38,286 bases of DNA from Planctomycetota bacterium (lineage in GTDB: Bacteria > Planctomycetota > UBA11346), in the NCBI GenBank assembly GCA_038213805.1, contig JBBQSO010000050.1, positions 1 through 38,286 of the forward strand, in the 5' to 3' direction. Shown piece after piece: positions 1 to 38,286 of the stretch; the stretch's first letter is position 1; each line of letters begins with the position of its first letter. The notes below the pieces were generated by a model. The model was not told where the DNA came from. It made no database searches and saw nothing but the letters and a program-made list of their open reading frames with translations. The translations under genes and the position numbers were made by a program.

Positions 1-133
1 CCATCAGCCATCAGCCATCAGCCATCAGCCATCAGCCATCAGCCATCAGCCATCAGCCATCAGCCATCAGCCATCAGCCATCAGCCATCAGCCATCAGCC
101 ATCAGCCATCAGCCATCAGCCATCAGCCATCAG
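1..133. repeat. Perfect heptamer tandem array (CCATCAG)x19, truncated by the window edge
   Basis: Read directly: 19 exact CCATCAG units from position 1 to 133. Confidence 0.98.
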
Positions 134-144
134 CCAGCCTCTCC

Positions 145-179
145 AAAAAATTTGGCGACCGGGAAATCCCGGTCGCCAA
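145..179 (-). terminator. Rho-independent terminator
   Basis: 12-bp stem TTGGCGACCGGG (152-163) / CCCGGTCGCCAA (168-179), followed on the minus strand by T6 (A6 at 145-150). Confidence 0.85.
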
Positions 180-388
180 GTGCAGGTGGAAGCGGGGAAC
201 ATCAGTGCCGATCAGGCGTTCGATGTCCCGGCATTCTCTCGACGTCACATCCGGCCGACAATCCACGGTATGACAGGTTGTCGCCTCCTTGTTTCACAAA
301 GCCGCGCGGCTGATCTCCACTCCAAACGCCTGCTGTCCGATGCGGGACGATGCAGGTGCAGGTCGGGTGGCCGTCTTCTTACCTCCAC
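145..388 (-). ncRNA. Candidate structured small RNA (~240 nt), family unknown
   Basis: Bounded by a sigma70-type promoter and a terminator. The 5' GUGGAGG can pair with 3' CUUCCAC. Several internal hairpins; no convincing ORF. Confidence 0.55.
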
Positions 389-394
389 GGTTGC

Positions 395-423
395 ATTATA
401 TGCCTCGGGGGCGACCCCGCCAA
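395..423 (-). promoter_or_regulatory. Sigma70-type promoter TTGGCG-N17-TATAAT
   Basis: Minus strand reads ttggcg gggtcgcccccgaggca tataat: a perfect -10 box with 17-bp spacing in a GC-rich genome. Confidence 0.75.
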
Positions 424-568
424 GACATCCGGGAGCACTCTGCAAGATATTGGAAGAAAAGCGCTTGTGACGGATGAGTGCACCAGGCCTGCAGGTGCTC
501 TCCATTATGGCTGCGTGGGTAGGCAGAAGGCCAGGTCGCAGCTGGCCAGCACCGCTCCCAAAATCGCG

Positions 569-1486
569 TCAGCGCGGGGTCTCGCGCAGTTGGGCAAGCA
601 CCTGCTCCAACTCGGTCAGCGCGACTCCAACCTGCTGGCGATTCGCCTCTTCGACGCGCTTGGCAAAGTCCTGGCAGGCCTCCAGGGCGCCGGCGGCGAT
701 TTTGAACTGGCCGCGCACGCCTTGGGCGCGACAGGCCAGGGCGGCGGTGAAGAAGCGCTCGAGCGGGCCGGCCTCGTGCTGGTCCTCGATCTCCATCATC
801 GCCTGGACGATGGCCAGGGTCGCGGTCGGTCGCGCGGCGAGCAGCAGGGCCTGCCCATGCTGGTAGAGCGCGCGGTGGCGGGCGCGCCATTCCGGGTGCC
901 GCGCCCAGGCCGCGCGGTTGGCCTCGGCCACCGCCACGATCAGGTCCTGGCTCAGGCGCACCTGCGGCTCGACCAGGCGCATCAGGTTGCTGGCGATCAT
1001 CGCCATGTTGCCGACCACCTCGTCGGTGGCGGGCAGGTCGGCGACCAGCTTGGTGGCCTGGGCAAGGTGCGGCATGGCCTCGGCGCCGCGACCGCGCACC
1101 AGCAGGGTCTGCGCGGTCATGATCGCCAGGCGGCAGGCGTCGGTGGGCCCGACCACGCCCTTGGCGGCGGCCTCCATCGCGGCCTCGCGGCGGTTCGCGC
1201 ACAGCAGGGTCACCGCCAGGCCGCGCCAAATGCTGCGCGCGACCTCGCTCTCGGCGTTCAGCGCCGGGTGCTTCTGTAAGCGGTGCTGGAAGGCGATGGT
1301 CTCATCGTAGCGGCCCAACCCGGTGGTACCGAGGTGCACCGACAGCGCCGCGAGCTGGAGAACGTCGTGCTCGGTGAGGCTCTTGCCGTAGAGCTCATCC
1401 AGGCGCTGAAAGGCGCCCAGCGGGTCCTGGTTCGCCTGCTGGGCGACGTTCTGGAGCAGGCGTTCGAAGGGGCTGGGCAGGACCAT
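569..1486 (-). CDS. Hypothetical all-alpha (TPR-like) protein, 305 aa
   Basis: Protein-like ORF with repeated amphipathic helices; no catalytic motif recognised. Confidence 0.8.
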   Translation of the reverse strand: MVLPSPFERLLQNVAQQANQDPLGAFQRLDELYGKSLTEHDVLQLAALSVHLGTTGLGRYDETIAFQHRLQKHPALNAESEVARSIWRGLAVTLLCANRREAAMEAAAKGVVGPTDACRLAIMTAQTLLVRGRGAEAMPHLAQATKLVADLPATDEVVGNMAMIASNLMRLVEPQVRLSQDLIVAVAEANRAAWARHPEWRARHRALYQHGQALLLAARPTATLAIVQAMMEIEDQHEAGPLERFFTAALACRAQGVRGQFKIAAGALEACQDFAKRVEEANRQQVGVALTELEQVLAQLRETPR

Positions 1487-1599
1487 GGGCGGGCTCGGCT
1501 GGCGGCGGCGGGAGGAGTGGGGAGCGTCCGCACCTGAAGTGGCGGTTCAATTGCCGATCCGCTGGCGCCTCTGGCGTGGAGGCATCCGGCGTTTCGCGT

Positions 1600-2796
1600 C
1601 TACCGTCCGCCGCCTTCCGCATCCACCAGCGCCTTGAGCGTCTCCAATTCCCGCACTGTCCCCGCCAGGATGTCGCCATCATTGTCGGCGAGCACGCTCC
1701 AGGTGTAGGTCTCGACCGATATATGTTGGCAGCCGGCGGCGAGACAGGCGGCGAGGCCGCGGCGGCTGTCGGCGATGGTCGAGGACAGCCCGCGTTCCTG
1801 GGCAGGGCGGAAGATCGGGGTGTGGAAGTGGCTGCGCACCGCCGTGGCGCCAGGCAGGCGCGCCAGACAGCGTTCGAGCTGGTCGAGGTCCTCGACCTTG
1901 CTCAGCGAGCCGCTCGCGCTGGCGGCGGCCGTCTGGTGCATGAAGCGCGGTTCCGCGAGCGCGCGCAGCGCGGCGACGCCGGCGGCATCGCGGCCCGGCT
2001 CGCGGACTTCCGGCGCGGCGCTGAACTGGCACTTGGCGATGGTCGCGCCGGCGGCCTGCAGACGCGCCACGGCGGCGGGCTGGTCCTCGAAGGCCAGGCT
2101 CAGGTGGCAGGTGTCGAAGCAGATGCCGAGGTGGGTGGCGAGCGCCGCGCGGGCCGCGCGCGGGTCGCCGCCGAGCAGCGCGCTGCACGCGGGCAGGCCG
2201 TGCTCCTGCAACGGGCCGCGCCAGAACGCGGCGCTGTCGTGGCTGGTCTCGAGAAAGCACCACGGTTCGGGCTCGAGCGCCAGCACCACGCGCCGCCCGG
2301 TTTCGCGCGCGGCATGCGCGGCCACCGCCGCCCAGCGGCCCAGGGCCTGGGCGATGATGCGCGGGTCGTTGCGCTCCGGCCCGAACGGGCGATAACTGCC
2401 GGGTACGGTGCTGACCGTCACCACCGGTTCGTCGGACAGCGCCAGGGCGATGGGGATGATGGCGATGGTGTCGTTCTCGCGCGCCGCCTCGGTCCAGTCC
2501 GGCAGGTAGGCGTCGGCCTTGACCACCGCGGCCTGGAAGGGACGCAGTGGAAAGGCGTTGAGGGTGTGGGCGCTGGCGCCGGCCTGATCGAGGGCGCGGC
2601 GCAGGCGGCTACGCGCGAAGGGGTCACGGCTCATTTCGGCGATCGCCGTCGAACCCAGGCGCAGGTCGATGCCGAGACGGTCCCAGCCGAGGCGCTGGCG
2701 CGCCTGGGTGGTGAAGGTGCCGAGCACTTCGACCAGCTCGCTGACGTCCTCAGCCCGGTGCAGGTTGGAGCTGTAGCCGAGGGGCAGGAGGGGCAT
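1600..2796 (-). CDS. eboE: EboE-family TIM-barrel (sugar phosphate isomerase/epimerase-like) protein
   Basis: Motifs GYSSNLH, TLNAFP, LALEPEP, GICFDTCH, RSHFHTP and VETYTW match the EboE pattern. Confidence 0.85.
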   Translation of the reverse strand: MPLLPLGYSSNLHRAEDVSELVEVLGTFTTQARQRLGWDRLGIDLRLGSTAIAEMSRDPFARSRLRRALDQAGASAHTLNAFPLRPFQAAVVKADAYLPDWTEAARENDTIAIIPIALALSDEPVVTVSTVPGSYRPFGPERNDPRIIAQALGRWAAVAAHAARETGRRVVLALEPEPWCFLETSHDSAAFWRGPLQEHGLPACSALLGGDPRAARAALATHLGICFDTCHLSLAFEDQPAAVARLQAAGATIAKCQFSAAPEVREPGRDAAGVAALRALAEPRFMHQTAAASASGSLSKVEDLDQLERCLARLPGATAVRSHFHTPIFRPAQERGLSSTIADSRRGLAACLAAGCQHISVETYTWSVLADNDGDILAGTVRELETLKALVDAEGGGR

Positions 2797-2802
2797 GGCG
2801 GG

Positions 2803-2808
2803 ATTCTA
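2803..2808 (-). promoter_or_regulatory. -10 box TAGAAT 6 nt before the eboE ATG (probably leaderless)
   Basis: Minus strand reads ggTAGAATcccgccATG; no SD sequence. Confidence 0.5.
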
Positions 2809-2928
2809 CCGGGGCGGATCCGGCCCGTTCACGGCGTCCGGGGCCGGGTTCGGCGCGGGTGAGCGACCTGCGTCGAGTGTACGTGGCCGATCCTTGCCCG
2901 CCAGCGCGGGGCGTGCAGGCTGGGCGGC

Positions 2929-3498
2929 ATGCCGAGCCCGGATCCCATCAAGGAGTCCGCCACCAGCCCCATCCCGCCGGTGGATGTCGCCGGTTTCACC
3001 GGCTTCGTCGAGCGCCACCGCACCGATGTCACCCTGCGCCGCCTGCATTTCCAGCGCCTCGCCATCGGCTTGGCCGGCGCGCTGGGGGTGATCGCCTTCA
3101 ATCGCCTGCGCGTCACCAGCCACGGCGCGTCCCACATCGTCACCGACGTCGCCACGGTGATCTGCCTGGCCTACCTGGTGGCGTGCGCAGCGGTGCTGGT
3201 CCGGGAGCGGCGCCTGATGGTCACCGGCCTGCAGCGCCGCGCGCGCACGCTCTACGACCAGGCCTGGCAGGTTGCCGAATTCTTCCAACGCCGCGGTCGC
3301 GTGCTGCTGCTGCTCGCGTATGCCGGTCACTGCCTGCTGCTGATCGGCACCGAGTTCCGCCTGCGCCTGTTTGCCGAGGATGGCGACGTGCTCGCGCTCA
3401 CCTTGATCCCGACCGTGCTGCTGCTGGTGCACGGCCTGAGCGACATACCGACGCGGGAGCGGTTGGTGAAGGTGTATGCGGGAGAAGTGCGGAAATAG
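2929..3498 (+). CDS. Hypothetical integral membrane protein (~4 TM)
   Basis: Four hydrophobic segments in 189 aa. Confidence 0.75.
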   Translation: MPSPDPIKESATSPIPPVDVAGFTGFVERHRTDVTLRRLHFQRLAIGLAGALGVIAFNRLRVTSHGASHIVTDVATVICLAYLVACAAVLVRERRLMVTGLQRRARTLYDQAWQVAEFFQRRGRVLLLLAYAGHCLLLIGTEFRLRLFAEDGDVLALTLIPTVLLLVHGLSDIPTRERLVKVYAGEVRK

Positions 3499-3549
3499 GG
3501 GTGGGGTGCAGTCGATAGCGCGAAAAAATCCGCTTCACGCTTCGTACGC

Positions 3550-3879
3550 CTATCGCCGCGGCGACTCCTGACCCAGACGCGTACCGCGCAGCGCGGCATT
3601 GGCGCGGTAGACGTGCGCCAGCACCTCCGCCAGCGCGCGGTAGAGGGTCGGCGGTACGATCACGTCCAGGTCGAGGATACCGAGCAGGGTGACCAGATCG
3701 TGGTCCTCGTGCAGCGGGATGCCATGGCGCTGGGCAAGGGCGATGATGCGATCGGCGACGTCGCCTTGGCCCTTGGCGAGCACGCGTGGCGCGGCGTCGA
3801 GGTCGTTCTGGTAGCGCAGCGCGACGGCGCGGCGGCGCTCGGTCTGGGGCTGGCCCGGGTGGGGCGGGTCGGCGGCCAT
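3550..3879 (-). CDS. FlhB C-terminal-like (EscU/YscU/HrcU switch family) standalone protein
   Basis: AVALRY...APRVLAKGQGDVADRIIALAQRHGIPL...LYRALAEVLAHVY is the FlhB-CC signature. Confidence 0.92.
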   Translation of the reverse strand: MAADPPHPGQPQTERRRAVALRYQNDLDAAPRVLAKGQGDVADRIIALAQRHGIPLHEDHDLVTLLGILDLDVIVPPTLYRALAEVLAHVYRANAALRGTRLGQESPRR

Positions 3880-3881
3880 GG

Positions 3882-5678
3882 TCAGTCCGGTTCGCCGTCG
3901 ACCACGCGCACGCCCGCGGTCAGGCCGAGATCGCGCAGGCTGCCGACCAGGGCGGGCAGCGATTCCGTCAGCGCGCGGCTGCCGGCCTCATGGCCGACCA
4001 GGGTGATGGTCAGCGGGCCGCCGTCGATGCCGGAGAGGCGCACGCTGATCGTGCCCAGGTCGGAGAGTTCCGTGTCGACGCGCAGATAGGTGGTGGTGCC
4101 GTCCGGGCCGGGGCGTTCGCCGATGGCCAAGCGCGCGGGCGTGGGCTGGCCGTCCGCCTGCAGCGGCAGACTGAGCACCAGCCGGTAGTCGGCGAGGGCA
4201 TCGGGCTTGAAGACGGTCTGCGCGGCCTGCTCGTGCGCGGTGTGGATGAGCGCGCCGGCGAGCGCGTTGGCGGTAGTTGTGACGGGCTCGGCGCTGCGGC
4301 CGGAAACCGCGTCGCTGGCGTCGCTGGCGGCGTTTTCACTGACCGGCCGCGGCAGGGCGGCGGCGAGCTGGCGTAATAACGGCGCGGGCGCGGTCAACGG
4401 CAGGTCGGCGACGGGTGCAGTCGCGGTCGCCGCGTCAGTGGTGATCGGCAATCCACCGCTGCCGATGGCGCTGCGCACGCCGGCCAGGGATAACGCACGG
4501 ATGACGCCGGCCACGCCTTCGCGGACCGCGTCGGGGACACTGGCGACGCGCAGGGTCGCGGCTGGGACCAGCCGGGCAGCGAGTGCAGCGGGCGCCAGCG
4601 GTGCGTGCGCGTCGCGCGGCGTGGCAGTGGACGCGGCGGCCGTTCCCGGCGCAGAAAGAGCTGGTCGCCGGGGGGGCGGCGCCGAGCTGTCGGTAGCGGG
4701 CTCCAGAGCGCCGGCGGTCGCTGCCGCCCGGGCTGGTGTCTGCAGTGCGTCAGCAGCGGTAGGGAGCGTCCGTGCCGGCGCCGCGCCGGGCGTGGAGGTC
4801 TGCGCGGGCGCGGCCGACGCGGTGGTGGTGGGGTCCCCCGCGCCCGCGAGCGGAGCAGAAGCGGCGGTGCGCGAGCCGCTGGTTGGGGCAGCGAGGAGCG
4901 GAGGACCGTCTGGGAGGGGAGCGGACGGTGGCGTGGGCTGTTCCGCCATCTGCGCGGGCGCCGCGCCCGCTGCCGCCGCGCCCGCTGCCAGCGCCACCCC
5001 CAGCGCCGCCGCGGGATTCGGCAGGGGCGTGGCGGTCGCGCGCAGCGCGAGCGCAAGGGTCGCCGGGGTGGCCGGCAGTCCGCTGCGCGCGACCGTGGCG
5101 TAGGCGCGGGCCAGCGCGGCGGGCGTGGCGGCGCGCAGCAGCGCAGCGCTGCTGGTGATCGGGGTCGGCGCGGCGCCGGTGGATTGCGGCAGCGGGTCTT
5201 CCTCCACCGCGGCCTGCGCGCCGGCCGCCGTCACCGCGCCGATGGCGACGCGCAACAGTTCGCGGTCCAGTGGGGCGCCGGCGTCTTCGAAGGCGGCGAG
5301 CACCGCCTGCGCGGCGCCCGCAGTCGGCAGGCCGAGCACCTGGGCGCGCGCCGGGGCATCGCTGGTGGTCGCGTGGTCGGCGCCGCGTTCATCGAGCAGG
5401 CGCAGGCTCAGCTGGTCGCCGGCGCCCATGACCTGGACGCGGACCATGGTGTCCGGGGTGAGCGGCAGGCTGCTCTGCGCCACCAGGGTGCGGCCGCGCA
5501 GCGCGAGCAGGTAGAGATCCTGGCCAAGTCCCTGCACCACGCGACCGCTCAGCACCGTGCCGGGCACCAGGGTCTGAGCGAGCGGGCGCGCGCCACCGGC
5601 CTGGCCTGCGAGCGGCTTGCCGGCGGGCGGCAGCGCCGCGCCGCCGGGGACGCCATCGGTGCGCACGTCGCCGGCCAT
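3882..5678 (-). CDS. fliK: Flagellar hook-length control protein FliK-like
   Basis: Long Ala/Pro/Thr-rich linker and a C-terminal FliK-type domain (LPL...ELSDLGTISVRL...LPALVGSLRDLGL); directly upstream of the FlhB-C-like gene. Confidence 0.72.
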   Translation of the reverse strand: MAGDVRTDGVPGGAALPPAGKPLAGQAGGARPLAQTLVPGTVLSGRVVQGLGQDLYLLALRGRTLVAQSSLPLTPDTMVRVQVMGAGDQLSLRLLDERGADHATTSDAPARAQVLGLPTAGAAQAVLAAFEDAGAPLDRELLRVAIGAVTAAGAQAAVEEDPLPQSTGAAPTPITSSAALLRAATPAALARAYATVARSGLPATPATLALALRATATPLPNPAAALGVALAAGAAAAGAAPAQMAEQPTPPSAPLPDGPPLLAAPTSGSRTAASAPLAGAGDPTTTASAAPAQTSTPGAAPARTLPTAADALQTPARAAATAGALEPATDSSAPPPRRPALSAPGTAAASTATPRDAHAPLAPAALAARLVPAATLRVASVPDAVREGVAGVIRALSLAGVRSAIGSGGLPITTDAATATAPVADLPLTAPAPLLRQLAAALPRPVSENAASDASDAVSGRSAEPVTTTANALAGALIHTAHEQAAQTVFKPDALADYRLVLSLPLQADGQPTPARLAIGERPGPDGTTTYLRVDTELSDLGTISVRLSGIDGGPLTITLVGHEAGSRALTESLPALVGSLRDLGLTAGVRVVDGEPD

Positions 5679-5693
5679 CGCCAGCAGCCCCGT

Positions 5694-6479
5694 TCAGATC
5701 CCGCCGTCGTCGCCGAGGCGGCCGCGCAGCAGGGTGATGACGCGGCTGTGGATCTGGCAGACGCGGCTCTCGGTGACGCCCAGCACCTGGGCGATCTCCT
5801 TCATCAGCAGATTCTCGAAGTAGTAGAGCTTGATGACCATGCGCTCCTGCTCGGTGAGCTTGTGGAGCAGCCCGGCGACCATCTGCTGGCGGTCGAGGCG
5901 ATCGAGGTGGCGCGAGGGGTTGGCGCCCTCGTCGTCGCGCTGCGCCAGGGCGGTGCCGAGGCGGGTGTCGTCGCTGCTTGGCGCGTCGAGCGAGACCTGC
6001 ACGGCGAGCTGCGCGTCCTGCTCGACACTGGGCAGCTCGGCCTCGCTGACTTCGAGCTCGGCGGCGAGCTCGGCGTCGTCCGGCAGCCGGCCGAGGCGAT
6101 GGGTGAGCTCCTTGAGTGCCTGGTGGTAGTCGCGGGCGCGCTCGCGGGCGCCGCGCGACACCCAGTCGCGCGCGCGCAATTCGTCGATCACCTGGCCGCG
6201 GATACGCATCACGGCGTAGGTGCTGAAGGCGTTGTCACGGCTGGCGTCGAAGCGGTTGAGGGCGTCGATCAGGCCGATCACGCCGGCGTGGAAGAGGTCC
6301 TCGCGGTCGACGCTGGCGGGCAGGTGCTGGGCGACGCGGTCGACCACGCTGTGCACCAGCGGCAGGTGGCGCAGGATCTCCTGCTCGCGCTCGTCGCCGG
6401 TGCGGGTGCCTTCCGCCTGGCGGTAGGCCTTGACCCGGTCCTGATTCACGATGCTGGGGGCGGTGGTCATGAGGGGCAT
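5694..6479 (-). CDS. fliA: RNA polymerase sigma factor FliA/WhiG (sigma28)
   Basis: DREDLFHAGVIGLIDALNRFD, YAVMRIRGQVIDELRARDWVSR and KEIAQVLGVTESRVCQIH. The start could be 6470. Confidence 0.95.
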   Translation of the reverse strand: MPLMTTAPSIVNQDRVKAYRQAEGTRTGDEREQEILRHLPLVHSVVDRVAQHLPASVDREDLFHAGVIGLIDALNRFDASRDNAFSTYAVMRIRGQVIDELRARDWVSRGARERARDYHQALKELTHRLGRLPDDAELAAELEVSEAELPSVEQDAQLAVQVSLDAPSSDDTRLGTALAQRDDEGANPSRHLDRLDRQQMVAGLLHKLTEQERMVIKLYYFENLLMKEIAQVLGVTESRVCQIHSRVITLLRGRLGDDGGI

Positions 6480-6493
6480 CCGTGCAGGGCGGC

Positions 6494-6796
6494 TCAGCGG
6501 CGCTCAGGGGTGGCGGGACGGGCCGGCTTGGCGGCGGGGCGCGCGGCGCTCTCCGCAGCGGCCTTCTTTTCTTCGGCGAGCTGGCGTTCGGCCATGTCAG
6601 CAGTCACGCGTTCGTTCATCACCTTCACCACGATGCGCAGCAGCCAGCCCGAAAACCACATTGCGGCGAGCGCCCCGAGCGCAGCGCGCCAGGCCACCGT
6701 GGCGGGGTCGAGGCCCTGCCACAGCCCGAGGGCCAGCCAGGCAAAGCCCACCCACATCAGCACCCGCGCCTGCGCGGCCAGCACCAGCACCTCCAT
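6494..6796 (-). CDS. Small two-TM membrane protein upstream of fliA
   Basis: AGGAG SD before the ATG; two hydrophobic helices and a charged tail. Confidence 0.75.
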   Translation of the reverse strand: MEVLVLAAQARVLMWVGFAWLALGLWQGLDPATVAWRAALGALAAMWFSGWLLRIVVKVMNERVTADMAERQLAEEKKAAAESAARPAAKPARPATPERR

Positions 6797-6850
6797 GGGG
6801 ACGCTCCTGAGGGGATGGACCGGGGTAGCGTACCCCGGCCGTGATCGCGG

Positions 6851-6867
6851 TGCAAACCCGGCGCCGG
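6851..6867 (-). promoter_or_regulatory. Sigma54-like -24/-12 element of the fliA operon
   Basis: Minus strand reads CCGGCGCCGGGTTTGCA (GG-N10-GC, TTGCA), ~55 bp upstream of the ATG at 6796. Confidence 0.45.
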
Positions 6868-7030
6868 GGGCGCGCCGGCGCGGCCGGGAGCGGCCGCGCC
6901 TAGGTCACAACGCAAAGGAGGAGCCAATCCCCGCGCCGTCGCCACCGGCGGCCGGTCCTTGCGCGTCCAGGCCCCCCAAGGGTAGACTCGCAGGCCTCCA
7001 CCTCCCTCTGTCGGGCCCGCCGCCGCCGGA

Positions 7031-7047
7031 TTGGAAAGCCAGTTGCG
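7031..7047 (+). promoter_or_regulatory. Possible sigma54-like element upstream of fliW
   Basis: TTGGAAAGCCAGTTGCG (GG-N10-GC). An overlapping sigma70-like TTGCGT...TACACT reading is also possible. Confidence 0.3.
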
Positions 7048-7099
7048 TGGCCGGGAGCACGGGAGCTACACTATGCTGAGCATGACCAAGGAGACGCGC

Positions 7100-7549
7100 G
7101 TGGCGAAGGTGACGGTGAACACCCTGTTGAAGGGCGCGCTGGAGGTCGACGAGCACCAGCTCATCACCTTCGCCGTGCCGTTGCTGGGGTTCGAGCACCT
7201 CAAGCGCTTCCTCATCTACCAGACCAAGCCCGGCGCGCTGTACTGGATGCAGGCGGTCGAGGACGCCAAGGTCGGCTTCTGCCTGCTCGCGCCCTTCGAG
7301 GCCGGCCTTGACCCCGATCTCGAGATCGCCGGCGAGGACGTCGCGGACATCGGCGCGGCAAGCGCGGCCGACATCGAGGTCTACACCGTGGTGGTGCTCG
7401 ATCCCGTGCCTAGCGAGCGTCGCACCAATCTGCGCGCGCCGATCCTGATCGGGCGCGCCAGCCGCATCGCCAAGCAGGTGGTGCTCGCCGACCACCGGCT
7501 GCCGATCAAGTTCTTCCTGCGCGACCTGAAGCCGCTGGAGAAGACCTGA
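7100..7549 (+). CDS. fliW: Flagellar assembly factor FliW (CsrA antagonist)
   Basis: ITFAVPLLGFEHLKRF, YWMQAVED and TNLRAPILI motifs. GTG at 7100 follows an AAGGAG SD; alternative ATGs at 7073 and 7082. Confidence 0.93.
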   Translation: MAKVTVNTLLKGALEVDEHQLITFAVPLLGFEHLKRFLIYQTKPGALYWMQAVEDAKVGFCLLAPFEAGLDPDLEIAGEDVADIGAASAADIEVYTVVVLDPVPSERRTNLRAPILIGRASRIAKQVVLADHRLPIKFFLRDLKPLEKT

Positions 7550-7550
7550 C

Positions 7551-7790
7551 GTGCTTGTCCTGACCCGGCGCATCAATGAACGCATCGTGATAAACGGCGA
7601 GCTCGTGATCACGGTGCTCGACGTCGGGCGCAACGGCCAGGTCCGCCTCGGCTTCGACGGCCCGCGCCACTTCCAGATCTACCGCCACGAGCTGTTGCTC
7701 GAGATCCAGGCCGAGAACCGCCAGGCGCTGTCCAGCGCCGCGGAGGTCCCGTCCGATCTCGTCGCTCCGCCTCCGGCAAAGGAGGGTTGA
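7551..7790 (+). CDS. csrA: Carbon storage regulator CsrA
   Basis: MLVLTRR...GQVRLGFDGPR...IYRHEL plus the C-terminal helix EIQAENRQA typical of FliW-linked CsrA. Confidence 0.95.
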   Translation: MLVLTRRINERIVINGELVITVLDVGRNGQVRLGFDGPRHFQIYRHELLLEIQAENRQALSSAAEVPSDLVAPPPAKEG

Positions 7791-8645
7791 GTGGCTCTGA
7801 ACCGCGCAAGTTTCGCCGACATCATCGAGCGCATCCATACCGTGCCGTCGCTGCCCGAGGTGGTCACCCAGGTGTGCCGCCTGGTCAACGACCCCAACGC
7901 CGACATGCGCGCGATCAACGCGATCATCATGAAGGACCCGGCCATGGCGGCGAAGATGCTGCGCATGGTCAACAGCGTCTACTACGGTCTGAGCGAGAAT
8001 GTCACCAGCCTTGAGCAGGCGATCCGGCTGCTCGGTTTCAAGACCATCCGCTCGATCGCGCTGTCGATCTCGGTGCTCAACATGTTCCAGCAGCAGAGCG
8101 CCAACTTCAACATGAAGGCCTTCTGGGCGCACAGCGCGGTCTCGGCCTGCCTGTGCCGGCTGATCGCCGCCAAGGGCGCGCTCTGTGATCCCGAGATGGC
8201 GTTTTCGATCGGCCTGCTCAAGGACATCGGCAAGCTCATCCTGGTCGAGAACGCCCCGGAGGAGACGCGCGCGATCATCGCGGTCGCGCGCGAGTACCGC
8301 TTCGGCTTCTCGCGCGCCGCGCGCGAGGTGCTCGACACCGACGACGCCGAGATCGGCGCGTGGCTGGCCAAGAGCTGGGAGCTTGAGCCGATCATGGTGA
8401 ACGCCATCGCCCAGCAGAACCAGATGGCCGGCGCCAGCGACCCCAAGATCGTGGCCATGCTCCAGCTCTGCGAGTATTTGTGCGCGCTCAAGAAGATCCG
8501 CACCTCCGGCCAGTGCGACGAGCCGGTACTCGACCCGGCGGTGTGGAACTACCTGGGGATGGACAAGACCGCGCTGGTCGAGGTGCTGGCGGTGATCAAT
8601 GATGAAGTTGAAAACGCGCGGCAGCTGCTGCTGATCGCCGCGTAG
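7791..8645 (+). CDS. HDOD domain protein
   Basis: PSLPEVV, DPAMAAKMLRMVNSVYYG, AIRLLGF, FWAHS, GLLKDIGK and IGAWLAKSW motifs. Confidence 0.92.
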   Translation: MALNRASFADIIERIHTVPSLPEVVTQVCRLVNDPNADMRAINAIIMKDPAMAAKMLRMVNSVYYGLSENVTSLEQAIRLLGFKTIRSIALSISVLNMFQQQSANFNMKAFWAHSAVSACLCRLIAAKGALCDPEMAFSIGLLKDIGKLILVENAPEETRAIIAVAREYRFGFSRAAREVLDTDDAEIGAWLAKSWELEPIMVNAIAQQNQMAGASDPKIVAMLQLCEYLCALKKIRTSGQCDEPVLDPAVWNYLGMDKTALVEVLAVINDEVENARQLLLIAA

Positions 8646-8730
8646 CGCGGCGATCAGGCCCCTGCCGGCCTGCGGCCAGCGCGTTCGCTGCGCGGCCGGA
8701 CCGGGCTGCGCCGGGACGGGCTTTTAGCCA

Positions 8731-8753
8731 TGGGGGGATCTTTGATCCCCCCA
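8731..8753. other. Perfect 10-bp intergenic hairpin (terminator or REP-like)
   Basis: TGGGGGGATC-TTT-GATCCCCCCA; no adjacent U-tract. Confidence 0.5.
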
Positions 8754-9036
8754 CAACGCTCGACTCCTTCCGCTGCGCTGCAGTCGTCGCGCTCCCCCCT
8801 TTGTGCAATTGACGTGGTGCGTGCCGCGCCCGGGCGCGGTTGCGCGCACCGCGTCCGGCCGCCCGGCCTGCGGCCCTGCGCGCTGATGCGCGCGGCGTGG
8901 CTGCGCCACGCGTGGCCTTGGGAGTGGCGCATTGCGGCGCGCGATCTGCCAGACCCTCGCGTCTTTCCAATCCTCTCCCTCTGCACCTGTCCGGCCTTGC
9001 CCCTGGCCCGTCGCGGCCCGGGGGGTAGGAAGGGGC

Positions 9037-9774
9037 ATGCTGAGCATCCGCTCCGTCACCAAGCGCTTCGGGAAGCTGGTGGCGGTCGACGCGCTCAGCC
9101 TGGAGGTGGCGGCGGGCACGGTGCACGCCTTCCTCGGGCCGAATGGGGCGGGCAAGACCACCACCATCCGCATGTGCACCGGGCTGCTCCAGCCGGATGC
9201 GGGGACGATCAGCGTGGCGGGCCACGACGTGGTCAGCGATGGCGTGGCGGCGCGCGCGGCGCTGGCCTACGTGCCGGATGAGCCCTACCTCTACGACCGC
9301 CTGACCGGACGCGAGTTCCTCGATTTCACCGGGCGCGTCTACGGGCTTGAGCGCTCCGTCTATGAACGTCGCCTGGGCGCGGTGCGCGAGCGCTTCTCGC
9401 TCGACGGCTTCCTCGACCAGCTCGCCGAGGGCTACAGCCACGGCATGCGCCAGCGCGTGGTGCTGGCGGCGGCGCTGCTGCACGAGCCGCGCCTGCTGAT
9501 CGTCGACGAGCCGCTGGTCGGCCTCGACCCCAAGCACATCCGCATCGTCCTCGAGCTGCTGCGCGAAATCGCCGACGCCGGCGGCGCGGTGCTGATGTCG
9601 ACCCACGCCCTGGCCACGGTCGAAGGCATCACCGACCTGGTCTCGGTCATGGACCACGGGAAGCTGATCGCGCGCGGGACGGTCCCGGAGCTGCGCGGCG
9701 ACCGCGACCTGGAGTCGAGCTTCCTGGCCCTCACCGAACCCGGCGCCGCTCCGCGCCCGGCGGAACCCGCATGA
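9037..9774 (+). CDS. ABC transporter ATP-binding protein (ABC-2 type)
   Basis: Walker A GPNGAGKTT, signature YSHGMRQR, Walker B LIVDEP, H-loop STH. Confidence 0.95.
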   Translation: MLSIRSVTKRFGKLVAVDALSLEVAAGTVHAFLGPNGAGKTTTIRMCTGLLQPDAGTISVAGHDVVSDGVAARAALAYVPDEPYLYDRLTGREFLDFTGRVYGLERSVYERRLGAVRERFSLDGFLDQLAEGYSHGMRQRVVLAAALLHEPRLLIVDEPLVGLDPKHIRIVLELLREIADAGGAVLMSTHALATVEGITDLVSVMDHGKLIARGTVPELRGDRDLESSFLALTEPGAAPRPAEPA

Positions 9775-10235
9775 GCCGCCACGGCGCGCTGCACGTGCTG
9801 GTCGATGGGCACAATGTGCTGCACCTCGACCCGCGCCTGCGTGGCCTGATCGCGGCTTCACCCGAGCGCGCGCGCGCCGAGCTCGAACGCCTGCTCGCCA
9901 ACCGTCCGCGCGTGGTGCTGTTCTACGACGGCGGCCCGGGCGGCGTGGTCAGCGAAGCGCGCCGTCAGGGCCTGGCCATCGACTACTCCGGCGCCGGCAG
10001 CGCTGACGACCGCATCATGCGCTGGCTGCTCTTCCACCCCGACGCGCGCGCCACCCTGGTCAGCGACGACGCCGAACTCACCCGCCGCGCCCGCGCCGTG
10101 GGGGCGCGCATCCTGCCGGCGCGCGGCTTCCTCGACGCCGTCCAGGGCGGCCCCGAAGTCCCGGTCAAGCCGGACCGGGCGCTGTCACCGGCGGAAGTGG
10201 ATGAGTGGATGAAGATTTTCGGGGTCGAGGAATAG
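9771..10235 (+). CDS. NYN domain protein (YacP/Rae1-like ribonuclease fold)
   Basis: VLVDGHN, VLFYDG, SADDRI and LVSDD acidic motifs; 4-bp overlap with the ABC gene. Confidence 0.85.
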   Translation: MSRHGALHVLVDGHNVLHLDPRLRGLIAASPERARAELERLLANRPRVVLFYDGGPGGVVSEARRQGLAIDYSGAGSADDRIMRWLLFHPDARATLVSDDAELTRRARAVGARILPARGFLDAVQGGPEVPVKPDRALSPAEVDEWMKIFGVEE

Positions 10236-10263
10236 ACGCGCGAAGCGCTTCGGGTTCAGCGCC

Positions 10264-11739
10264 CTACTTCTCCAGCTCGTCCACCTGCCAACCGCCACCG
10301 AGCGCCTTCGCCAAGGCCACCAGGTCATCCGCCACCGCGAGCCGGCTGAGCTGGTGATCGTCCTGGACGGTGAACAGCGCGAGCTCTTCGCGCAGCACGG
10401 CCTGGTAGTCGTCGACGCCGCCGGACTGACGCTCCTTGGCCAGGGCCAGGGCGTTCTGGTGGGCGGCGACGGCGAGGGCGAAGGCGCGCTCGCGTTCGCG
10501 CTCGCGCAGCAGCGCGACCAGCGCGTTTTCGGTGTCGGCGAAGGCGCCGAGCACAGTTTGCCGGTAGCGCAGCAGGGCCTGCTCCTCACGCGCGTCGGCG
10601 GCGTGGATGTTGGCGGCGATGCGCCCCGAGGCGAGGATCGGCCAACGCACGGTCGGGCCGATCGACCAGATGCCATTGGGGGAGGTGAAGAGGCCGGAGG
10701 TGCTCAGCCCCTCGAAGCCGAAGGAGCCGGTCAGCGAGAAGCGTGGGTAGAGGTCGGCGGTGGCGACGCCGACGCGCGCGGTCGCGCTGGCGAGTTCACG
10801 CTCGGCGCGCTGGATGTCGGGGCGGCGGCGCAGCAGTTCCGACGGCAGGCCGGGACGCAGCAGCTCGACCGGGTCGGGCACCGCCACCGCGCTGAACAGC
10901 GGCGCGCTGTCGAGCCCGGCCACCACGACCTGCCGGCCACCGGCGTCGAGCTCGTGCAGGTCGGGCGGCGGCTCGCCGAGCAGCAGCGCGAGGCGGTTGG
11001 CCGCCTGCGCCCGGGCGGAGGCCAGGGCCGGCAGCAGCGTGCGGTTGGTGGCGAGCTGGGCATCGGCCTGGGCGAGGGCGCCGGCCGCGGCCAGCCCGCC
11101 GCTGACGCGCGCCGCGACCAGGTCGCGGCTGTCCTGCTCGCTGGCCAGCGCGCGCCGGGCGATGGCCAGACGCTCCTGCGCGCTCGCCAGCGCCAGCCAC
11201 GCGCGTACCACCTCGGCGATGACGCTGATCTGCACGTCGTGGCGGCTGGCCACGGCCGCGCCGAGATCGGCCTGGGCGGCCTCGACGGCGCGCCTGGTGC
11301 CGCCGAACAGGTCGAGCTCCCAGGTCGCGTCGAAGCCCGCCTGGTAGAGCGTGGTGGTCGCCGGCACCGGTCCACCCGGGGCGAAGAACAGGGTGCGCTG
11401 GCGGGTGACCGCGCCGCTGGCGTCGACCGCCGGGCCCTGCGCGGCGGTCGCCACGCCGAGGTTGGCGCGTACCTCGCGCAGGCGCGCGACGGCGATGCGC
11501 GCGTCGTAGTTGCCGAGCAGCGCCCGCGCCACCAGGCGGTCGAGGGCGGGCTCGTGGAAGGCCGTCCACCAGCTTTCGGGAGCGGTGTTCCGGCTGGTCT
11601 CATCGCTGCGCGTCCGCCAGTCGGCCGGCACCGCGGTCAGCGGTGGCTGATAGTCGCGGCCGACCGAGGCGCAGCCGGCGACCAGCGCGACGGCGAACGG
11701 GGCGGCGAGGACGGCGACCAGCGCGGCGCCGCGTTTCAC
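10264..11739 (-). CDS. Efflux outer-membrane lipoprotein (NodT/OprM/TolC family)
   Basis: Lipobox VAGC; WELDLFG, LPSELLRRRPDI and ALGGGW motifs. Confidence 0.95.
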   Translation of the reverse strand: MKRGAALVAVLAAPFAVALVAGCASVGRDYQPPLTAVPADWRTRSDETSRNTAPESWWTAFHEPALDRLVARALLGNYDARIAVARLREVRANLGVATAAQGPAVDASGAVTRQRTLFFAPGGPVPATTTLYQAGFDATWELDLFGGTRRAVEAAQADLGAAVASRHDVQISVIAEVVRAWLALASAQERLAIARRALASEQDSRDLVAARVSGGLAAAGALAQADAQLATNRTLLPALASARAQAANRLALLLGEPPPDLHELDAGGRQVVVAGLDSAPLFSAVAVPDPVELLRPGLPSELLRRRPDIQRAERELASATARVGVATADLYPRFSLTGSFGFEGLSTSGLFTSPNGIWSIGPTVRWPILASGRIAANIHAADAREEQALLRYRQTVLGAFADTENALVALLRERERERAFALAVAAHQNALALAKERQSGGVDDYQAVLREELALFTVQDDHQLSRLAVADDLVALAKALGGGWQVDELEK

Positions 11740-12713
11740 GGCGCCACCGGTCTGGCGGCCGGCGCCATCACCGCGGCCGGCACCGGCGCGGCGCTGATGA
11801 ACACTTCCATCTGCTGGCCGACGTAGACCGCCAGCTCCTTGTGCTCGAAGGCGTAGATGACCTGCAGGACGCGCGTGTCGACGCGCTCGGTGCTGTCGCC
11901 GGTCAGCGAGCGCTTGGGCACCACGTAGGGTTCGAAGCGCACGAATTTCAGCGCCGTCTTGAGGGCGTTGTTACCGCGCACCACGGCCTCGGCCGGCGCG
12001 TCCCTGGCCACCCGCCAGGCGTCGTTCTCGTCGATGTCGACGCGCACGTGCAGGGTGGTGGTGGCGCCGAGCGTCACCAGCGGGGTGGCCAGCACGCCGG
12101 TGGGCGCCGACTCGCCGGGGCGGACCTTCACCTGCAGCACGGTGCCGTCGACCGGGGCGCGCACGGTCAGGCGTTCGAGCTCGATGCCGGTCGCGGTACG
12201 CTGGGCCTCGGCCTGGGCGAGCTGGGCCTCGGCCTCGGCGCGGCGCGCGGCGGCGATGCGTACCGCGTTGCGGTAGTGCTCGAGCTCGTCGACGCTGATC
12301 GCGCGCTTGTCGGCGAGCGCGTCCCAGCGCGCGAGCTGCTGCTGGACGTCGGCGAGGGTGGCGTCGGCGGTGGCCAGGCCGGCCTTGGCGGCGCGCGCGG
12401 CCGCGTCCTGCACGGCGAGCAGCGCGCGCTGGCTGCGTGGGTCGATCTGGAAGAGCGGGTCGCCGGCCTTGACCTCGGCGCCGATGGCCGCCTGCACGAT
12501 GGTGACGATGCCGGGCAGCGCGGTGCCGATGGCGATGGCCTCGGTGCTGGGCTCGACGATGCCGGCGCCGGCGACGAAGGTCGTCGCAGCGGCGGTGGCG
12601 GGCTCGGCCACCGGCGCCGCGATCGGCACCGGCCGGCTGCCGCGCACCACCGTCCAGCCGGCGAAGGCGACGCCGAGCAGTGCGATCACGGGCAGCAGAT
12701 AGGTGCGGATCAT
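11736..12713 (-). CDS. Periplasmic adaptor (HlyD/MFP) of an ABC efflux system
   Basis: N-terminal TM, lipoyl-like halves (VKAGDPLF; VRAPVDGTV), coiled coil, ERVDTRVLQV. Confidence 0.93.
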   Translation of the reverse strand: MIRTYLLPVIALLGVAFAGWTVVRGSRPVPIAAPVAEPATAAATTFVAGAGIVEPSTEAIAIGTALPGIVTIVQAAIGAEVKAGDPLFQIDPRSQRALLAVQDAAARAAKAGLATADATLADVQQQLARWDALADKRAISVDELEHYRNAVRIAAARRAEAEAQLAQAEAQRTATGIELERLTVRAPVDGTVLQVKVRPGESAPTGVLATPLVTLGATTTLHVRVDIDENDAWRVARDAPAEAVVRGNNALKTALKFVRFEPYVVPKRSLTGDSTERVDTRVLQVIYAFEHKELAVYVGQQMEVFISAAPVPAAVMAPAARPVAP

Positions 12714-13432
12714 GGTGGGCTCCCGGTTGCGGCGGTCGCTGCGCGGCCCGCCTCGATGCGGACGATGCGGCCGTCGTCCATGGTCGCGATGCGGTCGGCG
12801 AAGGGGAAGATGCGCGCGTCGTGGGTGACGATCACCAGGGCGCGCTCGGGGCCGAGCGCGACCTCGCGCAGCAGCTCCATGATGCGCGTACCGCTCTCGT
12901 GGTCGAGCGCGCTGGTAGGCTCGTCGCAGACGATCAGGCGCGGTTCGTGGACCAGCGCGCGCGCGATGGCGACGCGCTGCTGCTGGCCGCCGGAGAGCTG
13001 CGCTGGCAGCGCGGCGGCGCGCCCGGCCAGGCCGACGCGTTCAAGCAGGGTCGCGGCGCGCGCCAGGGCCTCGCGGCGGGGACGGCCGAGGATGAGCAGT
13101 GGAATGGCGATGTTCTCCAGCGCGGTCAGCGCCGGGATCAGGTTGAAGGCCTGGAAGACGAAACCGATGGTGCGCCCGCGGAAGGCGGTCTTGCCCGCCA
13201 CCCCCATCGCCTTGAGATCCTGGCCGAAGACCACGCAGGCGCCCTCGTCCTGGTCGAGGATGCCGGACGCCACCGAGATCAGCGTGGTCTTGCCACAGCC
13301 GGACGGGCCGACCAGCATGAGCAGCTCGCCGCTGGCGACCTCGAGGTCGATGCCGCGCAGCGCGGTGACGACGTTGGCGCCTGCGCCGAAGCGCTTGGTG
13401 ACGCCGGTGAGGGTGATCGCGGTGGCGCTCAT
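12710..13432 (-). CDS. ABC transporter ATP-binding protein (MacB/DevA-like)
   Basis: GPSGCGKTT, LSGGQQQRVAIARAL and CDEPT; the ATG overlaps the upstream TGA. Confidence 0.95.
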   Translation of the reverse strand: MSATAITLTGVTKRFGAGANVVTALRGIDLEVASGELLMLVGPSGCGKTTLISVASGILDQDEGACVVFGQDLKAMGVAGKTAFRGRTIGFVFQAFNLIPALTALENIAIPLLILGRPRREALARAATLLERVGLAGRAAALPAQLSGGQQQRVAIARALVHEPRLIVCDEPTSALDHESGTRIMELLREVALGPERALVIVTHDARIFPFADRIATMDDGRIVRIEAGRAATAATGSPP

Positions 13433-14598
13433 GAGCGGAACACCACCGCCGGTTCGAGGCGCATGACCTTGCGGATGCTCAGCACCGCGGCGAGCGCGCA
13501 GATGAACAGCACCACCGCGGCGGAGTTGGCCAGCCGCGCCCACGACAGGATGAAGGCGAGCTCGGAGCCGCCGACGGCCAGGCCGAAGGCCGCCGCCACG
13601 CCGACGCCCAGGCCGTAGCCGATGCCGCCCACCATCAGCGCCTGGAGCAGGATCATGCGCAGCAGCAGGCCGTTGCCCGCGCCCATCGCCTTGAGCGCGC
13701 CGAAGTGGCGCAGGTTGTCGAGCGTGAAGTTGTAAAAGGTCTGCCCCGCGATCACCGTGCCGACCAGGAAGCCGAGGAACATCGAGATCTGGAAGTTGAT
13801 CGGGATGCCGGTGTTCTCCATGATGAAATTGAGGGTCAGCTTCTTGAAACCGGCCGCGGTCAGGGCCTTCATGCCGGTGGTGGCCGTGATGCGCGCACAC
13901 AGCGCCGCCTGGTCTTCGCCCATGCGCGCCTTGACCAGCACGTAGGTGAGCAGCTTGCGTCGCGGCGGCGCCCAGGTCTTCGCGCGGCTGTAGGTGGTGT
14001 AGACGAACGGGTTCCACATGAAGCTGCGGTTGGTGCGCGCGATGCCCACCACCACCGTGCGGTGGTCGTTGAGTTCGAGCACGTCACCGATCTTGAGCGG
14101 TGCGCGCTCGCCGCCCTTGACCGCGGGCGGGTGCGCGAGCTTGCCCTTGCGGCCGCGCGCGTCGCGCTCGTCGACGATGATGCCGTCGGCGCGGCGCAGG
14201 TCGGCAAGCGACCCCTCGACCATCTCGGGCGGGCCGCCCATCAGGGTGGTGTCGTCGAGGCCCATGACGATGCAGTTCTGGGTGCTGCCGTCTTCCAGGC
14301 GGGCCTCGATGAAGCCGCGGAACAGCGGCAGCGCCCAGCCCACTCCACTCACCGAGCGCACGCGCTCGAGTACGGTGTCCTGCATCGGCTTGATGTCGTC
14401 GATGTTGTCGACGGTCGGTTCCATCACCCAGATGTCGGCCTGGCCGAGGTCGCCGATCGAGGCATAGCTGCGCGCGAGCAGGCCGTCGTAGATCGACGAC
14501 TGCTGGGTGATGAGCAGCGAGGCGAAGGTCACGCCGATGAGGATGCCGATGTATTTGGCGCGGTCGCCGGTGAGCATCTTGAGCGCAATGCGGTTCAT
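13429..14598 (-). CDS. ABC transporter permease (MacB/FtsX/DevC-like)
   Basis: One TM, periplasmic domain, then three TMs; FGALKAMGA and C-terminal EPAVVF. Confidence 0.93.
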   Translation of the reverse strand: MNRIALKMLTGDRAKYIGILIGVTFASLLITQQSSIYDGLLARSYASIGDLGQADIWVMEPTVDNIDDIKPMQDTVLERVRSVSGVGWALPLFRGFIEARLEDGSTQNCIVMGLDDTTLMGGPPEMVEGSLADLRRADGIIVDERDARGRKGKLAHPPAVKGGERAPLKIGDVLELNDHRTVVVGIARTNRSFMWNPFVYTTYSRAKTWAPPRRKLLTYVLVKARMGEDQAALCARITATTGMKALTAAGFKKLTLNFIMENTGIPINFQISMFLGFLVGTVIAGQTFYNFTLDNLRHFGALKAMGAGNGLLLRMILLQALMVGGIGYGLGVGVAAAFGLAVGGSELAFILSWARLANSAAVVLFICALAAVLSIRKVMRLEPAVVFRS

Positions 14599-15254
14599 GC
14601 GCGCTGCCCTCGGCGCGCGCGCGGCGCGGGAAGCGCCGCCGCGATGCCCGCCATGCTGAAGGCGGTGATGTGCGCGGTCAGCGCGGCGAGCTCGGCAGCG
14701 TCCGGGCGCCAGTCCGGGAACAGCCGGCCGATGATCGGCCGGGCGTGGTGGTAGAACAGGCACTGCGCGACCACGCTCGAACTGAGGCGGCGCAGGGCGC
14801 GCGGCTCGCTGGGCGCGCCAAGGTCGCGCAGGATGCCGGTCAGCAGCTCGAACTGCGGGCGGATGGCGCGCTCGACCAGCTGGTCGAGCGCAGCGCTGGG
14901 TTCGATCATCTCGCGCGCCATCAGCCGGCCGTGCCACGCCGGACGGCCCTCGTCGAGCAGGCGCAGCAGGAACTCGCGCACGTACGCCTCAAGGCGCTGC
15001 GCCGGTGGCTGGCGCGCGTCAGCGGGCGGCGGATGCGCGTGCAGCGCGCAGGCGTGGGCGTAGGCGAAGACTGCGACGTAGAGCCCGCGCTTGTCGCCGA
15101 AGTGGTAGTTGACCGCGGCGATGTTGGCGGCGGCCCGCGCGCAGATGTCGCGCACCCGCGCCGCGCGGAAGCCGACCTCGGCGAAGACCTCGCCCGCCGC
15201 CTCGAGCAGGCGTTGGCGGGTGTCGACGACGGGTTCGGGGGCGGGCTTGCGCAT
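14595..15254 (-). CDS. TetR-family regulator (CecR/DUF1956-type C-terminus)
   Basis: TRQRLLEAAGEVFAEVGF...ANIAAVNYHFGDKRGLY HTH; C-terminal HITAFSMAGI. Confidence 0.93.
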   Translation of the reverse strand: MRKPAPEPVVDTRQRLLEAAGEVFAEVGFRAARVRDICARAAANIAAVNYHFGDKRGLYVAVFAYAHACALHAHPPPADARQPPAQRLEAYVREFLLRLLDEGRPAWHGRLMAREMIEPSAALDQLVERAIRPQFELLTGILRDLGAPSEPRALRRLSSSVVAQCLFYHHARPIIGRLFPDWRPDAAELAALTAHITAFSMAGIAAALPAPRARRGQRA

Positions 15255-15257
15255 GCG

Positions 15258-15287
15258 TGAAACGCAGGTTTCAAAAAACGATTTGAA
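15258..15287. promoter_or_regulatory. Overlapping palindromes, probable TetR operator
   Basis: TGAAAC-GCAG-GTTTCA (15258-15273) and TTCAAA-N6-TTTGAA (15270-15287), next to a minus-strand TTGACT (15292-15287). Confidence 0.6.
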
Positions 15288-15651
15288 GTCAATGCCTATG
15301 TGTGCCGAAGTTAGGCCGAGCGCGGTTGGGCGCCAGAGACGAGACCCGAAGCACCGAGACGTGGGGATGGCTGCGTGGAGGAGACGAGGGGTCTGAAAAG
15401 CCCAGTGGTGAGCAGCGTAGAAGCGCCAGAACCCCGAGTCCCCCAGGGTCGGTCCTGGTTTCAGCACGCAGCCGTGCTCGCCTTGCGGGTGAGCACGGCC
15501 AAGCGCCGAAGTCCTTGGCGTCGTGGCGTCTTGGCGGTCCTAACCGCTTGGTCTGCGGTTTTCAGATCTCAGGCCCCGCCTCTCGAGACGCGCGCCTGGC
15601 GCCTCACCCGGGTCTCCCTGGCCCCGCCCCCATCCCGCGCTACCCTTCCGT

Positions 15652-16365
15652 ATGCGCCTGCTGCTCGTCGAGGATGAGGCCAGCATCCGGTCCGCGATGG
15701 TGCGCGGGCTGACCCTGCAGGGCCACACCGTGGTCGCGGCGGGCAGCCTGGTCGAGGCGCGCGCGCTGGTCGCGGCGCAGCGCCCGGAGGCCCTGGTCAG
15801 CGATCTCAAGCTGCCTGATGGCAATGGCCTGGACCTGGCTGAGGAGTTCCAGCTGCCGGCCGTGATGATGACCGGCTACGGGACTTTTGACGATGCGGTG
15901 CGGGCGATGCGCATGGGCGCTGTCGACTTCTTCACCAAGCCCGTGCCGATCAAGGACATCGCCAAGGCCCTGGAGCGCATCGCGGCGCGCCTGGGGGGCG
16001 GGCCGACGGTGCTCGACCCGGGGCCGCAGCCACGCCTGGTGCAGCATGGCGCGACCGGGTTGCAGGCCCGCGAGGTGCGCAGCGAGGCGGTGGCCTGGAC
16101 CACCCCGGCGGCCGCCGCGGCGGCCTTTTCCGGGCTCGCGGCGGTGCTGCCGGGGGTGGTCCACCGCCAAGTCGCGGCCGAGCTGATGCAGTCCGCCCCG
16201 GCCGGCCGGCTGGTCGTGAACCTGCTGCCAGACGCCTGGTCGGCATGGCTCGAAGCCGGGGTTGAATGGCTCGCCCAGCCCGCCCGCCGCCAGCTGCTCG
16301 AAGAGCTCTGCCGCAGCTGCGCGTGGCGGCCGGATGGCGCTCTGGTGGAGTGCCGGCATGGCTGA
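15652..16365 (+). CDS. Response regulator: receiver domain plus degenerate anti-sigma (HATPase_c_2-like) C-terminal domain
   Basis: LLVEDE, SDLKLPDG, MTGY and FTKP show an intact receiver. The C-terminal AAELMQSA and LLEELC...W...DG resemble an RsbW-type fold without ATP boxes (inference). Confidence 0.85.
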   Translation: MRLLLVEDEASIRSAMVRGLTLQGHTVVAAGSLVEARALVAAQRPEALVSDLKLPDGNGLDLAEEFQLPAVMMTGYGTFDDAVRAMRMGAVDFFTKPVPIKDIAKALERIAARLGGGPTVLDPGPQPRLVQHGATGLQAREVRSEAVAWTTPAAAAAAFSGLAAVLPGVVHRQVAAELMQSAPAGRLVVNLLPDAWSAWLEAGVEWLAQPARRQLLEELCRSCAWRPDGALVECRHG

Positions 16366-16687
16366 GGCCCCGGAGAAACCAGCGGCGGTGACGGTGGTGC
16401 GCTGGACGGGCGAGCTGCTCTGGCCGCAGCCCCTGCCAGAGGCGGCGGTGATCGACCTGGCCCGGGTGACGGCCCTGGGCACCTGGGCCTACGCGTGGTT
16501 CGCGGCACGGCCGCAGCAGGCGGCGACCGGGGCGACTCCGGCGCTAAAGCGCCAGCTGCAGCGCGCCGGGGTCGCGCTGCTGTGGTGTGACCACCCCCAC
16601 GGCCAGGCCGGGGTGAGCGCGGCCGAGCGCGCCCTGCTGTGGGGTGACGACAGCGCCCCAGGCGCGCCGCTGCCCGGTCTGGGGTAG
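16358..16687 (+). CDS. Small STAS-like (anti-anti-sigma-like) protein
   Basis: VVRWTGEL...VIDLARVTALGT...GATPALKRQLQRAGV follows the STAS pattern; overlaps the previous stop. Confidence 0.6.
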   Translation: MAEAPEKPAAVTVVRWTGELLWPQPLPEAAVIDLARVTALGTWAYAWFAARPQQAATGATPALKRQLQRAGVALLWCDHPHGQAGVSAAERALLWGDDSAPGAPLPGLG

Positions 16688-16745
16688 ACTCCTACCGCCT
16701 CGCGCCGCTGGGCGACCGGGGCCGGCCGGCAGGGGGCTGGGCATT

Positions 16746-16762
16746 TGGGCGAGCCGTTTGCG
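16746..16762 (+). promoter_or_regulatory. Possible sigma54-like element
   Basis: TGGGCGAGCCGTTTGCG (GG-N10-GC), ~70 bp upstream of the ATG at 16835. Confidence 0.3.
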
Positions 16763-16834
16763 TTGTCCCCCGTCGGCTGAAGGCCCGTGTCGAGGAATCC
16801 ACCTCGCCGGCCGCGCCCCGGGCACCGCTCCGCC

Positions 16835-18730
16835 ATGGCCGAGGATCCCCCTTCGCAGGACGACATCGACGCCATCATCGCCCAGGTCGCGGGCGGTGCC
16901 GCGCCGACGCCCCCGGCGCCCTCCGGGCCGCTGGGCCAGAGCGACATCGACGCCCTGCTCAATGAGGTCCAATCCGCGGTCGCCGGCGCCCCGCCCGTCC
17001 GGGCCATCCCCGCCGCTGCGCCGGTCCCCGCCGACTTCACGGCACCCGCCGTCTTGAGCCAGGGCGACATCGACGCGCTCATCGACGAGGCCAAGGGCAC
17101 GCCACCCGCCGCCGCGGTTCCTGCTCCCGCCACGGCTCCAGCCAGCTCGACGACCACCGCCCGCGCCGCCCAGGACGACATCGACGCGATCCTCAACGAG
17201 GTGCAGTCGGTGATGGGCGGGGCGCCCCCGGCCAGCCCCTCGAAGGCCAAGCCCGCGCTCGGCGCCACCATGCCGGCGGCCGACTCCACCGCGGGCATGG
17301 CGCAGACCGACATCGACCAGCTGCTCGCCGAACTCGGCGCCGGCGCGCCCAGCCCCCGCCCGTCGACCGCGACCGCGACGGTGGCGATGAGCGATCCGCT
17401 CGCCGCGACCGTGATCGCGCCCTCGCAGGGGACCACCATCGAGGCGCCGCTCAACATCCCGGGCGGCGCGCAGCCGACCCTGGCACTGAGCAGCGAGGAC
17501 CTCGACGCGCTGATGGACAAGCAGTCGGCGACCGCCAGCGACCACAGCGAAGCGCCGATGATCGATCAGGGCGACATCGACGCCCTGGTCAAGCAGCTCG
17601 CCAACGCCACCGGCGCGCCCGACACCCAGCGCATCTCCGCCGCGCTCGCCCAGCACGAGGGCGAGATCGGCAAGCTGCTCGACAACGGCAACCCCAACGC
17701 CACCACCGCGGACGCGGTCGACATCGGCAAGCTCACGCAGCGCATGTCGCCGGGCGCCTCCGGCATGGTGATGTCGCACTTCGGCCCGGGCGTGCCGGTG
17801 CTCGCCCCGCGCGAGCTCAAGGGCGCACGTTGGCTGCTCGCCGCCGGCGTGCTGCTGCTCGGCGTGTGTTCGACCACCCTGATCGGGGTGGTGCGGGCGA
17901 TCGACAAGCTGGCGCAGGAGCTGCACAGCAACCGTCCCCTCGAGGTGGCGCCGACCGACAGCTATGCCGACGATCTCAAGACCGCGCTCGCCATGCTCGC
18001 CTCCACCGACGAGGTCGAGGCGGCCAAGGGCGTGGTCTTCGTCGGCCGGCTCAAGCAGCGTCAGCCGGTGCACGAGGCCGAACTCGCGCTGATCCTGGCG
18101 CGCCACCACCGCGCCCACGGCCAGCACCGCAACGCGGCCCAGGAGTTCGCGGTGGTGCTCGACGGCGCGGGCACGCTCGACGATCCGCGCGTCCACCTCG
18201 AGTTCGCCGACAGCCTCAGCCAGCTCAAGGATTACGCCGGGGCGACCCGCCAGGTCTACATCGTGCTCGCCAACGAGGCTGCCTACGTCGCTGAGCAGGA
18301 TCGCCATGGTCTGGCGCGGCCCGCCGACGAACTGGCGCGCAACCGCCAGGCAGTGCAGGACGCCTATCTCGACCTCGGCCGCCTGATGACCTCGTCCTGG
18401 GAACAGAGCCGCGACACGCGCCTGGCCAAGCGTGAGCCGCGCGAGGAACACGGCAACGAGGCCGGGCACGCAGGGCACGCCGCGCCGGCCGGTGAGGGCG
18501 GTCACGCCACCGCCGCGCCGCACGAGGCCCAGGACGCTGCTGCGCATGGCGCCGCCGCCGGCCCGCGCGAGGAAGCCCCCGCCCACGCCGCATCTGCCGG
18601 CGCGGCTGAGGAGCATGCGCCTGGCGGCGGCGCGGCGGGTGCCGCACCGCCGCTCGCGCACGACGCCGCCCAGCCCGCACCGCAGGCCACCGGCCACGCG
18701 GCACCCGCCGCGACGCACGAGGGCCACTAG
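16835..18730 (+). CDS. Bitopic membrane protein with seven FliM-N/CheZ-C-like peptides, TPR-like domain and His/Ala-rich tail
   Basis: Repeats SQDDIDAII, GQSDIDALL, SQGDIDALI, AQDDIDAIL, AQTDIDQLL, SSEDLDALM and DQGDIDALV; TM WLLAAGVLLLGVCSTTLIGVV. Confidence 0.85.
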   Translation: MAEDPPSQDDIDAIIAQVAGGAAPTPPAPSGPLGQSDIDALLNEVQSAVAGAPPVRAIPAAAPVPADFTAPAVLSQGDIDALIDEAKGTPPAAAVPAPATAPASSTTTARAAQDDIDAILNEVQSVMGGAPPASPSKAKPALGATMPAADSTAGMAQTDIDQLLAELGAGAPSPRPSTATATVAMSDPLAATVIAPSQGTTIEAPLNIPGGAQPTLALSSEDLDALMDKQSATASDHSEAPMIDQGDIDALVKQLANATGAPDTQRISAALAQHEGEIGKLLDNGNPNATTADAVDIGKLTQRMSPGASGMVMSHFGPGVPVLAPRELKGARWLLAAGVLLLGVCSTTLIGVVRAIDKLAQELHSNRPLEVAPTDSYADDLKTALAMLASTDEVEAAKGVVFVGRLKQRQPVHEAELALILARHHRAHGQHRNAAQEFAVVLDGAGTLDDPRVHLEFADSLSQLKDYAGATRQVYIVLANEAAYVAEQDRHGLARPADELARNRQAVQDAYLDLGRLMTSSWEQSRDTRLAKREPREEHGNEAGHAGHAAPAGEGGHATAAPHEAQDAAAHGAAAGPREEAPAHAASAGAAEEHAPGGGAAGAAPPLAHDAAQPAPQATGHAAPAATHEGH

Positions 18731-20740
18731 ATGAACGCCCCCCGCCATCCGGGCGCCACCGCGCTGCTGCTGCTGCTCGCCGCCCCCGCCCTGCTGTCCG
18801 CCGCCGAGGTGGGGCCGCCCGTGCCGCTGCCGACCCTGCCGCCAGAAGAGCGCAGCATGCTGTTCGCACCGCCGGCGCAGCCCAAGCGTCCCACGGCGGC
18901 CGCCGTTCCCGACCAGCAGCAGGCGCTGATCGACGACATCAAGGCGCTCAAGGCGGCGGTCGGACGCGTGCGCGCGGTGCTGCCCAGGGACGTGGTCGCC
19001 GAGGCCGACGCCGCGACCACCCGCCAGGAGGCCGGCGCCGAGGGCGCCGGCGGCGGCGCGCGCACCCCCGACGGCCCGCCGCGCGAAGCGACCCGCCTGG
19101 GCACCGACCAGCTCGTCGTCCAGCGCTACAGCGATGGCAGCGCCGAGATCACCGCCACCATCGACCGCCAACCGCTCGACCTGATCATCAAGGAGCTGGC
19201 CCAGCTGCTCGGGCGCAGCGTCGACGACGCGCAGGCCACCGGTATGACGCGGCGCGTGTCGCTGAGCGTCAGCAAGCTCGCCACCGAGGACGCGCTCGAC
19301 CGCCTGCTCGGCGCGGCGGGGCTGGCATGGCGCGAAGAGGGGCCGGCGCGCACCCTGGTGCTCATCGACCCCGGCCAGCATCCGCTCAGCACCGAGCAGC
19401 TTGAACATCTCGCCGACCGCGCCCTCAACCGCGCCGCGCGCGAGCGTGGATCGCCCCAGGCCGCGCAGGCGCTCTTTCTGATCGCGCGGCGGCACGCCGT
19501 GGCCAAGCGCCAGGTCGAGGCCATGGGCCTGTACAGCACGATCGTCGAACAGTACGGCTCCAATCGCGATCCCGCGATCCGCCCGTGGGTGGCGCGCGCG
19601 GTGCGCGGCATCGGCGACGCGATGGTCCAGCTCGGCCAGTTCCGCGACGCGCGCGACGTCTACCTGAACTACATCAGCCGCGCCGGCGAGCAGGACGCCG
19701 AGCTGCCCGCGGTCTACCTCGCCGCTGCCGAGGCCGGGCGCCGCGCCGGGCTCGCCAAGAACGATCCGGTGGCCTTCGACGAGTCCGCCGACCTGCTGCA
19801 CAGCCTGCTCGAACGTTACGCCGAGTCGTCGCCCGCCGCCGCGCAGGTGCACGAGGCGCGCCTCGCCCTGGGCGAGTTGCTGGTCGACGCCGGGCGCTGG
19901 CAGGAGGCCGAGATCCAGCTCAAGCTGGTCGCCGCCGACGCCGGTGGCGCGGTCGGCGACCAGGTGGTGTTCTGGCTGGCCGAGTGCGCCTACCGCCTCG
20001 ACCATCCCAAGGAGGCCCAGCCCGGTTTCGCCAAGCTCTATGTGGCCTGGAAGGCCGGCCACACCGACCCGCAGGTCAAGGCCGCCGACTACGCCACCGC
20101 CGGCTTCCGCATCGGCCAGTGCTGGCTGATGGGCAAGGACCCGCAGTATGTGCGCGCGCTGTTCGCGCTGCTGCGCGCGCGCCAGGATTTTCCCAAGTCG
20201 CCGCTCGAGAGCGAGGTGCTGATCGCCATCGCACGCTGCTACGCCGAACTGCAGCGTGACGACGACACGGTCGCGGCGCTCGCCGACCTGCTGAAGAGCG
20301 AGGGCATCGCCGATCCCGCCAAGCGGCAGCTGTGGCTCGACCAGTCGCTTGAGGACCTTGGCAGCCACCTCGGCGAGTACAGCGGCCCGGTGCGCGCGAA
20401 GGTGCTGTTCTACATGGGCCAGGCGGACTACCGCCGCGCCCAGCGCGACCGCGCCCAACGCGAGACCGCGGCCAACGACGCGGTGCACCACTACGAACAA
20501 GCGCTGGCCGAGGGGCCGCCCAACGACCTCGCGCACGCCGCCCAGCTCGGCCTGGCGCGCGCCGCCCTGCTTGGTGGCCAGGAGGAGAGCGCGCTCAAGT
20601 CGCTCAAGGGCCTGCTGCGCGATCCCACCCTGGCGCCGCGCGACCGCGAATTCGCCGCTCAGTTGCTCGGCAACCACCTGCGCGACCAGGGTCGCTTCCG
20701 CGAGGCCATCCAGGCCTTCCGCGGGGAGGTGGCGGAGTGA
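18731..20740 (+). CDS. Exported TPR protein with an N-terminal STN/secretin-N-like domain
   Basis: Signal peptide; QPLDLIIKELAQLLG...VSLSV...EDALDRLLGAAGLAW; then many TPR-like helices. Confidence 0.8.
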   Translation: MNAPRHPGATALLLLLAAPALLSAAEVGPPVPLPTLPPEERSMLFAPPAQPKRPTAAAVPDQQQALIDDIKALKAAVGRVRAVLPRDVVAEADAATTRQEAGAEGAGGGARTPDGPPREATRLGTDQLVVQRYSDGSAEITATIDRQPLDLIIKELAQLLGRSVDDAQATGMTRRVSLSVSKLATEDALDRLLGAAGLAWREEGPARTLVLIDPGQHPLSTEQLEHLADRALNRAARERGSPQAAQALFLIARRHAVAKRQVEAMGLYSTIVEQYGSNRDPAIRPWVARAVRGIGDAMVQLGQFRDARDVYLNYISRAGEQDAELPAVYLAAAEAGRRAGLAKNDPVAFDESADLLHSLLERYAESSPAAAQVHEARLALGELLVDAGRWQEAEIQLKLVAADAGGAVGDQVVFWLAECAYRLDHPKEAQPGFAKLYVAWKAGHTDPQVKAADYATAGFRIGQCWLMGKDPQYVRALFALLRARQDFPKSPLESEVLIAIARCYAELQRDDDTVAALADLLKSEGIADPAKRQLWLDQSLEDLGSHLGEYSGPVRAKVLFYMGQADYRRAQRDRAQRETAANDAVHHYEQALAEGPPNDLAHAAQLGLARAALLGGQEESALKSLKGLLRDPTLAPRDREFAAQLLGNHLRDQGRFREAIQAFRGEVAE

Positions 20741-21513
20741 TGCGGCGTCCTGGCGGTTCGATCTTCAGCCGTTCCGCGTTGGTGGCCTGCGCGCTGCTGG
20801 TCTGCGGCATCGCGCGCAGCGAAGAGGATCCCGCACTGCCCGGGCTGGCGCCGTTGCCGCGGCTGGTGCCGCTGACCCCGGTGGCGGGGCTGCCGGAGCG
20901 CGACGATGCCGATGAGCGGCTGCTGCGGCGCATCGCCCAGCAGGCGCGCGAGCGCGAGCAGCGCATCGCCGAGCTGCTCGACGCGCACGGCGGGTCGCGC
21001 CCACCGCTCGCCGACACCTCTGCGCCCGAACTGGTCCGGCCGCGCAAGGACCGCGACCAGGCGTGGGCCGCACTGCAGGCCGCGCTGTTGAAGGCGCCCG
21101 AGCGCGCCCGCGCCCAGGGCGACCCGCTCGACGCCGGCACCGCGGTCAACCAGGCCCGCCAGGAACCGCTGATCTCCGCCGCCAACCAGCTGCACATTGC
21201 CGAGTGCTACCGCGACCTGGCGTCCGCACCGATGCCAGACGGCAAGGAGCTCGATACCGGGCTCGACGTGCTGGCAAAGCTCGACCCCGGTCTGCTCGCC
21301 GAGGCCGAGCGCCCGCGCTACCACTACCTGCACACCTGGTTCCTCGCCGAACAGGCGCGCCACGCCAGCGGCCCGGAACGCGCGCGCCTGCTGCTTGAGG
21401 CGCAGGCCGCGGCGCGCGAGCTGCAGGCGCGGCCCGACAGCGAGCTTGCTGCCGCCGCGCAGGCGCTGTTCATCGGCCTGACGCCATCGCCCGCCGAAGG
21501 AAGCGCCCCATGA
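20737..21513 (+). CDS. Exported helical hypothetical protein
   Basis: Signal-peptide-like N-terminus; 4-bp overlaps with both neighbours. Confidence 0.75.
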   Translation: MMRRPGGSIFSRSALVACALLVCGIARSEEDPALPGLAPLPRLVPLTPVAGLPERDDADERLLRRIAQQAREREQRIAELLDAHGGSRPPLADTSAPELVRPRKDRDQAWAALQAALLKAPERARAQGDPLDAGTAVNQARQEPLISAANQLHIAECYRDLASAPMPDGKELDTGLDVLAKLDPGLLAEAERPRYHYLHTWFLAEQARHASGPERARLLLEAQAAARELQARPDSELAAAAQALFIGLTPSPAEGSAP

Positions 21514-21878
21514 CCACCGACCTGCTTGCCGCCTGGTTGCGCGTCCAGGCCCTCTACGGCGAGCAGATCGTGCTGCTGCGCAGCGACCCCCCGGGGCTCG
21601 CCGGCGCGCAGGACTGCGCCACGCGCATCGAGCACGAGCTCGCCCTGCTCTCCGCCGCCGGCGAGCAGCCGGTGGCCGAGCCCGCGCAGCGCGCCCTGGT
21701 CATCGCCGCCGCGCACAAGGCCGAGGAGCTGCGCCAGCAGGCGCTGTCGCTGATGGCCGCCGGCCATCAGCGTCTGCAGAACCAGCGCATCACCCTGGAA
21801 CGGGCGAACACCGCACTGCGCGGCTACACGGGCGGCGCGCAGCCACCGGGCGCGCGATATCTCGACCGGAAACATTGA
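21510..21878 (+). CDS. FliT/FlgN-like flagellar export chaperone
   Basis: 122-aa helical protein ending ALRGY...RYLDRKH, like the C-termini of flagellar chaperones. Confidence 0.55.
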   Translation: MTTDLLAAWLRVQALYGEQIVLLRSDPPGLAGAQDCATRIEHELALLSAAGEQPVAEPAQRALVIAAAHKAEELRQQALSLMAAGHQRLQNQRITLERANTALRGYTGGAQPPGARYLDRKH

Positions 21879-21912
21879 ACGTTTCGCGCCTCACGCCCGC
21901 TGCGCAGCGGCC

Positions 21913-23268
21913 CTACTTGTAGGTGAGGTCGCTCACCAGCACCGTCTTGGTGAAGCCGATCCCGCCCTTGCTGTCGCTGACGCGGAAGACCACCGCGGGC
22001 GGCACGGCGGCGGTGTCGATGTCGAGGATGCCGAAATTGGCGCCGCCACTGTAACCGGCGGCGCGCAGCGGGTTGGGGGTGCGGTAGCCGGCGTTGTCGA
22101 TGCGCCCGGCGACCGGCGAGGTGCCGAGGTTGTAGAGCGGGTAGGCGTCCGGGCGGTCGAGCTTCTGCAGTTCGGCGAAGCTGCGGTCGCCCGAGACGAA
22201 GATCACGCCCGCGACGCGCTTGGCGGCGATGGCATCGAGGATCTGCGCGCGCTCCGCGGGGAACTGCGCGTAGCCGGGGAAGGCCACCTGCTCGCCGAGG
22301 AACTGGCAGCCCATCGCCACCACCTTGATGGCCGCGGTGCTGGTGGTCAGCTCGTGCACCAGCCAGGCGGTCTGCGCCTTGCCGAGCATGCCGCGCCGGT
22401 CGCGCGGCACGTCGTCGTTGTCGCGCCACGAACGGTCGTCCAACAGCAGCACCTGCACGTCGCCGCGCCGGAAGGTGCACCACAGCCCCTCGCTGCCGGC
22501 GCCGCCGTAGCCCGGGTTGGTCCACATCGCCTTGAACAGGCGCAGCGCGTCGCCTTTCAGCGCAAAGCTGGAGTCGCTGTCGGAAGCGCCGTAGTCGTGG
22601 TCGTCCCAAGTCGCGTAGCAGGCGGCGCAGCGCAGCAGCGACTGCAGCGGCTTGAGGCCGCGCAGTTCAAGGTGGCGGGCGGCCATGCGCGGCACCTCGT
22701 CCCAGTCGTCGGGCTCGTGCAGGGCGGTGCCCTTTTGGAAGATCGGCGCGTCGCCGAGGAAGAGCATGACGTCGGGCTTGGCCTCGGCGATGGTCTGCCA
22801 CACCCACTGCTGGCGGTCGAGGGCGGTGTTCGCGCCCGAGGCCAGGCCGATGCGCAGATGCTCGTGCTGGTCGAGGGCGGGCGCGGTGAGCAGGCTGAAA
22901 TTCTGCGGCTGGGTCTCGTCCGCGACCAGCACCTGCACGCTGTAGCGGGTGCGCGGCCGCAGTCCGCGCACCGTCACCGTGCCGGTGACCACACGGTTGC
23001 CGGCGCCGCCGTCGACCACCGCGGCGGTGGTGCCCTCGGCCTTGACCACGTCGCCTTCGGGGCTCTTGAGCAGCACCGCGATCGGCGCCGGCGCCGAGGT
23101 CGCCGCCCACAACGTCACGCTGGTGTCGGTGGTGTGCCCGGTCATCGGCCCCAGCACCAGGTGCGGGGCCGCGTCCTCGTCCACCGCCGTGGCCAGCCCG
23201 GGAGCCGCCAGGACTGCCCAGCCCGCCAGCGCCACGCCGCGCATCCACCAGGTCGATCGCTGCTGCAT
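21913..23268 (-). CDS. PhoD-like (alkaline phosphatase D family) metallophosphoesterase
   Basis: Signal peptide, FN3-like N-domain (GLRPRTRY), WDDHDY, LLDDRSWRD, MLGKAQTAWL and SGDR. Confidence 0.88.
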   Translation of the reverse strand: MQQRSTWWMRGVALAGWAVLAAPGLATAVDEDAAPHLVLGPMTGHTTDTSVTLWAATSAPAPIAVLLKSPEGDVVKAEGTTAAVVDGGAGNRVVTGTVTVRGLRPRTRYSVQVLVADETQPQNFSLLTAPALDQHEHLRIGLASGANTALDRQQWVWQTIAEAKPDVMLFLGDAPIFQKGTALHEPDDWDEVPRMAARHLELRGLKPLQSLLRCAACYATWDDHDYGASDSDSSFALKGDALRLFKAMWTNPGYGGAGSEGLWCTFRRGDVQVLLLDDRSWRDNDDVPRDRRGMLGKAQTAWLVHELTTSTAAIKVVAMGCQFLGEQVAFPGYAQFPAERAQILDAIAAKRVAGVIFVSGDRSFAELQKLDRPDAYPLYNLGTSPVAGRIDNAGYRTPNPLRAAGYSGGANFGILDIDTAAVPPAVVFRVSDSKGGIGFTKTVLVSDLTYK

Positions 23269-23367
23269 GGCGTGCTCCGCTGCCCCAGGATCGCCCCGCG
23301 GACCGGCAGGCAATGCCTGCTGTGGAGGACGACCGGCGGGTGTGACACCGGACAGGGGGCCGGACCG

Positions 23368-23402
23368 GCTGACGGCTGACGGCTGACGGCAGGCAGCTGA
23401 CG
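23368..23402. repeat. Short heptamer array (GCTGACG)x4 plus one variant, inverted relative to the 23488 array
   Basis: Read directly; its reverse complement CGTCAGC matches the TCAGCCG units downstream. Confidence 0.9.
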
Positions 23403-23487
23403 GCCCGGTGCTGATCCAGGAAGCGCAGCGCCAACCGGCCGCGACGTGTAGCTCTACGTGGTTTCACCACTGCCGCCCCCGTCGGAG

Positions 23488-23620
23488 TCAGCCGTCAGCT
23501 ATCAGCCGTCAGCCACCAGCCACCAGCCATCAGCCATCAGCCATCAGCCATCAGCTATCAGCTATCAGCTATCAGCCATCAGCCATCAGCCATCAGCCAT
23601 CAGCTATCAGCCATCAGCCG
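23488..23620. repeat. Heptamer array of 19 units TCAGC(C/T)(A/G), same family as 1-133
   Basis: Units TCAGCCA, TCAGCTA, TCAGCCG and CCAGCCA counted by hand. Confidence 0.97.
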
Positions 23621-23692
23621 CAGGCGGCCAAGTCGTCGGCCCCCTTGGTCTCGCGGCGCACCCCGCCATGCTGGGCGCCCCTGGAGCCCTCC

Positions 23693-24586
23693 ATGCCCGG
23701 ATTGCTCGATCTGGTCGGCAACACCCCGCTGCTCGACCTCTCCCATCTCGTCGGCCGTCCCGGGGTGCAGCTGCTCGCCAAGTGCGAAGGCAACAATCCC
23801 GCGTCGAGCGTCAAGGACCGCGCTGCCAAGGCGATGATCACCGGCGCCGTGCAGCGCGGTGAGGTGCGGCCCGGCATGCGCCTGATCGAGGCGACCAGCG
23901 GCAACACCGGCATCGCCCTGGCGATGATCGCCAAGGGCGTGGGCATCGAGATGCACCTCGCCATGCCCGACACCCTGACCGTCGAGCGCACCTTGACCAT
24001 GAAGGCCTTCGGCGCAGTCGTGCACCTGATCGACGGCGGCATCGAGGTGGCGCGCGACTGGGCCTTGGAGCAGGTGCGCCTGACCGCCGGCCGTCCCGAC
24101 GCCTTCCACATGCTCAACCAGTTCGCCAACCCCGACAACCCGCGCGGGCATTACGAATCCACCGGCCCCGAGATCTGGCGCGACACCGCCGGTACCGTAA
24201 CCCACTTCGTCTCGGCGATGGGCACCACCGGCACCATCATGGGCACCAGCCGCTATTTGAAGGAGCAGGATGCGCGCGTACGCATCGTCGGCTGCCAACC
24301 GGCGGAGGGCAGCTCGATCCCCGGCATCCGCCGCTGGTCGCCCGCCTACCTGCCGAAGTTTTACGAGCCCAGCCGCGTCGACCGCATCATCGATGTCAGC
24401 CAGGCCGACGCCGAGGCCACCGCGCGGCGCCTGGCGCGCGAGGCCGGCCTGTTCACCGGCCCCAGCTCGGGCGGCGCATGCTGGTCGGCGCTGCAGGTGG
24501 CCAGCGAGCTCGAGCGCGGCGTCATCGTGTTCATCGCCTGCGACCGCGGCGACCGCTACTTGTCGTCGGACCTGTTCGCGAAATAG
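23693..24586 (+). CDS. cysM: Cysteine synthase B
   Basis: VGNTPL, EGNNPASSVKDR (PLP Lys), EATSGNTG, MGTTGT, IPGIRRW and CDRGDRYLS; GGAG SD before the ATG. Confidence 0.95.
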   Translation: MPGLLDLVGNTPLLDLSHLVGRPGVQLLAKCEGNNPASSVKDRAAKAMITGAVQRGEVRPGMRLIEATSGNTGIALAMIAKGVGIEMHLAMPDTLTVERTLTMKAFGAVVHLIDGGIEVARDWALEQVRLTAGRPDAFHMLNQFANPDNPRGHYESTGPEIWRDTAGTVTHFVSAMGTTGTIMGTSRYLKEQDARVRIVGCQPAEGSSIPGIRRWSPAYLPKFYEPSRVDRIIDVSQADAEATARRLAREAGLFTGPSSGGACWSALQVASELERGVIVFIACDRGDRYLSSDLFAK

Positions 24587-24601
24587 CGGCGCCGTCCGTC
24601 C

Positions 24602-24844
24602 ATGCCCGTCACGCGCTGCGTCTGCTTCCGTGGCACCTTCCGCGCCCTGTTGGCGCGGGCCCGGGCGGAGGGCTGGACCACCGTCACGGAGATCGGCGCC
24701 GCGACCGGCTGCGGCAGCGGCTGCGGCGGCTGCCGGCCCTACCTCGCGGCGATGCTCGCCACCGGCGCGACCACCTTCGCGGTGCGCACGGGGGACGGGC
24801 CGCCAAGGCCATGCGCTCCGGAACCCTGGGATAACGTCGAATAG
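24602..24844 (+). CDS. BFD-like [2Fe-2S]-binding protein
   Basis: CxC near the N-terminus and TGCGSGCGGCRPY. Confidence 0.85.
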   Translation: MPVTRCVCFRGTFRALLARARAEGWTTVTEIGAATGCGSGCGGCRPYLAAMLATGATTFAVRTGDGPPRPCAPEPWDNVE

Positions 24845-25017
24845 GGTGCTCAGAGTGCGACAGCATTCGTACGCATGATGTACCAGCCCTGCCGCATCGG
24901 CAGATTGTACAACTCCAGGCCGCGCCGCCCGTACAACCAGCTCACCCTGCAGTGGTAGCGCTTTCACGCGAGGCCCACCCCGCCTCCGGCGCTCCCAGCT
25001 CTCAATTGGATACCCCT

Positions 25018-28000
25018 ATGCCCGTCCGCGCGCTCCTCGCCGTCTTCGCACTTCTGATCTGCTCGGCCGCGCTGCACGGTGCGGATACCGTGCTCGCGCT
25101 GCGCAAGGGCGACCGCATCGCGATCATCGGCAGCGCGGTCGCCGACCGCATGCAGCACGACGCCTGGTTCGAATCCCTGATCTACCGCGCGTACCCCGAT
25201 CTCGACCTCACGGTGCGCACCCTCGCCGCGCCCTGTGACGAGGTGGTGACGCGTCTGCGCACCGAGACCGGCGCGACGCGCGACGCCTGGCTGGCCCGGC
25301 TGGACTGCACCGTGGTGCTGGCCTTCTATGGCTTCAACGAATCGTTCGCCGGCCCCGCCGGCCTGCCGCAATTCACCCAGGACCTGCACGGCTTCATCGC
25401 CGCCATCCGCGCCGCACACGGCAGCACCGGGCAGGCCCCGCGCCTGGTGCTGATCTCGCCGACGGCCGCAGAGGACCTCCACGATGCCAATCTCGCTGCG
25501 CCAGGACCGCTCAACGCCAATCTCGCGGCCTATGCGGCCGCGATGGCCGCGGTGGCGAAGGCCGACGCGGTGCCGTTCGTCGATCTGTTCGCGACCTCGC
25601 AGCAGCTCTATGGCGCGGCCGCGCACCCGTTGACCTTCAACGGCATCCACCTCACCGAGACCGGCGATGAGGTGTTCGCCCCGCCGCTCTTCCAGGCGGT
25701 CTTCGGCGTCCCGCCGCCGCTGCCGAGCGCGGCGCTTGAGACCCTGCGCGCCGCGGTGGTCGACAAGAACGAGACCTGGTTCCACCGTTACCGCACGGTC
25801 GACAGCTACAACATCTACGGCGACCGTTCGCGCATCGGCTACGAATCCGGCCCGGGCGGGCCCAAGCTCACCAACGCCCAGGTGATGGAGCCGGAGATGG
25901 CGGTCCGCGATGCGCTGACCGTGAAACGCGATCGGCGCATCTGGGCGGTCGCGCAGGGCGGCGACCTTGCCCTTGACGAGGCCGGCCTGCCGGAGGTCCC
26001 CGTGGTGAAGACCAACCTGCCCGGCTCCGGTCCGGACGGGACCCATCCTTACCTTGGTGCCGAGGCGGCGATCGCGCACATGACGCTCGCCAAGGGCTGC
26101 AAAGCCAACCTGTTCGCCAGCGAAGAACAGTTCCCCGAACTGGTGAAGCCCGTGCAGATGGCCTGGGACACGCGCGGCCGGCTGTGGGTGTCGGTGTGGC
26201 CGAACTACCCCGAACGCACGCCGACCAGCACCGTCGGCGACAGGATCCTCATTCTTGAGGACACCGACGGCGACGGCAAGGCGGACAAGATGACGACCTT
26301 CATCGACGGCCTGAACTGCCCGACCGGCTTCCAGTTCTACAAGGACGGCATCCTGCTCATGCAGTCGCCCGACCTGTGGTTCGTGCGCGACACCGACGGT
26401 GACGGCAAGGCGGACTGGAAGGAGCGCGTGCTGATGGGGCTCGACGCCGCCGACTCGCACCACGAGACCAACTCCATGGTCGTCGACCAGGGCGGCGCGA
26501 TGTACCTCAGCGACGGCTGGTTCATGCGCACCCAGATCGAGACCGCGCAGGGACCGGTGCGCAACGTCGACGCCGCGATCTACCGCTACGAACCGCTCAG
26601 CCAGAGGTTCGAGCGCTACGTGCCCTACGACTTCGCGAATCCGCACGGGCGCGTGTTCGACGGTTGGGGCACCGACATCATCACCGACGGCACCGGCAAC
26701 GAGAACTTCTTCGCGCCAGCCTTCAGCGGGCACATCGACTACCCGGGCCGCCACCCGCGCATGCAGCAGTTCTGGAACCGCCCGTCGCGGCCCTGCGCGG
26801 GAACTTGCATCCTCTCCAGCCGGCACTTCCCGGAGGAGTTCCAGGGCAACTTCCTTGACTGCAACGTCATCGGCATGCAGGGGGTGTTCCGCGCGCGCGT
26901 CCGCGAGGAGGGCTCCGGACTCGCCGGCGACACGCTCGAGAACCTGGTCAGCTCCGACGACCGCACCTTCCGCCCCAGCGGCGTGAACGTCGGGCCCGAC
27001 GGCGCGGTCTACGTCATGGACTGGTCGAACGCCATCGTCGGCCACCTGCAGCACCACCTGCGCGATCCCAACCGCGACCACGTGCATGGCCGCATCTACC
27101 GCATCACGTACGAAGGTCGGCCGCTGCTGGCGCCGGCGCGCATCGCCGATCAGCCGGTGGCCGCGCTCCTCGAGCTGCTCACAGAGCCCGAGGACAACGT
27201 GCGCGCCCGCGCCCAGCTCGAACTCGGCAAGCGCGACCCCGCCACCGTCCTTGCCGCGGTCGACGCGTGGGCGGCGAAGCTTGATCCCGCCGCTGCGGGT
27301 TTCGCGCGCAACCAGCTGTACGCGCTGTGGACGCATCAGTGGTTCAACGCCGTCGACCTGCCGCTGCTGCGCCGGCTGCTGCGCGCGCCGGACCACCACG
27401 TGCGGGCGGCGGCGACGCGGGTGCTCTGCTATTGGCGCGACCGCGTGCCCGAGGTCGTCGCGCTGCTGCGCGTCCAGGCCGAGGACGAGCATCCGCGCGT
27501 GCGGCTGGAGGCGGTGCGCGCCTGCAGCTTCCTGCGCCAATGGGAAGCCGGCGACGTCGCCCTGCTCGCCCTGAAGCGGCCGCACGACTATTACGTCGAC
27601 TACTGCTTGAAGGAGACCATGCGGCAGCTCGAGCCGTGGGTGCGGCCAGCGTTGACTGCGGGCAGCGCGATCGCGGCGGGCAACCCCGAAGGCATGGCCT
27701 ACCTGCTTGCCGGCGTCGGCACGGGCGAGCTCGCCACCTTGCCGCCCGGGCCGGCGGTGTGGCAGGCGCTGGTCACGCGCGCCGACACGCCCCCGCCCGC
27801 GCGCCTGGACGCGCTGCGCGCCTGGGCCGCGCAGCGCGGCGCCACTCCGCTCGCCACCCTGCTGGAGGTGATGCAGGGGATCACCGCCACGGATGCGGCC
27901 GCGCTCGCAACGGCCTCTGCCACCCTGCTGAGCCTGCCCGCGGCCGAACTCGCGGTCGGCCGGAACGCACTGACCACGCTGCGCACCCCGGACCGGCCCG

Positions 28001-28962
28001 AGCCGCTGCGCCGCGCGGCGATCGCCGCGCTGATGACCATCGACGGCAGCGTTGACCGGCAGTGGGAACTGGCCGGACGGGATCCCGCCGCCATCGGCGA
28101 TGCGCTTGGCGCGGTGACCATGATCGCGGCTACGCCGGTGCGCGCCTCCGCCGCGCCGCACGTGCTCGAGCTCCTCGGTGCCCAGCTCGCGCAGCGCACG
28201 CCGGCCGTCCCGCCGGATCAGGTCGGCCGCCTGCGCCGCGCGGCACTCGACGCCGCGCCCGCCTGCGCACTCGACCCCGCGCAGCTGGCGGCTGCGCTCG
28301 CGGCGCTGTTGGCCGCCAACGAGGAGGTGCCCAGCGCGGTGCGCTGCGCGCGGCACGTTCCGCTCCCGGCGTGGACGCCGGCGCTCGCCGCGACCGCGGT
28401 CGATGGCATCGCCCGCTGGGTGCGCGGCCAGGCGGTCGCCCAGCGCGGCCGCACGGAGGTCGTCGACGCCCTCGCCTGCGCGCGCGAACTCACCGGCCGC
28501 CTGGGCGAGACGGAAGCGCGCGCCGCCCGCGCTGCGCTCAAGGAGCTCGGCGTCGAGATCATCATCCTGACCACCGTCCGCGAGCAGATGCGCTATGACC
28601 GGGCCCACGTCGTGGTCGAGGCCGGCAAGCCGTTCCAGCTGATCCTGCGCAACGCCGATTCGATGCCGCACAACCTGGTGGTGGTCACGCCGGGCAACCG
28701 CGCGCGCATCGGTCAGCTCGCGGCGGGCCTGGCAGCGACCGTGGATGGCGAAGGCCGGGCCTTCGTCCCGCAGGACCCGGCCGTGCTCGCCGCCACCAGA
28801 CTGGTGGAACCGGGTCAGGAGCGCGTGCTGCGCATGACGGCGCCGACGGCGCCCGGCGAGTACGAGTACCTGTGCACCTTCCCGGGCCACTACCTGATCA
28901 TGTGGGGGACGCTCACCGTGACCGGCGATGTCGAGGGGTACCTGCGCGATCATCCGCCCTGA
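25018..28962 (+). CDS. PVC-type multidomain protein: SGNH-like + beta-propeller dehydrogenase-like + HEAT repeats + azurin-like cupredoxin
   Basis: Signal peptide; YGFNES and NGIH; two DTDGDGKAD; GPDGAVYVMDW and HGRIYRI; HEAT (HPRVRLEAVRA); type-1 Cu ligands MPHN and CTFPGHYLIM. Confidence 0.9.
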   Translation: MPVRALLAVFALLICSAALHGADTVLALRKGDRIAIIGSAVADRMQHDAWFESLIYRAYPDLDLTVRTLAAPCDEVVTRLRTETGATRDAWLARLDCTVVLAFYGFNESFAGPAGLPQFTQDLHGFIAAIRAAHGSTGQAPRLVLISPTAAEDLHDANLAAPGPLNANLAAYAAAMAAVAKADAVPFVDLFATSQQLYGAAAHPLTFNGIHLTETGDEVFAPPLFQAVFGVPPPLPSAALETLRAAVVDKNETWFHRYRTVDSYNIYGDRSRIGYESGPGGPKLTNAQVMEPEMAVRDALTVKRDRRIWAVAQGGDLALDEAGLPEVPVVKTNLPGSGPDGTHPYLGAEAAIAHMTLAKGCKANLFASEEQFPELVKPVQMAWDTRGRLWVSVWPNYPERTPTSTVGDRILILEDTDGDGKADKMTTFIDGLNCPTGFQFYKDGILLMQSPDLWFVRDTDGDGKADWKERVLMGLDAADSHHETNSMVVDQGGAMYLSDGWFMRTQIETAQGPVRNVDAAIYRYEPLSQRFERYVPYDFANPHGRVFDGWGTDIITDGTGNENFFAPAFSGHIDYPGRHPRMQQFWNRPSRPCAGTCILSSRHFPEEFQGNFLDCNVIGMQGVFRARVREEGSGLAGDTLENLVSSDDRTFRPSGVNVGPDGAVYVMDWSNAIVGHLQHHLRDPNRDHVHGRIYRITYEGRPLLAPARIADQPVAALLELLTEPEDNVRARAQLELGKRDPATVLAAVDAWAAKLDPAAAGFARNQLYALWTHQWFNAVDLPLLRRLLRAPDHHVRAAATRVLCYWRDRVPEVVALLRVQAEDEHPRVRLEAVRACSFLRQWEAGDVALLALKRPHDYYVDYCLKETMRQLEPWVRPALTAGSAIAAGNPEGMAYLLAGVGTGELATLPPGPAVWQALVTRADTPPPARLDALRAWAAQRGATPLATLLEVMQGITATDAAALATASATLLSLPAAELAVGRNALTTLRTPDRPEPLRRAAIAALMTIDGSVDRQWELAGRDPAAIGDALGAVTMIAATPVRASAAPHVLELLGAQLAQRTPAVPPDQVGRLRRAALDAAPACALDPAQLAAALAALLAANEEVPSAVRCARHVPLPAWTPALAATAVDGIARWVRGQAVAQRGRTEVVDALACARELTGRLGETEARAARAALKELGVEIIILTTVREQMRYDRAHVVVEAGKPFQLILRNADSMPHNLVVVTPGNRARIGQLAAGLAATVDGEGRAFVPQDPAVLAATRLVEPGQERVLRMTAPTAPGEYEYLCTFPGHYLIMWGTLTVTGDVEGYLRDHPP

Positions 28963-29202
28963 GCGGGCAGGGTAGAGCGAAGAGGGAAGCAGGAGGTGGC
29001 AGGAAGTAAGGGAACGAGCGCGCAAGGAAGCGCGGAGCAGCAGGGTGGAAAAAGTAGGGGGTCAAGCCGACCACGTCGCATGGTCGACGTGCGCTGGCTC
29101 CTGATCCCTGCGGCCGGCGCCGGCCAGGGTGGAAGCGCGCCACATCCTTGCGCTTCGTCACGCCCGCCCACGCTTGCTCCACAACCGCCACGTGGAGCCG
29201 TC

Positions 29203-31209
29203 ATGCGACATCATTTCCGCTTTCAGCTGCTCACCGCCGTGCTTCTCGCCCAATCGGCTGCGCTGCACGCCGGTGAAGCCGTGGCGACCGCTCCGGCGGT
29301 GGTGATGAGCGCCACCTGCCCTGACCTGGCGCGTACCCGTGAGCGCATCGCCACCAGCCTGTGGGGCCGCATCTACGCCATGCCGGCGCTGGCGACGCTG
29401 CGCACAGCGGCCGACGCGCAGATGGCGGAGGCGGCCAAGACGCTGGGCATCGATCCCAACCTGCTGATCGCGGACGTCGCCTGCGCGGAAAGCCTGGTCA
29501 TCCTGCCCGCCCCCGGTGCCGCGCCGCTGCCTGCGGGCCGCGTGCGCTTCCCCGCCACCATCGCCTTGGCGATGCAGGCGCTCGCCGCGCGCCCCGGTGC
29601 CGTCACGGCCGGCGATGGCGTGGTCACGCTCGGCGAGGCCGCCTACCGGCGCTCCGGCGAGTGGCTGCTGATCGGTGCGGCCGGCAAGGCCGTGGCTGAA
29701 CCACCGCGCGTGGCGCCGCTCGAACCCGACAGCGACCTGTCCGGCCGCCTCGACTTCACCACCCTGGTGCGGGCGATGCCGACCGAGCCGGCGCCGAAGC
29801 GCGATCCGCAGCGCGTGCTCGCCGCGCTTGGACTCAGCACCATGGACGTCCACTTCGCCTTCGCGCCCGACGGCACCCACGAGCGTCTCGAACTCGCGGG
29901 CGTGCAACTCCCCCTGGCGCCGTTGGATGGCGCCGCGCTGGCGTCCCTGCCTGCGCAGCCACTGGTGGTCTGGGCGGCCGGTCTCGATGGGGCGAAGCTC
30001 GCAGCCATGGCCGACAGGGTCGTCGCGGCGGGCGGTGAAACTGGCGGATTTACGGAGGTCGACGCGCAGCTCGCCGCGCTGAAACTGCCCGGGGTGGACG
30101 CCATCCTCGCCGGGCTGCACGGCACCGCCTGGCTCGCCGTGCTGAACGGCGCGCCCTTCCCCTCCGTCACGCTGGCCGTCCCCGCCTCGCCCGAGATCGA
30201 TGCGTGCGTTGCGGCGCTGGGCACGCGCCTGGGCTTCGATGCCGTCGCCGCGCGCAGCCAGGCGGTGGTGTTGCAGCTACCGGCGCGTCTGCCGGTGCTG
30301 GTGCAGCTGCGCCGCACCGCCACGCACTGGGTGGTAGGCAGCGACGCAGAGCTGCTCGACCGCCTGGGCGCCGGCGCGGCCGGTGGCTACGCGCTGCCGC
30401 CGGCCCAGCCGGGTGCGTTGCCCGCGTTGGGCCTGTTCACCCTCGACCAGCGTGGCCTTGGCCAGCTGCTGCTGTCCTACCTGCCGCTGATGATGCAGGG
30501 CATGCTTGCCACGGTGCCACCGGACCAGCAGCAGGTGCAGCGCAAGAACCTCCTATCGTTCCAGCAGGGCCTGGCCGCAGCCCTGCCGCTGCTGGGTGCC
30601 AGCACGGCTGTCGCCACCCAGGCGCCCGTGGGCGCGACCATCACCGCGCGCAACCTCTACGTCGTCACGCCCATCCTGGCCGGCATGTTGCTGCCGACCA
30701 TCGGCCTGGTGCGCGAACAGGCCAACCGCACCAAGACCGGCAGGAACCTGTCCCAGATCGTCGGCGCGCTCATTGCCTACGAAACCCAGGAGGAGAAGAC
30801 CGCCCCCGATCTGGCCACCCTGGCCAAGGCCATGTCGCTGCCCAAAACCCTGTTCATCGACCCGAGCGCCCCGGCCATCGCTGCGCCCTACCTCTACGTG
30901 CGCGCGTTCGAGCCCTCCGCCCAGCAGCCCTTCATCCTCCAGGATCCCGCCTGCACCCGGGGCAAGGGCATGACCGTGGCCTATGGCGACTCGCACGTCG
31001 GCTTCATCAAGGCCCCCGCCGCCCAGCGCCTGTGGGCCGAGGCCCAGCGCCTTGCCGCCTCCCCGAAAGCCGCCGCAGGCGGTATCACCCTGGCCGACTG
31101 GGCCGCGGTCTTCGACATCCTCCATGTCGACCCCCAGGAGGTAGAGGCGGCAGACCCACCTGCGGCGCCCGCACCCGCCCTCAAGCCCGAGCCGGCACCC
31201 ATCCCGTGA
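29203..31209 (+). CDS. Exported protein with a C-terminal DUF1559/pilin-like module
   Basis: Signal peptide; internal ILAGMLLPTIGLVREQANRTKTGRNLSQI and GMTVAYGDSHV resemble planctomycete prepilin/H-X9-DG motifs. Confidence 0.75.
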   Translation: MRHHFRFQLLTAVLLAQSAALHAGEAVATAPAVVMSATCPDLARTRERIATSLWGRIYAMPALATLRTAADAQMAEAAKTLGIDPNLLIADVACAESLVILPAPGAAPLPAGRVRFPATIALAMQALAARPGAVTAGDGVVTLGEAAYRRSGEWLLIGAAGKAVAEPPRVAPLEPDSDLSGRLDFTTLVRAMPTEPAPKRDPQRVLAALGLSTMDVHFAFAPDGTHERLELAGVQLPLAPLDGAALASLPAQPLVVWAAGLDGAKLAAMADRVVAAGGETGGFTEVDAQLAALKLPGVDAILAGLHGTAWLAVLNGAPFPSVTLAVPASPEIDACVAALGTRLGFDAVAARSQAVVLQLPARLPVLVQLRRTATHWVVGSDAELLDRLGAGAAGGYALPPAQPGALPALGLFTLDQRGLGQLLLSYLPLMMQGMLATVPPDQQQVQRKNLLSFQQGLAAALPLLGASTAVATQAPVGATITARNLYVVTPILAGMLLPTIGLVREQANRTKTGRNLSQIVGALIAYETQEEKTAPDLATLAKAMSLPKTLFIDPSAPAIAAPYLYVRAFEPSAQQPFILQDPACTRGKGMTVAYGDSHVGFIKAPAAQRLWAEAQRLAASPKAAAGGITLADWAAVFDILHVDPQEVEAADPPAAPAPALKPEPAPIP

Positions 31210-31327
31210 GCCCAGTTGTCCTCGGCCTCGGGGTGATCGCAGCCTTCGCCGTGCGGGTGGTGATGGCCCTCGAGCACGCTCAGCCTTGACAGGCCACCCA
31301 TCCCCAGAGGATCGGACGCCCGCACAT

Positions 31328-31402
31328 TCCCTGGTAGCTCAGCGGTAGAGCAGTTGACTGTTAATCAATTGGTCGGAGGTCCGAATCCTCCCCGGGGAGC
31401 CA
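31328..31402 (+). tRNA. tRNA-Asn(GTT) with encoded CCA
   Basis: Acceptor TCCCTGG/CCGGGGA, D arm GCTC/GAGC, anticodon arm GTTGA-CTGTTAA-TCAAT, T arm GGAGG/CCTCC (loop TCCGAAT). Confidence 0.95.
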
Positions 31403-31440
31403 AAGTAGTCCGTCTACTAACGTAGACGACAGTCGCGGAT

Positions 31441-31476
31441 GTGAGGGGCTGGCTAACGCCAGCCCCTCACTTTTTG
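31441..31476 (+). terminator. Rho-independent terminator after the tRNA
   Basis: GTGAGGGGCTGGC-TAAC-GCCAGCCCCTCAC followed by T6. Confidence 0.9.
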
Positions 31477-31523
31477 GCTTCTGCCGTATCTTTCTTTCTC
31501 TCGATTATTGCGATAGCTGAAAA

Positions 31524-31546
31524 TTGACAGTAACGTGGCGTTGTCA
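31524..31546 (+). promoter_or_regulatory. TTGACA -35 box overlapped by an inverted repeat TGACA-N12-TGTCA
   Basis: Read directly upstream of the SPFH gene; a regulator site is inferred. Confidence 0.35.
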
Positions 31547-31578
31547 CCCCGGTCTCCCACCCCCTTGCAGGTCACCTC

Positions 31579-32595
31579 ATGCTGGGCTTCACGTTCATCA
31601 AGACCCCACCCACCACGTACGTCATCCAGTACAAGGCCGGTGCGGTGGTTCGGGAAGGGGCAGGCCTGGCGTTTTTCTACTATACGCCGACCAGTTCGCT
31701 GGTGCTGGTTCCGCTCGCCAGCGCCGATGCCCCATTCATTTTTTCCGAGAGCACTGCTGATTTTCAGGAAGTCACCGTCCAGGGCCAGATCGCCTATCGC
31801 ATTCAAGACGCCAAAGGCACGGCCAAGCTGCTCAATTTCACCGTCGATCACCGCGGTCGTTACATCTCAGAGGATCCCGAGAAACTCCCGCAACGCGTGG
31901 TCAACCAGGTCAAGGTCCTGATCCGCAAGGAGATCAACCAGCTGTCGCTACGCGATGCCTTGCGCTCGTCGGAACGGCTAACCGCTACCGTGTCCGGATC
32001 GCTGGCTGCCGCCACGGAAGTGGCCGCGTTGGGCCTCGCGATTGTCGGCGTGTCGATCCTGGCGATCAAACCGGCACCGGACACCGCGCGCGCGCTTGAG
32101 GCCGAAGCCCGCGAGCAGCTGTTGAAAGAGGCCGATGCCGCCATCCATGCCCGGCGGGTCTCAGCGGTCGAACAGGAACGGGTGATCAAGGAGAGCGAAC
32201 TCAACACCGAGGTGGCGGTGGAGAACATGCGCCGCCAGGTTCGTGAGGCGCAGATGGAAGCCGAACGTTCGGTACAGGAGAAACAGCATCAGCTGCAAAG
32301 GGCAGAACTCGATTCCACGATCTCGCTGGAGCAACGCCGCCAGGACTTCGTCGCATTATCGGTCGAGAATGCGCGACACGAGGCCGATGCCAAAGCGTAC
32401 GCCCTGCGCGGGATGGTGACGGCACTGGCCGGAGTCGATCCGCGGGTCCTGCAGTCGCTCGCCAGTCAAGGCATGCAGCCGAACCAACTGATCGCCCTGG
32501 CCTTCCAAGGACTCGCCGACAAGGCAGACAAGATCGGAGAGCTGAACATCTCGCCTGATCTGCTGCGTGAGCTGATCGATCAGAAAAAGAAGTAG
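31579..32595 (+). CDS. SPFH/band-7 domain protein
   Basis: GLAFFYY, TADFQEVTVQGQIAYRI and a coiled-coil C-terminal half ending IGELNISPDLL. Confidence 0.88.
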   Translation: MLGFTFIKTPPTTYVIQYKAGAVVREGAGLAFFYYTPTSSLVLVPLASADAPFIFSESTADFQEVTVQGQIAYRIQDAKGTAKLLNFTVDHRGRYISEDPEKLPQRVVNQVKVLIRKEINQLSLRDALRSSERLTATVSGSLAAATEVAALGLAIVGVSILAIKPAPDTARALEAEAREQLLKEADAAIHARRVSAVEQERVIKESELNTEVAVENMRRQVREAQMEAERSVQEKQHQLQRAELDSTISLEQRRQDFVALSVENARHEADAKAYALRGMVTALAGVDPRVLQSLASQGMQPNQLIALAFQGLADKADKIGELNISPDLLRELIDQKKK

Positions 32596-32597
32596 CT

Positions 32598-33524
32598 GTG
32601 CTGCCGCTGAGCGAGAGCCGCATCGTCCTGATCTCCCGCCGGACGCGGCTTGAAGAGCTGATCGCACGCTTCAATACCCAGACCCAGGCGCGATTCTACG
32701 TCGAGCATCTGGGTGCCGATTTTTCCGACTATCAGAACGAACACGATCGCTACCACGACGCGCTGCAGGGGACCAGCAGGATTCTTGCACATCATGGACG
32801 ACTGCATGCCGTCGAACGACGCTTCTTGTCCAATTATATCTTCGGAAAGAACGACCTGATCGTGGCGCTGGGCCAGGACGGATTGGTCGCCAACACCCTC
32901 AAATACCTGGATGGCCAGCCGCTGATCGGGATCAATCCTGACCGCACGCGATGGGATGGGGTGCTGTTGCCCTTCGCGGTTGCCGACCTTGACCGAGTCA
33001 TTCCCGAGGCACTGGCGGGACGTCGTCCGATCAAGGAGGTCACCATGGCCAAGGCTACCCTCAATAACGGTCAGTCGCTATATGCGGTGAACGACTTCTT
33101 TATTGGCGCAAAATCACACGTGTCGGCGCGCTACTTGATCAGGCTCGGCGATCGCGAGGAGCGTCACTCCTCCAGCGGTATTATTATTTCAACTGGGCTC
33201 GGTTCGACCGGCTGGTTCAAAAGCGTCATGGCAGGAGCCACGGCATTGGCCGGTAGCCCAGCGTCAGAACGGAAGGTCGCCAAGCCCATGCCGTGGCATG
33301 CCTCTTTCCTCGTGTTCAGCGTGCGCGAACCCTTTCCTAGCACCTCCACCTCGGCCACCCTCGTACATGGACGGATTGATTCTGAACCACTGCTGGTGAC
33401 CTCCCAGATGGCCGAAAATGGGGTATTGTTCAGCGACGGAGTGGAACAGGACTATCTTGACTTCAATGCCGGCACGCTGGCCACCATCACTGTCGCTGAG
33501 CGCACTGGCAGGTTGGTGATCTGA
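32598..33524 (+). CDS. NAD-kinase-like protein
   Basis: LGQDGLV, IGINPD, AVNDFFIG, STGLGSTGW and SDG, variants of the NADK GGDG, NE and TPxGSTAY motifs. Confidence 0.85.
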   Translation: MLPLSESRIVLISRRTRLEELIARFNTQTQARFYVEHLGADFSDYQNEHDRYHDALQGTSRILAHHGRLHAVERRFLSNYIFGKNDLIVALGQDGLVANTLKYLDGQPLIGINPDRTRWDGVLLPFAVADLDRVIPEALAGRRPIKEVTMAKATLNNGQSLYAVNDFFIGAKSHVSARYLIRLGDREERHSSSGIIISTGLGSTGWFKSVMAGATALAGSPASERKVAKPMPWHASFLVFSVREPFPSTSTSATLVHGRIDSEPLLVTSQMAENGVLFSDGVEQDYLDFNAGTLATITVAERTGRLVI

Positions 33525-33635
33525 CCTGGATCACCACCACGGGAAAAAGGGATTCGCCACTCTATGTCATGAGCTCCATGCTGCCTCATGCGCCAATCAG
33601 TCTGATGTGTCCTTGAAGAATCCCGCCAGGCGGCG

Positions 33636-34889
33636 ATGGCTGAGCCGGTCACGGTTGGCGGACCGGCGGTTCCAGCTGAACGCATTGCCTGGTCGTCGTG
33701 GTGCAGATGGTGGCAGGCAATGTCCATCCGCCTGCGTGTCGCCCTGTCCCTTGGTCTTCCGGTCAGCGTCATCCTGAGCGTCACCATCATGCCGCTGTTG
33801 TGGATGTGGATGATTCCGGCGGCGATTGGTGGAACGGAACTCGCGCCTCTGTTCCTGCTGGTGGGACTGGCGGTGATCAGCTTGGCGTGGCGACAAGATG
33901 CTGCGCATCGCCGGCTGCGCTGGTGGGTGTTGGGCTGCGGGGCATGGATCATCCTGCTCACCGGACGCACCTTGGTCCAGGTTCCGCCGACGTGGGCTGC
34001 TGCCGATGCCGCGATGACCGCTGGACTGGTCGCCGGCGGGCAGCCATCGACGGTACCGACACTGCATCCGGTGTGCGATCTGCTGACCCTGCTGATCGGC
34101 ATCCGTACGCCGTCCATCGCGGTTGATGCCGGAGTGGAATTGGGCGACAGCGGTGGAGTCCCGCTACGTGGGGATGTCTACCATCCGCCGCAGGCCGGGA
34201 TCCATCCGGTAGTTCTGGTGGTGCATGGTGGCGGCTGGAGCAGTGGCGACCGCTCCGAAGGCTCGACGGCCAGCCGGGCATTGGCCGCGGCGGGCTTCTT
34301 GGTGGTCAGCTGCGACTACCGCCTGGCGCCCGCCCAACACTATCCTGCGCAGCTGGCCGATGTGCAGGTCGCGTTACGCTGGATCCGTACCAATGCCGCG
34401 GCGCTCGGCGGTGACTCGACTCGCATCGCGCTACTGGGGCGCTCGGCTGGGGCCCAGCTCGCCATGCTCACCGCCGCGGCTCCAGATTCCGGGATCGCCG
34501 CCGTCGTTGGTTTCTACAGTCCGGTTGATTTCGTGGCTGGCTGGCGCGATCCGGGCTGGCCCGATCCGCTGGATGCACGCACGGTCTTCCGCGAGTATCT
34601 GGGTGGTACCCTGGATGAACTGCCTGAGCGCTATCGCGAGGCCTCGCCGATCAACCACACCGACCATCCATTGCCGCCGGTGCTGCTGATCTACGGCGGT
34701 AGCGATCAACTGGTCCAGCTACGTTTCGGCCAACGGCTCACCGAACAGCTGCGCGCTGGCGGCACGCCCACCGTGCTGATCACGATTCCGTGGGCCGAGC
34801 ATGCCTTTGATGCGATACCCCATGGTCTCGGCGGCCAGCTGGCACTGCACCAGGTCGAACGGTTCCTGAATGCGACGTTAAAGCGTTGA
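33636..34889 (+). CDS. Membrane-anchored alpha/beta hydrolase (HSL/GDXG esterase family)
   Basis: Three N-terminal TM segments; HGGGW, DYRLAP, GRSAG, D(QLV) and H(AFD). The start may be 33720. Confidence 0.9.
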   Translation: MAEPVTVGGPAVPAERIAWSSWCRWWQAMSIRLRVALSLGLPVSVILSVTIMPLLWMWMIPAAIGGTELAPLFLLVGLAVISLAWRQDAAHRRLRWWVLGCGAWIILLTGRTLVQVPPTWAAADAAMTAGLVAGGQPSTVPTLHPVCDLLTLLIGIRTPSIAVDAGVELGDSGGVPLRGDVYHPPQAGIHPVVLVVHGGGWSSGDRSEGSTASRALAAAGFLVVSCDYRLAPAQHYPAQLADVQVALRWIRTNAAALGGDSTRIALLGRSAGAQLAMLTAAAPDSGIAAVVGFYSPVDFVAGWRDPGWPDPLDARTVFREYLGGTLDELPERYREASPINHTDHPLPPVLLIYGGSDQLVQLRFGQRLTEQLRAGGTPTVLITIPWAEHAFDAIPHGLGGQLALHQVERFLNATLKR

Positions 34890-34904
34890 AGGGCAGGATC
34901 GCGT

Positions 34905-37649
34905 TCAGACCTGCCGTCCAAACAGCATCAACGCGTGACGACCCCCGAACGCGAGGATCATTCCCGCGATCAGCGCCAAACCTGAGCCGACCCCACAGCC
35001 ACCGCCGCCACTGTTCCCGGCATCTTTTGCGACCGTCTCTGAGGTGGGTGGCGCAGGTGAAGTGACCGTGATTGAGCGAGTCTGCGCTGCCCCGGTATCA
35101 ACGCCACCGTGAGCCGTGCCGCCATCGTCGGTAGCGACCAGCATGAAGCTGGCCGTGCCGCTGTGTCCCGCTGCCGGAGTGTAGGTCAGTTCTCCCGCTG
35201 GGCTGACCGCTGGGAGCACCAGGAACAGCGTCGGGTCCGAGATGCCGGTGATGGTGAAAAGCATGATCTGCGACGGATCGCCGGTGCCGGGGGACATGCC
35301 GGTGACCCAACCGACGACCTGCTGCGGCGTTCCGTTGGCGATGACGCTCTGATCCGCTCCGGCGTTGAATAGAGGAGGGTGGTTGCGCCACTGGACGTCG
35401 ATGGTGATCGTCGCTGGATCAGAGACGCTGGCCCAGTCGCGCATGGTAGCAGCGAAGTCGTCACCCGTGACATGATCGGGAGCACGGTAGAGCACGCGGT
35501 TCTGCGCATTGGTCACCGGCGAAGGAACTACCGTGATCGCGGCTCCGGCAGCCCCCACAGCCGTCACCTGAAAGAGCGTGCCCGCGAGCGGCAGACGGGT
35601 GATCCGTGCGCTCTGGGCTCCGCCTCCCGCTGTTGCGGAACCCAGGGTGATGATCAGGTCCTGATCCAGCCACGTCACGACACTCTGTGCGGCGAGCACC
35701 GGATGCTTTTTGAAGGCCATGAACTGATCCGGTCGTGGCGACGACAAGGAGGGGACCGTCACCGACAGCGTGCTGGCCGTGACAGTGATCGACTGCACCA
35801 CCTGCGGTGCTAGGCCATCGCCCCACGTGTCATACCACAGAATATCGTAGGTCCCGGCCGGGACACCCGAGACAGTCAGCGTCTGCCCGCCTACAACTGC
35901 CTGGGGAACAGCAGTGGACATGATCCACGCGCATCCGTGATCACCGGCGGTCTGCTTCCAGACTTTGGTGGTGCCGGTCGGTTGCACAACTTGCCGGGTG
36001 AGGTCGCCAGCGCCGACAAACGGCAACTGGGCCAGGATCCGGGCATGAGCGGCCAAGGTGGTCTGCATGGCCTGCCCTGCGGTGCCGTCGACCAGCCGCG
36101 GAAAATCTTGGCCGTCGCACCACAGCAGGGGGGACAACGCACCGCCAGCAGAAAAATCTGCCCACACTCCGTTATGCAGATGCGCCGGTTGGGTGGCTGC
36201 CGGGGATCCGGTCACCATCCCGCCGAATTCGCTATGGAAGCACGGTGTGCCATGTCCGAGCATGGTGGTGATGTTGTTGGCGAGCGTCGTTGCCACACCC
36301 ACGTCACTGGTCTTCGATGTGTACGAATCGGTCGCCAGCAAATTGAAGACGTTGCCCGGATCGAAAAGCACCTGATCGCTGCGGCTGAAGGTGATGGGAT
36401 AGCGGCCAGAGTCGCTGCGGTACGGATCGTGGTCAGCGAACCACTGGCGGACCTCACTACACCACGCGCCAGCCTGCGTCGGAGATGCCACAAAGGCACT
36501 AGTGCCCTCCATCTCGACCACGCCGACCCAGCCAATGACGGCGGTGCTGGCGCCCCAACGGGCGATGAGGTAGCGGTAGAACGCCTGCTGGCGCAGCCAT
36601 TGCTCGGTCTGGTTGCCGCCAGAATCGCGGGTCTTCATGAAGTCGTTGGCGCTGCAGATCAGACTGTAGGCATTGTTGGTCCAGGATCCCGCGCCCCATG
36701 GATGGCCGGCGGCGCGCAATTGGTCATGGGCCCAGATTGAGGGCAGGAGATAGACTCCAGCGGCCTCGGCCCGTTCGACCACGCCATCCAGGTAGAGGCA
36801 GGCGTCCTGGTTGTAGATGCCGATGCCCTGATCGACATTCTCGATCGGGGCCCGCTCGGCGTAGGTGCCGGTGGTGGTCTCCCACGGAGTGCTGAGCCAG
36901 AAGGACAGCAGATCCTCGCCGTTGGCCGTCATTGAGCGTCCGCTCGGTAGCGCCGCGATTGCTGGCAGTGGGCCATAGGCGTCGATGGCCGGGGTGGCGC
37001 CGGAAAATGCTGGCTGCTCAACGGTCGGCAGCCAGCCGTTGTTGTGGCCAATCCCGTGGAAGACCACTCCCCGGGCGTCGACGAAACGCTCGCCATCGTC
37101 ACGCATGAAGCCGCGGGCTGACGCGGTGACGCAGGTGAAGGCTCCGACGGTGCCGTTGGCCGCGCCTGACGGATCACGAGCGCTGACCCGATAGGTCCAG
37201 CTGCCGGTGAGGCCCGGAGCGAAACGCACGCGCCACGTCGTCCCGTCCCAGAAACCGGGCACGACCGTCGCGCGGCCAGCGGGATCAGTAAAGGTCGCGG
37301 TCAGGTCGACCCCGCCGCGCAGGGGATCCGGCTCGAAGAACTGGTTGGTGGCGGCAGTGATCGCCGAGAGATCGACGCGCAGCTCAACTCGCCCGAAGCA
37401 TGGGACAGTGGCGGAATCGCCGGGCTGCACGAGGCTGGTCAAGGCGATGGCGATGGGCCCGGCAGGAATCGATCGTGCGGCCATGCGGACCGTCTGGAGG
37501 CGGATACCGGATTGGTGGTTGGCAGCGGCAGCCGCAGCGGCGCGCATGGCGGCAAGACGCTCTGCGGGAGGCGATGGGACTTCTGCGGCGAAACTCATCG
37601 CCTGAGCCAGCAGCAACATTATTAGCACCAAGTGCATCGCGCTGGTCAT
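34905..37649 (-). CDS. Secreted DUF5060-like + clan GH-A-like TIM barrel + Ig-like domains + C-terminal Gly-Cys/TM anchor
   Basis: ATFTDPAG...PGFWDG...WRVRFAP...GSWTY, RYLIARWG, VVEMEG, HSEFG, NHPPLF...GELTYTPA...ATDDGGT and GGGGCGVGSG+TM. Confidence 0.8.
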   Translation of the reverse strand: MTSAMHLVLIMLLLAQAMSFAAEVPSPPAERLAAMRAAAAAAANHQSGIRLQTVRMAARSIPAGPIAIALTSLVQPGDSATVPCFGRVELRVDLSAITAATNQFFEPDPLRGGVDLTATFTDPAGRATVVPGFWDGTTWRVRFAPGLTGSWTYRVSARDPSGAANGTVGAFTCVTASARGFMRDDGERFVDARGVVFHGIGHNNGWLPTVEQPAFSGATPAIDAYGPLPAIAALPSGRSMTANGEDLLSFWLSTPWETTTGTYAERAPIENVDQGIGIYNQDACLYLDGVVERAEAAGVYLLPSIWAHDQLRAAGHPWGAGSWTNNAYSLICSANDFMKTRDSGGNQTEQWLRQQAFYRYLIARWGASTAVIGWVGVVEMEGTSAFVASPTQAGAWCSEVRQWFADHDPYRSDSGRYPITFSRSDQVLFDPGNVFNLLATDSYTSKTSDVGVATTLANNITTMLGHGTPCFHSEFGGMVTGSPAATQPAHLHNGVWADFSAGGALSPLLWCDGQDFPRLVDGTAGQAMQTTLAAHARILAQLPFVGAGDLTRQVVQPTGTTKVWKQTAGDHGCAWIMSTAVPQAVVGGQTLTVSGVPAGTYDILWYDTWGDGLAPQVVQSITVTASTLSVTVPSLSSPRPDQFMAFKKHPVLAAQSVVTWLDQDLIITLGSATAGGGAQSARITRLPLAGTLFQVTAVGAAGAAITVVPSPVTNAQNRVLYRAPDHVTGDDFAATMRDWASVSDPATITIDVQWRNHPPLFNAGADQSVIANGTPQQVVGWVTGMSPGTGDPSQIMLFTITGISDPTLFLVLPAVSPAGELTYTPAAGHSGTASFMLVATDDGGTAHGGVDTGAAQTRSITVTSPAPPTSETVAKDAGNSGGGGCGVGSGLALIAGMILAFGGRHALMLFGRQV

Positions 37650-37743
37650 GGCTCGCCCCGGGGATGCCCATCAATGTCGGGTATGCGCGAAGCGGGCAAT
37701 CGCTGGCCAGCAGCTCCAGAATTGGCGACGCATGGCAACGTAA

Positions 37744-37781
37744 GCGCAGTGGGGGTGGCCGATCGGCCACCCCCACTGCGC
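37744..37781. terminator. Perfect 38-bp palindrome just downstream of mdh (probable terminator)
   Basis: GCGCAGTGGGGGTGGCCGA|TCGGCCACCCCCACTGCGC; weak U-tract. Confidence 0.65.
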
Positions 37782-37801
37782 AGGACATCTCCGGATACCG
37801 C

Positions 37802-38286
37802 TTACAGCATCTCTTTGACCAGATCACGCTCACCGACGAGTTCATCGTTGGTCGCCTTGATCTTGGCCTTGGCGAAGTCGTTGTGCTGGAAGCTGCGATC
37901 GACGGTGTAGGTGCCGTAAGACGTGGTGCGCAGCGGGACGCTGGCCCAGATGCCTTCGGCGAAGCCATAGGTGTTGCCGTCCTGGTAGATCGCCAGCGAG
38001 TGCAACGTGGTGCCGACGGTGCACAGCGCCCTCACATGGTCGATCAGGGCATTGGCAGCGGAGGCCGCGCTGGACAGGCCACGGGCTTCCAGGATTGCGG
38101 CGCCGCGCTTGCCGACGGTGGGCAGCAGGACCTCCTTCAGCCACGCATGGTCGGCGATCACCTCGGTGACCGGCTTGCCGTCGATGCGCGCGTTGAAGAA
38201 ATCCGAGTACATGGTGGGCGAGTGGTTGCCGTAGATCACCAGGTCGTGCACGGCGGTCAGCGGCACGCCGGCCTTCTTGGCGATCT
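37802..38286 (-). CDS. mdh: Malate dehydrogenase (type 2 MDH), 3' part; 5' end outside the window
   Basis: GNHSPTMY and KRGAAILEARGLSSAASAANA. Confidence 0.93.
   Translation of the reverse strand, partial: IAKKAGVPLTAVHDLVIYGNHSPTMYSDFFNARIDGKPVTEVIADHAWLKEVLLPTVGKRGAAILEARGLSSAASAANALIDHVRALCTVGTTLHSLAIYQDGNTYGFAEGIWASVPLRTTSYGTYTVDRSFQHNDFAKAKIKATNDELVGERDLVKEML

Follow-up and report, generated by a model that had tools for sequence, protein, structure and literature searches.

The minus strand of the window (the whole 38,286-nt stretch of Planctomycetota DNA analysed here) most probably carries, at positions 423–145, a real structured non-coding RNA gene of ~240 nt that founds a new RNA family. 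The product of this gene would consist of a 209-nt folded core followed by an intrinsic terminator. A sequence-only reading of the window had proposed a novel non-coding transcription unit at this locus, and we uphold that proposal: the locus has no Rfam match, is non-coding, has a covarying fold and keeps its promoter and terminator among homologues. All the sequence elements which that reading had named were found where it had placed them.

Results

A consensus scan of positions 1–1600 returned a single sigma-70-like promoter site, on the minus strand and with 10 of 12 matches, where 0.1 such sites are expected in shuffled sequences. The site consists of the -35-like hexamer TTGGCG (423–418), a 17-nt spacer and the -10 hexamer TATAAT (400–395). 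TTGGCG is identical in the homologues G010 and G003, and at equal distance the diverged homologues have CTGGAG (five of six) or TGGTGA (G004). The -10 box is present in all nine homologues, 11–14 nt upstream of the first paired base, as TATAAT in seven of them and TAAAAT in two. The same 1–1600 stretch holds a single terminator-like site (0.7 expected in shuffles), likewise on the minus strand: a stem-loop at 179–152 with a stem of 12 bp, nine of them G-C, and the 4-nt loop AUUU, followed by one A and a T6 tract (150–145). The promoter and the 12-bp terminator described in the sequence-only reading are therefore borne out by the scan. A terminator hairpin of -23.9 to -29.5 kcal/mol stands at the equivalent place in 9/9 homologues, a run of at least six T follows it in 8/9, and the G003 stem has three compensatory pairs. 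Conservation between G000, the window's own sequence, and G003 begins at the -35 box and stops past the T tract. In a related environmental contig the RNA body shows 4 differences in 244 nt, whereas the neighbouring gene shows 22 in 194 nt at its end. The promoter, the terminator and these limits of conservation lead us to infer an RNA that would start at 388 and be made from ~388 to ~145, with the folded core at 388–180 (209 nt, minus strand).

A different reading of the same arrangement is that the element acts in cis, either as a riboswitch or leader of the downstream gene or as the processed 3' end of the mRNA of an upstream gene. The RNA does lie ~145–470 nt behind a conserved gene for a 305-aa protein in G000, G010, G003, G002, G007 and two metagenome contigs, and the next frame is co-directional in G007 and in the metagenome contigs. 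However, the RNA keeps a -10 box of its own in every homologue, and in the co-directional cases the next gene starts ~270 nt or more past the terminator. Furthermore, the downstream gene is convergent in five lineages (G003 and G010, with RbsD/FucU in both, G002, G008 and G004), and in G005, G008 and G004 the 305-aa gene is not adjacent to the RNA; the ends of the contigs hide the downstream gene in G000 and G005. Since the RNA does not stand directly upstream of a co-directional gene in most members of the family, we regard a cis-acting role as very unlikely.

The 244-nt RNA (388–145) has a predicted folding energy of -105.5 kcal/mol, compared with -86.3 ± 5.0 kcal/mol in 200 dinucleotide shuffles (z = -3.8), none of which folds as well. 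In the alignment of nine homologues, which was fitted to the model's own structure, 88.1% of the cells pair, against 33–46% with slid partners, and 28 of the 56 pairs are changed on both sides, against 4–8; the nine sequences represent about six lineages, so that the compensatory changes are not independent events. The covariation score was reached by none of 500 shuffles. A structure-blind MAFFT alignment of five diverged sequences yields the same architecture, with 8/52 pairs compensated. Helices with compensatory changes among homologues, the generic mark of a structured non-coding RNA, are present, and these comparisons indicate that a multi-helix fold of eight to nine helices is kept through such changes.

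In the predicted architecture the 5' end pairs with the bases directly upstream of the terminator, and the middle of the molecule is the partner of a long 5' strand; two or three hairpins and a long 3' hairpin domain would make up the rest. The consensus fold has nine helices and, in covariance model R1, which was built from three diverged sequences without the terminator, four branch points. Helix 1 joins GUG.AGGU (388–381, minus strand, as for all the elements that follow) to ACCU.CAC (187–180), immediately upstream of the terminator; five of its seven pairs are changed on both sides and 91.9% of the cells are paired across the nine sequences. Pairing between the 5' end and the pre-terminator segment had been noticed from the sequence alone and stands, but the register proposed for it, GUGGAGG/CUUCCAC, does not: it is unable to form in the diverged homologues, which read GUC.GGU/ACC.GAC, and covariation favours GUG.AGGU/ACCU.CAC.

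Helix 2, likewise drawn from covariation, pairs a 5' strand with an invariant CCACC (375–361) with 256–241; it has 14 pairs, five of them changed on both sides, and 83.3% of its cells are paired. The window's own sequence makes standard pairs at nine of these 14 positions. This long-range helix lies within the minimum-energy fold of G003 and costs 6.5 kcal/mol over the minimum in G000, where CCACCCGA pairs locally with UUGG.GUGG in place of helix 2. Because the family fold lies this far above the predicted G000 minimum, the fold of the closest three sequences may differ in part, or these RNAs may switch. The specific switch suggested earlier, an alternative 10-bp helix, fares badly: a fold forced to include it lies 11.2 kcal/mol above the minimum, G003 breaks two of the ten pairs with no compensating change, and inspection by eye of the six diverged homologues found no counterpart.

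Helices 3 and 4 (CCUGC/GCAGG and GUCC/GGAC) form a variable hairpin at 356–329 in both the predicted and the consensus folds. Environmental variants hit its loops (343, 344, 350, 351) and not its stems, and the diverged homologues carry a hairpin of other sequence in its place. The hairpin CGACAACC ... GGAUUGUCG (283–256) occupies the region of helix 7 when the three closest sequences are folded to a consensus; the register is shifted in the diverged homologues, and here the window aligns poorly to the model, with one of four standard pairs. The 3' domain is a long irregular hairpin (237–188) defined by covariation, made of helix 8 (13 pairs, seven changed on both sides, 89.7% paired) and helix 9 (five pairs, two changed on both sides, 94.9% paired). 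The hairpins listed in the sequence-only reading recur in our folds: the minimum-energy fold contains CCUGC/GUCC..GGAC/GCAGG, CUUUGU-GAA-ACAAGG and GGGACAUCG..UGAUGUUCC, and the consensus of the three closest sequences contains CGACAA..UUGUCG.

Two elements are invariant. Helix 5 is formed by the palindrome GCCGCGCGGC (311–300), with a 4-bp stem and a GCGC loop, whose 10-mer is the same in 9/9 homologues. The pair that flanks it covaries (U-A in four sequences, A-U in three, C-G in one and U-G in one), and a self-duplex of the palindrome is predicted to be 18 kcal/mol better than two hairpins. The other element is a Shine-Dalgarno (SD)-like tract in which AAGGAG (290–285) is followed after 3 nt by ACAACC (281–276); both hexamers are found in all nine homologues, 3–5 nt apart. 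AAGGAG has a predicted unpaired probability of 0.36–0.61, and ACAACC one of 0.66–0.93 in six of the nine, the mean for comparison being 0.37–0.40; in the minimum-energy fold of G000, the CUUUGU/ACAAGG hairpin buries half of AAGGAG. The CCUCCUU end of 16S rRNA in this lineage is the complement of AAGGAG(G). Pairing of AAGGAG...CAACC at two sites of the 16S 3' tail was also considered and rejected: the tail reads GCGGCUGGAUCACCUCCUUUCU, so that only its anti-SD part pairs with the tract, and the ACAACC half cannot pair with the GGCUGG that the lineage's 16S 3' end offers. The diverged homologues resemble the leader of one G000 flagellin gene over 9 nt, ACCCACGGA; the resemblance is within what chance would give, and the window's RNA lacks it.

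A small protein gene would be another explanation for conservation at this locus, and the leaderless 47-codon frame from GTG 388 to TGA 245 that had been pointed out does exist; in G000, G010 and G003 it is closed and begins at the predicted 5' end. However, +1 and -1 indels in G003 alter 28 of the 47 residues of this frame, the only closed one, and the substitutions between G000 and G003 fall on the three codon positions as 10/8/7, with no excess at the third (p 0.33–0.98 across seven pairs). No matching frame exists in the six diverged homologues, among which the longest frames vary in start, length and closure, and indel lengths among homologues are multiples of three in a minority of cases. 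In G000 the nearest GTG lies 17 nt from AAGGAG. Codon-like conservation, which the sequence-only reading took as the pattern that would tell against an RNA, appears in none of the homologue comparisons, and no frame, whether this one or another short one, is conserved in position, length and residues with an excess of third-position changes. Coding by this locus is accordingly extremely unlikely.

As to known RNA families, membership in Rfam was judged by a score at or above the family's gathering threshold. No Rfam 15 family matches at the locus; the sole match in the whole window is a tRNA at 31328–31399. At E up to 10, three matches in positions 100–600 stay below threshold (16.6, 12.3 and 11.7 bits, with thresholds of 40, 36 and 54) and fall on the terminator or a heptamer repeat only, and at E up to 1 the six homologous loci give 21 matches, none of them on the RNA. 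RNase P RNA, SRP RNA and tmRNA are located on other contigs of the same genome.

The homologue set comprises nine distinct sequences, namely G000, G010, G003 and six diverged ones, all from metagenome bins or contigs. R1, which contains diverged sequences only, aligns the window's copy of the RNA end to end (179–388, 32.1 bits, E 4e-7). A second covariance model, R2, covers the 3' two-thirds of the RNA and scores 125.1 bits on the window's copy (179–312). With R2 we found one copy per genome in 8 of the 48 genomes of the family searched, at 92–135 bits and all in the window's genus (8/11). The covariance-model search yielded none in 37 genomes from 17 other genera of the same family and none in 143 other Planctomycetota (22 candidates scored per genome); absence elsewhere is weak evidence, as the genome search with R1 failed to recover the copies already known from G000 and G010. 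The uncultured class is represented in the searched collection by 48 species-level genomes, and this family is the only one represented for the class, so that order, class and family are all the same 48 genomes. By these searches, the RNA family appears so far in one genus of an uncultured Planctomycetota class, with one copy per genome.

Several candidate homologues were set aside. BLAST-level matches past the three close copies are 20–31 nt long, occur in G022, G058 and G041 only, lie inside protein-coding DNA and are attributed to chance. Weak R1 matches (17–21 bits in G022, on contig C75 of G010, in G049 and at L040) were rejected as their alignments are partial; R2 has no hit in the genomes of the weak R1 matches and gives at most 14.9 bits on two such loci (L063, L064). 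A pattern scan of metagenomes returned seven loci, of which three are one true homologue, three are chance and one is a partial copy (L045); the latter, whose contig ends in a perfect fold-back and whose 5' half is unrelated, was left out of the final counts. A single pattern match on a viral contig lies in a coding region, scores 11.9 bits and was rejected, and searches of plasmid and phage collections found nothing.

The sequence-only reading had raised, as a speculation, a CsrA-titrating sponge of the CsrB/RsmZ kind, whose GGA motifs would bind the CsrA encoded 7 kb away. Its observations are borne out: the G000 RNA has eight GGA before the terminator, one of them a canonical ANGGA, and csrA lies within the window at 7554–7709. 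Moreover, the invariant AAGGAG holds a canonical A(N)GGA, and, like CsrB, RsmY and RsmZ, the RNA is a stand-alone sRNA with a promoter and a terminator in a genome with csrA. The role inferred from them does not hold up, however. Eight GGA in G000 compare with 5.2 ± 1.5 in 500 dinucleotide shuffles (p = 0.054) and its one A(N)GGA with 1.0 expected; the six diverged homologues have 4–6 GGA where 3.5–4.9 are expected, so that none of the nine homologues is enriched over shuffles, and the only GGA invariant among them is the one inside AAGGAG. In contrast to CsrB, RsmY and RsmZ, the consensus fold has no array of hairpins with GGA loops and the Rfam CsrB/Rsm families do not match. Furthermore, csrA is directly preceded by fliW (7163–7513), an arrangement that we take to mark the CsrA type antagonised by the protein FliW, and the gene neighbourhood of the RNA is a different one in G005, G008 and G004. 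Many GGA, mostly as A(N)GGA in hairpin loops and above what composition predicts, are thus not what the family displays, and we consider a sponge highly doubtful.

Could the RNA instead take the place of 6S RNA, which binds the sigma-70 RNA polymerase holoenzyme and templates product RNAs, as its functional counterpart in a phylum from which 6S is not known? It shares with 6S RNA (RF00013) the size class, paired 5' and 3' ends and a probably strong promoter. RF00013 finds nothing in the genome at E up to 1, a silence that means little since the same search found 6S in only 5 of 14 control genomes. A passage of PMC5673643 describes Thermogutta as having no 6S homologue, cites Wehner et al. 2014 for the absence of 6S in Pirellula and Rhodopirellula, and thereby leaves the phylum with no recognised 6S. 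However, the consensus fold branches and does not form a rod, the long irregular duplex with a large central bubble and the RF00013 match are both missing at the locus, and the family has been seen in a single genus. A 6S-like function is correspondingly improbable.

Discussion

The family described here is well delimited: its fold covaries, two of its elements are invariant and unusual, and its promoter is probably strong. It adds to a phylum for which, in our literature searches, descriptions of regulatory RNAs are almost absent. Full-text searches yielded no account of an RNA like this one. Rhodopirellula-1, a table row in PMC2864571, is the only motif linked to Planctomycetes that we found, and the main paper gives for it neither an Rfam accession nor a comparable sequence.

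As a tentative best guess, the RNA might serve to display the SD-like tract, as a trans-acting scaffold or decoy. Such an RNA would act in trans, its fold serving as a rigid scaffold that exposes the invariant, largely unpaired, SD-like and CA-rich tract AAGGAG-N3-5-ACAACC; by mimicking a translation-initiation region it would titrate a factor that reads such sequences, candidates being the 30S anti-SD end or an SD-binding repressor. In favour of a decoy, both hexamers are invariant and fall where the molecule is least paired, and AAGGAG(G) fits the 16S end. On the other side, AAGGAG is moderately unpaired, ACAACC has no 16S pairing, no partner was found, and confinement to one genus would be unusual for a core-process regulator. 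If the SD mimicry is true, the RNA would be a translational decoy of a new kind, to which we know of no parallel; if it is false, the RNA is one more orphan structured RNA. A more far-reaching version is very unlikely in our estimate: the RNA might represent a new class of complex-folded regulatory RNA that pairs with itself via the 10–12-nt GC palindrome and displays a ribosome-binding-site mimic without a start codon. A self-pairing RNA of this sort would be a decoy dedicated to the 30S anti-SD end or to an SD-reading repressor, and might fill the global-regulator niche that 6S RNA has in other bacteria, in a phylum from which 6S is not known.

A classic antisense regulator, in which AAGGAG/ACAACC would be a seed that pairs with pyrimidine-rich mRNA sites and the remainder of the molecule would give stability only, is a somewhat less probable reading than the decoy. 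A stand-alone gene, a terminator with its U tail and an invariant tract in a weakly paired region are all general traits of antisense sRNAs, and the locus has each of them. However, eight to nine compensated helices over ~200 nt exceed by far the constraint that a seed plus a terminator would require of an sRNA. When the RNA's own genome was scanned for GGTTGT-N2-7-CTCCTT, five matches were obtained, one of them the opposite strand of the gene itself and none with a telling context, and Hfq (PF17209) was not found in this genome, which is 90.3% complete.

The RNA resembles the raiA motif (~200 nt), OLE, ROOL and GOLLD, orphan complex-folded bacterial non-coding RNAs that were found by comparative genomics, have covarying helices around junctions and invariant junction or linker bases, and are of unknown function. 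It shares with them a stand-alone gene of ~200 nt, covarying helices at junctions and invariant junction or linker bases; it differs in its lack of an Rfam match, in its phylum and in its narrower range of one genus. It also has an invariant SD-like tract and a GC palindrome hairpin, which to our knowledge are not described for raiA, OLE, ROOL or GOLLD. The narrow range limits the general importance of the family and, as the hosts are uncultured, in vitro and metatranscriptomic tests alone are within easy reach.

A second comparison bears on how the decoy would work. The sRNAs RsaE and RoxS pair with Shine-Dalgarno sequences through C-rich loops and, like the RNA described here, present a short invariant tract on a stable fold with an intrinsic terminator at its end. 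In the present RNA the structure is far more conserved and the polarity is opposite: the tract is itself SD-like (AAGGAG), and its partners would therefore be CCUCC-type sequences, the 16S 3' end for example, rather than the SD of an mRNA.

Results

A compact transcription unit with conserved start and stop signals

The window spans positions 1–38,286 of contig C50 in the host genome bin G000 (5.5 Mb in 180 contigs, 90.3% complete, 69% G+C). A consensus scan of the minus strand of positions 1–1600 returned a single promoter-like site, TTGGCG (423–418) followed after 17 nt by TATAAT (400–395), and a single terminator-like site, a 12-bp stem (179–152) followed by an A and a T6 tract (150–145); 0.1 and 0.7 such sites, respectively, were expected. 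The 244 nt from the predicted start at 388 to 145 have a folding energy of −105.5 kcal/mol (z = −3.8 versus 200 shuffles). The promoter, terminator and pairing segments that a sequence-only reading had listed here are all present in the window.

These signals recur among relatives. All nine distinct homologues carry a −10 box 11–14 nt 5′ of the first paired base (TATAAT in seven, TAAAAT in two) and a hairpin of −23.9 to −29.5 kcal/mol directly 3′ of the last paired base, followed in 8/9 by a run of at least six U. The sequence of the terminator stem varies between lineages, with three compensatory pairs separating the close copy in genome G003 from that of G000, and conservation between these two genomes sets in at the −35 box and ends past the T tract. 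An environmental contig, X3, differs from the window at 4/244 positions in the RNA body as compared to 22/194 nt at the adjacent end of the upstream gene, while the stretch between the two is too diverged to align. Of the seven differences listed for a second environmental contig (X5), four affect the hairpin at 329–356, all in its internal and apical loops, and its stems are unchanged. The RNA therefore appears to be under purifying selection. Eight nucleotides past the T tract begins a perfect 7-nt tandem repeat (positions 1–136; unit CCATCAG, 19.4 copies, 100% matches); since it extends to the first base of the contig, it probably broke the assembly. In G003 the same place holds about five degenerate copies; the repeat is missing there from G010 and two environmental variants.

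Homologues are found within one genus

BLAST identified close copies in two genomes, G010 (98%) and G003 (85–86%). Strongly diverged RNAs with the same layout lie behind the same upstream gene in G002 and G007, and one further lineage emerged when metagenome contigs were scanned for a motif. A covariance model built from three diverged sequences only (R1; 203 positions, 56 pairs, terminator left out) aligns the close copies end to end, scoring 45.3 bits for G003, 36.1 for G010 and 32.1 for the window (E = 4e-7), and it uncovered further copies in G005, G008 and G004.

A second model of the 3′ two-thirds (R2), built from nine sequences, detects exactly one copy per genome in 8/48 genomes of the family, at 92–135 bits. 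All eight, G000 included, are among the 11 genomes of the window's genus; the three members lacking a match are 62%, 70% and 89% complete. No copy was found in 37 genomes of 17 other genera of the family, nor in any of 143 Planctomycetota genomes outside it, G000 and G004 alone being positive in a phylum sample of 151; genome searches lose weak matches (two known copies were missed by R1), so these results read as 'not found' and not as 'absent'. Plasmids, phages and viral contigs gave no match. All data on the RNA family come from metagenome bins and contigs. Searches of the family, order and class cover the identical 48 species-level genomes, each in at least about 40 contigs, which places the host in a class-level lineage represented by metagenome bins alone. 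One 1426-nt metagenome contig (L045) is probably an assembly chimera: it carries the 3′ two-thirds of a homologue (R2, 107.3 bits) fused to unrelated coding-like DNA and has a long perfect fold-back at its end.

Covariation supports a branched fold

When nine sequences were aligned to R1, standard pairs filled 88.1% of cells across the 56 modelled pairs, as compared to 33–46% when the 3′ partners were slid by 1–3 columns. Both sides had changed in 28/56 pairs versus 4–8 in the slid controls, and the covariation score of 0.391 (controls 0.065–0.098) was reached by none of 500 shuffles, in good agreement with the earlier claim of a structured RNA. Because an R1-fitted alignment follows the structure and the nine sequences represent only about six lineages, five diverged sequences were also aligned with MAFFT, blind to structure, and folded; this gave the same architecture with 8/52 pairs compensated.

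In the minus-strand fold, helix 1 (388–381 with 187–180) pairs the 5′ end with the bases immediately before the terminator. Such a closing helix had been proposed; the principle holds, while covariation moves the register from CUUCCAC to ACCU.CAC, about five bases more 3′. Helix 2 (375–361 with 256–241) includes an invariant CCACC. It is followed by a variable hairpin (356–329, helices 3 and 4), a hairpin formed by the invariant palindrome GCCGCGCGGC (311–300), the invariant tract AAGGAG-N3-5-ACAACC (290–276), a second variable hairpin (283–256, helix 7 region) and a 3′ hairpin domain (237–188, helices 8 and 9). The pair flanking the palindrome is U-A, A-U, C-G or U-G, and the U-G variant points to pairing at the RNA level, not to a palindrome in DNA. 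Two of the hairpins previously read from the window, CCUGC/GUCC and GGGACAUCG/UGAUGUUCC, are compatible with this fold. CGACAA/UUGUCG appears in the consensus fold of the three close copies, in a region where the model aligns the window poorly, and CUUUGU/ACAAGG has a counterpart of only 2 bp (helix 6).

A 10-bp alternative helix, suggested earlier as a switch, lies 11.2 kcal/mol over the minimum and loses two pairs in G003 without compensation; no counterpart was seen in the diverged homologues, and the helix is not supported. A different candidate alternative concerns helix 2, the weak point of the family fold, of which the window's own subgroup retains 9/14 standard pairs. In the predicted minimum-energy fold of G000, CCACCCGA pairs locally with UUGG.GUGG, within a segment confined to this subgroup; imposing helix 2 as a constraint raises the energy by 6.5 kcal/mol in G000 and not at all in G003.

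The RNA is neither a small protein gene nor a catalogued family

The sole closed sense frame of the RNA starts at GTG 388 and has 47 codons. In G003 a +1 and a −1 indel preserve its length and alter 28/47 residues, the 25 G000–G003 substitutions fall 10/8/7 by codon position, and the diverged homologues have no corresponding frame. Three-base periodicity was not seen in seven pairwise homologue comparisons (p = 0.33–0.98), and indel lengths are mostly not multiples of three. From these comparisons we infer that the RNA is not protein-coding, as had been surmised.

With gathering thresholds, Rfam 15 gave no match at the locus; raising the E limit to 10 brought up three sub-threshold matches, each on the terminator or the tandem repeat. 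Six homologous loci searched at E up to 1 likewise gave no match on the RNA, consistent with the initial failure to recognise a known family. RNase P RNA (contig C8, 219.7 bits), tmRNA (C127, 187.6 bits) and SRP RNA (C81, 37.9 bits, slightly below the Rfam cut-off of 40) lie elsewhere in G000. In this 90.3%-complete bin, neither an Hfq gene (PF17209) nor, at E up to 1, 6S RNA (RF00013) was found, the latter search being positive in only 5/14 control genomes. 6S RNA is stated not to have been found in several Planctomycetes (PMC5673643). A 6S-like role for our RNA is unlikely, because, unlike 6S RNA, it has a branched fold and a one-genus range.

The RNA travels as its own unit

The commonest upstream neighbour (569–1486, minus strand, in the window) encodes a conserved 305-aa all-helical protein of no Pfam family, present in 33/48 genomes of the family. 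Among its 54 database clusters, one has a TPR_12 match and for one the source gives the name TPR repeat protein. In G000, G010, G003, G002, G007 and two metagenome contigs the RNA lies about 145–470 nt behind this gene; G005, G008 and G004 carry it at other places, and six further genomes lack such an RNA behind the gene. Five lineages have a convergent gene downstream, which encodes an RbsD/FucU protein in G003 and G010 and is another gene in G002, G008 and G004; in two lineages the downstream gene is co-directional, about 270 nt or more away. Since the 305-aa gene is not constant and the downstream gene mostly convergent, the RNA travels as a unit of its own.

Just past the terminator, G002 and G008 carry near-perfect inverted repeats about 100 nt long (L017:978–1085 and L060:1771–1916), which attract spurious microRNA-family matches from Rfam; a similar repeat lies downstream of the 305-aa gene in G005 (L021). 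Such repeats may represent miniature mobile or REP-like elements by which the neighbourhood is reshuffled.

Discussion

The analysis establishes a gene-like unit whose complex fold is conserved and which carries two invariant sequence elements. No description of this RNA was found in Rfam or the literature searched; the RNA, whose transcription we infer, forms a new family among orphan structured bacterial sRNAs. The extent of conserved structure fits protein- or ligand-binding RNAs better than simple antisense RNAs.

The tract AAGGAG-N3-5-ACAACC combines a canonical Shine-Dalgarno sequence with a CA-rich stretch 3′ of it, and the homologues have no start codon in common there. AAGGAG(G) is complementary to CCUCCUU, the end of the 16S rRNA in this lineage. 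Predicted unpaired probabilities are 0.36–0.61 for AAGGAG and 0.66–0.93 for ACAACC in 6/9 sequences, against a mean of 0.37–0.40. Tentatively, and with considerable doubt, we suggest that the fold would be a trans-acting scaffold displaying a ribosome-binding-site mimic, which would titrate a partner that reads Shine-Dalgarno sequences. ACAACC, however, does not pair with the adjacent 16S sequence, GGCUGG. The invariant palindrome could let the RNA dimerise, a predicted duplex being favoured by 18 kcal/mol over two hairpins; a role as a protein site is equally conceivable.

A CsrA sponge had also been considered, with csrA in the window, and the gene is indeed there (7554–7709, plus strand, 61 bits). 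It is directly preceded by fliW (7163–7513, plus strand, 89.5 bits), in the flagellar FliW–CsrA partner arrangement known from Bacillus; the pair holds the only CsrA and FliW matches of the G000 genome. No homologue is enriched in GGA relative to dinucleotide shuffles, and the only invariant GGA is the one inside AAGGAG. Given this and the position of fliW, a sponge role is unlikely. Elsewhere in G000, on contig C69, several GGA motifs lie about 60 nt before a flagellin gene (at 18081, one of three), in its leader; one of them overlaps the Shine-Dalgarno sequence, as would be expected for a CsrA-controlled flagellin mRNA.

Follow-up and report, generated by a model that had tools for sequence, protein, structure and literature searches.

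We propose that the gene at 16835..18730 (forward strand) encodes a putative membrane-tethered, multivalent dock for CheY-family receiver domains that is linked to flagellar motility, a reading to which we give a probability of roughly 0.55. The gene lies in a window (the whole stretch of DNA analysed) of 38,286 nt, read on the forward strand of contig JBBQSO010000050.1 of assembly GCA_038213805.1, from a Planctomycetota bacterium (UBA11346). Its product, P0001, has 631 aa (translation 16835-18727) and 76 related protein clusters. P0001 displays seven peptides of the CheY-capturing type and is found only in relatives with flagellar genes, so its probable role is to collect a signalling protein at the envelope of the cell. 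As start codon we preferred the ATG at 16835 to an alternative GTG at 16787, because the first motif of the relatives sits 5-13 residues from their start.

The original prediction of seven tandem motifs ahead of a single transmembrane (TM) helix was confirmed, with the DNA of each xQxDIDALL-type copy starting at exactly the same coordinate and with Ala/Pro linkers that are disordered in an AF2 model. The motifs, all on the forward strand and each given with the residues of its model helix, are SQDDIDAIIA (16853..16882, helix 8-20), GQSDIDALLN (16934..16963, helix 35-50), SQGDIDALID (17057..17086, helix 76-86), AQDDIDAILN (17168..17197, helix 111-127), AQTDIDQLLA (17300..17329, helix 157-169), SSEDLDALMD (17489..17518, helix 220-232) and DQGDIDALVK (17564..17593, helix 245-258). 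The sixth is a variant lacking the Q, kept across the family as S.EDLDALV, and the seventh is the most conserved copy, with I243, Q245, I248, A250, L251 and V252 invariant in 51 sequences. Across these 51 aligned relatives the Q, I and D of the motif are invariant or nearly so, and the linkers are unconserved. The alignment and the model further define a conserved membrane-proximal helix (residues 264-283; 17624..17683, forward strand), whose end bears in most relatives an additional motif of the HEGEIDKLL type, degenerate in P0001 (EIGKLL). In the model the seven motifs form short helices with a block pLDDT of about 70-83, separated by linkers with pLDDT <50.

A strict motif pattern gave six matches in the array ORF and one elsewhere in the six-frame translation of the genome (all ORFs of at least 80 aa; 7,429,741 residues), indicating that the repeats are not due to chance. 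Since a search for tandem repeats at the DNA level found none, the copies are evidently kept at the protein level. Their number in the N-terminal part varies among relatives from 1 to 10.

P0001 appears to be a single-pass inner-membrane protein with a periplasmic C-terminal part. Its first 330 residues contain 68 Ala and 38 Pro and have a net charge of -25, and this acidic, disordered tail of ~325 residues is, as judged from the sequence, most likely cytoplasmic. The hydrophobic core of the TM helix (residues 333-353; 17831..17893, forward strand; model helix 326-366) ends at 17893, where the original prediction also ended. A hydrophobic N-terminal segment is absent in 50 of the 51 relatives, and the net charge beside the TM helix (about +1.0 on the N side vs +0.1 on the C side) favours an N-in orientation, although raw K+R counts do not. 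Beyond the membrane, residues 377-533 (17963..18433, forward strand) form a predicted periplasmic, TPR-like helical domain with pLDDT >90. The top ten Foldseek matches of this domain, with TM-scores to the target of 0.55-0.70 and a best E of 1.1e-3, are all TPR proteins (PcrH, IpgC, CHIP). A disordered, His-rich C-terminal tail follows (18464..18727, forward strand; from the model and composition); the 275 residues after the TM helix include 20 His, and the family consensus has AHGxGH at its C-terminus. P0001 itself matched nothing in Pfam, NCBIfam or PDB sequences, other than a 13-bit hint of SycD TPR in NCBIfam; among the 51 aligned relatives, Pfam TPR_16 matched three and TPR_19 one.

The assignment of the repeats to the class of docking peptides found in FliM-N and CheZ-C was also borne out. 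A profile of 125 repeat units, compared by hhalign with one made from 29 planctomycete FliM N-termini, matched it with a probability of 96.7% (P 3.8e-10) and in register (Q-Q, I-V, D-D, A-A, L-L, L-L). Likewise, we scored 7.18 million windows with an 8-residue matrix derived from 12 FliM-N cores belonging to other families: five of the seven repeats came out at ranks 18 (motif 2), 81, 487, 802 and 1538, and the FliM-N of the same genome at rank 13,615. A 14-residue FliM-N matrix was too insensitive, scoring two of the seven repeats above 12 bits and leaving the genome's own FliM-N outside the best 40. Against the PDB, the repeat profile retrieved paxillin LD peptides first (E 0.15-0.2) and then FliM (E 0.46), none of them significant. 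FliM N-termini of the same planctomycete family lack the Q and have E-L in place of the D-I of the repeats; FliM and the array may consequently differ in ligand.

A search with the repeat profile found 493 clusters among 1.84 billion representatives. We ran Pfam on the best 132 matches, excluding relatives already found in the earlier search, and 36 had a match, 13 of these to flagellar or chemotaxis families: FliL (5), a CheZ domain (3), the CheZ C-terminal peptide only (2), FliM (1), FliN (1) and FliY (1). The other 96 have no Pfam family, and further array proteins bear TPR, zinc-ribbon or Ig-like domains with no flagellar link. The arrays occupy the N-terminus of FliM, FliN and FliY and the C-terminus of CheZ, i.e. 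the normal site of the single docking peptide. That FliM and CheZ normally carry one copy, as had been stated, thus needs qualifying: homologues of FliM, FliN, FliY and CheZ with 5-6 copies exist, the CheZ examples with 5-6 tandem copies being P0119, P0152 and P0185. N-terminal arrays also occur on FliL-type membrane proteins (L035:7860-9614, P0094, P0140, P0179, P0189 and P0202). The tie to flagellar motility is also supported by a Desulfotignum membrane protein with nine copies, whose gene stands among flagellar genes (see below). Literature searches, supplements excluded, found no description of such docking-peptide arrays, and the titles and abstract openings of the listed tomography papers on planctomycete flagellar motors included none on such a protein.

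The full-length array family is confined to one family of Planctomycetota. In a survey of 48 genomes of this family, 39 of the 42 that encode FliM or FlhA have the array protein, as against none of the six that encode neither; within this family the protein tracks flagellar genes, which supports the original prediction. The three flagellar genomes missing the protein are 68-72% complete, and some of the absences contrast with presence in the same genus (g1 and g5). Because related genomes are not independent, this phyletic contrast represents fewer evolutionary events than genomes. The flagellar synteny considered in the original prediction did not appear: tblastn with 14 flagellar and chemotaxis proteins gave no match in 18 related loci, searched as far as their flanks were fetched. 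In family f39, a second family with arrays, the context of the array proteins is housekeeping, except for one flgA-flgN cluster ~5 kb away.

The conserved surroundings of the array gene are of another kind. Directly after the array-gene stop, an ATG opens the gene of a secreted TPR protein of 669 aa (18731..20740, forward strand; TPR families in Pfam), followed with a 4-nt overlap by a gene with a GTG start (20737..21513, forward strand) for a 258-aa protein with an N-terminal hydrophobic, signal-like segment; the array gene is thus translationally coupled to two downstream genes for secreted proteins. By tblastn, the TPR gene adjoins the array gene in 17 of 18 loci (the array gene of the 18th was placed by HMM), and the 258-aa gene follows in 16, the contigs of the other two ending first. 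The 669-aa protein has NCBIfam matches to YbgF/BamD/PorW-like TPRs and none to PDB sequences. A scan of the locus for promoters and terminators found none, and searches for sigma-54 and sigma-28 consensus sequences gave nothing near 15468-15651 or 16688-16834.

Upstream lie REC-X (15652..16365, forward strand), a 237-aa response regulator comprising a receiver (Pfam Response_reg, E 2.8e-18) and a ~115-aa alpha/beta C-terminal domain, and an ORF of 109 aa that overlaps its stop (16358..16687, forward strand; ATG 16358, alternative ATG 16334) and whose product has no Pfam or NCBIfam match. The AF2 model of REC-X has a mean pLDDT of 91.5. In Foldseek searches with the full-length model the receiver domain dominates, the best full-length rows being LvrC and RssB with rmsd >15 Å, and a protein atlas search with the C-terminal domain returned nothing.

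One alternative is that the tail, above all through its invariant membrane-proximal motifs, binds only REC-X together with its small partner, in a phosphorylation-controlled envelope module that is lost with flagella and leaves chemotaxis CheY and the motor unaffected. It overlaps with our preferred explanation in mechanism and differs from it in ligand and output. Of 18 related loci, 10 have REC-X immediately upstream of the array gene and an 11th is split by a contig end; all 24 orthologues compared keep the acceptor residues E7, D8, D51 and K96. Of the 48 family genomes, 38-39 encode a strong orthologue, none of them among the six that have neither FliM nor FlhA. In 28 of 30 loci REC-X is followed by the small ORF, which is fused to it in six. 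On the other hand, REC-X is on another contig in 7 of 18 genomes, and a copy number ranging from 1 to 10 suits a general, abundant ligand better than one dedicated to the array. Moreover, the REC-X C-terminal domain was found in none of the five f39 genomes, which bear arrays on another scaffold, so that REC-X cannot be the general ligand. We therefore regard exclusive docking of REC-X as unlikely. The suggestion in the original prediction that the array binds this receiver protein is retained insofar as REC-X is a conserved neighbour with a shared phyletic pattern, but not as a statement about the general ligand.

Among the single-domain CheY proteins of the genome, the one at G000:C119 was rejected as the cognate ligand, with orthologues in 9 of the 48 family genomes. 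The CheY at C88 is found in 27 of 48, including one genome without FliM and FlhA. Neither shares the distribution of the array, which counts against the chemotaxis-CheY reading.

A further alternative, the chief rival although we hold it to be rather improbable, is that the array captures FlhG, holding or sequestering this MinD-like ATPase at the membrane or pole and thereby setting flagellar number and place; this likens the array to HubP, which helps localise FlhG in Vibrio. According to the review PMC12826062, FlhG interacts with FliM/FliN via the FliM N-terminus, and landmark proteins recruit the FlhF/FlhG system. CheY accordingly stands as a partner of such peptides but not as the sole one, FlhG being a second documented partner that the original prediction had missed. 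The genes for FlhF and FlhG adjoin that for FlhA in the source genome, and in Desulfotignum, where the order is flhA-flhF-flhG-fliA-[array gene]-...-fliK, a membrane protein with nine copies has its gene directly behind flhF-flhG-fliA, a DUF6115/DUF2802 protein being encoded two genes further on. FlhG capture would account equally well for the co-occurrence with flagellar genes. However, the conserved neighbour of the array gene encodes a receiver domain and not FlhG, and the arrays at the C-terminus of CheZ (P0119, P0152, P0185) stand where CheY, not FlhG, is the known partner.

It is more doubtful again that the helices dock an unrelated partner, or merely make the tail acidic and extended, and resemble FliM-N by convergence: the motif is short, paxillin precedes FliM among the nonsignificant PDB matches and most of the array proteins scanned have no Pfam family and others bear domains without flagellar link, but the profile match to FliM-N is in register, the identical repeat stands on FliM, FliN, FliY and CheZ exactly at the docking-peptide site, and array presence tracks flagellar genes.

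Our preferred explanation, a receiver dock tied to flagellar motility, would work as follows. The cytoplasmic tail would display seven amphipathic helices of the class that FliM, FliY and CheZ use for phosphorylated CheY, and the periplasmic TPR domain would probably join the two secreted proteins encoded directly downstream, fixing P0001 at an envelope site. As a multivalent tether, the tail would then concentrate, buffer or titrate one or more CheY-family receiver proteins within the flagellar motility system. The most likely ligand would be a chemotaxis CheY; REC-X may be a second client or take its place, perhaps by docking on the invariant membrane-proximal motifs. We infer receiver binding by P0001, its position near the motor and an effect on switching.

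More tentatively, tandem arrays of docking peptides may be a widespread, unrecognised signalling module (~500 clusters at 50% identity, spread over at least five phyla, on FliL, FliM, FliN/FliY, CheZ, TPR anchors and coiled coils). Here the module would be part of an envelope-spanning accessory complex of the motor that offers up to ten sites per subunit beside the C-ring as a local reservoir or sink of CheY-P. If so, it would tune the gain, speed or adaptation of motor switching and add a layer of control outside current models. In models of chemotaxis, CheY-P is a messenger that diffuses freely and finds a single docking peptide on each FliM, FliY or CheZ. A membrane anchor with seven to ten peptides would alter, at a fixed site in the cell, how concentrated and long-lived CheY-P or FlhG is locally and how it is competed for, and would be a simple way to tune switching or flagellar number. 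Since our census points to a design found again and again across many phyla, with FliM, FliN, FliY, CheZ and FliL among its carriers, peptide-binding and deletion experiments could open a general question. The present finding also offers a first functional handle on a five-gene unit of an uncultured planctomycete family, comprising REC-X, the small protein, the array protein and the two secreted proteins.

Several known systems share parts of this design. Paxillin likewise has several acidic helices of the L-D-x-L-L type with disordered linkers between them, but it is eukaryotic and has other partners, and the likeness is an analogy only. Periplasmic TPR scaffolds of flagellar motors, such as PflA/PflB of Campylobacter and the collar proteins of spirochaetes, are TPR-rich, periplasmic or membrane-anchored accessory proteins that are lineage-specific and tied to flagella, like P0001; P0001 and its TPR partner have no sequence match to solved structures, and the Foldseek matches of the P0001 domain are generic TPR folds. 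In HubP a periplasmic LysM domain lies at the N-terminus and the cytoplasmic part is C-terminal. Landmarks of the HubP/FimV type are single-pass proteins whose cytoplasmic part, long, acidic and repetitive, recruits regulators of flagella and chemotaxis (PMC12826062), a build like the one predicted for P0001. Their domain order is nevertheless opposite, the repeats differ and P0001 has no LysM or FimV family in Pfam; the resemblance is one of design only and not of homology.

As to the CheY-binding C-terminal peptide of CheZ, the repeats of the family members P0080 (E 8.9e-7) and P0083 (E 5.9e-5) match the final ~20 positions of the CheZ model in Pfam. The model touches 3 of the 51 aligned relatives at E up to 0.1; P0001, in contrast, gives no match to it and lacks the phosphatase domain PF04344. 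The N-terminal 'EIDAL' peptide of FliM/FliY, on which CheY-P and in some species FlhG dock, has the same core, Q-x-[DE]-[IV]-D-A-L-L, as a short helix in a disordered segment; E. coli FliM_N, M1GDSILSQAEIDALL16, contains it. In the arrays the Q is usually preceded by G or S, itself following P-L or A-x, whereas planctomycete FliM reads V-L-S. P0001 also differs in having seven copies instead of one and a membrane anchor instead of a place in the C-ring, and it lacks PF02154 and PF01052, the FliM of the genome being encoded elsewhere (G000:C88). Finally, the FliL-type array proteins belong to other phyla and have a FliL-like periplasmic domain where P0001 has a TPR-like one (P0001 has no PF03748, and the genome's FliL gene adjoins fliM), but they share with it the whole layout of a predicted cytoplasmic array, one TM helix and a periplasmic domain, and the gene of one lies within a flagellar operon.

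The array gene is an ORF at 16787/16835-18730 (+) of the window (G+C 70–76%; its source bin spans 5.5 Mb in 180 contigs and is 90% complete), and its product, P0001, has 631 aa counted from the ATG at 16835. The seven motifs claimed by the original prediction, resembling the FliM N-terminal and CheZ C-terminal docking peptides, were all found, exactly at 16853, 16934, 17057, 17168, 17300, 17489 and 17564, separated by linkers of 25–63 residues. Residues 1–330 are rich in Ala (68) and Pro (38), with a net charge of −25, and P0001 contains one strongly hydrophobic segment only (residues 333–353, ending at 17893). In an AlphaFold2 model, with an alignment of 51 relatives as input, each motif forms a short helix (block pLDDT ca. 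70–83) and the linkers between motifs have pLDDT <50; there follow a conserved helix (264–283), a long transmembrane (TM) helix (326–366), a helical repeat domain (377–533, pLDDT >90) and a disordered His-rich C-terminal tail (window 18464-18727; the family consensus ends in AHGxGH). Foldseek matched the putatively periplasmic domain to generic TPR proteins (best E 1.1e-3). The His-rich tail may conceivably bind metal.

To a strict version of the motif pattern there were six matches in the array ORF and one elsewhere when all six-frame ORFs of the genome with 80 aa or more (7.43 million residues) were scanned. No DNA tandem repeat was found, and codons differ between the copies, so the repeats are kept by selection on the peptide and do not stem from recent duplication. 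Aligned across 51 relatives, motif positions Q, I and D are invariant or nearly so, unlike the linkers, and motif 7 is invariant at I243, Q245, I248, A250, L251 and V252.

The CheY-docking peptide is textbook knowledge, with CheY-P as a known partner. Judged by sequence, four independent lines indicate that the array motif is a member of this class. As the original prediction had proposed, we aligned a repeat profile (125 units from the family of P0001, from f39, a second Planctomycetota family, and from two other phyla) to one built from 29 planctomycete FliM N-termini; the two aligned in register (probability 96.7%, P 3.8e-10). When 7.18 million genome windows were scored with a matrix of 8-residue cores (12 FliM N-termini from other families), five repeats took ranks 18, 81, 487, 802 and 1538, and the remaining two 17,249 and 40,524; the genome's own FliM N-terminus ranked 13,615. 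The E. coli FliM peptide appears as M1GDSILSQAEIDALL16 in a passage of a preprint (bioRxiv 10.1101/781468). Pfam assigned no family to P0001, its CheZ model matched just 3 of the 51 relatives, and the repeat profile had no significant match in the Protein Data Bank, where paxillin LD peptides outranked FliM, in third place (E 0.46). All ten FliM N-termini read from f1, the window's own family, have lost the Q, which the array motifs retain, and show E-L in place of the array's D-I, with the pattern [IL]LS[AEPS][DE]EL[EDSN][AS]L[LI] (own fliM, L001:1183-2178 (-), contig C88; loci L169-L176, L195, L196), whereas those read from f39 and the 12 from other families mostly retain Q-x-E-[VI]-[DE]-A-L-L. 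This hints that the partners of FliM and of the array may have diverged in f1.

A search of 5.8 billion proteins yielded 76 clusters of P0001 relatives, four of them with source names (Planctomycetes or Planctomycetota), containing 1 to 10 motifs each, although some of the shortest are fragments. Their common core comprises a membrane-proximal motif pair, the TM helix, the TPR domain and a His-rich end. Among 401 Planctomycetota genomes sampled, full-length matches were confined to f1 (20 of 23 genomes, plus the own genome), and eight f39 genomes had matches to the repeat region only. The f39 proteins, of 700–800 aa, contain 4–12 MGQDDIDALL-type repeats followed by a conserved coiled coil and a helical C-terminal domain, with no predicted TM helix and no Pfam family (L057-L064, L033, L084-L087); the array is thus a module mounted on different anchors. 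These f39 proteins are soluble, and their gene surroundings are housekeeping. One f1 genome contains a second repeat-bearing protein (972 aa, L088:8182-11100, G049:C31), also without a Pfam family. In a related genome, G142, the assembly breaks within the repeat region (ends of C209 and C238; L082, L100), so where draft bins seem to lack a homologue or contain a truncated one, the assembly is probably at fault in some cases.

In the fourth line on the motif class, the repeat profile, compared with 1.84 billion representative proteins, matched 493 clusters at E ≤0.001 and 171 at E ≤1e-10, with 2 to 21 matched stretches per protein among the 150 matches listed. Source names, where given, were Vulcanimicrobiota, Nitrospinota and Desulfobulbaceae, with further loci from Lentisphaerales and Desulfotignum. 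Pfam analysis of the 132 top matches, excluding those from the 76-cluster search, left 96 without a family and assigned 36, including 13 flagellar or chemotaxis proteins: FliL (5), CheZ domain (3), FliM, FliN and FliY (one each) and two members of P0001's own family, whose repeats match the last ca. 20 positions of the CheZ model. The other assignments were TPR (8), zinc ribbon (5), Ig-like (4) and short spurious matches (6). The array lies wholly before a TM helix in 61 of the 132 proteins, and 64 have no TM helix.

The own genome encodes FliM, FliN, FliL and a che cluster on one contig, and FlhA, FlhF and FlhG on another. Across 48 f1 genomes, the array protein is present in 39, FliM in 37 and FlhA in 40. 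Where FliM or FlhA is encoded (42 genomes), it occurs in 39, the three exceptions being 68%, 70% and 72% complete; it occurs in none of the six lacking both (61–89% complete). Ignoring relatedness, the six would all land among the nine genomes without the array protein with a probability of 84/12,271,512 (ca. 7e-6); the six belong to four genera, of which g1 and g5 also hold carriers, giving at least two clean within-genus contrasts. In the homologue survey suggested by the original prediction, repeat number varied (1–10) and the array protein tracked FliM/FlhA in f1. Two results speak against close ties to flagella in f1: tblastn with 14 flagellar and che proteins of the genome found no match in the flanks of 18 related loci, and there is no sigma-28 or sigma-54 consensus near the operon.

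Directly behind the array gene, without a gap, comes a gene for a 669-aa TPR protein (18731-20740), whose end overlaps by 4 nt with a gene for a 258-aa protein (20737-21513); both products have signal-like N-termini. This triad is preserved in all 18 related loci as far as contigs extend, with array-TPR adjacency detected by tblastn in 17 and by HMM in the 18th, and the third gene found in 16. Upstream lie REC-X, a response regulator (15652-16365), and a 109-aa ORF overlapping its stop (16358-16687). These two form a fixed pair, the ORF coming after REC-X in 28 of 30 loci (L098-L127) and fused to it in six, as one chain of 332–345 aa. REC-X is immediately upstream of the array gene in 10 of the 18 loci; the contig of an 11th genome breaks within the repeat region, and in seven of the 18 genomes with fetched loci the pair and the array gene are on different contigs. 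The window also encodes an HDOD-domain protein (7791-8645 (+), E 1.7e-58), with a homologue near REC-X in two related loci (L068, L072), a MacAB-TolC type efflux operon (10264-15467 (-); OEP, HlyD, ABC ATPase, FtsX/MacB permease), divergent from REC-X and including a TetR/CecR-type regulator, and a 1336-aa protein with GDSL lipase-like, DUF7133, HEAT and cupredoxin domains (24952-28962 (+)).

We favor, with a probability of roughly 0.55, the reading that P0001, tethered in the membrane, is a multivalent docking platform for CheY-family receiver domains, TPR-anchored in the envelope and functionally flagellar, the binding being predicted. A receiver-domain ligand is favored by the conserved receiver gene alongside, and CheY by the occurrence of arrays on CheZ homologues. 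Of two single-domain CheYs compared, neither shares the array protein's distribution: orthologues of one, from the che cluster on C119, occur in just 9 of 48 f1 genomes, and those of the other in 27. Directly upstream of the C119 CheY is a 100-aa ORF, STAS-like by eye (L009:1842-2144 (-), G000:C119).

A private REC-X module, whose mechanism would overlap that of a multivalent receiver dock, seems unlikely, even though REC-X matches the array protein's distribution in f1: its strong orthologues parallel the array protein, and the six genomes without FliM/FlhA hold only generic matches (30–42% identity). Its phospho-acceptor residues are invariant, and its C-terminal alpha/beta domain (residues 119–235) was modelled confidently, with no named fold from Foldseek (best full-length rows, LvrC and RssB). 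This domain was found in none of five array-bearing f39 genomes, so REC-X cannot be the general ligand of arrays. FlhG is among the known partners of the peptide class according to a review (PMC12826062), yet its capture by the array is improbable, since the arrays on CheZ homologues point to CheY. Docking of an unrelated partner is very doubtful.

For the multivalent receiver dock, the orientation inferred from sequence is N-in. The first 45 residues contain no hydrophobic segment in 50 of 51 relatives, the long N-terminal domain has a strongly acidic character, and the 15 residues flanking the TM helix carry a net charge of ca. +1.0 on the N side and ca. +0.1 on the C side, with raw K+R about equal. 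The signal-like N-termini of the two downstream proteins fit a periplasmic TPR assembly. The motif-bearing tail would dock CheY-family receiver domains at the membrane, its linkers leaving room for several at once, while a periplasmic TPR complex would anchor the protein in the envelope; as a putative part of the flagellar system, the array may act as a sink, reservoir or recruiting scaffold, perhaps at the motor.

In open-access papers and bioRxiv we found no description of a membrane-anchored docking-peptide array on a TPR anchor, nor of the breadth of such arrays. A Desulfotignum bin encodes a 585-aa array protein (L035:7860-9614) that has nine motifs and a TM helix and ends in a region weakly similar to FliL (PF03748, E 0.08); the gene order is fliR-flhB-flhA-flhF-flhG-fliA-[array protein]-ORF-DUF6115/DUF2802 protein-fliK; the DUF6115/DUF2802 gene is FipA-like. 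The FliM, FliN and FliY homologues contain 4–6 N-terminal copies (FliM P0190, 5; FliN P0156, 6 by eye and 4 by regex; FliY P0151, 5), the CheZ homologues 5–7 C-terminal regex motifs (P0119, 5–6 copies), and the FliL homologue P0094 nine. The single-copy norm assumed at the outset thus has exceptions in homologues of FliM, FliN, FliY and CheZ, and on these proteins the arrays occupy the usual site of the single docking peptide.
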